Source of the DNA: a virus
Lineage: Duplodnaviria; Caudoviricetes
Reading direction: 5' to 3' (one strand)
Length of the DNA: 64,000 nucleotides
Virus record (IMG/VR): IMGVR_UViG_3300033121_002193
Location: 71,486-135,485 of that record
Below, one piece after another: positions 1 to 64,000 of this stretch. The position numbers and the translations under genes were made by a program. Under the pieces are notes generated by a model, which was not told the origin of the DNA, ran no database searches, and saw only the letters and a list, made by a program, of their open reading frames with translations. How positions within the stretch are numbered: the first letter of the stretch is position 1; the number at the start of each line of letters is the position of its first letter.

Positions 1-309
1 GAAATTTTAGTAAACAAAAAAGATCCTCCAACAATAATAAGATTTAGCATTGCCCATGAATTAGGGCATATTATTCATAACGAACAAAATAAACAATTTG
101 TTTACCTAGATTATAGAAATCAATTGGCTAGTAATGGTACGGATCCACATGAAATATTTGCCAATCAATTTGCTTCTTGTTTGCTCATGCCTAAAAAAGA
201 TGTTGGAGCCGCTTTTAATTTCCTAAAATTATCTGAGCTTGCACAACATTTTGATGTTTCTGAACAAGCTATAAAATTTAGACTTTTAAATTTAAATATC
301 ATGAACTAG
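1..309 (+). CDS. ImmA/IrrE-family Zn metallopeptidase (5' end outside window)
   Basis: Frame 1 is open from base 1: ...RFSIAHELGHIIH (HExxH)...EIFANQFASCLLMP...LAQHFDVSEQAIKFRL, the typical ImmA/IrrE signature. Confidence 0.85.
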   Translation, partial: EILVNKKDPPTIIRFSIAHELGHIIHNEQNKQFVYLDYRNQLASNGTDPHEIFANQFASCLLMPKKDVGAAFNFLKLSELAQHFDVSEQAIKFRLLNLNIMN

Positions 310-358
310 AAGTGTTCGCTCAGCTTATGATATCAAAAATCACTAACCAAATTCCCTC

Positions 359-482
359 AAACGAACACTTTTCCCCTATAGAAATAATTGCTTTTATCAG
401 TCTTTTTATACAAATTTTAACTAAGTACTTGATTTTATTCACTTTGTATAAAAACGAACACTTTTCCCCTATAGAAATAATT
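359..482 (+). repeat. 31-bp perfect direct repeat (359-389 and 452-482)
   Basis: aaacgaacacttttcccctatagaaataatt occurs twice; a partial inverted copy aagtgttcg lies at 310-318. Confidence 0.9.
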
Positions 483-815
483 AAAACTAACAAATTCTAC
501 AAATAAACTCTCAATAATAACCAATTTCACAAAATAAAACTACACAAACAACACAATTCATAAACAACCATGCTGCGCTATTCATACAACTTTTACATTA
601 AGTACATTAAACATTCACAAACAACATAAATCAACAGCTTACTATCAACAATATACAATTGCTGTAATTAGCATTTCAATGTAATAAATCTATATATGAT
701 TTAAAGTGCGTATAAGGCGATTACAGACAAGTTGTTAATATGCCATAGTGGGATATGTAAAATTAAAATAGAGCGCTAGAAATATATGTTTTGTATATGT
801 GATGATTAGATATAG

Positions 816-970
816 GCAGGGGCAGGGGCCCCGCATTTCCCGCAAAAAAACCCCCTGGGTAGGTTACCCCCTATGCTGGCGCGACGTTTAAAGCTTTAAT
901 TTTTTGGCGTTACGGTGGGCAAGCCGGTTGTAACGAACGCTAATAGGGCTAGAATCAACGAACGCAGCGT
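816..970. other. GC-rich non-coding island with short palindromes
   Basis: ggggcccc, gggtaggttaccc and cgttac...gtaacg within an otherwise AT-rich, ORF-poor 1.1-kb stretch. Confidence 0.6.
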
Positions 971-1424
971 TACCAATCATACTATACGCATTATCTATAC
1001 AAACACATATAAAACGATTGTGACGCTTTTATATTAGTGACGCTTTTAATTTATCTATTAAGCAACTGGTATAATTGCAACATTATTATTCTTGCAATAG
1101 CAATATTCGGTATACGTAGCAAACGTAAGAATAAGCGCAACACATTGCACACAATAACATTATCTCATTTGCTTATCTTGTATTACTATGTATAATCGCT
1201 TTCATGGCTATATTGGGCAAATGTGTACGTTTAACAATATTTACTATTGATAGGTTTTATTTCAAATTATTATTATTTATATGTCTTCTATTAAAAATAA
1301 GGTGTGCACGAATGTTTTTTCAATAGGGGATTTTCTTTTTTGGATATTTAAGACAGATGAAGAAAGATGGGAAAATTATGATGAGAAAAATTGATTTTTT
1401 GAATAAATTTTTGTAGAATAAATT

Positions 1425-1622
1425 ATGCCTTATTCTTGTAAACGAAAAATATTAATATTGTTATTAGAGCAAATTGAAATTTATTCTGAATATTTGAAAG
1501 AACAATTAAAAAATTCTGAAGAATATGAACAACCAATTGAAATTTGTCAGCAATTGTTTTCTGAAATGAATAATTGTTTTAAAGATTTTAATCTTTTAAT
1601 TAAATCAGATGAATTAAAATAA
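1425..1622 (+). CDS. hypothetical protein
   Basis: 65-aa ORF, acidic and helical composition. Confidence 0.5.
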   Translation: MPYSCKRKILILLLEQIEIYSEYLKEQLKNSEEYEQPIEICQQLFSEMNNCFKDFNLLIKSDELK

Positions 1623-1773
1623 AAAAATGATAATATGTATAAGTTAAGGTGATGTTGGATTTTGGGGCGAAAACGAAACATTACATTTAAGGAGATGCAA
1701 GATTGAATGGGTTGGGAAAGAAGGTATATTTCTATCCGGTTTTAAATATATTTCAGAAAAAAAATATAATTAT

Positions 1774-2052
1774 GTGGAATGGTATTTGAAATATTTGTAT
1801 AGCACTAACTTAACTCAACAAAATACATTAACACAAGTTGAAACATGCGATGATGAAGAAAAGACAATTGTACTAGAACGTTATTATATAGATGAAAATG
1901 GTTTAAAACAAGGTTTGTTTGAACGGTTTTATAAAGACGGTCAAGTAAAAGAAAAATGCACCTACAAAAATGATCAGTTAATAACCAAAAGTGAAATTTT
2001 AATACAAGCACTAATTTTATTTTTCTTAAAAATAATTCATTCACTTACTTGA
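1774..2052 (+). pseudogene. truncated MORN-variant (YwqK-like) repeat gene
   Basis: Shares LTQQNTLTQ.ET..D..KT...ERYY.DENG with 2484..3557; about one repeat, then reads into the promoter repeat. Confidence 0.6.
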
Positions 2053-2146
2053 CACAAAAATTATTCGTGGTATTATTTGAATATAAGTTGATGGATGAAT
2101 GATTCAAACATTAACGAACAACGCTGAAAAAAAAAGAGAGATAAAA
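2036..2146 (+). promoter_or_regulatory. Promoter/stem-loop/leader repeat, copy 1
   Basis: TTGACA (2049-2054)-16 bp-TATTAT with extended TG; invariant leader gttgatggatgaatgattcaaacattaacgaacaacgctg(A)n. Confidence 0.9.
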
Positions 2147-2398
2147 ATGAATACTAATAAAGACAAAATTGAATTAATAAATGAACAAATTATATTAGCA
2201 AAACAAATTATGATTAAAAATAATCTTGAAAAAGATTGGGAAGCTGTTGTGACTTCTTTTAAATTGAATAAAAAATCTAAAGAATTATTTGGGTTTAATT
2301 TTTGTAAAATTAATACATACCAATTACATGAAACAATAAAAGATTCTTATTTTTATGCCGCAGAGCGAAAAGTTGAAGCTATCGTTAAAAATATATAG
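2147..2398 (+). CDS. hypothetical protein (cassette gene)
   Basis: ATG directly after repeat copy 1; the ORF-track start at 2099 lies inside the repeat. Confidence 0.7.
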   Translation: MNTNKDKIELINEQIILAKQIMIKNNLEKDWEAVVTSFKLNKKSKELFGFNFCKINTYQLHETIKDSYFYAAERKVEAIVKNI

Positions 2399-2483
2399 TT
2401 TAAATAGAGCAAGTGCTTTATACACACAAGGTCAATTACTCAAATATTAATAACCACCTCAAAACAAAAAGGAAAGATACAAA

Positions 2484-3557
2484 ATGTCAAATAATAACAC
2501 ACACTTAACTCAACAAAATACATTAACACAAATTGAAACATTTTACGATGAAGCAAAGACAAAAATACAAGAACGATATTATTTAGATGAAAATGGTTTA
2601 AAGCAAGGTATGTACGAATCATTTTACGAAAACGGGGTACTAAAAGTTAAATGCTTTTATAAAAATGGCAAATTAGATGGCCCATACGAGGAATTCTGCT
2701 ACAACAGTCAACCAGCAACTAAATGTACCTACAAAGACGATAAACGAGATGGTTTATACAAGTCGTTTTACGAAAACGGGGTACTAAAAGTTAAATGCTT
2801 TTATAAAAATGGCAAATTAGATGGTTTATATGAAGAGTTTTACGAAAATGGAAAGCTAAGAGAAAGATGTAATTATAAAAATGATAAACTAAATGGTTTA
2901 TATGAAGAGTTTTATGAAAATGGTCAATTAGAAATAAGATACACTTGCAAAGATGGTATATACGATGGTTTATATGAAGAGTTTTACGAAAATGGCAAGC
3001 TAAGAGAAAGATGTAATTATAAAAATGGTTTAAGACAAGGTATGTACGAATCATTTTACGAAAATAGTCAGCTAGAAAAGAAAGGCACCTACAAAAATGG
3101 CAAATTAGATGGTTTATATGAATGGTTTTACGAAAATGGCAAGCTAAAAGAAAGATGCACCTATAAAAATGATAAACTAAATGGTTTATTTGAAGAGTTT
3201 TATGAAAATGGTCAGTTAAGTGAAAGATGTAATTATAAAAATGATAAACTAAATGGTTTATTTGAAGAGTTTTATGAAAATGGCAAGCTAAGAGAAAGAT
3301 ACACCTATAAAAATGATAAACTAAATGGTTTATTTGAAGAGTTTTACGAAAATGGCAAGCTAAGAGAAAAATACACCTACAAAGATGATAAAAAAAAGGG
3401 TTTATATGAATCATTTCACATAAATGGGCAATTAAAAGCAAAATTTACCTATAAAGATGGGAAATTAGAAGGGGCGATCGAACAGTTTCTTGAAGATGGT
3501 AAAAAAATAGCAGAATATGCATACAAAGATGGCGACATACATATAAAAATAGAATAG
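2484..3557 (+). CDS. MORN-variant repeat protein (YwqK-like), about 13 repeats of 24 aa
   Basis: Repeats of GLYEEFYENGKLRERCxYKNDKL, with 72-bp tandem DNA units. Confidence 0.9.
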   Translation: MSNNNTHLTQQNTLTQIETFYDEAKTKIQERYYLDENGLKQGMYESFYENGVLKVKCFYKNGKLDGPYEEFCYNSQPATKCTYKDDKRDGLYKSFYENGVLKVKCFYKNGKLDGLYEEFYENGKLRERCNYKNDKLNGLYEEFYENGQLEIRYTCKDGIYDGLYEEFYENGKLRERCNYKNGLRQGMYESFYENSQLEKKGTYKNGKLDGLYEWFYENGKLKERCTYKNDKLNGLFEEFYENGQLSERCNYKNDKLNGLFEEFYENGKLRERYTYKNDKLNGLFEEFYENGKLREKYTYKDDKKKGLYESFHINGQLKAKFTYKDGKLEGAIEQFLEDGKKIAEYAYKDGDIHIKIE

Positions 3558-3603
3558 AAATACCATAATTTTAAACACTAATTTCACTTTTTTTTGAAAA
3601 TAC

Positions 3604-3712
3604 TTCATTCGCTTACTTGACACAAAAATCATTTGTGATATTATTTGAATATAAGTTGATGGATGAATGATTCAAACATTAACGAACAACGCTGAAAAAA
3701 AGAGAGATTAAA
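3604..3712 (+). promoter_or_regulatory. Promoter/stem-loop/leader repeat, copy 2
   Basis: TTGACA 3617-3622, TGaTATTAT, same leader. Confidence 0.9.
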
Positions 3713-4191
3713 ATGACAAATTTAAATACATACACAATCAAAAACACAAACAATCAAGTTATTTTTTCTGGTCAATTCAATTCATTCAAAGAATGTATAG
3801 AAACTGCCGTAGAAAGAAAAATTAATCTAGAAAGTGCTTATTTAGAAAGTGCTTATTTAGAAGGTGCTAATCTAGAAGGTGCCAATTTAGAAGGTGCTAA
3901 TTTAAGTTATGCTAATTTATACAAATGCAATTTAGAAAGTGCTAATTTAAAAGGTGCTAATTTAGAAAATTCTAATTTAGAACATGCTAATTTAGAAAAT
4001 GCTGATTTATACAAATGCAATTTAGAAAGCGCTAATTTACAAGATGCTGTTTTAGAAAATGCTTATTTACAAAATGCTAATTTAGAAGGTGCTGAGTTAT
4101 ACAAATGCAATTTAGAACATGCTAATTTAGAACATGCTAATTTAATGTTGCCAATTTAAAAGGTGCAAAGCTAGCAAATGTAAAATTTTAA
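3713..4191 (+). CDS. pentapeptide-repeat protein, frameshifted near the C-terminus
   Basis: A(N/Y)LExx repeats; the ORF stops at 4159 but ANLKGAKLANVKF* continues in another frame to 4191. Confidence 0.85.
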
Positions 4192-4236
4192 TACAAAAAA
4201 CAACTAACTAGAGACAATTAGAATGAGATGATTAAA

Positions 4237-4485
4237 ATGACAAACACGAACAATAACACAAACTTAACCAAAATTGAAAAATGTGTTGATTATGCAAAAA
4301 CAACTGTTAAATTTAAATACTATATAGATAAAAATGGCTTAAAACAAGGCTTATATGAATTGTTTTGCGAAGATGGTCAGCTAGACGAACGATGTACTTA
4401 TAAAAATGACGATTTACACGGCATATTAGAATTGTTTGACAATCAAGGAAAATTTGAATTTAGCTGTAACTACTATACCAAATAA
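4237..4485 (+). CDS. short MORN-variant repeat protein
   Basis: YYIDKNGLKQGLYELFCEDGQLDERCTYKN. Confidence 0.75.
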   Translation: MTNTNNNTNLTKIEKCVDYAKTTVKFKYYIDKNGLKQGLYELFCEDGQLDERCTYKNDDLHGILELFDNQGKFEFSCNYYTK

Positions 4486-4496
4486 ACCATAAACAA

Positions 4497-4991
4497 ATGA
4501 AAACTACAATATTAACATTTCTAATATTAATAAGCGTAATAAATATTTTACATGCACAAACTTCAATTAATGCTTTTATTTTGAATTGTAACGATGGGGA
4601 CACTTGTAAAATGAAAGTCAATAATCAAATTATCAAAATTAGATTAGTTGGCATTGATGCCCCAGAGTTAAAACACGGGAAAAAAACAGCACAACCTTAT
4701 GCGCAAAAAAGCAAAAACGAATTGAACAACTTAATTAAAGATAAAAATGTATTGGTTAAATTATACAAAAAAGATATATATAAAAGATATTTAGGCGAAA
4801 TATTTTATAAAAATATTAACGTAAATCTAAAAATGCTAGAAATAGGCGCTGCCGAAGTTTACAGGGGTAAAAACGAAAAATCAATTGATTTAAATACATA
4901 TATCGAAAAAGAAAACGTAGCCAAGCAAAATCATATTGGCATATGGAATAACAAAAACTATGAAAGCCCCTTTATTTTTAGAAAAAAATAA
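4497..4991 (+). CDS. thermonuclease (SNase-like) with N-terminal signal/TM segment
   Basis: DGDT, IRLVGIDAPE, DIYKRYLG and GIW motifs. Confidence 0.92.
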   Translation: MKTTILTFLILISVINILHAQTSINAFILNCNDGDTCKMKVNNQIIKIRLVGIDAPELKHGKKTAQPYAQKSKNELNNLIKDKNVLVKLYKKDIYKRYLGEIFYKNINVNLKMLEIGAAEVYRGKNEKSIDLNTYIEKENVAKQNHIGIWNNKNYESPFIFRKK

Positions 4992-4998
4992 AAAAATC

Positions 4999-5111
4999 TT
5001 CATTCACTTGCTTGACATAAAAATCATTTGTGGTATTATTTAAATATAAGTTGATGGATGAATGATTCAAACATTAACGAACAACGCTGAAAAAAAAGAG
5101 AAATATTACAC
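4999..5111 (+). promoter_or_regulatory. Promoter/stem-loop/leader repeat, copy 3
   Basis: TTGACA 5012-5017, TGgTATTAT, same leader. Confidence 0.9.
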
Positions 5112-5591
5112 ATGAAAACATACGAAATCTTAAACACAAACAATGAAGTTATTTTTTCTGGTCAATTTAATTCATTTAAAGAATGTGTTGCAGCCGCTAC
5201 CCAAAATGGTATTGATTCACCTGGCAAATATTACAAAACTTTTTATGACAATGGCCAATTAAAATCAAAATTTATCTACTTAGATAATACTGTAGATGGT
5301 TTATATGAATCTTTTTATAACAATGGTCAGTTAAGTTTAAAATGCACATACAAAGATGGTAGACTAGACGGATTATATGAAAGTTTTTGGGAAAATGGTA
5401 ACATTGAAATAAAATGTACATACAAAAACGGCAAAAAAAATGGTTTTTATGAAAGATTTCACGAAAATGGACAATTAGCAATAAGATGCACATTTGTAGA
5501 TAACAGAAAAGAAGGGATGTGTGAAGCGTTTCATGAAGATGGAAAAGTAAGTATAAAAGGATCATACAAAAATAACATATATATATTTTAA
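5112..5591 (+). CDS. chimeric MORN-variant repeat protein
   Basis: N-terminus MKTYEILNTNNEVIFSGQFNSFKECV is shared with the pentapeptide genes and is followed by MORN-like repeats. Confidence 0.85.
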   Translation: MKTYEILNTNNEVIFSGQFNSFKECVAAATQNGIDSPGKYYKTFYDNGQLKSKFIYLDNTVDGLYESFYNNGQLSLKCTYKDGRLDGLYESFWENGNIEIKCTYKNGKKNGFYERFHENGQLAIRCTFVDNRKEGMCEAFHEDGKVSIKGSYKNNIYIF

Positions 5592-5645
5592 TATAAAAAT
5601 CAAACCAACATAAACTAGAGATAATTTAAAACGGGAGATACTAAT

Positions 5646-5867
5646 ATGACAAATTTAACAGTAACACAAAGATTAACTTTAGAAATAACTTCACTTGTAA
5701 AAACATTTGATAATTACACAGTAGAAACCGAACAAGATTTAATTAAAAAAGAAGTTTGTAGAAGGATCGCTGTTTCATCTGCTAAAATTGCACACTATGC
5801 AAACAACGGCAAAATTGCACATGCAGAGATTGAAGAATTAAAAAATATAGCGGATGTTTTTTCTTAA
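5646..5867 (+). CDS. hypothetical protein
   Basis: 73-aa ORF with GGGAG RBS. Confidence 0.7.
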   Translation: MTNLTVTQRLTLEITSLVKTFDNYTVETEQDLIKKEVCRRIAVSSAKIAHYANNGKIAHAEIEELKNIADVFS

Positions 5868-5873
5868 AAATAA

Positions 5874-5984
5874 TTCATTCACTTACTTGACATAAAAATC
5901 ATTTGTGGTATTATTTAAATATAAGTTGATGGATGAATGATTCAAACATTAACGAACAACGCTGAAAAAAAGAGAGAGATAAAA
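5874..5984 (+). promoter_or_regulatory. Promoter/stem-loop/leader repeat, copy 4
   Basis: TTGACA 5887-5892, TGgTATTAT, same leader. Confidence 0.9.
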
Positions 5985-6425
5985 ATGAAAACATACGAAA
6001 TCTTAAACACAAACAATCAAGTTATTTTTTCTGGTCAATTCAATTCATTCAAAGAATGTGTTGAAACTGCTGTAGAAAGAAAAATTTCTTTAAAAAATGC
6101 TAATTTAGAAGGTGCTAATTTAAGATATGCTAATTTACAAGATACCAATTTAGAAAATGCTAATTTAAGATATGCTAATTTAAGATATGCTAATTTAGAA
6201 CGTGCTAATTTACAAGATGCCAATTTAGAAGGTGCTAATTTAGCACGTGCCAATTTAGAAAATGCTAATTTAGAACGTGCTAATTTAAGATATGCTAATT
6301 TAGAACGTGCTAATTTAGAACGTGCTAATTTAGAACGTGCTAATTTAAGATATGCTAATTTAGAACGTGCTAATTTAGAACGTGCTAATTTAGAACGTGC
6401 TAATTTATTAAATATAAATTTTTAA
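5985..6425 (+). CDS. pentapeptide-repeat protein
   Basis: More than 20 ANLxx repeats, with 15-bp tandem units gctaatttagaacgt / gctaatttaagatat. Confidence 0.92.
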   Translation: MKTYEILNTNNQVIFSGQFNSFKECVETAVERKISLKNANLEGANLRYANLQDTNLENANLRYANLRYANLERANLQDANLEGANLARANLENANLERANLRYANLERANLERANLERANLRYANLERANLERANLERANLLNINF

Positions 6426-6459
6426 TAAAAAAACTAATTTCACTTTTTTTTGAAAATAA

Positions 6460-6569
6460 TTCATTCACTTACTTGACACAAAAATCATTTGTGATATTAT
6501 TTAAATATAAGTTGATGGATGAATGATTCAAACATTAACGAACAACGCTGAAAAAAAGAAAGATAAAAA
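6460..6569 (+). promoter_or_regulatory. Promoter/stem-loop/leader repeat, copy 5
   Basis: TTGACA 6473-6478, TGaTATTAT, same leader. Confidence 0.9.
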
Positions 6570-6954
6570 ATGACAAATACAAACAATAGTACAAACTTAA
6601 AATTAATTGAAACATTTTACGACAAAGCAAAGACAATTATAAAAGAACGATATTACATAGATGAAAATGGCTTTAGACAAGGTATGTACGAAGAGTTTTA
6701 CGAAAATGGAAAACTTAAAACTAAATGCACATTTAAAGATGATAAAATGGAATCTCTATCTGATCATTTTTATAAAAATGATCAGATAGAGATTCATGCT
6801 CTATTCGAATTATTTAAAGAGTATAGCAGATATTGTAAAAAGATGCACCTATAAAGATGATAAATTAGATGGTTTGTATGAATCGTTTTGCGAAGATGGT
6901 CGGTCTTATATGAAATTCACTTATGAAAATGGTCAGTTAATAACAAAAATTTAA
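6570..6954 (+). pseudogene. MORN-variant repeat gene with frameshift at about 6840
   Basis: The ORF stops at 6854; RCTYKDDKLDGLYESFCEDG...QLITKI* continues in another frame to 6954. Confidence 0.75.
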
Positions 6955-7019
6955 ATATGGTATTTTAAAATAAATGTGGCACATGTGACTTTTTTTTTAA
7001 CGTAAGAATTTAACCAAGT

Positions 7020-7250
7020 TTAAATCGTAATAGCTTGTATTATTAGCAACGGCCAGTCAGCAAAGAGGGTTTAAATGTCATGTACCTATTAGACGAACAA
7101 TACACACAGACGCCGTTTTATGGTGTCTTGCGAATGACTACTTATTTAAGGCGGCTTGGGTACGCGATTAACGAAAAGCACGTACAGCGCTTGCTTAGAG
7201 AAATGGGATTGTTTTCTATTTACACAAAGACTAATTTAAGTAAGCAAAAT
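7020..7250 (+). mobile_element. IS3-family transposase (OrfB N-terminal) remnant
   Basis: LNRNSLYY*QRPVS...LDEQYTQTPFYGVLRMTTYLRRLGYAINEKHVQRLLREMGL; internal stop, no DDE domain. Confidence 0.8.
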
Positions 7251-7736
7251 CAAATTAAAATGTCTTTTTCAAGACACAAACATTCTTATTATTGCACATA
7301 TCCGCAACTATACCTGCTACATTTGTCTAGCATTAAATGTACATGGCCAGATATTGTAAAAACACTATGCTTCAAAAATCATTTTAAAAGCCATTTTACG
7401 CATTTTGTTTTGCACATCTATAGCTTGGCATTGCTTATGATGTTTTCATCTATTAAACTGGCAATAAAGCGCTTTATTTTATGTATATTTGCTGTTGTTT
7501 GTGTAAGATGTGATAAAATTTTATACAATATATATAAAAATACCATAAAACAAAAGATGACGCACAGAGAGATACCACAACAACAAAGTAAATAAAAAAA
7601 TATAATAGTGTTTTTTACACAATATTACAATGGTGTTTTGTGTGTACAATTATCTTTTGCAAGAAACGAATATGTGGAACAAAAAAAGTCTTAATCTAAA
7701 TTATTGATATTACTTTCTTATAAAAGATAATAAACT

Positions 7737-7952
7737 ATGAATATAAAAAAATATAATTCTATTTTTAAAAAAAACAAAAATACAAAGATAAATAAACTTT
7801 CTAAAAATAAAAAACACAAACCTAAAAATCAAGCGGCAGTTACTTTGGGAAAATTAGGCGGAAAAGTTGGCGGTCCAGCAAGAGATAAGTCGTTGCCAAA
7901 AGCGAGAAAAATAGAAATTGCAAAACTTGGCGCCAAGCATAGATGGAAATAG
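7737..7952 (+). CDS. small basic (histone H1-like / nucleic-acid-binding) protein
   Basis: KNQAAVTLGKLGGKVGGPAR...RKIEIAKLGAKHRW matches a widespread small basic family. Confidence 0.7.
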   Translation: MNIKKYNSIFKKNKNTKINKLSKNKKHKPKNQAAVTLGKLGGKVGGPARDKSLPKARKIEIAKLGAKHRWK

Positions 7953-8154
7953 ATAAAATATTTTGTAAAACAAAAAAAATGCTTGAGCGCTCAAGCTAAG
8001 TGTATATTTTTTTGAATTCATTTTAATCATAAGCACAAACGTATTATTTATATGACTTGTATAAAGCATGTTCTTTGTCAAATATTTTTAACACGATAGA
8101 AAAAAAATAAAAATCAAGAGGCATCAAAAAAAAACAAAACATTAATAAATCAAC

Positions 8155-8182
8155 TTGACTTATTTGTTTCATTCGATATGAT
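8155..8182 (+). promoter_or_regulatory. sigma70-like promoter for the tRNA
   Basis: TTGACT-16 bp-TATGAT. Confidence 0.55.
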
Positions 8183-8199
8183 TTTTTTGATATTAATAT

Positions 8200-8272
8200 T
8201 CCGACTTAGCTCAGCTGGTAGAGCAGGTGACTGTTAATCATCGGGTCGCAGGTTCGATTCCTGCAGTCGGAG
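8200..8272 (+). tRNA. tRNA-Asn (GTT), CCA not encoded
   Basis: Acceptor stem TCCGACT/AGTCGGA, D arm agctcagctggtagagc, anticodon loop ctGTTaa, T loop GTTCGATTC. Confidence 0.95.
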
Positions 8273-8312
8273 TTTTTTGTTGTAATTGAGATATTTATAA
8301 TGGAGAAAAAAA

Positions 8313-8699
8313 ATGGAACAAATTGATGATACCGAAATAAAATCAACAATAAAATTAAAAAAAGAAACACTTGAAATAGAATTAAAAGATTTATGTAAAA
8401 AAATAGATGCAATACAAAAAGAATTAAACAAATATAATTCTCTTTTAAAAATATTAAATCAACAAGAACCAATTCAAGATTCAAGACAAGCGAAGCAAGT
8501 GAGAATAAAAATATTATTAGATAATTTAAAAACAAACGAAACCATTACACGAAAAAAAATAGAGTCAATTTTATCAAACAATCAGTTATCTGTAAATTCA
8601 TATGTATTAACCAATTACATTCATCATTTAAAAAAGCACAATTTTTTTACGCAAACCAGCAGAGGACTATTTAAATACACAGGAAAAACAATTGAATAA
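8313..8699 (+). CDS. hypothetical protein (coiled coil plus possible wHTH)
   Basis: GGAG RBS; C-terminal SRGLFKY resembles a wing motif. Confidence 0.6.
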   Translation: MEQIDDTEIKSTIKLKKETLEIELKDLCKKIDAIQKELNKYNSLLKILNQQEPIQDSRQAKQVRIKILLDNLKTNETITRKKIESILSNNQLSVNSYVLTNYIHHLKKHNFFTQTSRGLFKYTGKTIE

Positions 8700-8758
8700 T
8701 TAACCGAATAATATTTAAATAAACTTAATCATATAGTTGTTAATAAAAAGGCGCATAT

Positions 8759-9562
8759 ATGATTAAAATACCAGAAGAAAACAAACATTTTTCTAAAAAA
8801 TCTTTAGTACAAACATTAAAGAATACACAACCAATCCCATTTCCTGTTCCAAAAAAAAACAATATTCCTAAGACTTTTATATTAGCAATAGGAGTAGACG
8901 GTTTTGATAAGGAAAATCAATTATTTTTTGCAGCTAAAGACGCACAAGATTTTGCTGATAAAATCGCATTAAACAATTCAAGAAAACAAACTTTTAGTAT
9001 TGTATTAAAAAACAATTACGCGACTAATATAAGTATCATGTCTGCGTTTAAATGGATTGAACAAAGTGCAGAAGAACAAGATGATGTTCATATCTTATTT
9101 TCTGGACATGGCACTGTTGATTTTGCAACTTTAAGATATTATTTTTTGTCTTATTCTCCAAAACAAAAACTTACATCCGACAGTTTATTGTCTGATGTTT
9201 GGATATCCAGTCTAATTGGAAATATCAAAGGAAACGTTAGATTTTTTCTAGATAGTTGCTTTAGTAATAATTTCAATGACTATTTAATTAATTATCACCC
9301 TAAAATAAAATCACAACAATTATCTTCTTATTCTTCTTCTTTGTCTTGGAAAATGTCATACGAAAATATTCCGTTTAAAAATGGTTTTTTTACCAAATCT
9401 ATTTTAAATGCGTTAGATAGAAATCAATATATTTTCAAATATACTAAACAAACAGAAAAGCAATTAGGCCTAAGGCTTGATTGGAATCTTTTTGAATTAA
9501 GCAAAGGACTTCAAGGCTCTGGATTTTTTTATTGTACACAGCAACAACAAAAAATAAAATAA
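8759..9562 (+). CDS. caspase-like protease (peptidase C14)
   Basis: LAIGVD, KDAQDF, catalytic FSGHG and LDSCFS motifs. Confidence 0.88.
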   Translation: MIKIPEENKHFSKKSLVQTLKNTQPIPFPVPKKNNIPKTFILAIGVDGFDKENQLFFAAKDAQDFADKIALNNSRKQTFSIVLKNNYATNISIMSAFKWIEQSAEEQDDVHILFSGHGTVDFATLRYYFLSYSPKQKLTSDSLLSDVWISSLIGNIKGNVRFFLDSCFSNNFNDYLINYHPKIKSQQLSSYSSSLSWKMSYENIPFKNGFFTKSILNALDRNQYIFKYTKQTEKQLGLRLDWNLFELSKGLQGSGFFYCTQQQQKIK

Positions 9563-9572
9563 CATGTTTTAT

Positions 9573-9638
9573 TTGCAATGCAATTTTATGTGTGATATAC
9601 TTGTCTCATAAAACGCTGAAAAAAAAAGAGAGATAAAA
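9573..9638 (+). promoter_or_regulatory. partial sixth copy of the leader repeat with its own promoter
   Basis: TTGCAA...TGaTATACT, then aacgctgaaaaaaaaagagagataaaaATG identical to the 3' end of copy 1. Confidence 0.7.
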
Positions 9639-10247
9639 ATGAATTTAAAAAATATAATTACATTATTAATATTACTAACAAGCATTAATTGTAATGGTAT
9701 TTCAAAAATAAAATTAAAATACTATGATTCAAATTCTGAAAATGAACAGATGTTATTATTAGATAGCGCAAAGAAGTTTAATGCTCTTATCGGTTGTGAG
9801 GCAGTAACTTTAGAACATGTAGAAAAAACAAAAGAAGCGATTATTGGCAACGGAATTTCTGAAATTCAAATATTAGAATCAAATGTCATGAATATTTTGG
9901 CTGAAAAATCAGCGGCAGCATATGGAATAGACAAAGCAGCTGCAGTTACTTTTTTTGAAGATGATGATGTGTTTATCTCTAGACATAAATTAACGGATTG
10001 TTATTATGAAGACTTTGGACAGTGTGTTTATCTTAAAATAGACATTGTGTTTTTTCATGAAATTGGGCATGTATTTGGATTAATGCATAGTGAAAATGAA
10101 AGCGATATTATGAATAAAATACCGGCAAACAAACATTCTGCTAATGATTTTATTGATTTTATTAATCAGTTACAAACAAAAACAAATATTTGTGATAAAA
10201 AAATAAATACTAATACGTTTTTAACAATACAGAGAGATAAACAATGA
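9639..10247 (+). CDS. matrixin-like (metzincin) metalloprotease, probably exported or a lipoprotein
   Basis: HEIGHVFGLMH, Met-turn DIM, hydrophobic N-terminus ending in Cys. Confidence 0.85.
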   Translation: MNLKNIITLLILLTSINCNGISKIKLKYYDSNSENEQMLLLDSAKKFNALIGCEAVTLEHVEKTKEAIIGNGISEIQILESNVMNILAEKSAAAYGIDKAAAVTFFEDDDVFISRHKLTDCYYEDFGQCVYLKIDIVFFHEIGHVFGLMHSENESDIMNKIPANKHSANDFIDFINQLQTKTNICDKKINTNTFLTIQRDKQ

Positions 10248-10684
10248 AAATAACAAATGATGAAAAAACTTTAATAACTAAAGAAGAACAAACATGGCCA
10301 CCTGAATATTGTGAAGTATATCTTGTTGATGAAAACAATTATGGAACTATTTTTTTTCGTGAAGAAAAAACTATAATTATAAAAGAACACGATAAAGAAC
10401 AAAAAATACCAATTGATAATATCATCGGTCAATATTGGGTTCCGACTTGTGAAAAAAGAATCTCTGGGATATGGTATCTTACAAATGTTGATATTATCTT
10501 ACCTAGAAAAAACCTTTGGTTATATAGAAAACATTATAATGAAAAATATCCAACAAAAAAACAGCTGGCTGTTTATGATGAATGTTTAGCTGCATGGCTT
10601 ATTGGAAATTCAGAATATAATCACGGTGAACTTCAAGATGACTTTGATTATTATCAAATAGTACAAGAACCAAATGATCCTTAA
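10244..10684 (+). CDS. hypothetical protein
   Basis: 146-aa ORF coupled by ATGA overlap. Confidence 0.65.
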   Translation: MKITNDEKTLITKEEQTWPPEYCEVYLVDENNYGTIFFREEKTIIIKEHDKEQKIPIDNIIGQYWVPTCEKRISGIWYLTNVDIILPRKNLWLYRKHYNEKYPTKKQLAVYDECLAAWLIGNSEYNHGELQDDFDYYQIVQEPNDP

Positions 10685-10785
10685 TTAACAGCTGAATTAA
10701 TTAAATCAAAGGAAAATTATGCAATTAATATTAACAGAAACATTTTGGGATTTACATAGATTTAAACTAAAAGAACGCTATTACA

Positions 10786-11286
10786 TTGCTCGAGTTACAA
10801 AAGCTCATGTATTTTATGCAAGAGACGGGAGAGCCTTTGAAGCTCCACTTTAAAAAAGCGCTATATGGACCATATGCTGAAAACCTAAGGCATGTGCTCA
10901 ACTATATTGAAGGGCATTTTGTCAGTGGTTATCTTGATGGCGGCGATGATCCGACCAAGCCTTTAGAACTCAAGCCCAACGCTGTTCAAGAAGCGGAGCT
11001 TTACCTCAAAAATCACCCTGCAACCAATGAGCGGTTGGAACGGGTCACCCAGCTTATTCAAGGATTTGAGACGCCCTACGGAATGGAGCTATTGTCTACA
11101 GTTTATTGGATAGCCAAAGATAAAAATGTGTTGGATGCAGAACAGGTCGTTAATGAATTTCATAATTTGAACGAGCGTAAACGCATGTTTAGTAGCGAGC
11201 ATATTATGGTTACCCTAAAAACACTTCGTATTAAGCATTGGATAAAATCGTTATCAATTAAATTCGGAAGGAGAAGAAATTCATAA
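10786..11286 (+). CDS. DarG antitoxin C-terminal domain, truncated copy 1 (possibly a pseudogene)
   Basis: LQKLMYFMQETGEPLKL..KALYGPYAENLRHVL..IEGH...GFETPYGMELLSTVYW; TTG start only. Confidence 0.7.
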   Translation: MLELQKLMYFMQETGEPLKLHFKKALYGPYAENLRHVLNYIEGHFVSGYLDGGDDPTKPLELKPNAVQEAELYLKNHPATNERLERVTQLIQGFETPYGMELLSTVYWIAKDKNVLDAEQVVNEFHNLNERKRMFSSEHIMVTLKTLRIKHWIKSLSIKFGRRRNS

Positions 11287-11288
11287 AA

Positions 11289-11489
11289 ATGAAAATTTTA
11301 CTAGACATAAAACCTGCCAAAGACAATTACTGTGGAGATGGGAACGGTAATTTTTGTCCTTTTATGTTAAAAAGGAAATTTGGCACAATCCCATTCTGTT
11401 CCGTTTTCGATAAGGATTTGCCAATAACAAATAGAAAAATAACCAGGCTAGAAGAATGCGTTTGTTCCACAGCGAGTGGATTGTTATAA
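11289..11489 (+). CDS. small Cys-rich hypothetical protein
   Basis: 66-aa ORF with spaced cysteines. Confidence 0.6.
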   Translation: MKILLDIKPAKDNYCGDGNGNFCPFMLKRKFGTIPFCSVFDKDLPITNRKITRLEECVCSTASGLL

Positions 11490-11618
11490 AGAAAGTTAAT
11501 TTTATGCTATTAACAGAAATAAGAGACTACATTGCTTCAAATGCCGAGAATATTTTGTTCCACCCGTCAGATATGGTTGGGAATGAGATAAAATTTTAAT
11601 AATAAGAAGGGACTATAT

Positions 11619-12083
11619 ATGTATGTTGTTGAAGATTTAAATAAACTTGCGAGTTTGCTTGGTCGATTCAGGATTGACAGACTTACAGTATATCTAAATA
11701 AATATGATTTGTATGAAGCCCAGAAAAACATAGGCGATAAAATTGTATACCCTATTGTTGTATGGGGAAAAAATAATATTTTTACGACTGGAACTCTACA
11801 CATCAAAGGAGTAGAAGAACAAGACAATGAATCAATCTCCGACGGAGTTAGCTTTGATCATTTCATCCCTCTACCAAGTCTATGCTTAAATCCATCCAAT
11901 GAGCACCCCGATAGCGTAGAGTATAGGACAAAAACGACTATAAATGGAGTCCAATATTGTGCATCAACAATTTTGCCAACAGACTTCATCAAAAATGAGG
12001 GAGACATAAACGCCATCCGCCAAGTGCATAAAGAAAAAATATTAAAATCAGTTTTAGAAAAATCAAAAGATGGCTATACATAG
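11619..12083 (+). CDS. hypothetical protein
   Basis: 154-aa ORF with AAGGGA RBS. Confidence 0.65.
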   Translation: MYVVEDLNKLASLLGRFRIDRLTVYLNKYDLYEAQKNIGDKIVYPIVVWGKNNIFTTGTLHIKGVEEQDNESISDGVSFDHFIPLPSLCLNPSNEHPDSVEYRTKTTINGVQYCASTILPTDFIKNEGDINAIRQVHKEKILKSVLEKSKDGYT

Positions 12084-12223
12084 TATGCAATTTTATCGGT
12101 ATGGTTCTTGTTATGGTGTGAGTTTGGACATTATAAATTTATTAAGGCAATAGGAAGCAAGTGGGCGCCAATGCCAAAATTTCCAGCGAATGAACTAGAT
12201 TTAAAATGAGCTAAGTTTTTTAG

Positions 12224-12445
12224 ATGGACGGAGATCCCATGATGAAAAATAAAGAACACCAAAGCTTATGGACGGTGATAAAAAAATCAGGCCTATTTTC
12301 TCAGAACCCAGTTAGAATGACATATGAAATATCATATGAACAATTAATGATATTATGTGAAATACTGAATGGGCCTGGGAATAGAAAAACACTGCGAAGA
12401 AAAATAATAAAGATGTTTAGGCCAATAAAATGCGAAAAACAATAG
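12224..12445 (+). CDS. hypothetical protein
   Basis: 73-aa ORF; the start may be at the MM after GGAG. Confidence 0.55.
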   Translation: MDGDPMMKNKEHQSLWTVIKKSGLFSQNPVRMTYEISYEQLMILCEILNGPGNRKTLRRKIIKMFRPIKCEKQ

Positions 12446-12552
12446 GTGTGAAATGTGTACGCCTGTACCATTAGCGCCGATTGATTAGGCAACATTATGA
12501 TAGGGGATTAGATGAGAATGTTGAAAATTTTAACAACAAGAAGAGATTCCAT

Positions 12553-13173
12553 ATGTGTGTTGCTGAAGATTTAAATAAAGAGAATTTTGCCGAACGGCAG
12601 ATCCCGGAGATGACCATCGGCCACGCAGCACTAGTAATGCTAATGCGTCGTTATTTAAGCGCCTTGATGGATCCAACTATTACATTGCTCGAGTTACAAA
12701 AGCTCATGTATTTTATGCAAGAGACGGGAGAGCCTTTGAAGCTCCACTTTAAAAAAGCGCTATATGGACCATATGCTGAAAACCTAAGGCATGTGCTCAA
12801 CTATATTGAAGGGCATTTTGTCAGTGGTTATCTTGATGGCGGCGATGATCCGACCAAGCCTTTAGAACTCAAGCCCAACGCTGTTCAAGAAGCGGAGCTT
12901 TACCTCAAAAATCACCCTGCAACCAATGAGCGGTTGGAACGGGTCACCCAGCTTATTCAAGGATTTGAGACGCCCTACGGAATGGAGCTATTGTCTACAG
13001 TTTATTGGATAGCCAAAGATAAAAATGTGTTGGATGCAGAACAGGTCGTTAATGAATTTCATAATTTGAACGAGCGTAAACGTATGTTTAGTAGCGAGCA
13101 TATTATGGTTACCCTAAAAACACTTCGTATTAAGCATTGGATAAAACCAGTATTATGTAGCAGCTACACCTAA
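12553..13173 (+). CDS. DarG antitoxin C-terminal (toxin-binding) domain without macrodomain, copy 2
   Basis: IPEMTIGHAALVMLMRRYLSALMDPTITLLELQKLMYFMQ...; the ATG 12553 context is homologous to the start of 11619. Confidence 0.8.
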   Translation: MCVAEDLNKENFAERQIPEMTIGHAALVMLMRRYLSALMDPTITLLELQKLMYFMQETGEPLKLHFKKALYGPYAENLRHVLNYIEGHFVSGYLDGGDDPTKPLELKPNAVQEAELYLKNHPATNERLERVTQLIQGFETPYGMELLSTVYWIAKDKNVLDAEQVVNEFHNLNERKRMFSSEHIMVTLKTLRIKHWIKPVLCSSYT

Positions 13174-13429
13174 ATTTTACTTAGATTAATCTGATTAATT
13201 CCAATAATCATTTTCTTTATTTTTGCGTTAGTTTGATCGTCTTCTCCAAAAAAAGAAAATCCATTTTTTTGATACCAAGCTACGGAATCTATTTTGATAT
13301 GAACAACAATTCCAACACATCCGGATATAGTAGATTGTTCGTGAGCTTTATTGAAACTTAATTGAAGAAGTTTTTACCTACACCTTTTTTTTGATGATTG
13401 GTAATTACCGCAAATCTAGCAATTAAAAA
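13170..13429 (-). pseudogene. GNAT acetyltransferase (TA toxin-like) fragment
   Basis: LIARFAVITNHQKKGVGK/frameshift/LLQLSF..AHEQS..SGCVGIVVHIK..SVAWYQKNGF; 5' half missing. Confidence 0.7.
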
Positions 13430-13755
13430 TATTTAAAACTGACCCGCTATCCACTTTTCTTGTCATTGGAGGTACGCCCTGAATTCCGTGATTTATAGCA
13501 TTTTATATTGTCTTTGCCATTAACGATTTTAAGACATTTTGCAAAGCTTTAAGATAGGTATCATTTAAAGTAAAGATTAGGTTATAATTTAAGGTGCAGT
13601 TGTTATACAATACCGAAAAATCTTGTAGACATTTATGTATCATCTAACGAAAAGTGTGTTTAAACTTGTTTTTAATTATGTTGTTACAATAAAATACATG
13701 GCCCATATGTAAAAAAAACTACCACAAAAAATCAACTCATATAATGTTTCTTTTT

Positions 13756-14166
13756 TCATTTGTTTTTTCCTTTTTGTATTAATAATTTATTATCAGCTAT
13801 AAAATCACAAGCTGATAAAATTAAATATTGTCTACATATTTCATCTATTATGTTTTCTTTTTTATTTTTTATTTGCAAATAACACAAAAAATAACTATTG
13901 CAAGATAATAACATAAATTTTGTTTCCCATGTACACATTTTAATCCATGGTGTAAAAAAATTATTTTGTATTAAGTAATTATTAATATCTATTATAGTTT
14001 TGTCTGTTAAATTTTTACACTTAACATGATGCACAATAAAAGAAACAGCCATATCTAAAAACTGATCATGCATTTTTTGTAATTTTTTATCAGTTCGTAA
14101 AGACTTAATAAATAATAAGCTATTTTCGAAATTATTCTTTTTCATTTTTATTTTTCCTATTGACAA
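13756..14166 (-). CDS. hypothetical protein
   Basis: 136-aa ORF; start uncertain. Confidence 0.55.
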   Translation of the reverse strand: MSIGKIKMKKNNFENSLLFIKSLRTDKKLQKMHDQFLDMAVSFIVHHVKCKNLTDKTIIDINNYLIQNNFFTPWIKMCTWETKFMLLSCNSYFLCYLQIKNKKENIIDEICRQYLILSACDFIADNKLLIQKGKNK

Positions 14167-14205
14167 ATATTATTTTTTTAATAATTGTGATTTCTTTACT
14201 GGGTT

Positions 14206-14246
14206 AAAAGGGGCTCTTCACCCTCTCAAAGTGAGCCCCTTTTTTT
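14206..14246. terminator. GC-rich hairpin with U-tract (possibly bidirectional intrinsic terminator)
   Basis: aaaaggggctc-16 nt-gagccccttttttt. Confidence 0.75.
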
Positions 14247-14345
14247 ATTTCTATCCGATAAAAAATATTTGTCAAAAATAATGCATAAAAAAACTTATAA
14301 TATTTCTATTGTAAAATCTATCTTTTTTATGTTAGAAACACAAAA

Positions 14346-14534
14346 ATGAAAAAAGAACTCTACGGAATTTTGTTGTTTTTTTTATTTTCTATTGTTATAA
14401 CGATAGAACCATTTAATACAATTTTTAAAAAACTATTAATTCTTTTGATTTATATTTTGTTGCGCTTAACAAAAAGAATGCTTCTTTTTTTAGAAAAAGC
14501 ACTAAAATATTTAACGAAAAATGATAATCAATAA
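14346..14534 (+). CDS. small membrane protein
   Basis: Two hydrophobic stretches. Confidence 0.5.
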   Translation: MKKELYGILLFFLFSIVITIEPFNTIFKKLLILLIYILLRLTKRMLLFLEKALKYLTKNDNQ

Positions 14535-14729
14535 TATTAAAATCATTTGACTTTTATTTTAATTATGATAAATAGATTTTAGATGAGTTAAAAAAACGAT
14601 GAAAAAGTTTGAGAAAGGAGAATTGACGATGAAATACAAAAAGCTACATTTTTGATAAATTATTTTTTTCGCTGAAACACATAAAGTAAAAAAACAATAA
14701 ACAAGATAAAATTTAATGGAGATATTATT

Positions 14730-15995
14730 ATGACAATGATTGCTATTAACAGTTATGAACAACAAAATTACCCAATGCTTACTAGAAGTTTACGAAATGC
14801 AACTGTAGGGTTGTATCGAAAAACTTCAAAAACAAAACAAATAACTCTTAAAAAGAACAACAAGGAATCCTTTAATCAACAAGAACAACTTGAAATTGAA
14901 GATTATGACATTACATCTGTTCCTAATGATTTTAATGTTGCGACCATTTTTTCACAAATCGAAAAAGGAAGTTTAAAAATCCCCCCTTTTCAAAGAAATT
15001 ATGTTTGGGACATTAAAAGAGCAAGCAAATTAATAGAATCTATTTTAAGAGGTTTGCCTATTCCTCAAATATTTTTATACGAAACAGAAAAAAAGGAATA
15101 TTTAGTAATTGATGGACAACAAAGATTGATGTCTATTTATTATTTTATGAAAATGATGTTTCCTGTAAAAGAAAAAAGAGCGGAATTAAGAAAACAATGT
15201 GATTCAGGCCATGTTTCTGAAAAACTTTTACAAAACGATACTTACTTTAAAACATTTAAGCTAAAATTGCCTGATAATGTATTAGGAAAACCAAACAAAT
15301 TTAAAAATTTGACATATGAAACTTTAAGTGAAGTAGATAAAGAAACTTTTGAATTAAGTCCGATTCGTTGTGTTGTTATTAAACAAAACAAAATACATGC
15401 AGATGATTCGTGTGTATTTGAAATATTTCATAGACTTAATTCTGGTGGGATAAATTTACATCCACAAGAAATAAGAATGAGTTTATACTATTCTCGGTTT
15501 TTTGAAACATTAAACAACTTAAATAACCAACCTGAATGGAGACGTTTATTTTGCTTAGAAAACCCAGAATTTCACACAAAAGATATTGAAACAATTTTAC
15601 GCGGTTTTGCTTTGCTAGAATGGGAAGATAAATACACCCCTTCATTGATTAAATTTTTAAACAATTATAGCAAAAAAAGCCAATCAAACACCGATGAAGA
15701 AAATAATTATATGAAATGTTTGTTTTTATCTTTTTTGCAAGCAACAAAGAAATTGCCAAAAAACGCTTTTATACGCAATGATAAATTTAATTTAACTTTA
15801 TTTGAATCTGTTTTTGTTGCAACTTGCACCAATGCATTTAAAACAAAAACAATTGTCACTAACAGTATTGATTATGACAAGATTATGGAACTGTCAACTG
15901 ATTCTGTGTTTCTAGAGGCGGCACAAAAAAACACAACCTCTACTATAAATGTCAAAAAAAGAATTTTACGCGCAATCCAAATTTTAAATACCTAA
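14730..15995 (+). CDS. DUF262 (ParB/Srx-like, GmrS-type) protein
   Basis: IPPFQRNYVW, LIESI, IDGQQRL and EIFHRLNSGG motifs; no HNH/DUF1524 domain. Confidence 0.9.
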   Translation: MTMIAINSYEQQNYPMLTRSLRNATVGLYRKTSKTKQITLKKNNKESFNQQEQLEIEDYDITSVPNDFNVATIFSQIEKGSLKIPPFQRNYVWDIKRASKLIESILRGLPIPQIFLYETEKKEYLVIDGQQRLMSIYYFMKMMFPVKEKRAELRKQCDSGHVSEKLLQNDTYFKTFKLKLPDNVLGKPNKFKNLTYETLSEVDKETFELSPIRCVVIKQNKIHADDSCVFEIFHRLNSGGINLHPQEIRMSLYYSRFFETLNNLNNQPEWRRLFCLENPEFHTKDIETILRGFALLEWEDKYTPSLIKFLNNYSKKSQSNTDEENNYMKCLFLSFLQATKKLPKNAFIRNDKFNLTLFESVFVATCTNAFKTKTIVTNSIDYDKIMELSTDSVFLEAAQKNTTSTINVKKRILRAIQILNT

Positions 15996-16130
15996 GGGGT
16001 TGACTTTGAATTTTTCGTTATATAACACTTTTAATAGCAGTTAATAATCTTTAACAAAGGAGGATGTATAAAAACGTGTAAACCCAGGCACATTTTAAAG
16101 AAAAAAAAACAATCAAACGATGAGGGTGAA

Positions 16131-16379
16131 ATGCAAAAGATAGAATACAATGCGCTTCTTAGACATTATGATGATGAAGTAAATATAAAAATTAACAATT
16201 TTAATAATTTTTTAAAAGGACTGATAAAACTCAATTATCCGATTACAGGAATGTCTAACACATTGATGAAGCAATGCATTGATTTAGAAGAACGTTTGCT
16301 TTCAATGGCAAGCTTAGAACTAAATGAATCTGCAGACACAGATGAAACCAATAACAACGATAAAAATAAAAGAGATTAA
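16131..16379 (+). CDS. hypothetical protein
   Basis: 82-aa ORF with GAGGG RBS. Confidence 0.55.
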   Translation: MQKIEYNALLRHYDDEVNIKINNFNNFLKGLIKLNYPITGMSNTLMKQCIDLEERLLSMASLELNESADTDETNNNDKNKRD

Positions 16380-16436
16380 AGCTTTATAGATAGTTTATTA
16401 TTGACTTGTAATAAACTATCTAATAAATAGTTAATA

Positions 16437-16682
16437 ATGCCAGTATTTCAACTTGATTACTTTGTTGGAAAAAATAAAATTCAGCAAATAGTAAAGTATT
16501 ATCACGGCATGCAACATCCGTACAGGATTTTTACTTACATTAATCGATTTAATGCTGGATTTGCAAAACAAAAAGAAACATTAGAAGAATGTATTTGGAT
16601 TACCTTCAGCACGATTAATGATGCTCACACCGATTTATTTTGGGAAAAACCAAATTTCATGAAAATGCTAAAAATGCCATAA
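16437..16682 (+). CDS. hypothetical protein
   Basis: 81-aa ORF. Confidence 0.55.
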   Translation: MPVFQLDYFVGKNKIQQIVKYYHGMQHPYRIFTYINRFNAGFAKQKETLEECIWITFSTINDAHTDLFWEKPNFMKMLKMP

Positions 16683-16724
16683 AAATATTTAGCCTTATTT
16701 TAATATTTATGCTATATAACACTC

Positions 16725-17192
16725 ATGGCTTTTCAAATGTATTTTTTTGTTGAAAAATGCGTAAATGAAAAATGGATTTCTTGCGATTTATGGGAACAAG
16801 ATTTTTACTATAAAAATTGTTTTTTTGTTCCTGATAAATATTGTTTTATTAAACATAAAACCACAGAACTTGCTTCTATATTAACAGGATACAAAAATTT
16901 AATTGAACCAATTAAATACTCTTATGACATTCCAAAAAATGTTTGTTTTCCTGTAAAATTACTCATAGATTATGAGAAAAATTACGGTGGCGGATTCACT
17001 AAATGCCACAATTCTTACAATATTGATGAATTAGTTGAATTTTTTGAAAACAAAAAACATACTCAAAAAACAAAAAAATTCATTGATAGTCACTTGAAAG
17101 AGTTTACAAAAATAACTCTTAAGAAATTAAAACAAATTAAGAACAAAAAAGAAGTTTCAAATGTGCGTATCATTGTTTGGTTAGAAAATTAA
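16725..17192 (+). CDS. conserved phage hypothetical protein (paralog of 59832..60257)
   Basis: Shared pattern: L(T/S)GY...EPI.Y...P...H..(S)Y....E...RI(I/V). Confidence 0.65.
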   Translation: MAFQMYFFVEKCVNEKWISCDLWEQDFYYKNCFFVPDKYCFIKHKTTELASILTGYKNLIEPIKYSYDIPKNVCFPVKLLIDYEKNYGGGFTKCHNSYNIDELVEFFENKKHTQKTKKFIDSHLKEFTKITLKKLKQIKNKKEVSNVRIIVWLEN

Positions 17193-17497
17193 GGTTTTTT
17201 ACAAAAACTATCCAAGATTTGATTAGTTTTTTTGTCGACTATTTTACCATTTTTTTGCAATTCAGATGTAACTTTACAAAATTCATCTTTTGGTTTTCTA
17301 TATAACCCTGTGTTTTCATCTAAACATAGTTCATTTTTTGTTTGATAAGAATCATTTGAAAACAAATTTATTTGTCTTTCTAAGTTTAATTGCGCTTCAG
17401 TTTGATTGGTATTAATAAAATCAGTTGTTATATTTTTAAAATTCTCCATCCAAGAAACACACGTTTTATTTCCATTGATTGAATTTCCACACGACAT
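17189..17497 (-). CDS. hypothetical protein
   Basis: 102-aa ORF with AAGGA RBS. Confidence 0.65.
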   Translation of the reverse strand: MSCGNSINGNKTCVSWMENFKNITTDFINTNQTEAQLNLERQINLFSNDSYQTKNELCLDENTGLYRKPKDEFCKVTSELQKNGKIVDKKTNQILDSFCKKP

Positions 17498-17509
17498 AAT
17501 ATCATCCTT

Positions 17510-17866
17510 TCATAAATAAAAATAAATTTGTTTTTTAAACCCATCTATCTCGTTACAAAAAAAATCATAATCTATAATCAATTCTTCTTTGTTTTCTTTT
17601 TGTATTTTAAAACAACTATCTAATTCATTATTTGAATTATAAAAAAACTCAATGATTTTCCCATTGAAAAAATTTAACATGATTTTTTCTTGATTGTCAA
17701 AAAGAAAACAATAATCGTTTTGACTTGCAAAAGTTTCATTATTTAATTCTGTTTTTATAGAGATATTGTATTGTTGGTTTAATTTAATGTCTCCAAATTC
17801 AAAACTTTCCAACATCCCAATAATGGAAGTTCTTTTTACAATTTTTTTATTATCAATATTTGACAT
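17510..17866 (-). CDS. hypothetical protein
   Basis: 118-aa ORF with AAGGAG RBS. Confidence 0.7.
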   Translation of the reverse strand: MSNIDNKKIVKRTSIIGMLESFEFGDIKLNQQYNISIKTELNNETFASQNDYCFLFDNQEKIMLNFFNGKIIEFFYNSNNELDSCFKIQKENKEELIIDYDFFCNEIDGFKKQIYFYL

Positions 17867-17924
17867 ATACTCCTTTTTAAATTATTAAGTTATTAGCTGA
17901 AATAAAATTGGAGAAAAAAAAATA

Positions 17925-18344
17925 ATGTTTGAAATAACCTTTAAAAATTCATCTTTTGAAGTTTTTTCATTTAAACAGTTGTTTATAAATAAACACGAAA
18001 CAGTTGGATATTTAATTGTTCCTACATATTTCAGTGGAAAAATTGTCAGTTTTAAATATTTTTCAACATTAAGTAGTCTTTTTAAACTACATGGAATAAG
18101 TGTAATTGATATTGATTTTTTTAACCAAATCATAACTAATAATAATCAAAACATAAATTTTGGGAAAATTCAATATTGGTTTCCAACTATTTTTTGGGAA
18201 AATTTAAAAAAAGCAACAAATTCAACACTTACAGATCAATTCGAATATCTAATAAATTTAGAAAAAGAAGAAAATTATCAAAAACAACGTCTAATTATCT
18301 TGTTAACAGAATTGAATAATGATATCTTGTCAATGTATTTATGA
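17925..18344 (+). CDS. hypothetical protein
   Basis: 139-aa ORF with GGAG RBS. Confidence 0.6.
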   Translation: MFEITFKNSSFEVFSFKQLFINKHETVGYLIVPTYFSGKIVSFKYFSTLSSLFKLHGISVIDIDFFNQIITNNNQNINFGKIQYWFPTIFWENLKKATNSTLTDQFEYLINLEKEENYQKQRLIILLTELNNDILSMYL

Positions 18345-18916
18345 ATTTACATCCTTCCCCAGAAGAAATAACTGAAATAATTCATCAAGAAATTATAAAA
18401 AAACAAAAAAAAATAGATTTCAACAACTTTATGTTGATTTTCAAAGAAAAAAACTTTGATTTTTTCCCTTATTTTTCTTCAATAAAAGCATATGTGAAAA
18501 AATTAAATCTATCAAAGAATCAAATTTTTCAATTTATGGCAAAAATGGAAATTGCAGAACAAATGTTATTAGAAGGGGCAACTGAATATGAAATAAAAAA
18601 TCAAACAAATATTCCAGATGAATTATTAGCTATAATTTTTCACAAATACTATAATCAAATACCTTTTGATATTATACAAGTAAAATTAACTCACTTTAGA
18701 TTAATGCAGTTAATAATCAACATGGAATCTTTTTATAAACAAATATTGGAAAAATATACCCCTGATGATAAAAAAAATTTCATAGATACATTTTATCACA
18801 CCATTGTAGACATGATTCATTTAAACGAACCATTTTATAGAAATTCACAATTAGTAGCTAATTTGTTAAAGGAAAAAAATGAAAATATCGTCAAAAAAAT
18901 CAATAAATTTCAATGA
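18341..18916 (+). CDS. hypothetical protein
   Basis: 191-aa ORF coupled by ATGA overlap. Confidence 0.6.
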   Translation: MNLHPSPEEITEIIHQEIIKKQKKIDFNNFMLIFKEKNFDFFPYFSSIKAYVKKLNLSKNQIFQFMAKMEIAEQMLLEGATEYEIKNQTNIPDELLAIIFHKYYNQIPFDIIQVKLTHFRLMQLIINMESFYKQILEKYTPDDKKNFIDTFYHTIVDMIHLNEPFYRNSQLVANLLKEKNENIVKKINKFQ

Positions 18917-19850
18917 TGTTAATTTGTTATCAATCAAACCTACTATCATAAAATCAAGAGATGAAATTGCATTTAATAATAATCGAATAATTGCAGCTCC
19001 AATGTCTGCGATTATGGGGCATTCCTTTGTAAAAAAAGCTGCACAACTTGGAATTAGTTTGCCAATTCATCGTTTTTGTACAGTAGAAGAACAACAAGAA
19101 TTATTACAAATTGCAATTGAAAACAAAGCACTATTTAAAACAAAATCATTGCTGTGGCTTTGTGTTGGTTTACATGACTATAAACGCAGAATAGAAAAAA
19201 ATATAGATGTATTAAAAGAAAATAATGTTGGCATTTTATTAGATGTTGCAAATGGATTTCATTTAGAAGTTAAAGATTGCATGCAAGAATTAAAAAAATA
19301 CGAATGCAATAATATTTTTACTGGAAATATTCATACATTGAGCGGTTGGAAATTTTTAGAAGATGTTGGTTCTGATTTTATTCGTGCTGGAATTGGAAAC
19401 GGAGCGGCTTGTTCCACTACTAACAATACAGGTATTGGACGAGGACAAATAACAATCGTTGATGAAATTTACAACGATGGGGTTTTTAGAAGTGCGGAAT
19501 TAGTTAGCGATGGTGGAATAAAAGAACCTGGAGATGCCGCCAAGGCATTTGCTGCAGGTGCAGACTACGTAATGATAGGATCTATGTTTTCATACGCCAA
19601 TGAAGCTGCATGCAATGATACCGGTCATGGAATATTTTACGGTGGAGCTAGTAAAACTGCAAAAAATTTAATGCATCAAAAAACAAAAAACATAGAAGGA
19701 AAAGAACTTTCAATAGATCAAACAAAATTAAAATCTTTAGAAGAGATTGTCCAAGAATTATCTGATGGAATAAAAAGCAGTATTTCTTATTGTGGCTTTA
19801 GTTGTATTGAAAGTTTTATTGGACAAGGAGTGTTTGAAATAAAACTTTAA
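18879..19850 (+). CDS. guaC: GMP reductase (IMPDH/GMPR family)
   Basis: AAPM, LDVANG, GIGNGAACST (catalytic Cys), SDGGI and AFAAGADYVMIG motifs; no CBS domains. Confidence 0.85.
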   Translation: MKISSKKSINFNDVNLLSIKPTIIKSRDEIAFNNNRIIAAPMSAIMGHSFVKKAAQLGISLPIHRFCTVEEQQELLQIAIENKALFKTKSLLWLCVGLHDYKRRIEKNIDVLKENNVGILLDVANGFHLEVKDCMQELKKYECNNIFTGNIHTLSGWKFLEDVGSDFIRAGIGNGAACSTTNNTGIGRGQITIVDEIYNDGVFRSAELVSDGGIKEPGDAAKAFAAGADYVMIGSMFSYANEAACNDTGHGIFYGGASKTAKNLMHQKTKNIEGKELSIDQTKLKSLEEIVQELSDGIKSSISYCGFSCIESFIGQGVFEIKL

Positions 19851-19852
19851 AC

Positions 19853-21298
19853 TTAGCCAGTAACCCCATCACCCAAAACACTTGTACGTGGCAAATTTGC
19901 AGTAATACAACCGAAAGAATAATAAATCTTACGAATTGACGTGTCGATAGTAGCTGCATTCAAGGCTTCAAAAGGCACCAACATATGTTTTTCAATCCAT
20001 TGTTCATCGAGTAAAAATGCAGTCGAAGAACCAGGAACTTTATTATTCAAATCTACAAACACTGTAGTTGCTAATCCAGAATTTGCAACTCGGCCAATAA
20101 ATTTCATATTAGCTTTATTTGTTGCGCCAATTGTGCCAACAGAACGATAAACATTAAACCAACGAGCAGCATTACCAGCTGCAGGGGTAATTGTAATATT
20201 TACTAAATCACCAGCTGCAACAATGGTTACACTAGAAATTGCAGAACCAACCGTGCTTTCGCCCGCTTCGTTTTGTGCAGTAACATAGTAAGAATAAACT
20301 TGACCTGCACCAAAAGTAGTACCGTCAGCAGCACGAGCAACTGCAATTGTTGGATTACTTGGAGCCAAAGAACTTGTTTTTACAGGCGGACTGTTTTTAC
20401 CACGTAAAAATACAGAACTTTGAATCATTACGTTTGTGTTTGTCACCCATTGCGTATTTATTTGAGCACCCTGTGCTTGTTGTGGCGTGCCCGCTAAAAT
20501 AATTCGTTCTTTTGCTTGCGATTGTTTATTGTATGCAACTCTTTCATCTACGCCCAAATATAGTTTATTGGCTTCGCCATAATTATTAATACTTCTTTTT
20601 TGCATATCTTCAATATTCGATTGAGACAAAACGCCACCAACAGGAACAATATTAGAATTTCCTGCACCGTATTCTGTCATCATCAAATCTTGTGTAGATA
20701 AATCCGTATCACTTTGACGAATTTGAACGTCAAGGCCTCTCATGCTTGGCATTGTTGCAGGAATTGCGGCCGGATTACCATCAAATAAACCACCGTTTGA
20801 AAAGTCTGCTTGACCACGAAACATATCAAATTCAATATCGCCAGCAATCTTTTTTGCACAAGATTCTGCATTTCGTGCTTCATTATCCATTCCATCAAAC
20901 GATTCTACTTTAGTTAAAGCAACGCTAGTGCGGCTATTTGTCGTATAAAACTTAATAGGCATAAACGCACGATGAAAATCTGGCGTATTATCTTGTCCTG
21001 CACTTACTTCTAATGTAGCAGAACTACCTAAAGTGCCATAGCTTAGTTGACGATTATATTCAACCGTCATTGATTTTGCTTTTTTTTCTGTTAATTGTTT
21101 TGTTAAAAACAAATGTTTGTCTTGATAAGTCGCCGTATACATAACTGGTGACAAATCTTCGATTTGAAGTGCCGCACCTTGTGTAAATCCGCCAGGATTA
21201 CCTACACGATAACCTGCCTCTAGACCTTTTTCTAAGCGGCTATTATTAAGTGCTTCCATGATATACGTAAGTTTTTCTTTGATTGAATCCATTGACAT
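19853..21298 (-). CDS. major capsid protein (SPO1/Twort-like)
   Basis: GAALQIEDL..., IAGDIEFDMFRG, inserted Ig-like segment YSYYVTAQNEAGES...NVYRS; located after scaffold and protease. Confidence 0.88.
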   Translation of the reverse strand: MSMDSIKEKLTYIMEALNNSRLEKGLEAGYRVGNPGGFTQGAALQIEDLSPVMYTATYQDKHLFLTKQLTEKKAKSMTVEYNRQLSYGTLGSSATLEVSAGQDNTPDFHRAFMPIKFYTTNSRTSVALTKVESFDGMDNEARNAESCAKKIAGDIEFDMFRGQADFSNGGLFDGNPAAIPATMPSMRGLDVQIRQSDTDLSTQDLMMTEYGAGNSNIVPVGGVLSQSNIEDMQKRSINNYGEANKLYLGVDERVAYNKQSQAKERIILAGTPQQAQGAQINTQWVTNTNVMIQSSVFLRGKNSPPVKTSSLAPSNPTIAVARAADGTTFGAGQVYSYYVTAQNEAGESTVGSAISSVTIVAAGDLVNITITPAAGNAARWFNVYRSVGTIGATNKANMKFIGRVANSGLATTVFVDLNNKVPGSSTAFLLDEQWIEKHMLVPFEALNAATIDTSIRKIYYSFGCITANLPRTSVLGDGVTG

Positions 21299-21326
21299 AT
21301 TTTTAGTCTCCCTATGATTATATAAA

Positions 21327-22079
21327 CTATTTAATATTTAAAAATGCTTTAAGCTCGTCATCAAGCTTTAGATTTAAAGAATATTTGGTGATTTTAAGTC
21401 GATCTTCGTTTGATAAGCTTGGATCTTTTGCTTTTTCATTTAACTTTTTAATCAACTCATCGCGTTTCCAAGTTTTTTCTACAACATGTTCGCTTTTTGC
21501 TAAAAAGTTATTACCAGTCATTGCTTGACTTTGTGCTTTTGAAGAAATCTTTTCTAGACTTTTGGTCAAAGTAGATACTTGAGATTTTAAAGATTCTACT
21601 TCTTTCTTTAACAATCCTTCTTTAGATGAACTTTTTTGTTCTTTTTTTTGCAATTGTTCTTTAGACTTTTTAACCAAAGTCAATGCATTTTGAACATTTT
21701 TGTTCATAATTTCTTCTACAAACATTTCTTCTTTTTCTTTTTCAGCTTTCATTTTAACTGCAAAAGCTTGATTAACAGCAATTAAATGGGCCATTAAATC
21801 ATCTTCATCCAAACCCATATATTCTGCTACTAACTCACCGATACTTTGATGATGAAGCTCTTCTTCTAATTCTTCTTCTATGTGTTCTTCTTCTTTTTCT
21901 TCTACATCTGGCATTTTATCTTCTGCCTTTGGTTCTTCAGCTTTTACATCTTCTTTCTTCATTTCTTCTTCTTTTACTTCTTCTTTCATTTTAGCTTCTG
22001 ATTTTTGCAAATTATCGTATTCTTTTTGAACTTCTAAAATCAGCTGTTCAAAATCTTTAATTTCTAATTTGTTTGACAT
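21327..22079 (-). CDS. putative capsid scaffolding protein
   Basis: Acidic coiled coil with LxKS-type motifs, immediately upstream of the capsid gene. Confidence 0.6.
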   Translation of the reverse strand: MSNKLEIKDFEQLILEVQKEYDNLQKSEAKMKEEVKEEEMKKEDVKAEEPKAEDKMPDVEEKEEEHIEEELEEELHHQSIGELVAEYMGLDEDDLMAHLIAVNQAFAVKMKAEKEKEEMFVEEIMNKNVQNALTLVKKSKEQLQKKEQKSSSKEGLLKKEVESLKSQVSTLTKSLEKISSKAQSQAMTGNNFLAKSEHVVEKTWKRDELIKKLNEKAKDPSLSNEDRLKITKYSLNLKLDDELKAFLNIK

Positions 22080-22101
22080 ACATTATTCCTTTCTTTAAAT
22101 A

Positions 22102-22563
22102 TTATTGTGCAGTAAGTTTATTATAAATATCTGGATCAAGTGTAAGTTTTAGATTTGCTGCAGTAAAATCAGACACAGCAGGAACCGCACCGTTTGCACT
22201 TAAATAATATTTAAAAATACAACCAGTTTTTGCACATTCAGTATGCAAAATAGCAGAATTTGTTGCATTTAGATAAACCGCGTTTGCTACTGCGCCAGTT
22301 TCAACAACCATTTCAACATCATGTGGTGCAAAATCTTCTTGAACTTGTCCAATTGAATTAACAAAAATCAAGCTTTCTGGCTTAATCCTAAGAACAACAT
22401 TTTGTTCCGATGTGGCTGGTGTGCTGTCTTGATTAATCGTCAAAACAGGACACCCATTAACATCTACACTATCAATAAAAACATAAGTACTTGGAAGTTT
22501 AAACACCAAGTTGCGTTTTAAATCACGCATTTTTGCAAAAGCAGTTGCTGTACTATTTGCCAT
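22102..22563 (-). CDS. putative virion structural/decoration protein
   Basis: A/T/V-rich composition, AAGGAG RBS, head-module position. Confidence 0.5.
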   Translation of the reverse strand: MANSTATAFAKMRDLKRNLVFKLPSTYVFIDSVDVNGCPVLTINQDSTPATSEQNVVLRIKPESLIFVNSIGQVQEDFAPHDVEMVVETGAVANAVYLNATNSAILHTECAKTGCIFKYYLSANGAVPAVSDFTAANLKLTLDPDIYNKLTAQ

Positions 22564-22602
22564 TTTTCAGTCTCCTTAAAAAAAGTTTAAAATACTAACT
22601 TT

Positions 22603-22610
22603 AGATTAAG
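22603..22610 (-). promoter_or_regulatory. candidate late-promoter motif CTTAATCT
   Basis: The same octamer lies upstream of 24262(-), 29436(-) and 7737(+). Confidence 0.5.
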
Positions 22611-22640
22611 TTTTTGAAAAAAATGGTTTTTTTTAGAAAT

Positions 22641-23144
22641 TCACGAATTAAATGCAGAGATGATTTTTCTTACATGCCAATGAGAAGACAAATTTATTTT
22701 TAATTTTCGCTTTGCTTTATTTGGGCCATTTAACCAAGCGTAACCAATATAGGCAGGTTCTATTGTACCTAATTCTTTTACTATAAAATCATAATAAGTA
22801 TAAGCTATTTGCTTTGATACTTGTGGATATTTTTTTAAATAGTCATTTAATTTGCAATTGTTATAATTAAGTAAAAATCGATAATTTGCATATTTTTCAT
22901 CTCTGTTTATTATATATTTAATTGTTTGTGGCATTAATCCATATTTGCCTATAGCAAACTGATTATTTGGTAAAATTAAATGATTTATATTTTTACCATC
23001 ATTAGACTCTACTATTGATATTGCGCGCATTGTTTTGTTTTTAATGTTTTCTAGATACAATTTTGCAAAATCTTCTGTATTATCTATGTTAATGTTATTA
23101 GAATATAAATTAAGCAAAACAAAACACATCAAAAAAATAATCAT
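22641..23144 (-). CDS. lytic transglycosylase / lysozyme-like protein
   Basis: AISIVESNDG and AIGKYGLMPQT motifs; N-terminal TM segment. Confidence 0.7.
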   Translation of the reverse strand: MIIFLMCFVLLNLYSNNINIDNTEDFAKLYLENIKNKTMRAISIVESNDGKNINHLILPNNQFAIGKYGLMPQTIKYIINRDEKYANYRFLLNYNNCKLNDYLKKYPQVSKQIAYTYYDFIVKELGTIEPAYIGYAWLNGPNKAKRKLKINLSSHWHVRKIISAFNS

Positions 23145-23151
23145 GATTTTC

Positions 23152-23532
23152 TCACTTTATTTTTATTGTTCTTATTTGTGATACTTTATAATTTTTGTTT
23201 TTTGGTTTTTTTATTCCTGTTGAATACATTGTAGATTGAAGCTGTTGAGCAGAATTTATAGGATAATAACCTGCAGCTTCTTCTTTTTTAATATCATTAA
23301 CTTTCTTTTTTTTAAAAATTGATTTTATAGTTTTTTTACACGCAGTATTTTTTTCAACAGGAGCATTTATCCCAGGAACAGCTTGTGCACTTTGTGCTTT
23401 TTGTTGAATTGGTTTGTTCATTGTTGGTTTTTTATTTGACAAAGAAGTTTTCTTTTCTGCCCACGTTTTAATAGCTTGTTGTTTTATTCTATCTGATAAA
23501 GGGATGTGTTTCATGTCAATCTCCATAATCAT
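23152..23532 (-). CDS. basic hypothetical protein
   Basis: 126-aa Lys-rich ORF. Confidence 0.55.
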   Translation of the reverse strand: MIMEIDMKHIPLSDRIKQQAIKTWAEKKTSLSNKKPTMNKPIQQKAQSAQAVPGINAPVEKNTACKKTIKSIFKKKKVNDIKKEEAAGYYPINSAQQLQSTMYSTGIKKPKNKNYKVSQIRTIKIK

Positions 23533-24262
23533 TAATTAAAAAATTATACGAAAACAACTTTGCTGCATTTAATTTGTTTTTCGATTTACTAAGAATTTGC
23601 TTTTTTTCATTTAATTCTTGTTCAAAAACATCTAGTGAATTTTTAATATTGTTTATATTTTTTTCAACATTAAAAACATCTACAGTGCCATAACTACCTT
23701 TACATAAAATATTTTTAGAAACTTCGTTTGCCATTTTTTCATAAACTGCTTGTTCACTTTTTGTCAATTCTGGAATAATATCAGAGACACACGTATCATT
23801 ACACGGGGACATGGTAAGTGCAACTCTTTTAGCGACAGCTCTTTTTATACTAGCATTATCTCTATCTAAAGTATCACCTTCTATAGAAAATCTAGCAGCA
23901 ATAGGTAAATTTCTTTTTTTAAAATGATTTACAATTGAAGCGGCACTAATTGCTTCGGAATGTCCTTCATCATTAAATAATTCCGCAATTCCATAGACAA
24001 GAGGAACTTCACCACTTTCTTTAAAACATTTTTTTTCGTGTTCACTTTCACAATCCTCATATTTAAAAATTTTCTTAGCATGTACAATTCTACCTAAGTA
24101 ATTACTAAAGTTATTATTATGATGCTCACTATTAAGATAAGATTCACCGCTATTTAAAGCAGAAATATCTAAACCTTTAATGTCTATTATTTCCCCGCTT
24201 TTATCTATGGTTTGAGAAGCAAATACACCACCAAGTCGTAAGCCTTTATTTAAATGTGTCAT
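23516..24262 (-). CDS. prohead protease (HK97/Twort-like)
   Basis: GVFASQTIDKSGEII, EHH, FSIEG and VALTMSPCN motifs. Confidence 0.85.
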   Translation of the reverse strand: MTHLNKGLRLGGVFASQTIDKSGEIIDIKGLDISALNSGESYLNSEHHNNNFSNYLGRIVHAKKIFKYEDCESEHEKKCFKESGEVPLVYGIAELFNDEGHSEAISAASIVNHFKKRNLPIAARFSIEGDTLDRDNASIKRAVAKRVALTMSPCNDTCVSDIIPELTKSEQAVYEKMANEVSKNILCKGSYGTVDVFNVEKNINNIKNSLDVFEQELNEKKQILSKSKNKLNAAKLFSYNFLINDYGD

Positions 24263-24289
24263 AAAATAATCCTGAAAAAAAGATTAAGA

Positions 24290-24673
24290 TTATTTCCAAA
24301 TATTGAATTTTAAATACTGTAAAATACACTCTAATTTGAAATTAATCAAAGAATCTTCAGTAATGTACTCTATTAGAGTTTTATTGTTAAAATACTGTCT
24401 TTTAATATGAAAATAACTAGACATTATATCTCGTCTATTTCCATAGTAAAATTGCAAGTTATAATAAATTTTCAACAATTTCTCTACAATAGCTTGATTT
24501 TTTTCTGTATGTGGCAATGTTTTATTTTTGTTTATTGTTTTAAAGTTTTCATCATCTAATTCTAAAATTTTCTGAATATGACTATCTTCAAGCCAAAAAA
24601 CTCTACACAAACGCCAAAAAGCTTTATTTAAAACAGTCCAATAAATCTTTGTTTTGATGATCTTTACATTCAT
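24290..24673 (-). CDS. MbcA/ParS/Xre-like antitoxin (orphan)
   Basis: AFWRLCRVFWLED....IL...KLLKIYYNLQFYY...FNNKTLIEYI...LECILQYL resembles the DUF2384-type pattern. Confidence 0.6.
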   Translation of the reverse strand: MNVKIIKTKIYWTVLNKAFWRLCRVFWLEDSHIQKILELDDENFKTINKNKTLPHTEKNQAIVEKLLKIYYNLQFYYGNRRDIMSSYFHIKRQYFNNKTLIEYITEDSLINFKLECILQYLKFNIWK

Positions 24674-26021
24674 GATTGAATATTGTACTTATATCATTTA
24701 TATTTTTTTTTAAAGTTTTTTGATGCAAATATTCATCATATCCAACTGATTTATACTCAAGTCCACCACTTGAATTAAACCCAAATCCTGGATAAATACC
24801 AATCATAACACATCTGCAATTATGAGTAACCAATCCATTATATATTAAACTGTGATCTTGCTCTACTGTTATATCATATAAAAACGTTGGTTCTGATTTT
24901 TCATGCAAAGTAATTAAATCATTTACTGAAAATTCTTCGAATTCTAATTTTTTATCATGTAGTAAATCTATATAATCTGCCATGTTGTTTAAAACTTTAT
25001 CTCTGCATTTAGCAGAACAAAAAAACTTCGGAAAATTATATGTATTTTTTTCTTTACAATAAAGACATTTTTTAACCAATCTGACTAATTTGTGTTTATT
25101 AAATTCAATATTACAAATTTTTTCCATTCCATAATTTGTAAGAACTTTGTGATCTGGAGTAACACAAACCGACTCAGCACTTCCAATATATGGCTTTATT
25201 TCATAAAAATTACCATGATATGGAGTTTTTATGAAATTCAACGTGTTAGACACTGGTTTAAAGCGCGCTTTATGTGTATAAACCTGATCATTAAAGGTTA
25301 TATTTCTAATTCTTTTAAATCCTTTATCTGTGTAAACTCTGCCGTCTCCAAATAAAAAACAATTTGGATGTACGGGTGGTAACACAGGTGATGGATTTTT
25401 TTTGTTTAAATATCCACTACTTAGTTCTGATAATTTATAAACTTTAGGTGTAATATCATCGTCTTGCAAAAAAAACTCTTTACAGTATTTACATGTAAAT
25501 TTGTCTTTTCTTGTAATAAAAGCAACTGTAGGGTCTTCTACTCCATGACTTTGCATTGCAGACAAAATACCATCTTGCAAACCAATTGTTTTTGTTCTTT
25601 GCAATTCAGTTTCTAGAATTTTCTTCGTTTCACCGTGAGTTTGGTCAAATACATTTAATAGTAATTTATTTAATTCTTTTTCGTAATCAAAACCTTCTGA
25701 CATTGACACGTTTTTCAATGACTCAATAACAGAGGTAAGTGCTTTTGCTTTCATTTTTTCTGCTGCTGAATCTATATAAGATTCTGCTACAGAAGCCAAA
25801 GATTGAACAGTTGATAAATCAGGTCTATTTCTAGAACTCGAATTTAAAAATGCCGATGTATATAATCCTGGTAAACTAAGTACTTTATCTGAATTTTCAT
25901 TTACAAATATTTTAGGCTCATAAAAACTGCCAAGCAAACGTTGCTTTAATTTTTCAAAAATTAAATCTATATTGCTATTGATTAATTTTTTAGTATCAGG
26001 TAATAAAAAATTTTTTGCCAT
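24624..26021 (-). CDS. head morphogenesis protein (Mu gpF/SPP1 gp7-like) containing an intein
   Basis: TCKYC...PPVHPN|intein|CRC. Confidence 0.85.
   Translation of the reverse strand: MAKNFLLPDTKKLINSNIDLIFEKLKQRLLGSFYEPKIFVNENSDKVLSLPGLYTSAFLNSSSRNRPDLSTVQSLASVAESYIDSAAEKMKAKALTSVIESLKNVSMSEGFDYEKELNKLLLNVFDQTHGETKKILETELQRTKTIGLQDGILSAMQSHGVEDPTVAFITRKDKFTCKYCKEFFLQDDDITPKVYKLSELSSGYLNKKNPSPVLPPVHPNCFLFGDGRVYTDKGFKRIRNITFNDQVYTHKARFKPVSNTLNFIKTPYHGNFYEIKPYIGSAESVCVTPDHKVLTNYGMEKICNIEFNKHKLVRLVKKCLYCKEKNTYNFPKFFCSAKCRDKVLNNMADYIDLLHDKKLEFEEFSVNDLITLHEKSEPTFLYDITVEQDHSLIYNGLVTHNCRCVMIGIYPGFGFNSSGGLEYKSVGYDEYLHQKTLKKNINDISTIFNHECKDHQNKDLLDCFK
24819..25361 (-). mobile_element. mini-intein (181 aa)
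   Basis: N-terminal CFLFG, block B VTPDHKV, block F YDITVEQDHSL, C-terminal THN followed by Cys. Confidence 0.92.
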
Positions 26022-26174
26022 ATTTATAAATCATTTAAATCTTTGTTTTGTTTATCATCTAAGTCTTCTGAAGTTATCTCTAAAAAATTAAATTTGTTTT
26101 TAATAAACAAAAAAGATTTAGAGGCCATTTCCATTAAGAACACAACTATATTTTTAATAAAAATAATCATATTA

Positions 26175-26582
26175 TTACTTTACCACATTTTTCTTTGTTT
26201 TGGAAATTATTTCGCTTTTTACCTGTTTCATTTCTTTTTCTAAACTATCTAACATTTGTTTTACAATAACATCGTGTTGTTTATTTATTTTCTTATGGTT
26301 AATATCTATAGCTTTCCCGTATTCTCTTTCTTTTTTCTCTAATTCATTCATTAAAGTGCTTTCTATTTCATTTGTCTTAAATTGTCCTTTTAATTCTGAA
26401 GTTTTTTCTTGTAAAGTTTGAATCATAGAACTCAATGGCTTATTTTGTGTTTCGTAATCGTCTTCTAATTGCTGTTTACCTGATAAATAACCTAGCCAAA
26501 ATATTTTCATCACAATTTGCGACAATTGCACGTCAAAATCTTGTGAAAACAAATCTTCTTTAATATTACTTTGTTGTTCCAT
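26175..26582 (-). CDS. hypothetical coiled-coil protein
   Basis: 135-aa ORF between portal and gpF-like genes. Confidence 0.6.
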   Translation of the reverse strand: MEQQSNIKEDLFSQDFDVQLSQIVMKIFWLGYLSGKQQLEDDYETQNKPLSSMIQTLQEKTSELKGQFKTNEIESTLMNELEKKEREYGKAIDINHKKINKQHDVIVKQMLDSLEKEMKQVKSEIISKTKKNVVK

Positions 26583-26583
26583 G

Positions 26584-28449
26584 TTAGTTCTCTAAAAGCG
26601 AATCATCTTCAATTTCGAATTGTTGTTCTGATTGTGTTTGCTCTTCATTTAATTTATTTAAAAACAATTCTTTTAATTCTTCGGTATATGTTTCGAGCGT
26701 TTGTTTGATTCGTCCTTTTGATTTCAACAATCCCTGAAAAATAGACTGATATTGAAACCAGAAGCCGTTTTGATAAAAATTCAAACTAGGATCTAGTAAA
26801 TTAGATTTATTCCCCGTAAAGGAATATAATAATATATTCATTGGCACGTTTTCTTTTGCCACATTCAGAAATTGCGGATTTAGTGGTATATTTCCTGCTA
26901 CTGGTATTTCTTCTTTTTCAACAGCTCTCAAAGTATCATTCATTGTTGAAAAAACATTCATTTCATTTTGTAAACGTGTCACTTCTTTTTGCGAATCTTC
27001 AGAATCTAAACCCACAAATTTAAATGTGCAATATTCATATAATTCTGGATCAATTATAGATAAAATTCTATTCATCAAAACTTGAGTGTTGCGTAAAAGC
27101 GGTTCTAATCCTGCTTTTCTAGCTACCATTATTTTATATTCATTATTGCTTTCAGAAGAGGATTGAGTCCCGTTAATTCCTTTGCTTAAATAAGCCATGC
27201 CTACTTCTTCTGGAGCAACTGAATATGCAGAGAGAATCATTTTCATTGTATTTTCACTTAAATACATGAATTCTTGATCTCTTGTTCCTTGCTCAAAGGA
27301 CACATAATCAACTTGATCTTGCAATGATAAACCAACAACAGGCATTCGCCATGCATTACGCACACTATTAATTGAAGATTGCATATGTAAACGCAAACGA
27401 TTTAATATATTTTCGTTTATTTGATCTGATTTTATAAACAAACCGCCTTTAGTTCCTCTGCCTTGAAAGAAAAATAAATGATTATGCATCATTGCATTTA
27501 AATTTGTAGTTAGAGAACGAGCAACATCATCAATTGGCGGCCTTGGATATCCCGCATATTCTATACTTGGTGAAGGATAATAATTATGAACAAGTAACTC
27601 TTTATCTCTAAAAGCCATGCGCGGAATTTCATTGATAACTTGAATCCACGCATATTCACCATTTTTCAATTGATCAAAATCCAATCTATCAAAACGAATT
27701 TGTTCTTGTCCTGATAAATTTTGTAATCGTTTATAAGCTTCTTCCATTTGCTTATAAGCTTGTGTTGCTGTTAAATTTTGCCTATCTACTTGGTTAATTC
27801 CAGAAAATGGGGTTTTGTATATTGTCCCTGAATCTACTAATTTAAAACTATGAAATTTACCACTAGCATCATATACAATTTCAGTAGCTACATGCCCATA
27901 CAACAAAGCATATTTTGCTAAACTTTGTAAATATTCAGGTAAAGTTGTTCTATCACAATATGGCAAATCTTCAAAATTACCGCATGTATAAAACAAATCT
28001 CTAACCTTGTTTAATTTAAAATCAATTTCAAACCTTTTTTCAGGAGATAATTTACTTATTAGAGATGGTTTTCTGTATATTATTTTATATCCAATATCAT
28101 ATCTACTTGTTTGTACTTGTCCAAAAGAAGATAATTGATTGCCTCTTGTATTTAAAATAATTGAAAGCAATTCATTATTTTCTGCCATTTGTTTAGATAC
28201 ATTATATGGCAACAATCCAAATCTTTTACGATATAAACCTGTATATGCAGCAACATTACTTGGATCGTAATTATATGATTTAGATTCTGGAATTATTTCG
28301 TTTTTTCTATCATTGTATAATTGACGAGATTCTAACAAACCAATAATAGATTTAGAAAGAGGATGCACTTTTTCTTGTGGCATATCAATTTCTATCTCAG
28401 TAAATTGCATTTCTTTATTATTGGAATTGTTGTCATTGTTTGTTGTCAT
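26584..28449 (-). CDS. portal protein (Twort/SPO1-like)
   Basis: IILNTRGNQL, GYPRPPID, FFFQGRGTKGGL, NAWRMPV, DQEFMYL and VAPEEVG motifs. Confidence 0.88.
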   Translation of the reverse strand: MTTNNDNNSNNKEMQFTEIEIDMPQEKVHPLSKSIIGLLESRQLYNDRKNEIIPESKSYNYDPSNVAAYTGLYRKRFGLLPYNVSKQMAENNELLSIILNTRGNQLSSFGQVQTSRYDIGYKIIYRKPSLISKLSPEKRFEIDFKLNKVRDLFYTCGNFEDLPYCDRTTLPEYLQSLAKYALLYGHVATEIVYDASGKFHSFKLVDSGTIYKTPFSGINQVDRQNLTATQAYKQMEEAYKRLQNLSGQEQIRFDRLDFDQLKNGEYAWIQVINEIPRMAFRDKELLVHNYYPSPSIEYAGYPRPPIDDVARSLTTNLNAMMHNHLFFFQGRGTKGGLFIKSDQINENILNRLRLHMQSSINSVRNAWRMPVVGLSLQDQVDYVSFEQGTRDQEFMYLSENTMKMILSAYSVAPEEVGMAYLSKGINGTQSSSESNNEYKIMVARKAGLEPLLRNTQVLMNRILSIIDPELYEYCTFKFVGLDSEDSQKEVTRLQNEMNVFSTMNDTLRAVEKEEIPVAGNIPLNPQFLNVAKENVPMNILLYSFTGNKSNLLDPSLNFYQNGFWFQYQSIFQGLLKSKGRIKQTLETYTEELKELFLNKLNEEQTQSEQQFEIEDDSLLEN

Positions 28450-28452
28450 GAA

Positions 28453-29436
28453 TTATACCTTTTCTGCCATAAAAACAAACGCATCACAATAATTAATTGA
28501 ATTATTGATCAAAATTCCTTTATAGGACATGCCTATTTTTGTAAATATACCATGAACTCCTGCAGTTCCATTCAAATCAGGAATTGCTGGTTCTATTAAT
28601 ACATTATCTGCACTATCACTATTTAATTTTAAAATGCAATTTTGATTAGTTTCTATATACAAATAAAATTTAGCATTATTATAAAAAATCAATCCATTTA
28701 TTCCTGGCAAAATATTTGTTTCATTTGGCAATGGATTTGTTGATAAAAATTCAATAAAAGTAGGGGTTACTGCTGTAACAACATAACTTCCTAAAGTAAC
28801 TGAACTAAAACCAGAAGAAACAATAAGAGTATCACCTACTAATATATTGCCAGAAGAATACAATTGAAAATCTGTAGCAAAATTAATTCCTAAAACAATA
28901 TTTGATTCGGCTGCGGCAAGAGGATTTTGAATACTTATACTTGTAGCTGTTTTGCCAATAACCGTAAAATAGCCTTCATTTAATACATTAAATGCAGAAG
29001 TACTTGAAACATATAATGTATCACCTACTTGCACTGATGCAAAATTTGGTGCTGTTCCTGCAAAATGACTATATGTCACAACGCTATTATTATTAATAGT
29101 AACATTAAATGCCGTTGTTGCATCACTTCCTATAGTTCTACTTGTTCTAAATATAGGCAAAGTTCCTGCCACATATTGTAATCTATAAGTTGAACCAGAA
29201 ATAAAAGTTAAATTAAATGCAGTTGTATTATCTATTGATGTAGAATGAATTCCGTCAAATAAAGTTATAGAACTTTTCGGTGCAATTGTATATTTTAATG
29301 CTTGTGGATTTTTAATTGACAAGCCATAAATCTGAGTAGACCAATCAGGAACTCTTTTGTATGGATTATTGTTTACAATATTACTAATATTATCATCATA
29401 AGATAATACGCTGGATAGCAAATTTAACGTTGGCAT
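28453..29436 (-). CDS. putative virion structural protein
   Basis: Beta-rich S/T/V/N composition; late motif upstream. Confidence 0.55.
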   Translation of the reverse strand: MPTLNLLSSVLSYDDNISNIVNNNPYKRVPDWSTQIYGLSIKNPQALKYTIAPKSSITLFDGIHSTSIDNTTAFNLTFISGSTYRLQYVAGTLPIFRTSRTIGSDATTAFNVTINNNSVVTYSHFAGTAPNFASVQVGDTLYVSSTSAFNVLNEGYFTVIGKTATSISIQNPLAAAESNIVLGINFATDFQLYSSGNILVGDTLIVSSGFSSVTLGSYVVTAVTPTFIEFLSTNPLPNETNILPGINGLIFYNNAKFYLYIETNQNCILKLNSDSADNVLIEPAIPDLNGTAGVHGIFTKIGMSYKGILINNSINYCDAFVFMAEKV

Positions 29437-29556
29437 ATTTCCCCTAAATATTTTAATTTATATACCCAAGATTAAGTTACTACTTTCTTTGCTTCTGTTA
29501 AATCACATAAAATAATATTCACTTGCTGTTAAGCAATTTAATAAACCCCTCTGCTA

Positions 29557-30642
29557 TCACATGATAAGAGGCGGTAATACTGTCAAACGATTTTTTTTGT
29601 ATTGTCCATCTTCTTTAGTCAGGTCAACCGTGCTGGTAGAATCTTTGTGTTCGTCGCATAGTTTCTGCGTCAAGTGGACAACGGGCACACCTGCTTTTTC
29701 TGCAATAGAGCGCAACTGCGGCGTAAAATCACAACATTTTTGAATAATAAATGGATCCGATTTTTCAAATAACTGCTTGAATTCGTCTTCTGTGATGGCC
29801 ATGTTGCGAAGCACGGCAAATTGCTGAAATTTTCTTACACTATGATTAACATCACTTATCCATTTTTCGGTAGATTTGGAAAATTTAGTTTCACCGGTGT
29901 TGTTCATTTCATTTTTTAAACCACCGCCATTAAATCTTTTGGCCATTTGAACAACAAGTCCCAAAAACTTAGGTTTAAAACTTAAACCGTTAAGATTTTT
30001 TGTAGTTTGGTAATCACCCAGCAACCTAATCCAATTTTGAAAAATAGAACTTAAGTTATCAATCGCTTGCAATGAAAAAAATGCAGGAGAAACAGGTGCA
30101 ATAAAGTAATCTGTGAGCATCATAATCATAGCATTAATGATACTGCTAGCACTTGGAGATGTATCAATCAAAATGAAATCATAGTTCTTTTTTTGTTTGT
30201 TAATAGATTGCTCCAACTTGCCCGGTATGTCGTTAGTAAAATCATTTTTAAGCTTAATAATGCTATAGAGATCGGCTTCTGTATTAGACAAATTAATCGA
30301 ACCAGAAATCAAATCCAAACGTCCTTCCTGGGCTTGTTTTGATTGAATACTTAGAAATATTTTATTACATTGTGATTGCTTTAGGTTAACATCTAAATAC
30401 TCAGATAAAGAAATATACTTCTCAATGTTTTCACTCCATCTTGAATCTGCATCGGTTGAGTACTCAATGCTTGTAAAGAGTCCGTATAAGGCCGCAGTTA
30501 AATTCATCTGTGGGTCGGCATCAATAAGCAGCACCTTGCATCCTTTATCTGCTAAAATATAGCCTAAATTATGCACTAAAGTGGTTTTACCTACCCCGCC
30601 TTTATGATTAAAAAATGTGACTATTTTGCCCACAATACTCAT
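29557..30642 (-). CDS. ParA/Soj-family ATPase (likely acquired; C-terminal frameshift in an A8 run)
   Basis: NHKGGVGKTT, IDADPQMNLT and DFILIDTSP motifs; higher GC than neighbours. Confidence 0.88.
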   Translation of the reverse strand: MSIVGKIVTFFNHKGGVGKTTLVHNLGYILADKGCKVLLIDADPQMNLTAALYGLFTSIEYSTDADSRWSENIEKYISLSEYLDVNLKQSQCNKIFLSIQSKQAQEGRLDLISGSINLSNTEADLYSIIKLKNDFTNDIPGKLEQSINKQKKNYDFILIDTSPSASSIINAMIMMLTDYFIAPVSPAFFSLQAIDNLSSIFQNWIRLLGDYQTTKNLNGLSFKPKFLGLVVQMAKRFNGGGLKNEMNNTGETKFSKSTEKWISDVNHSVRKFQQFAVLRNMAITEDEFKQLFEKSDPFIIQKCCDFTPQLRSIAEKAGVPVVHLTQKLCDEHKDSTSTVDLTKEDGQYKKNRLTVLPPLIM

Positions 30643-30731
30643 GCATTAATCGTTTAGCTGTCAGCAGCATCCAATAGCGTGTAAGAACAAACAAGATCAA
30701 TAAGATTAGTCTATATTTCTCGAAAAAAACA

Positions 30732-32618
30732 TTAAATATCTAAAAAAACATATCCATCTAAACTATCTTCTGAATTTCCGCTAGATGACAATCCTCTATC
30801 TTCTAAAAGATTATTAACATGATTTTTAAACCAATAATCAACAATTTCTTTCTCTTGTTTATTGAATTCATTCATTTCATTTAGATTAGATGAATCAACT
30901 GATATCATCCATTCACCATTTCTGTGAATAAATATATTTTGAAAAATATATCTTAATGCATCTAATGAATGGTTGTGATCATCTTCTGGTTCATCCGCAT
31001 AGGTTCCATCGCTTCTTTCCTTAAAATGATATTTTGTAAATTCATCTTGCATAAAAGCTGTAGATTCATCTAATAAATAACAAGAAATAGTGCCATCTGC
31101 TGCCATTAACTTTGTTCTAATTAATTCAATTCCTGCTGAAATTTGTTTTGTAAATTGATCTTTTATTCTGAATTTTAATTTTTTAAGCAAATCATTTTTA
31201 TCTCGTGAAGCTGGATCAGGATATATACATCTGTAATCATAAAAATTATTAAACTTTTGCAATTCACGAGTCATTAAATCAAATTCAACTACTTTTCCAA
31301 AAACATTTAAAACAAAAACTCTACCTTTTGAATCAACTGCAACGGTTACTATAGCATATGGAGATGTTCCCCCTGAATGATCTATGCCACAATAAAACAT
31401 ACATCTATCTTGTTTCATTTTTTCTATTAATTTGTTTAATGGTAATGGTGAATTTATTTCATGACCTAAGTAAATTTCCCATATTTGTTTCAAATTTTTT
31501 ACATGTTTTTCTATAGAAAAAGTAGGAAAAACCAAACCTTCTGGCGATGGTTTCATTGACATTCTTTGACTAAACCACAAATCTAAAGATGTATTGTGAT
31601 AATCTGTTATTGTTTTTTCAACTGGATTTAATATCTTACATTTAGATATTTGCTTTTTTGCATCTCCCAAACAAAATGAAGATATTTTACATTCCAAACA
31701 TTTATCAAAGCCATGTGCACGATAAAAGCTCTTTTTTTCTACATCAGTGAGTTGTTCATATTGTTCAACTGTTAAAGTTAAAGCTTTTTCTGGGTTTCCA
31801 TAAAAAACAATAGGTTTTGTACCTGAACGTTCATCAGGACATCTTTTTTGATTTTCAAACACTGTCCACGTTTTTACAAGTAAACCCGTTTTATCTTTTT
31901 GTGCAACTTTTTCTTCTACTACAGAATAAGGACCTTTTCTTGATGAAATTTCGGCACGTATATACGGTTTCCCTGTATTTGTAGACACAGGAACCCCTGA
32001 CAAATCATAATACGCTTTTCTTTTATCATGCGCTAAGGTCAATAATTCATCAACAGAAACAAAAGGTGCATGTTGTCCTTGTGCGTTTAATAGTGTAATA
32101 GATAAAACTTTACCGGTAACCTGTTTCGGCTCTTCTGATTCATTTAAGTAATTAGGAATATTAAAAATAACACTATCATTTGTTGGTTTAGTTTCTAATA
32201 AATCTCTAACAAAAGGACGTTGCGCAAATTTAATCAAATAAGCCCAACCTACTTTAGATTGACTTTCAGCCGCAGCATAATGTAATATATCTCTTCTATC
32301 GTGAAGCATAATAGCTAATTCTACTGCCGCCATTGATAAAGTTTTTTGACTTGCACGTGCTGCAATTAACAAAATATTTAAAGGATTATCTGTTTCATTA
32401 TAAAGAGCATGATTATAAATTTCCCAAGCAGCATCCATGGGATTTGTTGTTGCAAATCTAGATACGGTACAATCAGCTAAATCAACATCTAGATAAAATT
32501 TAAACCAAAGATTTAAATGCTTTTTAGTTGCACAAGGAATTAACAAATTTCTTTTTAATTCACGATCTCTTTCATTTTGAATTTTTGTTGCATTATCTAA
32601 TATGTTTTTTTTGCCCAT
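30732..32618 (-). CDS. terL: terminase large subunit
   Basis: Walker A-like AARASQKT, Walker B VSVDE, nuclease GIDHS...YPDPA...NHSLDALRY. Confidence 0.88.
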   Translation of the reverse strand: MGKKNILDNATKIQNERDRELKRNLLIPCATKKHLNLWFKFYLDVDLADCTVSRFATTNPMDAAWEIYNHALYNETDNPLNILLIAARASQKTLSMAAVELAIMLHDRRDILHYAAAESQSKVGWAYLIKFAQRPFVRDLLETKPTNDSVIFNIPNYLNESEEPKQVTGKVLSITLLNAQGQHAPFVSVDELLTLAHDKRKAYYDLSGVPVSTNTGKPYIRAEISSRKGPYSVVEEKVAQKDKTGLLVKTWTVFENQKRCPDERSGTKPIVFYGNPEKALTLTVEQYEQLTDVEKKSFYRAHGFDKCLECKISSFCLGDAKKQISKCKILNPVEKTITDYHNTSLDLWFSQRMSMKPSPEGLVFPTFSIEKHVKNLKQIWEIYLGHEINSPLPLNKLIEKMKQDRCMFYCGIDHSGGTSPYAIVTVAVDSKGRVFVLNVFGKVVEFDLMTRELQKFNNFYDYRCIYPDPASRDKNDLLKKLKFRIKDQFTKQISAGIELIRTKLMAADGTISCYLLDESTAFMQDEFTKYHFKERSDGTYADEPEDDHNHSLDALRYIFQNIFIHRNGEWMISVDSSNLNEMNEFNKQEKEIVDYWFKNHVNNLLEDRGLSSSGNSEDSLDGYVFLDI

Positions 32619-32724
32619 TTGTAGCTTTATACCATAATTTTTAAGAATGAACTAATAAAACTAAAAACAAATAAAAAAAAATCGCACAAATGGATCCATT
32701 TTATATCAATATACATTTAAAACA

Positions 32725-33525
32725 TCAATGGTTGTCTTTTTCTTCTGCTTCTAATTGCTGAAAAAAATCAAAACTTTCTTTTTGTTTATTTTTAAAATCA
32801 TTATTGCTATTTAAATTTGCAACATATTCTTTTTTACTATTATCTAAAATAACGTTTTCAGTTGTAATAGAAACTGATGTTTTTTTAGGAGATTTCTCAT
32901 TTATATCTTGTGATGTTTTCATTTTACCTGAAACGTCATCTATTTGTTTTAATAACTTTATATATTTTTCGTAATCTTTAAATCCTTTTATAGTCATGTT
33001 TGGCGGTAATTTAGCTTTATCACCGGTAGTAATAAACTCAAACATTCCTTTATCTACTTTGTCATGCCATAAATTAATCAAAGTAGATAACATTGTAATA
33101 GATCTATGTTTAGTCAATGCAAGTTTAAAGCTTGCATTGTACTCTAAATTATTTAAAAAATCTAATCGCAATTTCGGCCATTCTTCACTAGTTTTTAAAT
33201 AAACAATACCACCTATTGTTGTATTCGGAATAATATTAACAATATCAATTGATTCTAAACCTTGAATATAATGCTTTAAAATTTCTTCTTTTGGATAATC
33301 AATCAATTCACTAAAATCGTTTTTTTTCAAAAATTTTTCTAATTCTTTTTTCTCAACAATAGACAATTCAATATTTTTTGCAATCTCATCAACAGCTTTA
33401 ATTGAATTTCTATAATCAAAAGATTTTTCAGGTTTTAATTCATTTTGATTTTTTTGAGGACTAATATCAAATGCTTGATTGATAAATTGTATTGCTAAAT
33501 CTTTATCTTCTTTTTCGTTTATCAT
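32725..33525 (-). CDS. hypothetical protein (possible terminase small subunit)
   Basis: Position upstream of terL only. Confidence 0.4.
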   Translation of the reverse strand: MINEKEDKDLAIQFINQAFDISPQKNQNELKPEKSFDYRNSIKAVDEIAKNIELSIVEKKELEKFLKKNDFSELIDYPKEEILKHYIQGLESIDIVNIIPNTTIGGIVYLKTSEEWPKLRLDFLNNLEYNASFKLALTKHRSITMLSTLINLWHDKVDKGMFEFITTGDKAKLPPNMTIKGFKDYEKYIKLLKQIDDVSGKMKTSQDINEKSPKKTSVSITTENVILDNSKKEYVANLNSNNDFKNKQKESFDFFQQLEAEEKDNH

Positions 33526-33526
33526 T

Positions 33527-33844
33527 TTAAATCCATTTTATTTCTATAATTGGTTTTATTTTTATGTTCTGCAACCAAAAATCGTATGAATCTCTTAAGT
33601 TTTTTTCATATGTTGAGTTATTCTTGTTATAAAATATTTTAGAAAACATACCATATAATCCATTTTTTTTTGATAGACTTATTACAATCTTATTTTCGTC
33701 AAAACAAACTTCACAATTTTTTGCTTGAGGAAAACAAACTAGTGGTATCAATGTTAAATTCTGCATAACAATTGGATCTATTGCTTGTGTGATCAGCTGC
33801 ATTTCAAATATTTGTTTTAATTTTTGTTTTAACTCACTTTTCAT
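33527..33844 (-). CDS. hypothetical protein
   Basis: 105-aa ORF in operon. Confidence 0.6.
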   Translation of the reverse strand: MKSELKQKLKQIFEMQLITQAIDPIVMQNLTLIPLVCFPQAKNCEVCFDENKIVISLSKKNGLYGMFSKIFYNKNNSTYEKNLRDSYDFWLQNIKIKPIIEIKWI

Positions 33845-34862
33845 TATTCAACCTTTGCGCAATTATGTTCCATAGTTCTTGATTGTTAATATTATAACTA
33901 GGCACATAATTGTTTTTAACAAAATTCTCTAAAGATTTTTCCAATCCATCAGACTCTTTAACTGTAATTTTTTTTGAATCGACGGGAACATGTCTTATTT
34001 CACATCCTTCTTTGTAAATATTGCACACTTTTTCTAAAAATGATTTATCACCTTTGACATTTAATATGTATTTATTTTTAGCATCAATTACTAAATCAAA
34101 ATTAAAATTTTCATCTATATTAACAGAAAAAATTTCCTTACATACAGAACTTGTTGACAAAAATTTAAATTTTTCTAATCCGTCCCATAGCCATATTCCT
34201 TTTGATTGATTTGCATCACTTTTACTTAACCATCGTGGAGTTCCAGCATAAAATACCTGCTGTACATTTTGTGTTTTATGAATGTGCCCAGAAACTATTT
34301 TTAAATAATCAATACATGTTGAATCAATTCCATCTGGAGCAATGAAACTGTTTTCATATTGTGCTCCTAAAAAAGTGTGATGGCAAAGCAATATATCTGT
34401 TTTCTTTTTCTTGATTAATTCAAAAAAATCTTCTTTATTGGTATGCGGCATACACTCGAAATTAATTGATTTGTTTTTATATAAAAACAAATCATCATCA
34501 CTAGAATCAATAATTATTACGTTTGATTGTTTTTTGTAATACAGCAAAGAATGATGTCGTCTATTTCCATGAACAATATAATCGTGATTACCAACTAAAC
34601 AAAAAAAATTCAAATCACTATATGTTTCAAAAATTTCTTTATAACAATATACAACAGGTAAATGTACAATTCCATGAGAATCAAACAGATCCCCCAATAG
34701 AAAAACATCTTTAATTGAATGTTTTTTTGCAACAATTGATATATATTCAAAAATTTTTTTAGTTTCATCTATATTAGAAGATTTACAATGCAAATCCCCT
34801 ACCAAAATAATTTTAAAATCATCAAGAACGCTCATGAACGTATATAAACTCTTCTGGAACAA
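33834..34862 (-). CDS. sbcD: SbcD/Mre11-like metallophosphoesterase nuclease
   Basis: GDLH, LGDLFD, GNHD, CHH, SGHIH and YAGTP motifs. Confidence 0.88.
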   Translation of the reverse strand: MFQKSLYTFMSVLDDFKIILVGDLHCKSSNIDETKKIFEYISIVAKKHSIKDVFLLGDLFDSHGIVHLPVVYCYKEIFETYSDLNFFCLVGNHDYIVHGNRRHHSLLYYKKQSNVIIIDSSDDDLFLYKNKSINFECMPHTNKEDFFELIKKKKTDILLCHHTFLGAQYENSFIAPDGIDSTCIDYLKIVSGHIHKTQNVQQVFYAGTPRWLSKSDANQSKGIWLWDGLEKFKFLSTSSVCKEIFSVNIDENFNFDLVIDAKNKYILNVKGDKSFLEKVCNIYKEGCEIRHVPVDSKKITVKESDGLEKSLENFVKNNYVPSYNINNQELWNIIAQRLNNEK

Positions 34863-35190
34863 AAATACAAGGTTCTTCTTTTATAACATAAACTGTTTTT
34901 AACCACATTGCATGATCGTTGTATTCTAATTCTTTTAATAAATAAATTTTATCACCTTTTTTAAACTGTTTGTTTTCATTATCAAATAAAACTTCTAATT
35001 CTAACATTTGTTTATTAGAAAATGTTGATAGTTGAATTTGTTCATTAAATGATTTTCTTAATTCAATCGGTTTACATGCTACTTTTTTATTTACAGTGTT
35101 AATTACAGGATGCTTTTGTGATATTAACATATTATTTTTATTTGTCTTTGCTTCGTCATGATATGTTTCAATTTCAGTTAGGTTTGTCAT
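34822..35190 (-). CDS. GroES-like co-chaperonin candidate with an extra N-terminal MORN-gene fragment
   Basis: KVACKP...LEVL...FKKGDKIYL...IFVPEEFIYV follows a GroES-like beta pattern. Confidence 0.45.
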   Translation of the reverse strand: MTNLTEIETYHDEAKTNKNNMLISQKHPVINTVNKKVACKPIELRKSFNEQIQLSTFSNKQMLELEVLFDNENKQFKKGDKIYLLKELEYNDHAMWLKTVYVIKEEPCIFVPEEFIYVHERS

Positions 35191-35224
35191 TCTATATTTT
35201 CCTTTATTTGTTAGCTGTTTTTAT

Positions 35225-36211
35225 TTACAACATTCCCTTTAAGCGCAATATCTTTTTTTCCAAAATAGAAAAATTTTCTATTTTTTTGTAAATATTGTTC
35301 TCTATTTCAATTCTTTCAATATAATCTTCGGGTGAAATATTTTTAGATACAATTTCATCGGTTTCATCTAATGATAATACAGAACTTAAATTTAACAAAC
35401 TTTCTATTTCTAATTCTGTAATTCCCATAGTTTCACAAATAACTTCATTAGTAAAACCATTTTTTCGCATTTTTCTTAGATCTAACATTTTTTTTCTATC
35501 TTTTGGATACATATGAATCTTTTGACTTCTATTATGCTGAACTGCTGCTGCATTTATTCTTCTAATAATAGAAGACAACAAAACGCTTGTATATTTATCT
35601 TCTTGGGTTTCTGGATCTGTTAAAGGCACAAATTTATCTAAAGCTGCAAGAGTCGCATCAGATGCAATACTTATTAACTCCTGAATATCTGGATATGAAT
35701 AAGGATATTTGGCATAAATTAATTTAATTGTATTTATAATTAAAGGTGAATTTCTAATAAAAAAATCATTTCTAATTACAATAATTTTATCGAATAATTC
35801 TTGAAGTTTTTGTTTCTGCATAGTATCATTTAATTGAATCAATGACCACGCAATAAAAACTGAATTAATTCGCAAATCATATAGATTTTCAGGGTTTTTA
35901 TTTTTTATAAAAGGATTTACTTTTGTCAAAAACTCAGATTGTCTTACTCTAAAAAAAGGCCTTGCATCTAATATATTTTTTCTTTGATATAGAATATATT
36001 GAATAAACACATTATAAACATTTCTGCCATCTTCGGTGCTTAATAAACACTCTTTCCATTCTTTTTCTTTTTTGATCAATTCTAAATACAAAAATTCATT
36101 TGACGGATATTTTTTTGTTTCTAAACAGTGTTTAATTTGAACAAGCCACAAAAAAAGATTATTTTTATTCATTCGTTTATACAAAATACTACGTATTATT
36201 TTTTTTTGCAA
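35225..36211 (-). CDS. phage sigma70-like factor (regions 2-3, ends before region 4.2)
   Basis: NSPLIINTIK..., QELISIA..ATLAALDKF, TNEVICETMGI...VLSLDE. Confidence 0.75.
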   Translation of the reverse strand: MQKKIIRSILYKRMNKNNLFLWLVQIKHCLETKKYPSNEFLYLELIKKEKEWKECLLSTEDGRNVYNVFIQYILYQRKNILDARPFFRVRQSEFLTKVNPFIKNKNPENLYDLRINSVFIAWSLIQLNDTMQKQKLQELFDKIIVIRNDFFIRNSPLIINTIKLIYAKYPYSYPDIQELISIASDATLAALDKFVPLTDPETQEDKYTSVLLSSIIRRINAAAVQHNRSQKIHMYPKDRKKMLDLRKMRKNGFTNEVICETMGITELEIESLLNLSSVLSLDETDEIVSKNISPEDYIERIEIENNIYKKIENFSILEKKILRLKGML

Positions 36212-36260
36212 ATATTTATTTTATTCCATTGACCTTTGATAGTTATTCAGGTAATTATTC

Positions 36261-36349
36261 AAAATAAAAGATGTGTGTTGGTAATTATTGTTTTAATTTC
36301 ATAACAACCTTCTTGATTGTACCCATAACTAACACACATCTTTTATTTT
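36261..36349. repeat. 19-bp perfect inverted repeat with 51-bp spacer
   Basis: aaaataaaagatgtgtgtt (36261-36279) / aacacacatcttttatttt (36331-36349). Confidence 0.9.
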
Positions 36350-37363
36350 TTTATTAATTATCTTATTCAGCCTATTAATATCTACATTATTATAAAAGTC
36401 AGCGTATGATTCTTCTTTTGAAGAATAACTATATGGCAAATATATACTTTTTTCTTTTTTTGTATATTTTATATCACTACAAAAATCGTTCACATTTTCT
36501 ATCATAGATTCATGCAAAGAAACATTATGACCTGGCAAATAAATTAAATTATTATACACAATTTCAGGCTTTAAAACATTGTAATTTTCATAAAATCTCC
36601 AACCACTTTCACCATTCATCAATAAAGCATCTTGAATATCTTTTTTATCTGGAGTTGTAAAATGTGCATCTAACGTAATACATGGCTTTAATTTTCTTTT
36701 TACTACAGCTTGATCCCATAGCCACAATTGATAACCTTTTAAAATATCACCGTCTGGACACCATGGCGTGCATTCATTTTTTTCAAATTGCTGAGTTTTA
36801 TTGTTGTAATTATAAGAAACTAAATGGGGAATAAATTCCGCAAACATTCTGTTTTTTCCGAAGATAGCAATCAAATGTTCTAAATTTTTAACTGCTAAAT
36901 CTTCTCTGTTTTTCAACAAACATCTAGCAATTGTTCCTACTAAACATCCGGAACCAATAAATAAACCTTCATTATACTCTTCTAATAAATCCCATGTAAT
37001 TTGATTCTTTTTTTTACCGAATTTTGCTTTCGATAAATTATCCCAAGATTTATGATATAGAGTTAAAAGGTTTTGATATCCTTGATCGTTTTTTGCTAAA
37101 ACCGTTAAATGTCCATAAGTATCCAAATCTGGCATTAAATCAACGTAAAATTCACAACCAAAAACTGGTTGAAGAGATGTGTTTTCGCAGGCTCTTGCAA
37201 ATTCCATAAATCCACTTATATGCCCATGGTCTGTTATTGCAAGATATTTGAAACCGCGCTCAATAGCATATTGTACATGCTCTGTTGGAGATGATGCCCC
37301 ATCAAGCATAGAATAAGTAGAATGGTTATGTAAAGAAGCTATAAGGTCTTTTTTTTGAGTCAT
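36329..37363 (-). CDS. dnaE: stand-alone PHP domain of DNA polymerase III alpha (N-terminal part of split DnaE)
   Basis: LHNHSTYSMLDG, AITDHG, GCEFY, HLTVLAKN, SGCLVG and TLDAHF motifs. Confidence 0.92.
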   Translation of the reverse strand: MTQKKDLIASLHNHSTYSMLDGASSPTEHVQYAIERGFKYLAITDHGHISGFMEFARACENTSLQPVFGCEFYVDLMPDLDTYGHLTVLAKNDQGYQNLLTLYHKSWDNLSKAKFGKKKNQITWDLLEEYNEGLFIGSGCLVGTIARCLLKNREDLAVKNLEHLIAIFGKNRMFAEFIPHLVSYNYNNKTQQFEKNECTPWCPDGDILKGYQLWLWDQAVVKRKLKPCITLDAHFTTPDKKDIQDALLMNGESGWRFYENYNVLKPEIVYNNLIYLPGHNVSLHESMIENVNDFCSDIKYTKKEKSIYLPYSYSSKEESYADFYNNVDINRLNKIINKKIKDVC

Positions 37364-37381
37364 AATCTTATAATATTAAAT

Positions 37382-38071
37382 ATGAAATACATGGGAAGTA
37401 AAAATCGCATAGCAAAATACATCTTACCGATTATACTACAAAACAGGAAACCTGGTCAATACTATGTTGAGCCTTTTGTAGGTGGTGCTAATTTAATTGA
37501 TAAAGTTGACAATCCGCGAATAGGCAATGACATTAATTTTTATTTAATTTCTTTACTTAAAGCTTTGCAAAAGGGCTGGATTCCACCGCAACAAATATCT
37601 GAACAAGAATATTATCATATAAAAAATAATCATCAACAATTTCCACCTGAATTAATAGGATATGTGGCATTCCAATTAAGTTATGGCGCAATATACTTTT
37701 CATCTTATAGAAAAGATAAAGAAAAAAAAAGAAATTATTCTTTAGAAGCTTACAAAAATATTATTAAACAAATGCCAAAATTAACAGAAATAATGTTTTT
37801 TAATCAAAATTATACGGATTTACAAATTCCACCGCATAGTTTAGTTTATTGTGATCCCCCTTATAAAGACACAACAAATTACAAAATAGAATTTGACCAT
37901 GAAAAATTTTGGAATTGGGCAAGAAGCATCAGAAATAAAGGGCATCAAGTTTTTATAAGCGAATATAACGCCCCACCTGATTTTCAATGTGTTTGGGAAA
38001 AACCCATAAAAACTACAATATGCAAAATTGATGGAAAATACAAAACAAATGTTGAAAAATTATATATATAA
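37382..38071 (+). CDS. DNA adenine methyltransferase (D12 class)
   Basis: MKYMGSK, YVEPFVGGAN and YCDPPY motifs. Confidence 0.9.
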   Translation: MKYMGSKNRIAKYILPIILQNRKPGQYYVEPFVGGANLIDKVDNPRIGNDINFYLISLLKALQKGWIPPQQISEQEYYHIKNNHQQFPPELIGYVAFQLSYGAIYFSSYRKDKEKKRNYSLEAYKNIIKQMPKLTEIMFFNQNYTDLQIPPHSLVYCDPPYKDTTNYKIEFDHEKFWNWARSIRNKGHQVFISEYNAPPDFQCVWEKPIKTTICKIDGKYKTNVEKLYI

Positions 38072-38135
38072 AAGAAATAGGTAAAACTAAAAGCACGAAA
38101 TATTTCGTTTTATTATCCTTTATTTTTATAAAAAA

Positions 38136-38363
38136 TTACTTAATTTCTTGAGCTAAATAAGTAGGTTCATACCAAGCTGAAATAGCAAACTTTTTCTTTA
38201 ATCCATCATCATCCTCAACTTCTACAATTACATTTTCTTCATTATTAACAATAAAATGTTCATTGTCCATATCAAACGTTTCTGCAAAACATTCTGCAGC
38301 ATGTTCAAAATCATGTCCAGCAGCTTCATACTTTTCATTGTTAAAATAAACAGTATAAATCAT
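38136..38363 (-). CDS. small acidic hypothetical protein
   Basis: 75-aa ORF with AGGAG RBS. Confidence 0.7.
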   Translation of the reverse strand: MIYTVYFNNEKYEAAGHDFEHAAECFAETFDMDNEHFIVNNEENVIVEVEDDDGLKKKFAISAWYEPTYLAQEIK

Positions 38364-38426
38364 GTTTTATCTCCTATTTTTTTTAAAATTCACTAACAAT
38401 ACCATATAGCTCAATATTATTTTTTT

Positions 38427-39080
38427 TCAAAAAAAACCTAATGCATTAGAAATAATGGGTAATTTTTCACAAAATATTTTTTTACATTCTTCTGCAATCA
38501 ATCGATGCTCTTTTTGTGTATCTGGCTTAGTACGCAATTGAATATAATGAATCCAGCTACGAACATTGCCTGCCATGTAAAGACGAGTTTTTGTACAAAG
38601 TGGCAAAATCATACGGGCGCACTCTTTTGCTACACCACGTTTTATCAATTCATCATAAATGTCATCAAGAAAATCAATTCCTTTTTCAATCATTGTTTCT
38701 GCGTCAATAAGTTCTCCTTCTACGTCTCTCCGTATTTCAAGGAACGGATTAAATTTTTCACTACTACTCTGTCTATTTTTTTCAGCTTGTTTACGTAATT
38801 CTATATCTTCAAAATCAGTAATCTCACTATACCGCTGACTGAACTCTTGAAAAGAAAAACTTCTATGCCGCAAAATTTGCGCCGCAATAGCCCTAGATGT
38901 TTCAATTTCTAAAACCATATGGCCCATTTCAAAAGGCGACCAATGTTCATGTTTGATTAAATAATTTAATAATTTAGGAGCAGTTTCAAAATTTTCTTGA
39001 TTTTTTGGATTACTTACTCTAGCACAGTAAGTTATTAATTTTTCACATTCAGAAGTAATAGCAATTAATTTAACTTGCAT
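38427..39080 (-). CDS. thyX: FAD-dependent thymidylate synthase
   Basis: HWSPFE and RHRSFSFQEFSQRY motifs. Confidence 0.96.
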   Translation of the reverse strand: MQVKLIAITSECEKLITYCARVSNPKNQENFETAPKLLNYLIKHEHWSPFEMGHMVLEIETSRAIAAQILRHRSFSFQEFSQRYSEITDFEDIELRKQAEKNRQSSSEKFNPFLEIRRDVEGELIDAETMIEKGIDFLDDIYDELIKRGVAKECARMILPLCTKTRLYMAGNVRSWIHYIQLRTKPDTQKEHRLIAEECKKIFCEKLPIISNALGFF

Positions 39081-40413
39081 TTATAGCCTCACTTTGCTCA
39101 TCTTCAATATTCACAACACATTCATCATTATTTACCGCACTTTCATGCAGTAAAAATTGTCGAGATTTAATCTTAAAAATTTCACATTTAGGATAAAGAT
39201 CTTTTCTAATACAAAAACCCTCTTCTACAACAGAATCATCTAAAATAGAAGGTTTTTCAAGTAATTTATTATAAAAAATATCTTTTATGTATTCTTGTTT
39301 TTTTGTATCATCAATAATAAATCTCTTTGAATTTTCAATATACTTAGAAACAAAATCTACAAAAGTGCCAACATAAAATTCTGGACAAAATTCTAAACCA
39401 AGTTGTTGAGAACGTTTTTTCATATGTTCATATGGCAAATCAATTTCAATACCTTGAGGATTTATGTTCGTAATTCTATATACATAAACCTTTGGTTGAT
39501 TTAATCCATAAGTATAACCATGCTGTATACTTTCCCCTGTATAAGTTTTTCCTACAATCTCACAATAAACAGCCTCGCCTTTAAATAATTTTCCACTAAA
39601 ATATTCTTTACCAACAATAGACCATAAATCGCTAGAATTATCAAAATAATTTTTGTTATTCTTTTTCTCAGAATCTACAGATTTAACAATTCGCCTACTA
39701 GCACAAATATGTGCATATTCTTCTTCTTGAACTTTAACACCTAAAAACTTAACTATTTTTTCAAAAACAGACAATTTTCGCTTAACTAATGAATTAAAAT
39801 ACCTTGCTGAAGTCCCATGCAATTTATGAGTAATAATAATATTATCATTCCAGTTCATTTTATCTATGTGTTTAAAAAAATGCTCAGTATTAAAATGTTC
39901 TGGAACTAATTTTTTATCTATCATTTCATCAATTAATTTTTGCTTTTTGTTTCCTTCATGAGTTCTAAGGTTACTTTGTTTTTTTACATATTTATGGCAA
40001 ATTAGATTGCCTTGTAATAAATTAAATTCACTACCAACTTCTAATTTATCTATATTGATATTTAAATAAGACAAAGAATAAATAGGGATAACAAATCCGC
40101 TGCTAATAACCCCTTTGAATTTAATCGCCTTGACGCGTTTATTATCTTCAAAAAAACCACGTTTTGTTTTATCTTTATTTAATTCACAGCATCTATATAG
40201 ATTGTTGTTTGATAAAAATTCATGAGAAATAACACTTTCAACAGGAAAAAATAAATACAAACATTTTTCATCATAATCTTTATTAACAAGACAAGAATTT
40301 CCTTGTACACTTATCTCTACTAAATTATCAAATCCTTTAATTGGCAATTTAGTTGGCAGTTTAATGATTTGACAAGTGTAATTTTTACTATTATCTAATA
40401 TTTCCATTTTCAT
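39070..40413 (-). CDS. RNA ligase (Rnl2 / DRB0094-like)
   Basis: N-terminal OB-like region, THKLHGTS, YCEIVG, EEGFCIR and FKIKS motifs. Confidence 0.8.
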   Translation of the reverse strand: MKMEILDNSKNYTCQIIKLPTKLPIKGFDNLVEISVQGNSCLVNKDYDEKCLYLFFPVESVISHEFLSNNNLYRCCELNKDKTKRGFFEDNKRVKAIKFKGVISSGFVIPIYSLSYLNINIDKLEVGSEFNLLQGNLICHKYVKKQSNLRTHEGNKKQKLIDEMIDKKLVPEHFNTEHFFKHIDKMNWNDNIIITHKLHGTSARYFNSLVKRKLSVFEKIVKFLGVKVQEEEYAHICASRRIVKSVDSEKKNNKNYFDNSSDLWSIVGKEYFSGKLFKGEAVYCEIVGKTYTGESIQHGYTYGLNQPKVYVYRITNINPQGIEIDLPYEHMKKRSQQLGLEFCPEFYVGTFVDFVSKYIENSKRFIIDDTKKQEYIKDIFYNKLLEKPSILDDSVVEEGFCIRKDLYPKCEIFKIKSRQFLLHESAVNNDECVVNIEDEQSEAINAS

Positions 40414-40465
40414 ATTTCATCCTTTTTTTCTATTAAATTCAAATTCATCGAAAATTTTTATAAAA

Positions 40466-42322
40466 TTATTTAATTGGACATGCTCCGCCAGCACATTCTT
40501 GACTTTCTAAAACGCCATCTGTAATTTCATTATCTTCTATTGTTCTTAATTTGCTATTTAACTTTTCAAATTGTTCCTGCGTAATAGCTTCTAATGGAGC
40601 TTGTTTAAAACCATGATCACTATGACACAAAAAACTAATAGTTTTTATTTCATCTAAATTTAATGTAAGCCATTTTTTAATTTCTTCTATTTCTTCTTTC
40701 TTATAATATATTGTAACTGAAACTGAATTATCAGACCAATATCTTTGTGCCATTTTTAAAAAATTTAACTGTTTCCAAGTGTCCCAATCTTTATCAGCTG
40801 TTGGTGTACCCTCTGGAACTTGACAATAAAAATCAACAACTAGTGTTTTATGGTCAAAATTTCCATCAAATCCAATAACCGGTTCAATAAAATATCCCGC
40901 ATTTCGCAAAACAGGAATTAATCTATCTTCAGAAGAAAAGCGAACCCTGCGAATATAATATTGAGAATAAGCAGGATGAATACCAGGCGTACAATCTCCT
41001 AATAAAGATAAAGTACCTGATGGTTTTATTGTCGTTGTTCTGATAGATTCAGGTATATTTAACTCTTTGGAATATGTCAAATTTTCATGTTGAATTGCTT
41101 CATAAGCTTTATTTAAAGATGACGGATTCCACAAATTACTTTGTAAACAACCCGTCAAACCTGTACCTATTCTTCTGTTTCTTTTTACAACTTCATCGTT
41201 AAGAGTATTATGATATTTTTCACAAGTAACCCTTTTACCATAACGATGCATTAATCTGGATGCCTCAATGAGTTCTTCTTCATTTTTTAAATTAGGTAAG
41301 AATATTTCTTGCAGATTACATGGTTCGGCATTTTCTAAACCTATTTCACTGCAAGGATTAACGCCTTGTGCTTTATCTTCTTTGTATTCGCCAATTCTAC
41401 CAAAAGTTTGAATATTCTTTAAATTAACTATTCCAATTGGCTCACCATGTTCATAGCTTTTCCAAAACAATGGATGCAAATCATCAATATTATGACAATT
41501 TACAGAGAAATTAGCACGTGATCTATAATTAGGAATAGGACATAAATCCCATCTTTTAACTTTTAAATATTCTTTATCCCAAGGATCCCCAATTATAATA
41601 ATTGCAGATCTTCTAACATTTCCAGCTACAACCATTTCACCAATTGAACACATGATATCAGCTACATCAATTGGTCTTAAATGTTTTCCTGTACGTGAAT
41701 TTAATATAAAACTTACAGTTTCTACAAATTTTTTCAAAGGAATTGGGCCAGAAGCTAAACCCCCAAAACCGTTTATTTTTTCCCCCTGATTACGAATACA
41801 AACAGTGCTATAACTAAAAGATTTGCCTGTTAAAAAATAAGATTCAAGAATTCTATAAGTTAACTCGCACCAACCCTCTCTAGAATCTGGAACTATAAAA
41901 TCTGCATCTTTTGTGTCTTTTGAAACAATACTAACATCTTTTTTTATTTTTGGTAGTTTAGATACGTATTTGTGTTCAACACTTGCACCCACACCACCAC
42001 CTAACATTAATAAATCTTGAGCATTTACAAAATATTCCCATTTTTCCAGTGAAAAAAACCAACAATTTGTTAAACCAGCTCCACCCAATCTTTTGTGACT
42101 ATCTGTTCCACAAAACCACAAACTTCTACCCGCAGGCATTGCTTTTCTATTAAATCCATAATAGAATAATTTGTTTTTTTCTTCTTCTGAAACATGAACA
42201 ACAGATGAATTGCCATTAATATAACGATTTACCGTATTTTCCCATTTTTCACGATTTCCAAAATCATTACGAGCATAAGTTCTGGCATAAACAATTTTGG
42301 CAAGATTAGACCATTGTTCCAT
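40466..42322 (-). CDS. nrdJ: class II (B12-dependent) ribonucleotide reductase
   Basis: VYARTYAR, NPCSEI, CNLQE, IKPSGT and C-terminal CAGGACPIK; start likely at MEQW (42322). Confidence 0.93.
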   Translation of the reverse strand: MEQWSNLAKIVYARTYARNDFGNREKWENTVNRYINGNSSVVHVSEEEKNKLFYYGFNRKAMPAGRSLWFCGTDSHKRLGGAGLTNCWFFSLEKWEYFVNAQDLLMLGGGVGASVEHKYVSKLPKIKKDVSIVSKDTKDADFIVPDSREGWCELTYRILESYFLTGKSFSYSTVCIRNQGEKINGFGGLASGPIPLKKFVETVSFILNSRTGKHLRPIDVADIMCSIGEMVVAGNVRRSAIIIIGDPWDKEYLKVKRWDLCPIPNYRSRANFSVNCHNIDDLHPLFWKSYEHGEPIGIVNLKNIQTFGRIGEYKEDKAQGVNPCSEIGLENAEPCNLQEIFLPNLKNEEELIEASRLMHRYGKRVTCEKYHNTLNDEVVKRNRRIGTGLTGCLQSNLWNPSSLNKAYEAIQHENLTYSKELNIPESIRTTTIKPSGTLSLLGDCTPGIHPAYSQYYIRRVRFSSEDRLIPVLRNAGYFIEPVIGFDGNFDHKTLVVDFYCQVPEGTPTADKDWDTWKQLNFLKMAQRYWSDNSVSVTIYYKKEEIEEIKKWLTLNLDEIKTISFLCHSDHGFKQAPLEAITQEQFEKLNSKLRTIEDNEITDGVLESQECAGGACPIK

Positions 42323-42342
42323 AAAATTCCTTTTATTTTTTA

Positions 42343-42903
42343 TTAATTTAAACCTGATAATCCAATACAAATTGCATCTGCTATATCATTATATTTGTGT
42401 TTCAACTTCAGATCAAAATGGTCATTAACATATTGAACAGCTAAATGCTTAGCTGTGATTTTACCAATTCTTTTGCCATTTTGCAATACATTTCTGTTGC
42501 CAATTTGATGTTGTTTTTTTACAAATTTGTTTTGTTGTTTTTGTTCTTTTGTTAATTTTAATTGTAAATTTTTACGCCACTTACTGGTATCTACGTAATT
42601 AATCTTTTTGTTATTTTTAACATCTATTATGTGTAAAAAATGAAAGTGAAACCACTCTAAAAAACTTTGTTTTTCTCTATTTTTACCTAAATTGGTCTGT
42701 TCTATTACTATTTTATCAACAAATTTATATTTTTTAGATAAATCAAAAATCTCATTTGAACAATTAATTGCCCACTCATAAATACCAACTGGAAAGTTTT
42801 GATTTTTTGAATGAACGTTTATAACACCACAAGCAATTAAATTATTATCTTGTAATAATGCCCAGCCACTATGACTTGATAAATCTAACCCAAGAATTAA
42901 CAT
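42343..42903 (-). CDS. ruvC: RuvC-like Holliday junction resolvase
   Basis: ILGLDLS, VIEQ and DIADAICIG motifs. Confidence 0.85.
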   Translation of the reverse strand: MLILGLDLSSHSGWALLQDNNLIACGVINVHSKNQNFPVGIYEWAINCSNEIFDLSKKYKFVDKIVIEQTNLGKNREKQSFLEWFHFHFLHIIDVKNNKKINYVDTSKWRKNLQLKLTKEQKQQNKFVKKQHQIGNRNVLQNGKRIGKITAKHLAVQYVNDHFDLKLKHKYNDIADAICIGLSGLN

Positions 42904-42905
42904 AA

Positions 42906-43787
42906 TTAAACTATTTTCTTTGTGTATTTTCTTTTTGTTTTTTCATTTTCTTCAGTTCCTTCTTCTATATTTGTATTTTTAAATATATTACAAAAATCTC
43001 TAAATTCATTATCTTTTTCTATTGTAATAATCTGTACATTGTTAGAAAAAAATCTTTTATATTCATTTATTAAAAAATTATTAACACATGGAACCTTAAT
43101 CACGCAATTAAGCACAGGTTCCGTAGATAAATCTTCAAAACTCTTTAAATACTGAACTTTATTAAACAATGCTTGTAAAAAATATCCTTCTGGTATTTCT
43201 TTGCTTGGAAATAATTGCGTTTTCAACATATGTTCTATTGCAATTATTAAATCTTCTATATTACGAATAGTTATCATACAATCTTGTCTTAGTTCAATTT
43301 CTGGCGTCATAAAACTATCTACGCCTATTTCTTCTTCTACTGTTTTTAAAATATCATTAAGTAAATATATCAAATGTCCATTTATACAATCACCTGAACG
43401 AATTGCCGGCATCAAAAAATGAGAAATTTTCTTAGCCAAATCTAAATGATTAAAAAATACACATTTTTTACTTTTCAATTCGTCATTAATCTTGGTCTCA
43501 TCAATATCAGTATAAATCAAAAAAACCTTTGTTTTTTCAAAAACACTCAATTCGTATTCTTTTTTTAATTTATTAAATTCTGTAATAGCTTGATTTTTAC
43601 GCATCATCATTGCCGGAAAATTTTTCGAAAATGCTGAAGAACGTATTTCTTGTTCGTTATATAAAAACGCAATTTCATCCTTTGACAAATTTGTGTTTTT
43701 TGTTTTTTCTTTGAACGAATCTGTTTGACAATTGTCTTCAAATATATTTTTACATTCTAACATTTTTTGTTTAATTATTTCAATCAT
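42906..43787 (-). CDS. hypothetical protein
   Basis: 293-aa ORF in operon. Confidence 0.65.
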   Translation of the reverse strand: MIEIIKQKMLECKNIFEDNCQTDSFKEKTKNTNLSKDEIAFLYNEQEIRSSAFSKNFPAMMMRKNQAITEFNKLKKEYELSVFEKTKVFLIYTDIDETKINDELKSKKCVFFNHLDLAKKISHFLMPAIRSGDCINGHLIYLLNDILKTVEEEIGVDSFMTPEIELRQDCMITIRNIEDLIIAIEHMLKTQLFPSKEIPEGYFLQALFNKVQYLKSFEDLSTEPVLNCVIKVPCVNNFLINEYKRFFSNNVQIITIEKDNEFRDFCNIFKNTNIEEGTEENEKTKRKYTKKIV

Positions 43788-44093
43788 TCATTTACCTTCT
43801 ATTTTTAAATCTTGTCGTAATTTTATGATAATATTATCATAAATATTATTTAATTCAAACAATGTCAATTTCAAATATTTTGAAATAGTTTTGTCTGATA
43901 AATTTACATACTTTTTGTCAATTGCATTTTTCAATGAAAATTTGTATTTTTTTGACCATATAAAATCAAAGTCATTTAAAATCAATGATTTTATGTACTC
44001 TGACTTTAAAGTCAAATTTTTATTATTAAGAAGCAAAAACTTTTTTTTGATAAATGACTGTGGTATTTTAATAAATAGACGTTTTTTTAACAT
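43788..44093 (-). CDS. small protein with sigma region 4-like HTH
   Basis: LSDKTISKYLKLTLFELNNIYDNIIIKLRQDL. Confidence 0.5.
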   Translation of the reverse strand: MLKKRLFIKIPQSFIKKKFLLLNNKNLTLKSEYIKSLILNDFDFIWSKKYKFSLKNAIDKKYVNLSDKTISKYLKLTLFELNNIYDNIIIKLRQDLKIEGK

Positions 44094-44099
44094 ATAAAA

Positions 44100-44597
44100 T
44101 CATAGTTTTTTTACTTCATTGTTAATATTAAAAACTTCCAAAACATGATAAAAATGCTCTTTTGTTTTATCACCAACAGTCAAATTATCATTTTTAAGAA
44201 CAATAACATCACTTGATTTTTTGTTTAAAAACAATTCCTTTACTGAAGAATTCAATTCGGCAATTGAAATTAAAATCTTTTTTTGAATTTCCATGTTTTC
44301 ATTATCAAAAACACGACATACAACTACACTATTTTCAGTAATAAAATCACATGCAGTTAAAAACCCCTCTGAAACTTGTTTTTTTAAATAATTATCAAGT
44401 TTAGATATACGAATAGAAACTTGACATTCTTGTATATTCGAAAAGTTTAAAACTCTACCTTGTTCAATTGCCATAAACAAAGCAGCCATCCATTCTTCTA
44501 CTTTGAATAAATCTTCTTTTGTCTTTTTCAAATCTTCGATTAAATATCCAATAACTGAAATTGTTTTATCTAATTCAGACAACTCTTTTGATTCCAT
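44100..44597 (-). CDS. hypothetical protein
   Basis: 165-aa ORF in operon. Confidence 0.65.
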   Translation of the reverse strand: MESKELSELDKTISVIGYLIEDLKKTKEDLFKVEEWMAALFMAIEQGRVLNFSNIQECQVSIRISKLDNYLKKQVSEGFLTACDFITENSVVVCRVFDNENMEIQKKILISIAELNSSVKELFLNKKSSDVIVLKNDNLTVGDKTKEHFYHVLEVFNINNEVKKL

Positions 44598-44613
44598 TTT
44601 TACACATCTTTCT

Positions 44614-45714
44614 TTAATTAATCATTGCACTCAACTCTTCATTTGAAGGTATATAAGAAGAATTTGCTTGAGAAACATTTGTTGGCTGCTGAAAACTTGT
44701 TTCTGTAAAATTGTTTTTAATTTCTTTGTTTTTGAATTTATGAGCCTTATTATTCAAAACAGCAGTAATTGAATCTGGAGAGCCATTAATAATTATACTT
44801 TGCTCTTCTAATGATAAATCTAAATAATCAAAAATTTTCAATAAATTTTGACATTTTGACAAAGCTAATTGCTTCTGTTGCGCAGTCAATGGTGCTTTCT
44901 TTATGCTCTTGAGCTTTCTACCTTCATGCATTATAATTTCATAAACCACATCTGTTTTATAATCTACATCCATGAAGCTTTTACCACTTCTAAAAAAATT
45001 AAACCAAACTCCTTCATTTGGAGATAAAGGTTCTATTTCTTCGTCTTGTTTTAATGTAGCAAGTAGACCTTGTGTTCTTCTTCCTCCACTATCCCTTTTT
45101 CCTGCTAAAGCTTCATAAATCGTTTTTTTCAATCCCAATAAACCAAAATTACCATTTTGATCCATTGCATTTACATAAAATGCAGTATTTCTAGTTCTAA
45201 TTTTGTTTAACAAATCTTCTTTTTGAAAGGTTAAAGCATCTAGATTGTCTTGTAATTCTAAGAATTTTGGTTCGTTTATTAAACCATTATTCTTCATTTG
45301 TTCTAAATCTGAATTATCTTGTAAAATTTTTTGATTTAAAATTTCTAATTGTTTCTTTTTCTCTTCTTGATCTTCGCAAATCAAACATCTTCCCATAATT
45401 CCATTTTCATTATATTTTCTTGTACATAAAAATTTATGAACTTTTCCACGACTATCTTTAAATCCATAATGATCAGAATAATAAACTGCCCAAATGCCTT
45501 TTTTTAAACCATCAAACATAGGAGGCATAATTCTATATATATTATCACCAGGTTGTAATTTAAAATAATTTCTTTTTTCATATGTTTTCTTTTGCTCTAA
45601 TGAAAAACTACCAAAAGAATTATCTATATCATCGCCTTCAATAGTAGTCTTTACTACTAAATTTTCATTTTCATCAACCATCATTTCTTCAGAAGAATCA
45701 TTAAAATGTTGCAT
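44614..45714 (-). CDS. putative ssDNA-binding protein (gp32-like)
   Basis: FKLQPGDNIYRIMPP, HYGF, C..CLICE Zn-like motif, low-complexity tail. Confidence 0.65.
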   Translation of the reverse strand: MQHFNDSSEEMMVDENENLVVKTTIEGDDIDNSFGSFSLEQKKTYEKRNYFKLQPGDNIYRIMPPMFDGLKKGIWAVYYSDHYGFKDSRGKVHKFLCTRKYNENGIMGRCLICEDQEEKKKQLEILNQKILQDNSDLEQMKNNGLINEPKFLELQDNLDALTFQKEDLLNKIRTRNTAFYVNAMDQNGNFGLLGLKKTIYEALAGKRDSGGRRTQGLLATLKQDEEIEPLSPNEGVWFNFFRSGKSFMDVDYKTDVVYEIIMHEGRKLKSIKKAPLTAQQKQLALSKCQNLLKIFDYLDLSLEEQSIIINGSPDSITAVLNNKAHKFKNKEIKNNFTETSFQQPTNVSQANSSYIPSNEELSAMIN

Positions 45715-45715
45715 T

Positions 45716-46021
45716 TTATTTTACCTCAATATTAAATTTTTTTCTCAAATTCAAAATAGTATTTTTAGATAAACCTGATCTTGTCGCAACTTCTGATGCT
45801 ACTCGTTTTGACTTAAGCATTGATATAAATGCGGTTGTTTTCATTAATAGTTTATCAAGTATAATTTTAGACAAAACAACTTTTACTGTATTTTTCTTAA
45901 CAGGAATAATTTTATTTTTTGTTTTTGTAACAGTTTTTGCTTTTTTTAAAGTCTTTTTAGGCTTAGTTTTTGTTGAAACTGATACTAATGGCAATTCTGT
46001 TTTTGATTCAATATCATTCAT
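45716..46021 (-). CDS. basic protein with C-terminal HTH-like segment
   Basis: ASEVATRSGLSKNTILNLRKK. Confidence 0.55.
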   Translation of the reverse strand: MNDIESKTELPLVSVSTKTKPKKTLKKAKTVTKTKNKIIPVKKNTVKVVLSKIILDKLLMKTTAFISMLKSKRVASEVATRSGLSKNTILNLRKKFNIEVK

Positions 46022-46026
46022 TTTTT

Positions 46027-46290
46027 TTATTTTCCTCTTCCTTCTAAAATTTTCAATGCATATCTTCTTTGTTCTTTATTATATTTTAGCGATTCTTTAT
46101 AAGCACCTCTTAAATCAGCCACCAAAGCACAAGCTTCTTTTAATTTTAAATCTTCTTCTTGAACATCTAAAATTTCTTTTTCATGCTTTGCTAATGAAAT
46201 AATCTTTTCTTTTAATTCTTCTACTGACATAGATTCTATCGCATCTTTAAATTCGCTACTTAAAATGTCTTTCTTTTTTCTGCCTCTCAT
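46027..46290 (-). CDS. hypothetical coiled-coil protein
   Basis: 87-aa ORF with GGAGG RBS. Confidence 0.65.
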   Translation of the reverse strand: MRGRKKKDILSSEFKDAIESMSVEELKEKIISLAKHEKEILDVQEEDLKLKEACALVADLRGAYKESLKYNKEQRRYALKILEGRGK

Positions 46291-46292
46291 AT

Positions 46293-48416
46293 TTATCCTC
46301 CAATTGTATTATAAAAATTATTCAAAACAAAAGAACATCCGTTATTTTTTCCAACAGTGATATTTTTATCAAAAAGTTCATTTAAATCGTTTGTATGTTC
46401 AACAACAATAACTAATTTTTCTTTTGCTATTGATTTTAATATCTCTAACGATTCCATTTTTGAAAACAAATCCATTGAATCAAAAGGTTCATCGCAAATC
46501 AACCATCCAAAAGATTTTCCTGAGCGTTTAGACAAAATATTTCCAATTGCAACATCTATTGCTAAATTAATAGCACATTTTTCACCCCCTGACAACATTT
46601 TAAATAGTCTCTCATTGCTTTTTTGAAAAACTTTTAACACAATTCCTCTTTTAAGAGCTCCTTTTTGAGTAAGCTTTTCTGTTTCAAAAGCAAGAAAAAA
46701 ATCACTTGCATTTGGAATATTTTTTAAAAAACTATTTGCTTCATTTCCCAATGCAAACAAAAATTCTTCAAAAACCAACGTTAAAAAGTTTTCTTTTCCG
46801 AGACAATTGCAAATTTCTTGTTCTTTCTTCTTATTCAAATCTAATTTCGTTAATTCCGTTTGATTACTATAAATTTCTTGATTTTTGTTTTTATCTTCAA
46901 TGCTTTTTATTTGTAAAATTAAATCATTGACTATTTTTTTATTTTCATTTAATTGTAATTTAATTATATTAATATTGTTTTGCAATTTTTCTTTTTGTAT
47001 TTTTTGATTATAACTGTATTCTTGCTCACAGTTAGCAATTTTTATTTCTATTTCTCTTTTTACTTTTAAAAAATTAGCATCAATAAGCTTTAAATTATAA
47101 TCATAAGTATTTCTTAATTCAGAAAGAGATTGTTTACACAGCTTATATTGCGATTGTTTTTTATACAGTTCAGCCGATTTATTAAAGGCAACATTAAATA
47201 AATGTAATTGTTGTTCTTTTTCTTCTAATATTTTTTCTAACTGCAAAATTTGTTCATTTATTTTTATATATGTTGTATTTTTTTCAATTTGTATTTTCTT
47301 TATTTGGTTTTTTACTTTTTCTATCAATGCAATATCTTCTACAAAATCTTGATTACATGTAACACATTTTTTATCTATTAAACTCTTAAATTGTTGTTGC
47401 AAAAAAGGCAATTCAGAAAAAGTTTTTTCTAATAATTCTTTTTTTGTTTTTAATTCATTAATAGATACAAAAATTAGCTTTTTTTCTTCTATTATTTCAT
47501 TGCTTCTTTTTTGAATTTCTTGTGTTTCCAAAGAACCATCTTTTAAAAGCAAACTTATTTCTGTTTCAAGAAAATTTAGTTTTTCTTCGTTGCTTTTTAT
47601 ACTTTCGTTGAATTTATTTTCTAATTCTTTTTTTTGAAAATCGTACAACTTTATTGATTTTTCTTTTTCTAATAAAGCTTTTTGTTTAAATTCATCTAAT
47701 CCACAATGTTTATTATATAAAAAACGTGATAATTCATTAGTTGAAATTATTAACTTTTGTTCCAATTCTTGTGTTTTTTGTAAATAACTTTTCAATTGTA
47801 AAACAACATGAGACTTTTGATCGGCTAACATTTCGTTTTCTTTCTCTAATAGTTTTGTTTTGTTTATCAAATCACTTATAGAGGTTTCTATGTTTTTTAT
47901 AGAATCTCGAGAAACCTCTATAAGTGATTCTATTATTTGTAAATTCAATAAATTTGTCAAAAAATCAAATTTATCAACATTGTTCAATGACAAAAAATTT
48001 CCATATATCCCTTGAGGCTTATACGTTATAAAAGAAATAATTTCTGGAATATTCAGAATTTTTCTTAAAAATTCTTTAGCTATAGAAGCTTTATACACCT
48101 CTTCATTTACGCACAATTCATATTTTCCTGGGCCTCTTATAATTTTAAATACACTATTTTCATCTTTAAATTGCAATACTATTTTAAACGGTTCTTCTTC
48201 ATTCCAATTTTGAAGCTCGGTTGCTGGAGATAAACAATAATCGAATGCATACGCAATAGCTTCTAATAATGAAGTTTTTCCAGCGCCATTTGATAACGCA
48301 TTATCATTATTACAAATACCTTTCAACGAAACTAATCCTTTTTCAGGAAAAGTAATCAAATGCTCTCCTGAAAAAGAAAGAAAGTTTTTTATATACAAAT
48401 TATCTAAGTAAAACAT
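46293..48416 (-). CDS. sbcC: SbcC/Rad50-like ATPase
   Basis: NFLSF, SNGAGKTS, Zn hook CVTC, LSGGE, CDEPF and VEH motifs. Confidence 0.92.
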   Translation of the reverse strand: MFYLDNLYIKNFLSFSGEHLITFPEKGLVSLKGICNNDNALSNGAGKTSLLEAIAYAFDYCLSPATELQNWNEEEPFKIVLQFKDENSVFKIIRGPGKYELCVNEEVYKASIAKEFLRKILNIPEIISFITYKPQGIYGNFLSLNNVDKFDFLTNLLNLQIIESLIEVSRDSIKNIETSISDLINKTKLLEKENEMLADQKSHVVLQLKSYLQKTQELEQKLIISTNELSRFLYNKHCGLDEFKQKALLEKEKSIKLYDFQKKELENKFNESIKSNEEKLNFLETEISLLLKDGSLETQEIQKRSNEIIEEKKLIFVSINELKTKKELLEKTFSELPFLQQQFKSLIDKKCVTCNQDFVEDIALIEKVKNQIKKIQIEKNTTYIKINEQILQLEKILEEKEQQLHLFNVAFNKSAELYKKQSQYKLCKQSLSELRNTYDYNLKLIDANFLKVKREIEIKIANCEQEYSYNQKIQKEKLQNNINIIKLQLNENKKIVNDLILQIKSIEDKNKNQEIYSNQTELTKLDLNKKKEQEICNCLGKENFLTLVFEEFLFALGNEANSFLKNIPNASDFFLAFETEKLTQKGALKRGIVLKVFQKSNERLFKMLSGGEKCAINLAIDVAIGNILSKRSGKSFGWLICDEPFDSMDLFSKMESLEILKSIAKEKLVIVVEHTNDLNELFDKNITVGKNNGCSFVLNNFYNTIGG

Positions 48417-48802
48417 TAATGTACCTGATTTTTTTTAAAAACAAAAAAAGAATCATTTACTAATTCTATATTTTCATCTCTGTACTGATTCTCAATATCT
48501 TTTTTTATGAACTCACAGGTTTTCATTTGATAAAATGCAATCGCTTGCAATGATAAAGCTATATTTTTAAATATATAAATTATTTTCTGAATATTGCTTT
48601 TTTCAACAGAAGACAAAACTATCTGATCTTCTGTAACTAAAACAATATATTCACCACCATCTGAAATTTGATAATTAACAGTTAAACTATCTTTATTGCT
48701 TAGATAAAAACCGCAAACAATAAAATCGTTTTTTGGTCTACCTTGTTCTATTTCTTTTTTTGAAAATCTAACTATTTCGCCTTTAGAAAATTTTATATTC
48801 AT
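48416..48802 (-). CDS. hypothetical protein
   Basis: 128-aa ORF. Confidence 0.6.
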   Translation of the reverse strand: MNIKFSKGEIVRFSKKEIEQGRPKNDFIVCGFYLSNKDSLTVNYQISDGGEYIVLVTEDQIVLSSVEKSNIQKIIYIFKNIALSLQAIAFYQMKTCEFIKKDIENQYRDENIELVNDSFFVFKKNQVH

Positions 48803-48804
48803 TT

Positions 48805-49053
48805 TTACTGTTTTGTTTTTAGTTTTCTAGAATTCTTTTTAATTTCCTGTGCTATTTTTTCATCATATTCAACGGCTTTTTCCATATTTCCATTGTCTAT
48901 TTTTTCAACGAAATTACTACTAAATGCATTTAAAATTCTTGTCAAAGGATAATTACACTTTTCGCAAAAATAATTTTTTTCTGGTTTACTTTTTAAACCA
49001 ATTAATTTTTCTGTTTTGTGAAAACAAGAGTTGCAAAAAAAATTCAATATCAT
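48805..49053 (-). CDS. FmdB-like zinc-ribbon protein
   Basis: FCNSC...CEKCN.PLTRI. Confidence 0.6.
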   Translation of the reverse strand: MILNFFCNSCFHKTEKLIGLKSKPEKNYFCEKCNYPLTRILNAFSSNFVEKIDNGNMEKAVEYDEKIAQEIKKNSRKLKTKQ

Positions 49054-49081
49054 AAAACAATCCCTTTATAAAAAAATAAAA

Positions 49082-50911
49082 TTAAGAATCTTCATTTATT
49101 ACAGTTAAATCGTATTTCAAATCTTCTTGTAATCTATCTATGTTTTTTTCTGCAGCCTTTAATTTTTGATTTTCTGTATTATAATCTAATGCTTGAATTC
49201 TTTCTAATTCATCATCTCTACCAAAAACAACAACTCCGCCTAATGTACCTAATAGTGAAGAAATTGAAATAGCAGATCTTAATGCTTCTTTTACAGCTGG
49301 TTGGCTATCTAATAATCCAAGTTCAAGTGCATTGCCTGTTTCGTTTTTCACTGCGTCATATACCAAATCATTATTTTCTAGCAATGTAGTGGTAATAGAC
49401 TTAATTTCATCTGAGTTAAAACCGCAATTTCCCAATAACCAAAAAAATGGCTCGAATAAAGCCTGTGTCATTATTTCTTTAACAGACAAATTTTCATTTT
49501 TTGCTGCTAAAACAGACAAATCAAGAAGAATTCTGCAACCACCAGGAAGTACGCCATTTTTCAATGCACCTCTAATTGCACAAATGGCATCTTCTGCACG
49601 ATCTTTTGTTTCTCTTATTTGCGAATCTGCTATATCTGTAATTGTTAATTTTGCAATACCACCGCTCAATTTACCAATTCGTACTTTTAAATCTTGTTCA
49701 TCTATTTTAGAAACGGCATAATTCAATCGTTCTTTTAAATCTTTAACTCTTAATAAAACAGAAGTCTCGTTTCCATCTCCAATAATACAAGAACGAAATC
49801 TTTGCATTTCAAATCCCTGTACTTGAATTCCTAAATCTTCTCGTATACCTTCACTTAAAACATTGCTTACTGGATTAAATATTTTACCACCAGTAAAAGC
49901 AGAAACATCTTTTAAGAATTCAGTTCTTGAATTTGCAACCAAATCACTTGGAGTTGTACAACAAATAATCTTATAAGGTGTATTTCTAAATAGCTTTGCA
50001 CAATAAGCAATAAATTCTTTAGAAAATTCATGTGCAAACACTACACAGTTTAAAACAGTAATCTTTTTTTGTAAAAAATCTTGTTCAAAATTTTCCAAAA
50101 ATTTAGTCAATACAGCAATGTCTAGTAATTTACCATCATATAAAATAACAAAAGGCTCTTCTAAGAAAATTCTGTTTTGAGAAGCGTCATTTAAAAATTC
50201 ATTACAAAAACGTCCCAAAACTTCTTCATAGCCTTTTGAAATAGGAAATCCTTCTAACTTAGAGACAGAATATCCTTTTGGACCATTAGATTCATTAATC
50301 GTAATATGTCCTTCATCTCCAATTTGTTCAAAAGCTTCTAAAATCACTTTTGACAACTCAACATCCCCATTTGAAGAAATATTCGCTACTTTAAAGAGTA
50401 AATCATTTTTGTTATTTATATCTATTTTTATGGTTTTTGATTGAATATAAGGAACACAAATCTCGTCAAAAAACTTTTGAATTTGTTTTATGCAAATTTG
50501 TGGACTTAATTTCGGATTTTCTTTTAGAAATAAAGAGATATTTTTTAAAATTGCATAAGCTAGTACTGTAGATGTAGTTGTTCCATCACCTGCAAATTCA
50601 ACTGTTTTAATAGCAGCGTCTCTAAATGTTTCTAAAATTGCATGTTTAACAGGATCGTTAAAGCTTAAAGAACGAGCTACTGTAACTCCATCCTTTGATT
50701 GAAAAGGAGTAAATCCTTGTTCGTAACGTTCAATTAAAACCGTTTTGCCATTTGGACCTAAAGTAGAACCAACTATTTTAGCAATAACATCAATTGCTTC
50801 AAAAATTTTTTGATTTAAAGTATTAGAAGCACCTAATACAATTTTACTCGCACTTTTAATTTTCTTATGTTCTAAATTTGACATTTCCATCGTAAAAAAT
50901 ACAATAATCAT
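49082..50911 (-). CDS. groEL: GroEL-like chaperonin
   Basis: STLGPNG, KDGVTVA, AGDGTTTS, LSGGIA and GVLPGG motifs. Confidence 0.95.
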   Translation of the reverse strand: MIIVFFTMEMSNLEHKKIKSASKIVLGASNTLNQKIFEAIDVIAKIVGSTLGPNGKTVLIERYEQGFTPFQSKDGVTVARSLSFNDPVKHAILETFRDAAIKTVEFAGDGTTTSTVLAYAILKNISLFLKENPKLSPQICIKQIQKFFDEICVPYIQSKTIKIDINNKNDLLFKVANISSNGDVELSKVILEAFEQIGDEGHITINESNGPKGYSVSKLEGFPISKGYEEVLGRFCNEFLNDASQNRIFLEEPFVILYDGKLLDIAVLTKFLENFEQDFLQKKITVLNCVVFAHEFSKEFIAYCAKLFRNTPYKIICCTTPSDLVANSRTEFLKDVSAFTGGKIFNPVSNVLSEGIREDLGIQVQGFEMQRFRSCIIGDGNETSVLLRVKDLKERLNYAVSKIDEQDLKVRIGKLSGGIAKLTITDIADSQIRETKDRAEDAICAIRGALKNGVLPGGCRILLDLSVLAAKNENLSVKEIMTQALFEPFFWLLGNCGFNSDEIKSITTTLLENNDLVYDAVKNETGNALELGLLDSQPAVKEALRSAISISSLLGTLGGVVVFGRDDELERIQALDYNTENQKLKAAEKNIDRLQEDLKYDLTVINEDS

Positions 50912-51130
50912 TTTTTCTAAAAAAAAGCAATAACATAATTCAATGTAAATATTTAGTTACATCCTATATATAATATATTATCTGTAATATTATATTTTTA
51001 ATATTACAATTATAATATATATTCAAGAATATATACAGCAGACGATTTTTAGACTTTTGCTTAAAAAAAAGAGCTAAAAACTTAAAACATTGACATTTTT
51101 CTAAAAAACCAATAAAGAGTTTTGTAAAAA

Positions 51131-51901
51131 ATGAAAGAATACAAAACCATAGAAGATTGCTCTTTTGATGAAAAAGTTTTATTAAATCACCTTGTAGAAA
51201 CCGTAAAAGGAAATGCAGGTAGACAAAAACATATGAATTGGTATAGATACACTTTTCCTAAATTAATAAGCTATTATCAAATAAAAAAGCTATTTTTTAT
51301 AGCAAATGCCCTTGATTTTATTACGGTTTATTCTTTTTATGATGATGTAAAGAAAAAGCAATATTGGAATTGCAAATACAATAAAAGTATCCCATCAGAA
51401 CATTTAGATATAAATTTTCAAAATGCAGTTCACTTAAAAAAGCAAGAGCTAAAAATACAACGCTTACACAAAGAATTACTTGAAAATACCACTCAGAACT
51501 TGAAAGAAATAGCTAAAAAATTAAAAATTAGCTATGCATCTGCAAAAAGTTACTTTCAAGTTCTGAAAAAAAAATTTAATCTCACTTTAAAAAAAACAAA
51601 AAAAGATACTAAAGATTTTTTTGTTGATTCATGTAAACAAATCGTTGAAAATGTTGGGATTATTTTTGAAAAAAATAGCTTTTTGGAAACACTAAAGGAA
51701 AATCTTTTATTTGCTTTAAATAGTAAAGAGCTAATTGAAAAGCTAACTTATGAAAATAAATTTTACAAAGAACAATTTTACAGATCAAATTACGAGAATA
51801 AGCAAAACGAAGAAAAAGTTACAGATTATAGAAATCAAGACATGGGTGATGCTGTTAATAGATTTTTTGTTAACAGGCATTATCAAAATTTTTCATTCTA
51901 A
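51131..51901 (+). CDS. HTH-containing protein (possible regulator or initiator)
   Basis: NLKEIAKKLKISYASAKSY; first gene after the AT-rich strand switch. Confidence 0.55.
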   Translation: MKEYKTIEDCSFDEKVLLNHLVETVKGNAGRQKHMNWYRYTFPKLISYYQIKKLFFIANALDFITVYSFYDDVKKKQYWNCKYNKSIPSEHLDINFQNAVHLKKQELKIQRLHKELLENTTQNLKEIAKKLKISYASAKSYFQVLKKKFNLTLKKTKKDTKDFFVDSCKQIVENVGIIFEKNSFLETLKENLLFALNSKELIEKLTYENKFYKEQFYRSNYENKQNEEKVTDYRNQDMGDAVNRFFVNRHYQNFSF

Positions 51902-52056
51902 AATTGAATCTATAAAAATAACCAAAAAACAAAAACAGATTCAAGCTGACATAGATTTTTTTTATAAAATTAGACACTTAAAAGACGATGAAGAAATGTC
52001 TAATTTGATTTTTAATTTATTGAAACAAAGATTTTTCTTAAAAAGAAAGATAGCAA

Positions 52057-52521
52057 ATGAATATCAATCTAAACGAACTTATTCCAGAGTCTAATTTTTT
52101 TACATGGGGAGAAGCTTTGTATTTGCCATATATAAAAAAATTCTACAAAAATCCAACAAAACAAGAACAAGAAAACATTAAAAGCTTAGCCTTAAAATTA
52201 AATCATGTAAGAGAATATTTTAAAGTTCCATTTAAGGTGAATGTTTGGATAAGGCCGAATGATTTCAATGATGAAACTTACGAGCATTTAGATTATAATG
52301 TTTTAGTGGGTGGCACTAAAAACAGTTCACATATTTATGGTTTAGCGGTTGATGGTTATTTTATTGGTTTAGATGTAGATTATTGTATAGAAAAATTAAT
52401 CCCAAAGTTAACCGAATTTAAGCTATCTATGGAACTCAATGGCTCAAAATATCAAAGAAACTGGATACATTTGCAAGATAGACCCATGAACGATGGCAAT
52501 TATAGAGCATTTTTACCGTGA
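52057..52521 (+). CDS. peptidase M15-family endolysin
   Basis: R...YNVLVGG..SSHIYGLAVD...WIH. Confidence 0.85.
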   Translation: MNINLNELIPESNFFTWGEALYLPYIKKFYKNPTKQEQENIKSLALKLNHVREYFKVPFKVNVWIRPNDFNDETYEHLDYNVLVGGTKNSSHIYGLAVDGYFIGLDVDYCIEKLIPKLTEFKLSMELNGSKYQRNWIHLQDRPMNDGNYRAFLP

Positions 52522-52766
52522 ATCTTTTTGAAAATGATTTTGAAATAATATATAACTTTTTAGAAACAACAAAAAAAGAGATTGGTTTTCCCAATTTAAT
52601 TGACAAGCAAAATAATATATGGCAAAATGATGAAATCTGTAATAGTTTTTTATTGTTATGTGAAAAGCATCTTTTTAAAATAAATAATAAGAAAAAATAC
52701 AATTATCAATTTACAATTAAACGAATGAAGTTTGAAAGAAAAAGCACAAGAAAGAGCACAATGTGA
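52518..52766 (+). CDS. hypothetical protein
   Basis: 82-aa coupled ORF. Confidence 0.55.
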   Translation: MNLFENDFEIIYNFLETTKKEIGFPNLIDKQNNIWQNDEICNSFLLLCEKHLFKINNKKKYNYQFTIKRMKFERKSTRKSTM

Positions 52767-53458
52767 AAAAAACAAAGCCACAAATAAAAAAAATAAACAC
52801 AGTTAAAGCTGTTAACAACGAAGATATGTTTTTTGAAAAAAACGTACAAAACGATGAAAACTTAATCAAGCTTTATAAAAAGATAACAGATTCACAAATG
52901 CTTTACAACTTAGCCTCTTTAAATTGGAATAAATTGTTAAAGGAAATTTGTTTAGATAATAGATTTGAACTCACAACTTCTTTTTCTTTGTCGCTAGGTG
53001 AAGAATTAAAAAATTTTTTTATCAATAAATTAGAAAAAATTATTTATTTAGATAAAGAAAAAACTACCAATTTAAAAGATTTAAGTGAAGAAGATTTACA
53101 AGTTGTTAAAATATTGATTAATCAAATTAAAACAAAGAAAGAAAAACATCTTCATGATTATAATAGTAATAAAAAAGAACAAGTAGAAGAAAACAAACCG
53201 GAAGATACAGTACAAGAAAAAACAGTAATTGAAAAAAATCTAGTTAATAAAAACATTAAAAGGATTACTTTTTCAAAAAATCCTTATATTAAACCATTTC
53301 CATCTCCAGAAGAAAATCAAGCACGTGCAATTATTGAAGCACAAAATACATTAGGTACTGCTAGAAACTTAGGGGTTGGAAGTTTTTCTGTTCAATCGTC
53401 CCCTAGTGAGGAAATTAATGGTGACAGTTCTTCTTTTAGAGATCCTAACGCTTTTTAA
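52763..53458 (+). CDS. hypothetical protein
   Basis: 231-aa coupled ORF. Confidence 0.6.
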   Translation: MKKTKPQIKKINTVKAVNNEDMFFEKNVQNDENLIKLYKKITDSQMLYNLASLNWNKLLKEICLDNRFELTTSFSLSLGEELKNFFINKLEKIIYLDKEKTTNLKDLSEEDLQVVKILINQIKTKKEKHLHDYNSNKKEQVEENKPEDTVQEKTVIEKNLVNKNIKRITFSKNPYIKPFPSPEENQARAIIEAQNTLGTARNLGVGSFSVQSSPSEEINGDSSSFRDPNAF

Positions 53459-53466
53459 AGGAAATT

Positions 53467-54009
53467 ATGCAAAACTTTGAGATTTTAGAGTCTTCTTATT
53501 TAAATGAAATAAAAACCTATGATGGAAAAATAATTAAACTCGAATTAAAGAAAACAAATTATGCAGAAGAAAGAATTTCAGATATTCAAACAGCAAATCC
53601 AGAAACTTTACCAGAATTAACAGCTGTTTTCTTAAACAGTTGTTATGAATTAAATTATGCAATAGGTATTTTATCCACTCAATTGGCATTAACAAAACAT
53701 CAAAAAGAATTAGTGGCGTCACACACGTTAATAGAAAAAGTGCCAATTCTTATAGAGCAATCAAGACAAAGATCTTCTGAAGATTTAAGAAGTGCTTTTA
53801 TTGAAATCGATGAAAATTATAAAAAATATAAAGAAATTGGTTTGCTTTTAGATAGTGTTTGTTCTAATTTGAAAGACAGAAGAAAAGTAATAGAAATGGC
53901 TTATTTTTCTTGTCAAAAATTAGCTGAATTGAAAAAGTTAAAAATCAGTACAGCTTCTTATCAATATGGCAATTTTGATGAAATAACCGCAGGAAGTGAA
54001 ATTACATGA
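53467..54009 (+). CDS. hypothetical protein (possible UvsY-like recombination mediator)
   Basis: Helical protein directly upstream of recA. Confidence 0.4.
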   Translation: MQNFEILESSYLNEIKTYDGKIIKLELKKTNYAEERISDIQTANPETLPELTAVFLNSCYELNYAIGILSTQLALTKHQKELVASHTLIEKVPILIEQSRQRSSEDLRSAFIEIDENYKKYKEIGLLLDSVCSNLKDRRKVIEMAYFSCQKLAELKKLKISTASYQYGNFDEITAGSEIT

Positions 54010-55043
54010 GTTTAAAAGAAAATTTTGGAAGTTTAATAAAAAAAACAGGCGCAGTTACAGAAATACATAATCCTTTTAATGAGATAATAAAAAGCAATAG
54101 TCCTAGTTTAAATTGGATTTTTGGCAATACACACGGGATGCCGCTTGGTTATACTGTAGCTTTTTGGGGTCCACCTAAAAGTGGAAAAACTTTAATTATA
54201 AATGATTTTATTAGTCGTCTTCATTTGGATGATCTAGATGCCATGGTAGTTCGTTTTGATACAGAAATGAGAAGTCAATTACAAAAAAACATGTATAACA
54301 TTGATGATAATAGACTTCTTACTATTGAAACGAATGATCCTGTTGAAATTTTTGATACAATAGAAAAGGATATAACAAGCGAAATTCAAAATAAGAAAAA
54401 AATAAAAGTTATTGTTATTGATTCTATCAATGCAATAAGAGGAAGACGTTCTTTTAAGTCAGAAAGTATTGATGATATAAATATTGGAGATTTAGCATTA
54501 ACTTTGCAAGAAGGTTTTCAACGTATAGTTCCTATTATTCGTCGTTATAAAATTGCATTAATGTGTACTGTGCAAGCTCGTGCTGAATTCGATCAAATAG
54601 AAAAAATGAGAGGAAAGAACACAAAGCCTGCTTTACCAAAAGGCACACATCATTTGATCGAATATATTGTAAAGGTAGAAGAGAATCAAAAAAAAGATAG
54701 TCAAATTGTTGATAATGAAAAAACAGATATGGCAAATAAAAATGCCATCATTGGACATAAAATAAAAGCAATCATGGAACATTCTTCATGTTCACCAAAA
54801 GGTAGAACGGCAGAATTTACCATTGATTATACAAAAGGTATTATAAAAATAGGCGAAGAAGTGGCGACTTTAGCTACAAATCAACAAGTTTTTAATAGGC
54901 CAAATAATAGAACATATGAATTTGAAGAGCATGTTTTTCATAGCAGAGATTCGTTAATCGATGCATTAGAAAATAATGTTGAGCTAAGAGATAAAGTGAT
55001 AAACAGTTTAAAACAAAAAGATTTAAATACTATCAGGCTATAA
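54006..55043 (+). CDS. recA: RecA/UvsX-like recombinase
   Basis: SLNWIFG..GMPLG, GPPKSGKT, FDTE and VIDSI motifs. Confidence 0.9.
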   Translation: MSLKENFGSLIKKTGAVTEIHNPFNEIIKSNSPSLNWIFGNTHGMPLGYTVAFWGPPKSGKTLIINDFISRLHLDDLDAMVVRFDTEMRSQLQKNMYNIDDNRLLTIETNDPVEIFDTIEKDITSEIQNKKKIKVIVIDSINAIRGRRSFKSESIDDINIGDLALTLQEGFQRIVPIIRRYKIALMCTVQARAEFDQIEKMRGKNTKPALPKGTHHLIEYIVKVEENQKKDSQIVDNEKTDMANKNAIIGHKIKAIMEHSSCSPKGRTAEFTIDYTKGIIKIGEEVATLATNQQVFNRPNNRTYEFEEHVFHSRDSLIDALENNVELRDKVINSLKQKDLNTIRL

Positions 55044-55090
55044 ACTTAATTTTATAATAGCTTTGCTTATTTATTTACAAGGATATTATA

Positions 55091-55258
55091 ATGAAAAAAA
55101 AATTAAAAGAAGGTAGTAGTCAAAAAGTTATTAGCGAAAATATTGCGACAGAAATTAAAGCTGGAAAAGATCCTGCGCAGGCAAAAGCAATTGCTTATTC
55201 TAAAGCAGGAAAAACGAAAAAAATGTACAAAACAATAAATATGTTTAACAAAAAATGA
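55091..55258 (+). CDS. small basic phage protein (55 aa, absent from ORF track)
   Basis: [39 protein letters not shown] matches a recurrent small phage family; AAGGA RBS. Confidence 0.75.
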
Positions 55259-55264
55259 TAAACT

Positions 55265-56215
55265 ATGATTAATAATTTTTTTGAGAAAGTAATTAAAATT
55301 TTAGATGAAAATGGTATAAACTACAAAGAAAGAGCAAATGCGATAACACTTAATTGTCCGTTTTGTCAAAAAAACAAATTAGATATTAATAAAAATGAAG
55401 GTTTTTATATCTGCTATTTTTGCGCAAGTAAAGATAATGTAAAAGGTAAAAATCCTGCGTATATATTGTCAAAAATTACATCGTTGCCTTATGTATATTT
55501 AAAAGCAAAATTTAGTGATATTTGTATAGAAGATATTAGTTTAGATACATATGTTGAAAAAAACATTAAAACAACATATATAGAAAAAGCAGTAAATTCT
55601 ATTTCTTGGCCAAAAAATTTCTTTAGAATAAATTTAGATATATCTATTCCAGGATTAAATTATTTAAAAGATAGAGGAATAGACGCAGAAACCGCAAAAA
55701 AACATGAAATTAGATACAGTCCAGAAAACTATCAGATTATTTTTCCTGTTTTTTCTAATGATATTTTGGTTGGGTATCAAGGACGTTCTATTTTAAAAAA
55801 CATAGATAAAAAGTTCAGCAAAATAACTATGCCAGGATTTCAAAAATCAAATTTTTTGATGTTTGAAAAAACAATCAATACTGATTCTGTTATTTTGGCA
55901 GAGGGACCTATATCGGCCTTAAAATTTGCAAAAACTGGCATTCCTTTTGTTGCAAGCATGGGCAAGTATATAAGCACAAGCCAAATGCAATTATTAAAAA
56001 AAAAAGGAATAAAAAAGATATATTTAGCTTTAGACAAAGATGCATATAAAGAAACAATAGTATTAGTAAAAACCTATAATTGCGAATTTGAATTTTATTA
56101 TATTAATGTTCCATCAAATAAAGAGGATTTTGGAGATTGTACTTTTGAAGAATGCAATTATGCATTAACCCAATCTTTTTTTGCTACTCAAAATAACATT
56201 TTTCCAAGTTTTTAA
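55265..56215 (+). CDS. DNA primase (Zn finger + TOPRIM)
   Basis: CPFC..CYFC, YLKDRGI, AEGP, LALDKD and DFGD motifs. Confidence 0.9.
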   Translation: MINNFFEKVIKILDENGINYKERANAITLNCPFCQKNKLDINKNEGFYICYFCASKDNVKGKNPAYILSKITSLPYVYLKAKFSDICIEDISLDTYVEKNIKTTYIEKAVNSISWPKNFFRINLDISIPGLNYLKDRGIDAETAKKHEIRYSPENYQIIFPVFSNDILVGYQGRSILKNIDKKFSKITMPGFQKSNFLMFEKTINTDSVILAEGPISALKFAKTGIPFVASMGKYISTSQMQLLKKKGIKKIYLALDKDAYKETIVLVKTYNCEFEFYYINVPSNKEDFGDCTFEECNYALTQSFFATQNNIFPSF

Positions 56216-56217
56216 AC

Positions 56218-57627
56218 ATGACAAATATTCAGATATTAAGCCTAAACTCGAAAGCACAATCTTCTGTTATTGGATGGATAATAAAATCACAGGAATTTGC
56301 TTATAAATGCAAACAATTTATAAAAGCAGAAATGTTCAATGATTCGTATCACCAACAGATTTATACAAAGACAATTGAATTTTTAAACGAATACAAAATA
56401 TCTCCATCTATAGAAAGTTTATCTAATGTTTTTTATCTAAATAAAGAGTATACTATTTTTAAGCAAAAAATTTATGATTGTGAAGCCCAAACAAAAAATT
56501 TCCCTTTATCTTATTTATCAAAAGAAATAAATACGTGGATTCAATTAAATATTTATAAAAAATCTTTACACAAATCAATAGAAGCATATCAAAAAAATCA
56601 AGACGAAATACTGAAAGTTGTTTTTAATAAAACATTAGAAGAAATTTCAACAGTAAAATTTAATGGAAATTTAGAATATCAATTTGGTAATCCTCTAGAA
56701 GATTTAGAACTAAGTAATAAACAAAAACAAAACTCAGTTACAACCGGATTGAAAGAACTTGATAATTTACTAGGTGGTGGTTTATTTAAAGGAGATCACA
56801 CAGTTTTGATTGCCCCATCAAACAGTGGTAAAACAACAGTTTGTATTAATTTTGTTTATCATAATATAATGCAAAATAAATACTGTTTGTTTTTAACACA
56901 TGAAATGACAGCAAATACTATTGTCAATCGTATTCGTCAAAGAATGCTATATAAAACATATCCTGATTATTTGCAAATGATTTCAAATTCACAAGAACTA
57001 GAAAAAGAACTTTTATTAAAATGTGAATCTAAATTAATTAAATATTTAACTTATATACCATACAACAAAGCTGGTGGAATGTATGTAGAAGATATTGTTG
57101 ATATTATAAAACAAAAAAACATAGAATTATTTAACAAAGAAGGAAAATACTACGATTTAATAATAGATGATTATCCTGGAAAATTAGTATCACAAACCAT
57201 GAAAAATTACAAGGAAATTAGACATAGCTTGCGTTTTGTATACGAACAATTTCATCAAATGGCATTAGAATTTAATTGTCATGCTGTTTCCCCTGTACAA
57301 ACAAATAGAGATGGATATAAACGAAATAAAAATAGAGAAAAAAACGATGATTTTTTAGGCGGAGAAGATATCGGGGAATCTTTTGCTATTGTACAAGATG
57401 CAGATAATGCTATTACTATAAATAGATCCGTAGAAGATCAAAATAATGAAATAATGACATTTTTTATTGATAAAACAAGAAACAGCTCATCTAGAAATGC
57501 ATTGGAAGTAAAAACCGATTTTTCTAGATGCATTTCGCATGATCAGCGTTTGCAAGATAATTATTTAACAAATAAACCGAAAGATGAAAATAATACTAAA
57601 AAAAAATTACTAGATATGTTAAAGTAA
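56218..57627 (+). CDS. dnaB: DnaB-like replicative helicase
   Basis: TTGLKELD.LLGGG, APSNSGKTT, IDDY, QTNR and QDAD motifs. Confidence 0.92.
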   Translation: MTNIQILSLNSKAQSSVIGWIIKSQEFAYKCKQFIKAEMFNDSYHQQIYTKTIEFLNEYKISPSIESLSNVFYLNKEYTIFKQKIYDCEAQTKNFPLSYLSKEINTWIQLNIYKKSLHKSIEAYQKNQDEILKVVFNKTLEEISTVKFNGNLEYQFGNPLEDLELSNKQKQNSVTTGLKELDNLLGGGLFKGDHTVLIAPSNSGKTTVCINFVYHNIMQNKYCLFLTHEMTANTIVNRIRQRMLYKTYPDYLQMISNSQELEKELLLKCESKLIKYLTYIPYNKAGGMYVEDIVDIIKQKNIELFNKEGKYYDLIIDDYPGKLVSQTMKNYKEIRHSLRFVYEQFHQMALEFNCHAVSPVQTNRDGYKRNKNREKNDDFLGGEDIGESFAIVQDADNAITINRSVEDQNNEIMTFFIDKTRNSSSRNALEVKTDFSRCISHDQRLQDNYLTNKPKDENNTKKKLLDMLK

Positions 57628-57632
57628 GAATT

Positions 57633-57893
57633 GTGATTTTAGAAAAAAAACATATTTATTATTTTGTAATAATTTTATTGTTGTTTTTTGTAGGATTTTA
57701 TTGCTATAAAGTATATATATCCAAAATAACTATTTTGGATATATATACTAACCATGAAAAAATCAAAGAAAAGGTTATTGATTTGAAAATAGAAGAAGAA
57801 AAACTTAAGCAAAAAAAAGAAGATTTGAATAATATTGAATATATTAATCCTGATAAAGATATGCTTTTAAAATTTTTTAACAATGTAAAATGA
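57633..57893 (+). CDS. TM + coiled-coil protein (spanin-like?)
   Basis: N-terminal TM helix followed by a charged coil. Confidence 0.4.
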   Translation: MILEKKHIYYFVIILLLFFVGFYCYKVYISKITILDIYTNHEKIKEKVIDLKIEEEKLKQKKEDLNNIEYINPDKDMLLKFFNNVK

Positions 57894-58312
57894 AAATATT
57901 AACTTTTTTAATTATTATTTTTTATAGCTTTAATTTATGTGCAGATAGTAGCATTTTTTTAAAGAAAAATGACTTGGCACCATTTTCTGGTTTTTTAATA
58001 ACCGAAGAAACCGCAAATAAATTATATGAAAAAAATTATGACTATAAAATACTTGAACAAAAAAACGCAATAAATGAAAAAATAATAGAAAACAAAGATA
58101 ATCAAATTAATTTACTGAATCAAGATAATAAAAATTTATCAGCTGCTATGATGGATTCGCAAAAAAAACAGCAATTAGTTCTTGGTTTGACAATAGCAGG
58201 AGTGGTTGTTGGAATGGTCTTGATTACTTTTGCTGTTGGTTATGCAATAAAAACAACACAAAATATAGAAATAAAATCATCAACTTCTAATTTGCCAGGC
58301 ATTAATTTTTAA
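57890..58312 (+). CDS. membrane protein (signal peptide, coiled coil, C-terminal TM)
   Basis: Hydropathy pattern; 4-bp overlap with the previous ORF. Confidence 0.5.
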   Translation: MKILTFLIIIFYSFNLCADSSIFLKKNDLAPFSGFLITEETANKLYEKNYDYKILEQKNAINEKIIENKDNQINLLNQDNKNLSAAMMDSQKKQQLVLGLTIAGVVVGMVLITFAVGYAIKTTQNIEIKSSTSNLPGINF

Positions 58313-58313
58313 T

Positions 58314-59768
58314 ATGCAAATAGTACAAGATACAGCTGCGTTTATTAAGTTTTATAATTTAACAGATGAAGAGTTTAATTTTTTAAATGAAAAACTTCAA
58401 TATAAAGACTTAAGCAATCAATACAAATATTTAACCGCAAAAAACAGATCTTACCAGTGGCAAAATGATTCTGCCACGTGGCATCAATATGTAAATGATT
58501 TAAAAAACTCAATTATTCAGTGTTTATTAAAGCAAAAAAAAGATTACGTTTACACCTATTCAGGATTAAAAGAGATAATCTTTGAAAATCTAAAGTTTTT
58601 TCATTACGAATATACATATGAAAATAAAATCAAATATCCGGAATTTGAAAATTTACCTTATGATATTCACTACAAACCTCTTAAATTGTATAAATATCAA
58701 GAAGAAGCAATTGACGCTTTATTACAAAATCCTCATTCTTGTATTGAATTACCTACAGGATCCGGTAAACAATTTGTTATCGAAAATTTAGTTAAAAGAA
58801 CCGGTTTGCCATCTTTAATTGTTGTTCCGTCAAAATCAATTGCTTATCAATTTTATCATGGATTTATAGAAGCTTTTGGAAAAAAATATGTTGGATTGTT
58901 TGGCGATGGTAAAAAAGAATACAAAAAACACATTGTTATAGGAATTTCAGACTCTATATCTTTAATAGAAGATGATACAGAAGCCTATGATGTTTTAAGT
59001 AAAAAATCTTGCTTGATTTTTGATGAATCACATTTAGTTGGGGCTCCTACAGTTGCTTCTATTGCCGCTGGAATTGGCGCAAATATTCCGTATAGATGGT
59101 CAGTAAGCGCAACTCAATTAAGAATAGATGGAAAAGATCTTTTGCTTTCTGGAATTATTGGGAAAATAGTCTATTTAAAAAGTTTTAGAGAATTAGTAGA
59201 AATAGGAGCTTTGGCTGATTTACATTTTCATATTTACAATGTTAATTCTCCAATTAATTATCATTCGAGTAATCCGTCAAATATAATGAGGCGTCATCAT
59301 TTATTTAATGAAACAATTTTAAATTTAGCAGCAAAAATAGCGAATTTAAAATATCAGCAGAATGAAAGCACTTTGATTCTTATCGATGAAATAAAACAGA
59401 TGGATATTTTAAAAAACTATTTAACAGTACCTTATGAATTTGCACATGCAGATTCAGATATTGATTCAATGGTAAATAATTTTAACAACAAAAAAACACT
59501 GTTATTAATTGGAACAAAAGCCATTAATACTGGAACAAATACAAAACCAGTTCAAAATTTGATTTTATTGATTAGTGGAAAATCTACTATAAAATATAAG
59601 CAAGGGCTAGGTAGAGGAACAAGAATCTATCCAGGAAAAACACACTGCAATGTCATTGACTTTAATGTTTACAATATAGATATTTGTGGCAAGCATTTTA
59701 AAGAAAGACTTGGTTTATATCAAGAATTATCTCCATTTATAAAAATACACGATCTGACTAGCAAATAA
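58314..59768 (+). CDS. SF2 DExH helicase (UvsW-like)
   Basis: YQEEA, PTGSGK, DESH, SAT and QGLGRGTR motifs. Confidence 0.92.
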   Translation: MQIVQDTAAFIKFYNLTDEEFNFLNEKLQYKDLSNQYKYLTAKNRSYQWQNDSATWHQYVNDLKNSIIQCLLKQKKDYVYTYSGLKEIIFENLKFFHYEYTYENKIKYPEFENLPYDIHYKPLKLYKYQEEAIDALLQNPHSCIELPTGSGKQFVIENLVKRTGLPSLIVVPSKSIAYQFYHGFIEAFGKKYVGLFGDGKKEYKKHIVIGISDSISLIEDDTEAYDVLSKKSCLIFDESHLVGAPTVASIAAGIGANIPYRWSVSATQLRIDGKDLLLSGIIGKIVYLKSFRELVEIGALADLHFHIYNVNSPINYHSSNPSNIMRRHHLFNETILNLAAKIANLKYQQNESTLILIDEIKQMDILKNYLTVPYEFAHADSDIDSMVNNFNNKKTLLLIGTKAINTGTNTKPVQNLILLISGKSTIKYKQGLGRGTRIYPGKTHCNVIDFNVYNIDICGKHFKERLGLYQELSPFIKIHDLTSK

Positions 59769-59831
59769 TTAAAAACTTGTGGTTTAGTTGATTTCTAAAT
59801 AAAGTTTTGATATCTTAATAGCTGAGGATAT

Positions 59832-60257
59832 ATGACAAAATCTGTGTATCTTTGCATAGAAATTTTTCACAAAAAATCAGGGGAAATTATCGTTCCTGAG
59901 CTATTATATGAATTTTATTTTAATGCCAGTTATTTATTGTCAGGCTATTATTTTCAACATCAACAATACGAACCAATTTCTTATGAAAAAGGGCTTCCAT
60001 TAGATTTTTCAGCAAAAATTTTTTATACTGATAAAGTATTCAAAAAGGCTTTTTTTAAACATAAGAAAAATAAATATTTCATAGGAGAACATGGTTTTTC
60101 TTATATTACATTAGCAGAATTTTTAAATTATCAATTTATCGAAAAAAACAATAATACTTTTATTACAAAAAGCTTAATTCCTTTGTTGCAAAACATAAAA
60201 AAACAATACCTGCTTAGTGATAGTCAGATTAGAATTGTATTAGGATTTGACTTTTAA
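59832..60257 (+). CDS. conserved phage hypothetical protein (paralog of 16725..17192)
   Basis: LLSGY...EPISY.KGLPLDFS...EHGFSYITLAE...QIRIVLGFD. Confidence 0.65.
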   Translation: MTKSVYLCIEIFHKKSGEIIVPELLYEFYFNASYLLSGYYFQHQQYEPISYEKGLPLDFSAKIFYTDKVFKKAFFKHKKNKYFIGEHGFSYITLAEFLNYQFIEKNNNTFITKSLIPLLQNIKKQYLLSDSQIRIVLGFDF

Positions 60258-60272
60258 GAACAAGAGAAATTT

Positions 60273-63200
60273 ATGAATTTTGATGAAATAAAAAAAATAT
60301 TACCAGAGAATTATGTCAAAAGATTAGAACACGAGTTAGACGTTATTGTAAATAACGAAATAAAAGATTTTATGCCTTATTTTATAACGTTAGCTGATAT
60401 TGTAAAAGAGGCAAAAAAAAACGGAATTATGGTAGGGCCAGGGCGTGGATGTTTGTTGCCAGATGTGCCTATTTATACTCAAGAACATGGATTCATTAAC
60501 ATAAAAGATGTAAAAACAAATGATACAGTAATTACACATACGGGAAGTTTAAAAAAAGTAAAAAACACTTTTGAATATGATTATGATGATAATGTTTGCG
60601 AGATAAATATTTTTGGAAATAATACGAAGACTTTAAGGGTTACGCCTGACCACAAGATATATACGAAGAAAAATAATGTTGTTCAGTGGAAAAAAGCAGA
60701 AGATGTTTCATCTGATGATTTTGTTTTTATTCCAAAAATACCTATTAATAATGACACTATAAAAGAGTTAGATTTAAAAACTATTTTATTTGACAAAAAC
60801 AAAAATAAATACAAATACAATAATGAACACTTGTATTACTACAAGAAAAATCTCAAAAAAAGTAAATTTTCATGTAGTAATATAATTGCAGTATCAAAGT
60901 TAGAAAAAAAATTCATTTATCATTTTGTTTATGAGCCTGAAACTGTTAGTTTGAAAATTTTATATGTATTATATAAAATAGCAAAAAATTCAAAACTATC
61001 TGGTCTTCACGAATTAAGACAAAAGATGCGCGAACATAGTTTTAAACAAGTATGTTTAAACAGAAAAATCCCAATAAATAAAGAATTTTCTTATTTGTTG
61101 GGATTTATAAATGGTTGCATGTCTATTGTTAATAAAAGCCATGTTGATTTTAGTATTTATTGGCAAAAAAAAGAAGATTTATTTGAAAAACTATTTAAAG
61201 ATGTTTTCAATGTCGATTTATCTATTTCTTATTTGAAAAATGGAAACTATTCTTATATTGTTTCTTGTTGTGCCATATTAGATTTATTTGAATATCTCTT
61301 TGATAAAAATTACAAGATAAAAACAAAATTAACTTATTTAGTTAGCGAATTTAATGAAGATAACTTAAAGAATTTTTTAGCGGGCTTTATGTATGGGTCA
61401 AAATACGGAACGAAGCTAAACAATAAAATATCTGTTTATTCACAAAAATGTGCACATGATTTACGTATTTTATTGTGGAAACTGCAAATACCACATGAAA
61501 TAAAAGAAATAAAAAAAACAAGATATAGAATTTTTGAATTAACTTTGTTTTTTACAGAAAATGAAAATTATGAAAAAACAGCAGATGGAATGTGGGTACG
61601 AGTTTTAAATGTTGCTAAATTTAAGGAAAAAAGCAAAATTTACGATTTAGAAGTAGAAGATGATCATAGTTTCTTAACGTCTAGTGGAATTGTTCATAAC
61701 TCTGCTGGAGGTTCTCTTGTTGCTTATTTACTTGGAATTACTGAAATAGATCCTATTCAGTATGACATTCCTTTCTCTAGATTTTTATCAAAATCAAGAT
61801 TAAAAAAATCAGTACCAGATATTGATGTTGATTTTGAAGTAAACTCTAATAATCCTAAATTGCATAGAGATTTTATTAATGAATATATTTTTAATAAATA
61901 TGGAGAAAAAGCCGCTCAAATTGCTACATTTGGCATGTTAAAGTTGAAAAACAGTTTACAAGATTCTTTTAGAATTCATGTAGTTCAGCCAACTGAGAAC
62001 AAAATACAGAAGCTATATAAAGAAACAAAAAAAAATGAAGCTGAGGTTTTGGAAAATTGGTTGAAAACAGAAAGATTTGAATTTGATTCTGTTAGAAAAA
62101 ATTTTGGCAAAATGCCTGCTGGAATAAGCGATTTAGAATGGTTAGTTGGATATAATCAAGATGAAATTTTTTATCCAGGATTATTAGAAACAAATAATAT
62201 TTTTGCAAAATGGGCAGAAAAATATCCACAGGTAATTGAAACGGCAAAATTATTACTAGGAATTCCAAGAAATATAGGAAAGCATGCGGCTGGAATCGTA
62301 ATTGCAGATAGGTCGATATTTGAACTGTGTGGAGTAATGAAAATTGATGGAAAAAATGTTATTTCTTATAATAAAAAAGATGTATCAAAACTTGGATTGA
62401 TAAAAAATGACAATTTAGGATTAACTTGTTTAAATTTCATTGGAGACACATTAAGACAATTAAAGAAAAAAGGAATAGAATTAGATCCATGGGATCTACC
62501 AGAATCAAAAAAAGTATTTGAAAGCTTTTTAGATGGAAAGTGTTTAACTATTTTTCAGCATGAAACTACAGGCGGTGCAAATTTTGTTAAGAAGTTAAAT
62601 CCAAAAACAAAAGAAGATCTTTTTGTTTCTGTTGCTTTAAATAGACCTGGTGCATTAGATGCAAAAATAAAAATATCTACCGGCGAAGAATTATGTGCAG
62701 CCGATGTTTTTGTAAAAAGAAAAAACAAAGAAATTCCTGTAGAATATATTCATTCAGATTTAGAAAACATTTTGAAAAATTCTTATGGAGTTTATGTTTT
62801 TCAAGAGCAGGTCATGCTTTCTTTACAATTATTACTAGGATATACTGAAGAAGAATCAGACGCAATAAGATCTGCCATTTCTGACAAAAACATACAAGTT
62901 TTTGAAGAAGTAAAAAATAGACTTTATTTACTTAAAAAAAGAAATTGGTCAGATGAACAAATCAATACATTTTTTCAACAAATAGTTGCATTTTCAGGAT
63001 ATGCTTTTAACAAAGCACATGCTTGCGCATATGGACTTTTGGCTTATACAACCGCTTATTTGAAGTTTTACTATCCACTTGAATGGTGGGCTGCTGTTTT
63101 ATCAAATAGTAACCCAGATGAAGTAATAGAAAAATATTGGCAAGAAATAAATTTTTTTGTAGAACAACCAAACATAAATTTAAGCAAAAAGTATTATATT

Positions 63201-64000
63201 ATTGATAACAATAAATTAATACCACCATTAAATTTGATAAAAAATATAGGGGAAAAAGCTTTAGATGAAATTTCTAGCAAAGCTCCATTCTCTAATTTTG
63301 ATGATTTTTATTTGAGAATAAATAAAAGAACAGTAAATAAAAAAGTAATTTTAAACTTATTAGAATCAGGATCTTTAAATTGTCTATTTTCAAATCAGAT
63401 TAAATTACATGAAAAGAAAAGAATATTTTTTGAATTAAAGATGAATTATGAGAAAAAGAAAAAAATAGATGCAACAGAAGAGGAATTAAAAGAATTAAAT
63501 GATTATGAAGAATATTTGCTTGCAAAAGAAGTTTTGCCAATATCTACATTATTGTTGTCTAAGTCAATATTAAATTCAAGCAATATAAATCGTCCATTTG
63601 TAAATGTACAATACTACACAGATGATTTTAAAATAATAAATATAAATTCATTAAGAGGAACATTGCCATTAGTAAGTGGAAACAAATTGCAATTTATTGT
63701 AGATAATATTCAAAATTATGAAAATTTATTTATTGAAATATGTTGTTATGGATATGTTTTAGAAATTAGACAGTTTAATTATTTTTCAAAAACTTGCAAC
63801 ATGAACAAAATAGGAGTTGATATTTCAATTTCTTTTGATAATTTTATTCAAAAAATTTTATTGTGGCCAAATAAAGCTGAAACTATTTCGAAAATATCGG
63901 CTTATATCAAAGAAAAACAAGCATTTTTGTTTAAACTAAAAATAGACAAACAGAAAAAAATATTTATTACAGGAATTGAAGAAATTAGTAAAAAATATTA
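60273..64000 (+). CDS. dnaE: DNA polymerase III alpha catalytic part without PHP domain, intein-containing; runs to the window edge
   Basis: RLEHEL, GPGRG|intein|SAGGSLVAYLLGIT, PDIDVDF, GKHAAG, KNDNLGL, FQEQ and FNKAHA motifs; missing from the ORF track because the stop is beyond 64000. Confidence 0.95.
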   Translation, partial: MNFDEIKKILPENYVKRLEHELDVIVNNEIKDFMPYFITLADIVKEAKKNGIMVGPGRGCLLPDVPIYTQEHGFINIKDVKTNDTVITHTGSLKKVKNTFEYDYDDNVCEINIFGNNTKTLRVTPDHKIYTKKNNVVQWKKAEDVSSDDFVFIPKIPINNDTIKELDLKTILFDKNKNKYKYNNEHLYYYKKNLKKSKFSCSNIIAVSKLEKKFIYHFVYEPETVSLKILYVLYKIAKNSKLSGLHELRQKMREHSFKQVCLNRKIPINKEFSYLLGFINGCMSIVNKSHVDFSIYWQKKEDLFEKLFKDVFNVDLSISYLKNGNYSYIVSCCAILDLFEYLFDKNYKIKTKLTYLVSEFNEDNLKNFLAGFMYGSKYGTKLNNKISVYSQKCAHDLRILLWKLQIPHEIKEIKKTRYRIFELTLFFTENENYEKTADGMWVRVLNVAKFKEKSKIYDLEVEDDHSFLTSSGIVHNSAGGSLVAYLLGITEIDPIQYDIPFSRFLSKSRLKKSVPDIDVDFEVNSNNPKLHRDFINEYIFNKYGEKAAQIATFGMLKLKNSLQDSFRIHVVQPTENKIQKLYKETKKNEAEVLENWLKTERFEFDSVRKNFGKMPAGISDLEWLVGYNQDEIFYPGLLETNNIFAKWAEKYPQVIETAKLLLGIPRNIGKHAAGIVIADRSIFELCGVMKIDGKNVISYNKKDVSKLGLIKNDNLGLTCLNFIGDTLRQLKKKGIELDPWDLPESKKVFESFLDGKCLTIFQHETTGGANFVKKLNPKTKEDLFVSVALNRPGALDAKIKISTGEELCAADVFVKRKNKEIPVEYIHSDLENILKNSYGVYVFQEQVMLSLQLLLGYTEEESDAIRSAISDKNIQVFEEVKNRLYLLKKRNWSDEQINTFFQQIVAFSGYAFNKAHACAYGLLAYTTAYLKFYYPLEWWAAVLSNSNPDEVIEKYWQEINFFVEQPNINLSKKYYIIDNNKLIPPLNLIKNIGEKALDEISSKAPFSNFDDFYLRINKRTVNKKVILNLLESGSLNCLFSNQIKLHEKKRIFFELKMNYEKKKKIDATEEELKELNDYEEYLLAKEVLPISTLLLSKSILNSSNINRPFVNVQYYTDDFKIININSLRGTLPLVSGNKLQFIVDNIQNYENLFIEICCYGYVLEIRQFNYFSKTCNMNKIGVDISISFDNFIQKILLWPNKAETISKISAYIKEKQAFLFKLKIDKQKKIFITGIEEISKKY
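60450..61700 (+). mobile_element. intein (417 aa) with degenerate LAGLIDADG region
   Basis: CLLPDV start, VTPDHKI, YDLEVEDDHSF, IVHN followed by Ser; FSYLLGFING and EFLAGFMYG motifs. Confidence 0.93.

Follow-up and report, generated by a model that had tools for sequence, protein, structure and literature searches.

Five near-identical units of ~110 bp head successive gene cassettes in an uncultured phage, and close relatives differ in cassette content exactly at these units. We consider it likely that the units are lineage-specific expression modules that double as homologous-recombination crossover points for accessory cassettes. The window, i.e., the whole stretch of DNA that was analysed (64,000 nucleotides), belongs to a 135-kb contig that is linear and incomplete. 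The contig is that of a phage, unrelated to the T4-type phages; the sole GenBank phage match to its terminase is Myxococcus phage Mx1 (31%).

All units are built in the same order: promoter, leader with hairpin and ACGCTGAAA, A-tract, GA-rich ribosome site and ATG. A sequence-only reading of the window had listed five such elements; all five copies are present, with a 49-nt leader free of mismatches in each, and its statement that each element heads a cassette of one to three genes is borne out by the ORF layout. For the partial sixth copy that it placed at ~9610, the last ~30 nt of the unit are indeed present, but the promoter there is a different one. The features are as follows, in window coordinates unless the contig is named.

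2036..2146, plus strand: unit 1 (-35 at 2049-2054; TG and -10 at 2071-2076; ATG at 2147)
2085-2133, plus strand: leader of unit 1 (hairpin 2087-2115; ACGCTGAAA at 2121; then the A-tract and the GA-rich ribosome site)
3604..3712, plus strand: unit 2 (-35 at 3617; -10 at 3639-3644; leader 3653-3701; ATG at 3713)
4999..5111, plus strand: unit 3 (-35 at 5012; -10 at 5034-5039; leader 5048-5096; ATG at 5112)
5874..5984, plus strand: unit 4 (-35 at 5887; -10 at 5909-5914; leader 5923-5971 with hairpin 5925-5953; ATG at 5985)
6460..6569, plus strand: unit 5 (-35 at 6473; -10 at 6495-6500; leader 6509-6557; ATG at 6570)
9612..9638, plus strand: translation-start part only (ACGCTGAAA, A-tract and GA-rich site; no full unit), with the different promoter-like site TTGCAA-17-TATACT upstream at 9573
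9639-10247, plus strand: secreted M10-like metalloprotease gene, headed by the part at 9612
Contig 58755-58826, 12.7 kb upstream of the window: diverged unit copy (promoter and altered hairpin), heading a Tad2-like anti-defence gene

The promoter TTGACA-16-TATTAT with a TG extension is found in all five units and matches the sigma-70 consensus at 11 of 12 positions. The units are the top five promoter matches within the first 12 kb, and the 135-kb contig holds six such sites in all, five of which are the units. Runs of T and A lie within 30 nt ahead of each unit, forming an AT-rich tract upstream of the -35 hexamer. The 52 nt before the leader contain 10 variable sites, none of them in the -35 hexamer, the TG or the -10 hexamer. 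Nothing terminator-like was found at any cassette end, and no stem-loop terminator precedes the promoters, the 75 nt ahead of each folding with z from +0.6 to -1.95. We read the units as promoter-leader modules, with promoter activity and timing predicted from the consensus.

Several finer points of the sequence-only reading fared differently. All four combinations of its two G/A sites are indeed present, yet this is a weak sign of exchange between copies, since with five sequences and sites 9 nt apart recurrent mutation explains the pattern equally well. The imperfect inverted repeat said to flank the promoter (11/15) is at chance level, with 226 of 500 shuffles equally good, and as DNA the repeat has no inverted-repeat structure that is significant beyond the small hairpin. 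The second conserved spacer is real, yet has exactly two copies in the contig, at 4206 and 5613.

In the mechanism that we propose, each repeat would be one copy of a lineage-specific expression module with a near-consensus host-type promoter (sigma-70, extended -10). The transcript would begin with a short 5'UTR. Within its first ~30 nt an AU-rich hairpin may form, at 3-5 nt from the predicted 5' end, and the conserved ACGCUGAAA, the A-tract, a GA-rich Shine-Dalgarno site and the start codon follow. Such modules would drive accessory genes of the variable region, most likely via host RNA polymerase, and expression would therefore be early, or constitutive from a prophage. The products would be solenoid proteins of the MORN_2 and pentapeptide types, ORFans and a secreted nuclease, with the Tad2-like gene served by the diverged copy. 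In addition, the modules may act as crossover points for general homologous recombination, because they are direct repeats of ~110 bp with 92-100% pairwise identity over the whole unit; cassettes would thus be gained, lost and replaced there, and related genomes would differ at these places. The gene content of the array is given below.

1774..2052, plus strand: truncated MORN-type gene running into unit 1, with N- and C-terminal coding parts paralogous to the last array gene
2147..3557, plus strand: cassette 1, an 83-aa ORFan (2147-2398) and a 357-aa MORN_2 repeat protein (2484-3557)
3713..4991, plus strand: cassette 2, a pentapeptide-repeat protein (3713-4159, 3' end apparently frameshifted), a short MORN_2 protein (4237-4485) and a staphylococcal-nuclease homologue with signal peptide (4497-4991)
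5112..5867, plus strand: cassette 3, a 159-aa protein (5112-5591) in which the N-terminal module of pentapeptide proteins is fused to MORN_2 repeats, and a 73-aa ORFan (5646-5867)
5985..6425, plus strand: cassette 4, a 146-aa pentapeptide-repeat protein
6570..6954, plus strand: cassette 5, a MORN_2 gene interrupted by a ~110-nt insert that contains a 20-bp perfect palindrome (6750-6795)

The neighbourhood of the array also contains IS remnants, a GmrSD-like gene and an M78 peptidase.

Related genomes, where the sequence-only reading had suggested looking for cassette variation, do show it, and cassette content is not invariant. The comparison set consisted of independent ENA and Logan metagenome contigs, which are short (1-3.3 kb). 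Three contigs from three assemblies (L013, L017 and L018) match the window without a mismatch over 1641, 925 and 929 nt, respectively, up to 5971, the final leader base of unit 4, and are unrelated to it from 5972. In this haplotype (H2), ORFans of 92 and 100 aa replace the pentapeptide gene after unit 4, followed by a diverged unit with a 226-aa MORN gene and then by a further unit with a pentapeptide gene. A fourth contig, L024, has the 92/100-aa cassette too, free of mismatches over 627 nt, but there it follows a different pentapeptide gene; the L024 leader differs at 7 of 54 sites, and its cassette equals that of L013 from the A-tract onward. Homology breakpoints vary: in L013 the break follows the A-tract, and L024 has breaks at the -10 and at the A-tract. 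Since the same cassette stands 100% identical behind another gene in a further assembly and a breakpoint falls at a unit, cassette content varies at the repeats. The haplotypes, of which only three were seen, differ by replacement with diverged alleles rather than by a single clean deletion or insertion, so that a single event cannot be reconstructed. G001 and G002, two further relatives, differ in gene content around the array region as well.

Repeats of this kind could mislead an assembler, and the array or its variants might then be artefacts. Indeed, five contigs (L014, L015, L016, L017 and L018) end inside units, as expected at graph branches, and the window-specific part 5972-6757 has no second assembly among the compared contigs, which leaves some chance of a chimeric join. 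Independent ENA and Logan contigs, however, reproduce 3767-5971 and 6758 onward at 100%, and four contigs, drawn from at least three samples, show H2. For H2 such a join is unlikely, given that these independent contigs agree, and the private substitutions in the L024 leader mean that it was not joined through an identical repeat. We regard the artefact as very improbable.

The same comparison bears on a plain expansion of paralogues, in which the upstream regions were co-duplicated with tandem copies of the MORN and pentapeptide genes and took no part in later rearrangement. Most cassette genes do fall into two paralogous families that share N-terminal modules, and the gene ahead of unit 1 is a paralogue of the last array gene. 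Such an origin would leave unexplained, however, why unrelated ORFans stand behind units (83 aa in the window, 92 aa in L013), or a Tad2-like gene behind the diverged copy. The units are 92-100% identical, whereas the genes behind them are unrelated or, between paralogous cassettes, just 67-91% identical in the adjoining coding DNA. Moreover, the block of perfect identity between strains stops exactly at a unit, and one cassette is found with two different neighbours. Taken together, we consider co-duplication alone an improbable account and prefer expression modules that also serve as crossover points.

The leader is the most uniform part of these modules. Its 49 nt occur five times without a mismatch (0 expected in shuffles), and it has 0 variable sites in 49, against 10 in the 52 nt that precede it (Fisher p = 0.0013). 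The predicted hairpin (-9.4 kcal/mol, z = -4.1) is AU-rich, lies in the 5'UTR and has no U-tail; a perfect 5-1-5 palindrome, TGAATGATTCA, is found in its loop region. The hairpin shows no covariation (no double changes, 4 changes to wobble pairs, 5 of 110 cells broken), and it is missing in the homologous leaders of G002, a relative with 66% terminase identity in which the promoter and the first transcribed bases are kept. The window has six occurrences of the motif ACGCTGAAA (0.43 expected), and 20 kb of G002 have five (0.16 expected); all are in gene sense, and in both most lie 15-29 nt before a start codon. The motif is enriched, in a strand-specific manner, upstream of starts in G000, G001 and G002. 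The translation-start part before the protease gene at 9639 is conserved in G001, while the preceding ~40 nt are ~70% identical. As this part alone heads the protease gene, it would seem to be a separable module. The hairpin probably serves mRNA stabilisation or regulator binding, and ACGCUGAAA may be a translation or processing signal.

Such conservation could also be purely regulatory, the leader (perhaps TGAATGATTCA) being the operator or RNA site of one regulator under purifying selection, with recombination incidental. The leader is indeed significantly more conserved than the promoter spacer, ACGCTGAAA is kept both in G002 and in the orthologous comparison with G001, and the hairpin loop region has the perfect palindrome. 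In H2, on the other hand, the leader does vary, with 2-7 changes in units b and c of L013 and in the leader of L024; absolute constraint is therefore insufficient to account for five identical copies within one genome, and homogenisation or recent copying is needed too. The strain differences at the units are likewise left unexplained. Regulation alone is thus quite unlikely to be the full account, but it is compatible with the preferred reading and not exclusive of it. A combined and rather speculative variant is that ACGCUGAAA, with or without the hairpin, is the site of a dedicated phage or host post-transcriptional factor (a translation activator or repressor, or a processing nuclease) that co-ordinates an accessory and counter-defence regulon. 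Gene conversion would homogenise the leaders, and incoming cassettes would be wired in at once. If true, this would be a combined system for plug-in expression and shuffling rather than passive homology.

The phage also encodes proteins of recombination type, listed below.

54006..55043, plus strand: phage-encoded RecA-like recombinase
46293-48416, minus strand: SbcC/Rad50-like gene
33834-34862, minus strand: Mre11-like phosphoesterase gene

The recombination pathway would be a general homologous one. The cassette-like layout of the array could instead point to a site-specific mobile system, be it integron-like, MITE-like or made of serine-recombinase cassettes, with the units as its ends or attachment sites. 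The contig does carry several IS elements and a serine-recombinase-like ORF (contig 1246-2067), the N-terminal motif of which was judged by eye only. The array is integrase-free, as the sequence-only reading had held: none of 15 array and flanking ORFs has an integrase domain in a Pfam scan, and no recombinase-sized ORF adjoins it. Terminal inverted repeats are at chance level, target duplications are absent and the breakpoints lie at different places in the unit. Furthermore, each cassette has its own 5' promoter, unlike the promoterless, attC-bearing cassettes of integrons, which are served by an adjacent integrase with attI. A site-specific system is therefore highly doubtful. On the other hand, to call the array a dedicated platform goes beyond the evidence, since the same pattern arises wherever a recombination-proficient phage recombines at 100-bp direct repeats of any sort.

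Under the preferred reading of expression modules with a crossover role, cassette exchange at repeated regulatory modules, known in T4-type phages, would extend to a lineage without a close cultured relative, with a module of different design (promoter, 5'UTR hairpin and start-associated motif versus terminator and promoter). The cargo is relevant to phage-host conflict, as it comprises MORN_2 and pentapeptide solenoids, whose N-terminal modules have been swapped, together with a secreted nuclease; the Tad2-like anti-defence gene under a sister promoter adds to this interest. The units could mark the fast-evolving accessory genes of this phage lineage, and ACGCUGAAA offers a concrete candidate, open to testing, for a new signal in translation or processing.

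Among known systems, the host-takeover module of Bacillus phage SPO1 consists of small early genes with several strong host-type promoters and ribosome sites. The array resembles it as a cluster of small genes served by several host-type promoters with strong ribosome sites, but to our knowledge the SPO1 promoters are not near-identical 110-bp units sharing a leader, and no relation in sequence is expected. The SPO1 module has been cited as comparable to promoter-early stem-loops (PeSLs; PMC2839356).

The start-associated part of the unit recalls the SAS and ESAS of Cluster K mycobacteriophages (Pope et al. 2011, PMC3203893). The SAS has a 13-bp consensus, is located 3-7 bp ahead of the start codon and includes the Shine-Dalgarno site (PMC3203893). 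The motif described here may be of a comparable kind, as a short asymmetric sequence in one orientation before the starts of non-structural genes of different families, kept across diverged relatives, and a role in translation is proposed for both; a subset of the SAS, the ESAS, has an inverted repeat just upstream, as the hairpin here precedes ACGCUGAAA. However, ACGCUGAAA lies 15-29 nt upstream of the start with a separate Shine-Dalgarno site, its sequence does not match the 13-bp SAS consensus, its copies are far fewer, and the SAS has no tie to repeated promoters or cassette exchange.

The other parallel proposed by the sequence-only reading, the PeSLs, is known from the T4-type phages RB49/phi1, T4/PST and KVP40/nt-1 (Arbiol et al. 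2010, PMC2839356; Comeau et al. 2014, PMC4122927). Their stable stem-loop, usually GGGG...CCCC, lies upstream of the promoter and terminates upstream transcription (PMC2839356), and recombination between flanking motifs forms mini-circles (PMC2839356, PMC4122927). Much of the parallel stands: a composite motif, in which an AT-rich tract precedes a strong sigma-70-like promoter, is repeated mainly within a variable region rich in ORFans and non-essential genes. It bounds insertions, deletions and replacements between close relatives, and homologous recombination would act with no dedicated recombinase known. The units are nevertheless not PeSLs in the strict sense, because an upstream terminator is absent and the hairpin lies downstream of the promoter. 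In place of a GC-rich terminator, these units, in a phage unrelated to T4-likes, carry an AU-rich 5'UTR hairpin without a U-tail and a conserved translation-start module (ACGCUGAAA, A-tract and Shine-Dalgarno site), and they head cassettes of one to three genes that include solenoid repeat proteins.

Near-identical genomes of this phage carry different cassettes after the same promoter-leader unit, and their blocks of identity end at the unit. The array (window 2036-6954) holds five of these ~110-bp units, confirmed at the starts that the sequence-only reading had assigned to them, each heading a cassette. The units, their cargo and the related sites are as follows:

Window 2036, unit 1: 83-aa ORFan and 357-aa MORN_2 protein
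Window 3604, unit 2: pentapeptide-repeat protein, short MORN_2 protein and staphylococcal-nuclease homologue with a signal peptide
Window 4999, unit 3: 159-aa protein and 73-aa ORFan
Window 5874, unit 4 (which includes ACGCUGAAA, the hairpin and the A-tract): second pentapeptide-repeat protein
Window 6460, unit 5: broken MORN_2 gene
Window 2121, 3689, 5084, 5959, 6545 and 9613: leader motif ACGCTGAAA
Contig 60373, minus strand: leader motif ACGCTGAAA
Retrieved contig L026, 4599-19473, minus strand: leader motif ACGCTGAAA
Contig 58749-59116 (1495-1862 of the upstream piece L006), 12.7 kb before the window: diverged unit copy and Tad2-like gene

Exact-protein look-ups in independent ENA and Logan assemblies recovered short contigs that belong to this phage population (L013, L014 and L023 from ERZ27309396 and ERZ27309394; L017 and L018 from ERZ28655916 and ERZ28656156; L015 and L019 from SRR32380191; L024 from SRR14234068). 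Window 3767-5963 and 6758-9641 are reproduced at 100% by L014, L015, L016 and L019, and the look-ups gave no second assembly for window 5972-6757. A second haplotype (H2), seen in L013 (3334 bp), L017 and L018, matches the window haplotype (H1) without mismatch over 1641, 925 and 929 nt, respectively, in a block covering the nuclease gene, unit 3, cassette 3 and unit 4. Identity stops at window 5971, the final base of the invariant leader, and the sequences are unrelated from 5972. Behind unit 4, H2 carries a 92-aa and a 100-aa ORFan, a 226-aa MORN gene headed by a diverged unit, and a pentapeptide gene headed by a further unit; L023 is consistent with this arrangement. A third haplotype (H3), on L024 from a different run, has the same 92/100-aa cassette with no mismatches over 627 nt, a stretch that begins at the A-tract and reaches into the next unit. 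The L024 leader has changes at 7 of 54 positions, and 5' of the -10 box a different pentapeptide gene takes the place of the promoter. Since H2 and H3 share this identical cassette and differ in their upstream DNA, one cassette stands behind two different neighbours. The sequence-only reading had proposed that related genomes be searched for changes at the repeats, and cassette content does vary there, between H1 and H2 at window 5971/5972 and in the neighbour of H3. The comparison contigs are short, and since diverged alleles replace one another between haplotypes, single events cannot be reconstructed.

The units themselves are highly uniform. Whole units are 92-100% identical in pairwise comparison, and each has TTGACA, a 16-nt spacer, TG, one base and TATTAT. 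Ranked as promoter matches, they take the top five places in the first 12 kb, and of six sites of such quality on the entire contig they make up five. The 49-nt leader occurs in five copies with 0 mismatches, shuffled sequences giving none, and the hairpin proposed for it indeed folds (7 bp, 2x2 internal loop, 4 bp, 3-nt loop; -9.4 kcal/mol, z = -4.1). It is followed by ACGCTGAAA (9 nt), an A-run of 7-9, a GA-rich ribosome site and the ATG. The suspected sixth copy at 9612 retains the part from ACGCTGAAA through A-run and ribosome site to the ATG; the rest of the unit is absent and another promoter-like site lies upstream. The gene behind it encodes a secreted M10-like metalloprotease. The diverged copy outside the window (contig 58755-58826) combines the promoter with an altered hairpin, lacks ACGCTGAAA and heads an 84-aa Tad2-like (Thoeris anti-defence 2) gene (PF11195, E = 6e-22). 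The second spacer motif was found exactly twice, at 4206 and 5613. The 15-nt inverted repeat described around the promoter is a weak observation, as its 11 of 15 matching positions are equalled by 226 of 500 shuffles.

How the units are conserved bears on their origin. The 52 nt 5' of the leader contain ten variable positions among the five copies, none of them in the -35 hexamer, TG or -10 hexamer, whereas the 49-nt leader contains none at all (Fisher p = 0.0013 against the preceding 52 nt). Directly 3' of the units, homologous coding DNA has 67-91% identity and the remaining coding DNA is unrelated, so that the units are not simply young duplicates. Either extra constraint acts on the leader or the copies are being homogenised. 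Further copies in related DNA do carry changes in their leaders, and constraint alone is therefore insufficient to account for five identical leaders in one genome. The earlier argument for exchange, from two polymorphic sites in all four combinations, is weak, resting on two sites in five sequences.

Of the hairpin cells across ten copies, 95.5% are paired and five are broken. Four wobble changes but no double change occur, and the covariation count is no different from shuffles. Two hairpin changes in L024 leave G-U pairs where a DNA palindrome would be broken, which mildly favours an element acting at the RNA level, while one L013 copy breaks two hairpin pairs. The hairpin is thermodynamically plausible and evolutionarily unproven. 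Stem-loops at the 5' terminus of transcripts can serve as 5' stabilisers, and the location of the predicted hairpin, 3-5 nt from the predicted 5' end, would fit such a role. An AUG within the hairpin starts a short upstream frame (window 2099-2146, 5937-5984 and the equivalent place in the other units), which is in frame with the gene in units 1, 4 and L013 and stops at, or overlapping, the gene's ATG in units 2, 3 and 5. Gene callers took this AUG, so annotated N-termini in public assemblies are 16 residues too long; the frame is probably incidental to the A-rich leader. In H2, a strong AU-rich hairpin (L013 2191-2236; -12.9 kcal/mol, z = -6.1), of a kind that the window copies do not have, precedes one unit and could be a terminator-like element of that variant.

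The motif ACGCTGAAA reaches beyond the array. It occurs six times in the window against 0.43 expected, and five times in 20 kb of the relative G002 against 0.16 expected, a count reached by 0 of 200 shuffles. Its orientation is always gene sense, mostly 15-29 nt 5' of the start codon of accessory genes. G002 has a terminase identity of 66%, a syntenic core and different genes in the variable region, where two promoters match the units in -35, TG, -10 and first transcribed bases without the hairpin. The closer relative G001 is 95% identical to the window across 21.6 kb and stops ~2.5 kb downstream of the array (equivalent of window 9399), short of the array itself. It keeps the translation-start module 5' of the protease gene, the preceding ~40 nt being only ~70% identical. 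Before a GmrSD-like gene, the window and G001 both have a form of the motif that is one base shorter, and the G002 orthologue has the full motif in front of it. Because of this enrichment before starts in the window, G001 and G002, including places without the hairpin, ACGCTGAAA is a lineage-wide start-associated signal, independent of promoter and hairpin. Its reading as a -35-like promoter box was rejected, as the nearest -10-like hexamer lies ~13 nt away and transcripts would start inside the gene.

The cargo also points to exchange of modules. In the 159-aa protein of unit 3, MORN_2 repeats follow the same N-terminal module as in the pentapeptide proteins. This ~30-residue module thus sits on MORN_2 repeats at 5112-5200 and on pentapeptide repeats at 5985-6075 and 3713-3810, with 79-91% nucleotide identity among the three genes, pointing to in-frame module swapping; among 5.8 billion proteins it had one distant match only. 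No terminator-like hairpin was found between cassettes, and read-through along the array is therefore likely. Several genes in and near the array are damaged. The unit 5 MORN_2 gene is split into two frames by a ~110-nt insert (window 6740-6850) with a 20-bp perfect palindrome and 6-nt loop (6750-6795), which may be a small palindromic element or a rearranged repeat. The pentapeptide gene at 3713-4159 has apparently lost its last ~12 codons by a 1-nt frameshift in an A-run (window 4130-4195), not an assembly error of the window since L015 has the identical sequence. Further downstream (compare window 10719-13173), the MORN-type gene of G001 (L011) is intact, and a single copy of a GC-richer gene without Pfam match comes after it. 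The MORN gene of the window breaks off after ~22 codons, where a truncated second copy of the GC-richer gene (10786-11286) cuts into it, and ~1.2 kb of extra genes lie between the two copies.

We propose that each unit serves accessory genes as an expression module, transcribed by the host RNA polymerase. Through their length and identity the units would also be substrates for general homologous recombination, for which the phage itself encodes RecA-like and SbcCD-like proteins. Where crossovers at the units are unequal or join different genomes, cassettes would be added, deleted or replaced, and where homology reaches the shared N-terminal coding module (91% between 5107-5198 and 5980-6071), MORN and pentapeptide bodies could be swapped in frame. 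The earlier interpretation of the array as a site of cassette exchange is largely supported by the comparative evidence on cassette differences, although some of its supporting details were not significant and the recombination mechanism is a proposal.

The linear 135,485-bp IMG/VR record has a CheckV completeness of 84% and a GC content of ~27%. A large block of tail and head genes lies on the minus strand of the contig, which further encodes a ribonucleotide reductase, DnaB-like helicase, chaperonin and ParA-like ATPase as well as the recombination genes (RecA-like, SbcC/Rad50-like and Mre11-like phosphoesterase). Because its terminase has a single match among 50,697 GenBank phage records (Myxococcus phage Mx1, 31% identity), we place the phage in an uncharacterised lineage. 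The IS1595 transposase, used as a host marker, gave no host from GTDB genome contigs and only 'Bacteria, commonest Pseudomonadota' from the protein atlas; the sample accessions did not lead to a host in the literature either. Directly 3' of the array lies an IS3-type transposase remnant (HTH_21 only; window 7080-8273 region) and then tRNA-Asn(GTT) at 8199-8273, an order also present in Logan contig L019. This tRNA was the only Rfam match at E <= 1 in window 1-12000, with no riboswitch, ribozyme or known leader, which also argues against a ribozyme-target reading. For the leader itself, exact searches with 42-, 29- and 26-nt degenerate patterns gave no match in IMG/VR, JGI metagenome contigs or GTDB genome contigs, and blastn of the array against GenBank phages returned only low-complexity pentapeptide-repeat similarity (Staphylococcus and Listeria phages). 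Exact-protein look-ups were without match for the 83-aa and 99-aa forms, the 146-aa and 162-aa pentapeptide forms and the 357-aa MORN protein, as were IMG/VR and JGI metagenomes for the H2 100-aa ORFan.

Among known systems, an integron is ruled out: no integrase adjoins the array, attC-like ends are lacking, and every cassette is headed by a promoter of its own. The start-associated sequences of Cluster K mycobacteriophages (SAS/ESAS) follow a logic similar to that of ACGCTGAAA with an optional upstream inverted repeat, but are unlike it in sequence and in distance to the start codon (PMC3203893). The promoter-early stem-loops (PeSLs) of T4-type phages have in common with the units a promoter, an AT-rich tract, a location among ORFans and motif-bounded differences between relatives. 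In PeSLs, however, the stem-loop lies upstream of the promoter and acts as a GC-rich terminator (PMC2839356), whereas the units have no upstream terminator and the window phage is not T4-like. By analogy, the unit would work like a PeSL but is not a PeSL.

Follow-up and report, generated by a model that had tools for sequence, protein, structure and literature searches.

The open reading frame at 12553-13173 (plus strand) of the window, by which we mean the whole 64,000-nucleotide stretch analysed here (positions 71,486 to 135,485 of the virus record IMGVR_UViG_3300033121_002193), starts with ATG and stays intact over 206 codons. Its product is a complete DarG2 C-terminal, DarT-binding domain that stands alone with no macrodomain, which makes the gene a candidate for a stoichiometric anti-DarT2 factor. 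The best-supported reading is that of a decoy for DarT2: with a probability of roughly two in three, the protein is an orphan antitoxin made during infection that acts stoichiometrically, one-to-one with the DarT2 of the host. This reading is favoured because the domain is whole, belongs to a conserved phage clade, evolves under purifying selection, has acquired new starts, has been transferred between phages and presents a conserved predicted interface. We infer that the copy in this phage is expressed during infection, binds the host DarT2 and rescues the phage.

Identity and fold of the protein

The 206-residue protein aligns with positions 158-338 of the 338-position NCBIfam model antitoxin_DarG (NF048014; E 6e-51), at a score of 174 bits that lies under the model's cut-off of 250. 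In a search of the PDB its sole significant match is 7yk3_B, the C-terminal domain of Mycobacterium tuberculosis DarG (E 5e-22), where query residues 20-189 pair with chain residues 1-183, and an AlphaFold model of the protein (pLDDT 90) superposes on 7YK3 with a TM score of 0.77. Profile and structure searches against DarG, which had been put forward as one way to check the original prediction, bear out its DarG assignment for this protein. The closest full-length DarGs (345 aa), which are encoded immediately after darT, are 60-64% identical to it in their C-terminal half. As no Pfam or PHROG model covers the DarG C-terminal domain found here, the domain is missed by annotation pipelines.

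Measured against what makes a DarG2, the helical C-terminal DarT-binding domain is present, while the N-terminal macrodomain (the ADP-ribosyl glycohydrolase) is absent both from the reading frame and from the 135,485-bp record, and a position directly downstream of darT is found neither in that record, which is about 84% complete, nor in the loci of the phage clade. Having no macrodomain and no darT, the protein is not a DarG2.

Setting in the phage genome and missing partners

The gene lies in a linear virus record of 135,485 bp (about 84% complete), with major head and terminase genes present in the window. As the original prediction had remarked, it is richer in GC than the phage around it, at 42% (GC3 43.5%), the median of the genome being 29% (GC3 17%), and it ranks third highest among 111 ORFs. 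The earlier statement that neither darT nor a macrodomain accompanies it can be extended from the window to the record as a whole (again, about 84% of a genome), which yielded neither to Pfam, tblastn and custom HMM searches; nor does any of the phage-clade loci fetched (numbered here with an L) contain a DarT or macrodomain gene. A split darG with its macrodomain elsewhere in the record was rejected on the same empty searches. A cognate toxin next door was likewise rejected, as the neighbours vary among the contexts of L001, L007, L009 and L017, and because the neighbouring genes change between contexts the domain gene has no private toxin partner. What is seen is what would be expected of an anti-DarT factor, namely a phage-encoded gene for which no cognate toxin gene was found in a record about 84% complete. 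A scan for promoters and terminators did no better than on shuffles, and the clues to the host, a type III methylase and an IS1595 transposase, have best matches that are less than 60% identical and scattered over many taxa.

The phage carries an unusually large load of defence genes (record positions 49700-70500, outside the window, and window positions 14730-15995), among them a type III restriction-modification pair, a MAD2-like methyltransferase, a Panacea-type toxin-antitoxin pair and an IrrE-like gene, accompanied by several IS elements and a GmrSD N-terminal gene. A gene for a ParA-family ATPase (window 29557-30642) adjoins the terminase gene and a serine recombinase is encoded at record positions 1246-2067, which together suggest a temperate or phage-plasmid lifestyle. 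Elsewhere, window positions 2484-6900 hold gene families with MORN-like repeats of 72 nt and with pentapeptide repeats of 15 nt, spaced by a repeated 160-bp intergenic element whose leader recurs at 9612. At 8759-10247 a 267-aa gene, by eye a caspase-like protease (no Pfam match), is followed by the gene for an M10 metallopeptidase lipoprotein, and relatives conserve both genes upstream of the DarG domain gene.

A stand-alone clade exchanged between phages

The three best matches to the protein among 5.8 billion proteins are themselves stand-alone (203-207 aa, 85-96% identity), and a gap separates them from the full DarGs that follow. The three 90% clusters comprise 32 stand-alone sequences, and the 23 that are listed measure 164-207 aa and have no macrodomain. 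In a quick tree the phage copies form one clade (SH-aLRT 99) on a stem of 0.41 changes per site, and synonymous sites between this clade and the nearest DarG are saturated. The domain gene is found in the window's own family of large phages (L007-L017, L131-L133) and also in a RecT-encoding phage (L001-L006), which outside the cassette bearing the gene shares with this record a single, distant gene (25% identical). The gene has been exchanged between two unrelated phages. Three different N-termini are attached to it, all of them entering the frame shortly before the domain begins.

L218, a more distant relative phage, lacks the domain gene. Among 20 loci from IMG/VR, 19 encode macrodomain-fused DarG and the single orphan is L017, and scans of IMG/VR did not find the RecT phage. 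Among GenBank phages, the sole match is the cultured Thermus phage phiMa (L023, MH673674.1), where a complete darT-darG pair is formed by phiMa_38, annotated as hypothetical, and phiMa_39. The domain gene is flanked by hotspots, which hold, just after it, a fused restriction-methylase gene in one relative (L017:2365-4710) and, just before it, the gene for a 316-aa membrane protein in another (L009:1735-2685). The bacterial locus L020, among the closest, has a gene for an ADP-ribosylglycohydrolase (DraG/ARG) just upstream of its darT-darG pair (L020:5889-9038).

DarT2 binding could serve the carrier state rather than lytic infection, with the gene acting as an anti-addiction or self-protection module of a prophage or plasmid. 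The ParA ATPase, serine recombinase, restriction systems and Panacea toxin-antitoxin pair of the record are in keeping with such a role, and orphan domains are known in bacteria too; the domain gene, however, has small accessory genes around it in either phage and a phage start cassette in front, and a constitutive inhibitor would cripple the host's own defence. We consider a carrier-state role improbable.

Duplication and probable cassette recombination

The original prediction took two ORFs, 12553-13173 and the shorter 10786-11286, to encode only the C-terminal half of DarG. The longer one does, but the shorter is a broken duplicate. All features described in this section lie on the plus strand. 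Positions 10778-11247, in which the ORF at 10786-11286 arises mechanically, repeat 12677-13146 over 470 bp with one mismatch, a stretch of 406 bp being identical in both copies. The short copy is without the first 40 or so residues. Helix 1 is missing, as are residues 32-42 of the predicted interface; the ORF would start on a TTG inside the junction, and inspection by eye shows no ribosome-binding site for it. The short copy was rejected as a second functional gene, being a 5'-truncated, out-of-frame duplicate. It is probably a pseudo-copy and recombination substrate, and its product, to judge by the sequence, would probably be inactive.

The junctions around this copy are informative. An 86-aa phage gene, whole in L007, L009 and L017, is represented in the window by a 5' stub at 10719-10788. 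Its reading frame breaks off after 22 codons, at a microhomology of 7 nt (10 of 11) with the DarG domain, and mid-domain sequence follows out of frame, whereas relatives have the intact 86-aa gene followed by one copy of the domain gene. A 66-aa ORF inside the inserted segment (11289-11489) occurs in none of the fetched loci. At 11528-11542 there is a 15-nt crossover joint, where the equivalent of L001 4155-4205 switches to that of L001 2468-2518, the two 51-bp repeats that border the RecT-phage cassette; this joint reads as the junction that a tandem duplication or a circle would leave. Downstream follow two genes from the RecT-phage cassette, of 154 aa (11619-12083, 91% identical to L001) and 73 aa (12224-12445, 100% identical). 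The domain gene itself opens with a translation-start cassette (12524-12579, the 5' leader and first nine codons) that is 86% identical to 11590-11645, the leader and start of the 154-aa phage gene, and the same pair of start cassettes is present in the RecT phage. Since the leader and nine codons are common to the 154-aa gene, a phage start signal has been joined to the domain.

Positions 11485-13146 as a whole are 97% identical to the L001-L006 cassette of 154-aa gene, 73-aa gene and domain gene, and the intact gene is a hybrid allele, of donor (RecT-phage) type from 12638 to 13067 (11 informative sites) and of resident type from 13083 (3 sites). The simplest history would be that a donor cassette, tandem or circular, recombined into the resident locus, joining by microhomology on the left and by homology on the right. 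The two-copy arrangement, though not the gene, could also be an assembly chimera of two co-occurring phages, as the 406-bp stretch identical in both copies would allow. Two of the three joints, however, are held by identities of just 7-11 nt and 15 nt, below usual assembler k-mers, and the alleles change over once and cleanly between 13067 and 13083, with 11 donor sites before and 3 resident sites after. A chimera seems unlikely, if not negligibly so; the number of copies may yet prove different, and the intact domain gene stands whatever the status of the duplication.

If the duplication is real, the 470-bp repeat would make a 1.9-kb unit amplifiable; for an inhibitor whose effect depends on dose this would be fitting, as the analogy of T4 tifA suggests. 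The amplification of tifA (PMC9391042) likewise concerns a counter-defence locus repeated in tandem via short microhomologies, but the arrangement here consists of one intact and one broken copy and includes DNA from another phage.

Selection and the question of a remnant

Five phage alleles of the domain gene differ by 32.5 synonymous and 42.5 non-synonymous changes (pN/pS 0.35, P 7e-6, the latter approximate because the alleles recombine), and pairwise dN/dS ranges from 0.19 to 0.50. The gene is under purifying selection, at a level that resembles neighbouring accessory genes (0.1-0.4) and is weaker than in core genes (0.00-0.04). The alleles have no stop codons, where about 7 would be expected under neutrality, a count without evidential weight since the alleles were found through intact proteins. 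One allele (L007:3493-4107, P0002 cluster) has about ten amino-acid changes clustered at residues 79-101, with loss of acidic residues, which represents either decay or a changed toxin specificity.

Orphan C-terminal domains, with no macrodomain or darT, were also seen at 2 of 80 loci from genomes and 4 of 80 from metagenomes. In bacteria they are scattered over the (quick) tree with several independent origins. In L060 the orphan comes before hsdR, in L100 it separates type III mod from res and in L125 it follows an MmeI-like gene; L127 and L222 are further restriction or defence islands that contain one. Intact orphans in such islands or in housekeeping contexts are those of L060:3974-4573, L100:3983-4561, L124, L125, L127, L222 and L224. 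They look like deletion remnants and are possibly anti-addiction modules. Two divergent domain-only proteins considered as a second phage capture were rejected because of their bacterial-looking contexts. As orphan C-terminal domains occur in bacterial restriction islands, the phage may have captured a ready-made remnant from one of them, which concerns the origin of the gene more than its present function. The idea that the phage itself domesticated the inhibitory domain thus holds as regards the conserved stand-alone phage clade, but the domain may already have been freed in a bacterial restriction island.

A more radical proposal is that the gene is a mere passenger, the 3' half of a darG left by a deletion in a bacterial restriction or DarTG island and acquired by phages along with further genes of the island, with no anti-DarT role. 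Such an origin would agree with the scatter of orphan domains through bacterial restriction and defence islands, with a phage that gathers restriction-modification genes and IS elements, and with the methylase directly after the domain gene in L017. It does not sit well with purifying selection, with a stem of 0.41 changes per site and saturated dS to the nearest DarG over which the frame was never lost, with three separately built starts, or with retention in two unrelated phages despite changing flanks. Given its poor fit to the selection data, a functionless passenger is disfavoured and has, in our estimate, a low probability.

Predicted complex with DarT2

EPEC DarG's C-terminal domain has no hydrolase activity, and alone binds DarT and rescues toxicity in vivo (PMC7003065). 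With reference to the 7YK3 work, the DarG domain is said to occlude the DarT active site by ssDNA mimicry. The phage protein has the fold and nearly the boundaries of the crystallised M. tuberculosis domain and is predicted to bind the same toxin family; it differs in being without a macrodomain or darT partner, in being phage-encoded and in its new N-terminus.

The phage protein was modelled with the DarT2 of L020, which is cognate to one of the nearest DarGs. The complex scored 0.83 against 0.00 for the best control, although the toxin is a stand-in and a like complex has been solved, so that the score is possibly memory of 7YK3; a mark of 0.83 is attained by 58 of 80 solved pairs and by 2 of 110 mismatched pairs. 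Between runs at least 94% of contacts agree, with a partner pLDDT of at least 85. The modelled complex is to be taken as likeness to a solved complex, not as proof of binding. On DarT, the predicted contact involves the conserved residues R56, M83, N131 and Q169, beside the catalytic E171. On the phage protein, 21 phage alleles agree at 23 of the 29 predicted interface residues, and the central motif of the interface (residues 136-146) does not vary. To the nearest full DarGs, the remainder of the protein is 62% identical and the predicted interface 78% (P 0.045). Variability among the phage alleles is not significantly lower there (6 of 29 versus 41 of 148 residues, P 0.5), and the predicted interface is not clearly closer to the wider DarG family (62% versus 59% elsewhere).

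The mechanism proposed is that of an orphan type II antitoxin derived from the DarT-binding half of DarG2. Infection would free the host DarT2 toxin, which the phage protein would bind one to one at the ssDNA-binding face, beside the catalytic glutamate. Phage DNA would in this way be spared ADP-ribosylation and replication could proceed.

Selection might have acted on another target, a different host toxin or some other protein, if the domain is better regarded as a distant relative of Panacea/SocA (PF13274, DUF4065). DUF4065 has been reported to be homologous to the DarG C-terminal domain (PMC13621843), of which Panacea would be a distant homologue that occurs alone in phages, and Panacea domains neutralise many toxin folds (PMC8832971). 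There is also a weak fold match of the phage protein to a viral Panacea protein (E 0.19), and the predicted interface is not specially conserved inside the phage clade. Panacea genes pair with an adjacent toxin, however, whereas no conserved toxin gene lies alongside the domain gene; a PF13274 search of the 206-residue protein gave no match at E 0.1; and the 60-64% identity to DarGs directly behind darT, together with the invariant central motif, speaks for the DarT2 target. Another target appears quite unlikely.

Relation to known anti-DarT factors

The anti-DarT factors published so far fall into erasers (AdfN, AdfM) and small binders without relation to DarG (AdfA, AdfB). AdfA (RB69/T4) and AdfB (ICP1 Gp145) are phage proteins thought to bind DarT directly (bioRxiv 10.1101/2023.12.14.571748); they have no DarG homology (Gp145 has 77 aa and less than 15% similarity) and are thought to be of independent origin, whereas the protein described here is the host's own binding domain. 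AdfN (PMC11825919) is also an orphan antitoxin co-opted from the host, but it is a NADAR enzyme directed against DarTG1. The nearest precedent is AdfM (chimallivirus gp104, T4 Tk.4; PMC13309987, PMC13716836), likewise a phage orphan DarG2-like protein that acts against DarTG2. AdfM is an enzymatic macrodomain that erases ADP-ribose from DNA, whereas the protein here is the non-catalytic half and could act only by binding. Phage co-option of one half of DarG2 is therefore already known for the macrodomain (PMC13309987, PMC13716836).

Searches of Pfam, NCBIfam, PHROGs, PDB and BFVD found only DarG C-terminal matches and no macrodomain, NADAR, gp61.2 or Gp145 homology, AdfA and AdfB being set apart by their description. 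The expectation that the protein would differ from known factors of the AdfA, AdfB or NADAR type agrees with these searches, though the list of factors behind it had missed AdfM. In literature searches, which mostly did not cover subscription journals, no report of a phage-encoded DarG C-terminal domain was found. The protein proposed here is best filed as one that would work like the binding arm of DarG2, and as the counterpart of AdfM among phage orphan antitoxins. The odds are somewhat better than even that it represents a fifth kind of anti-DarT factor, in which phages have domesticated the type II antitoxin domain of the defence itself as an inhibitor of DarT2 that stands alone, can be transferred and can be amplified in dose.

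In the AdfB paper (bioRxiv 10.1101/2023.12.14.571748) it is called uncertain where antitoxin mimics come from. With a phage gene about 60% identical to the binding domain of a host antitoxin, a path from such an antitoxin to counter-defence becomes traceable. The gene opens to direct test whether binding alone is sufficient in infection, how broad the range of toxins is, and whether loss of the macrodomain lets the inhibitor evade whatever frees DarT from DarG. If the domestication reading is true, orphan domains in bacterial islands would be a reservoir of DarT2 inhibitors.
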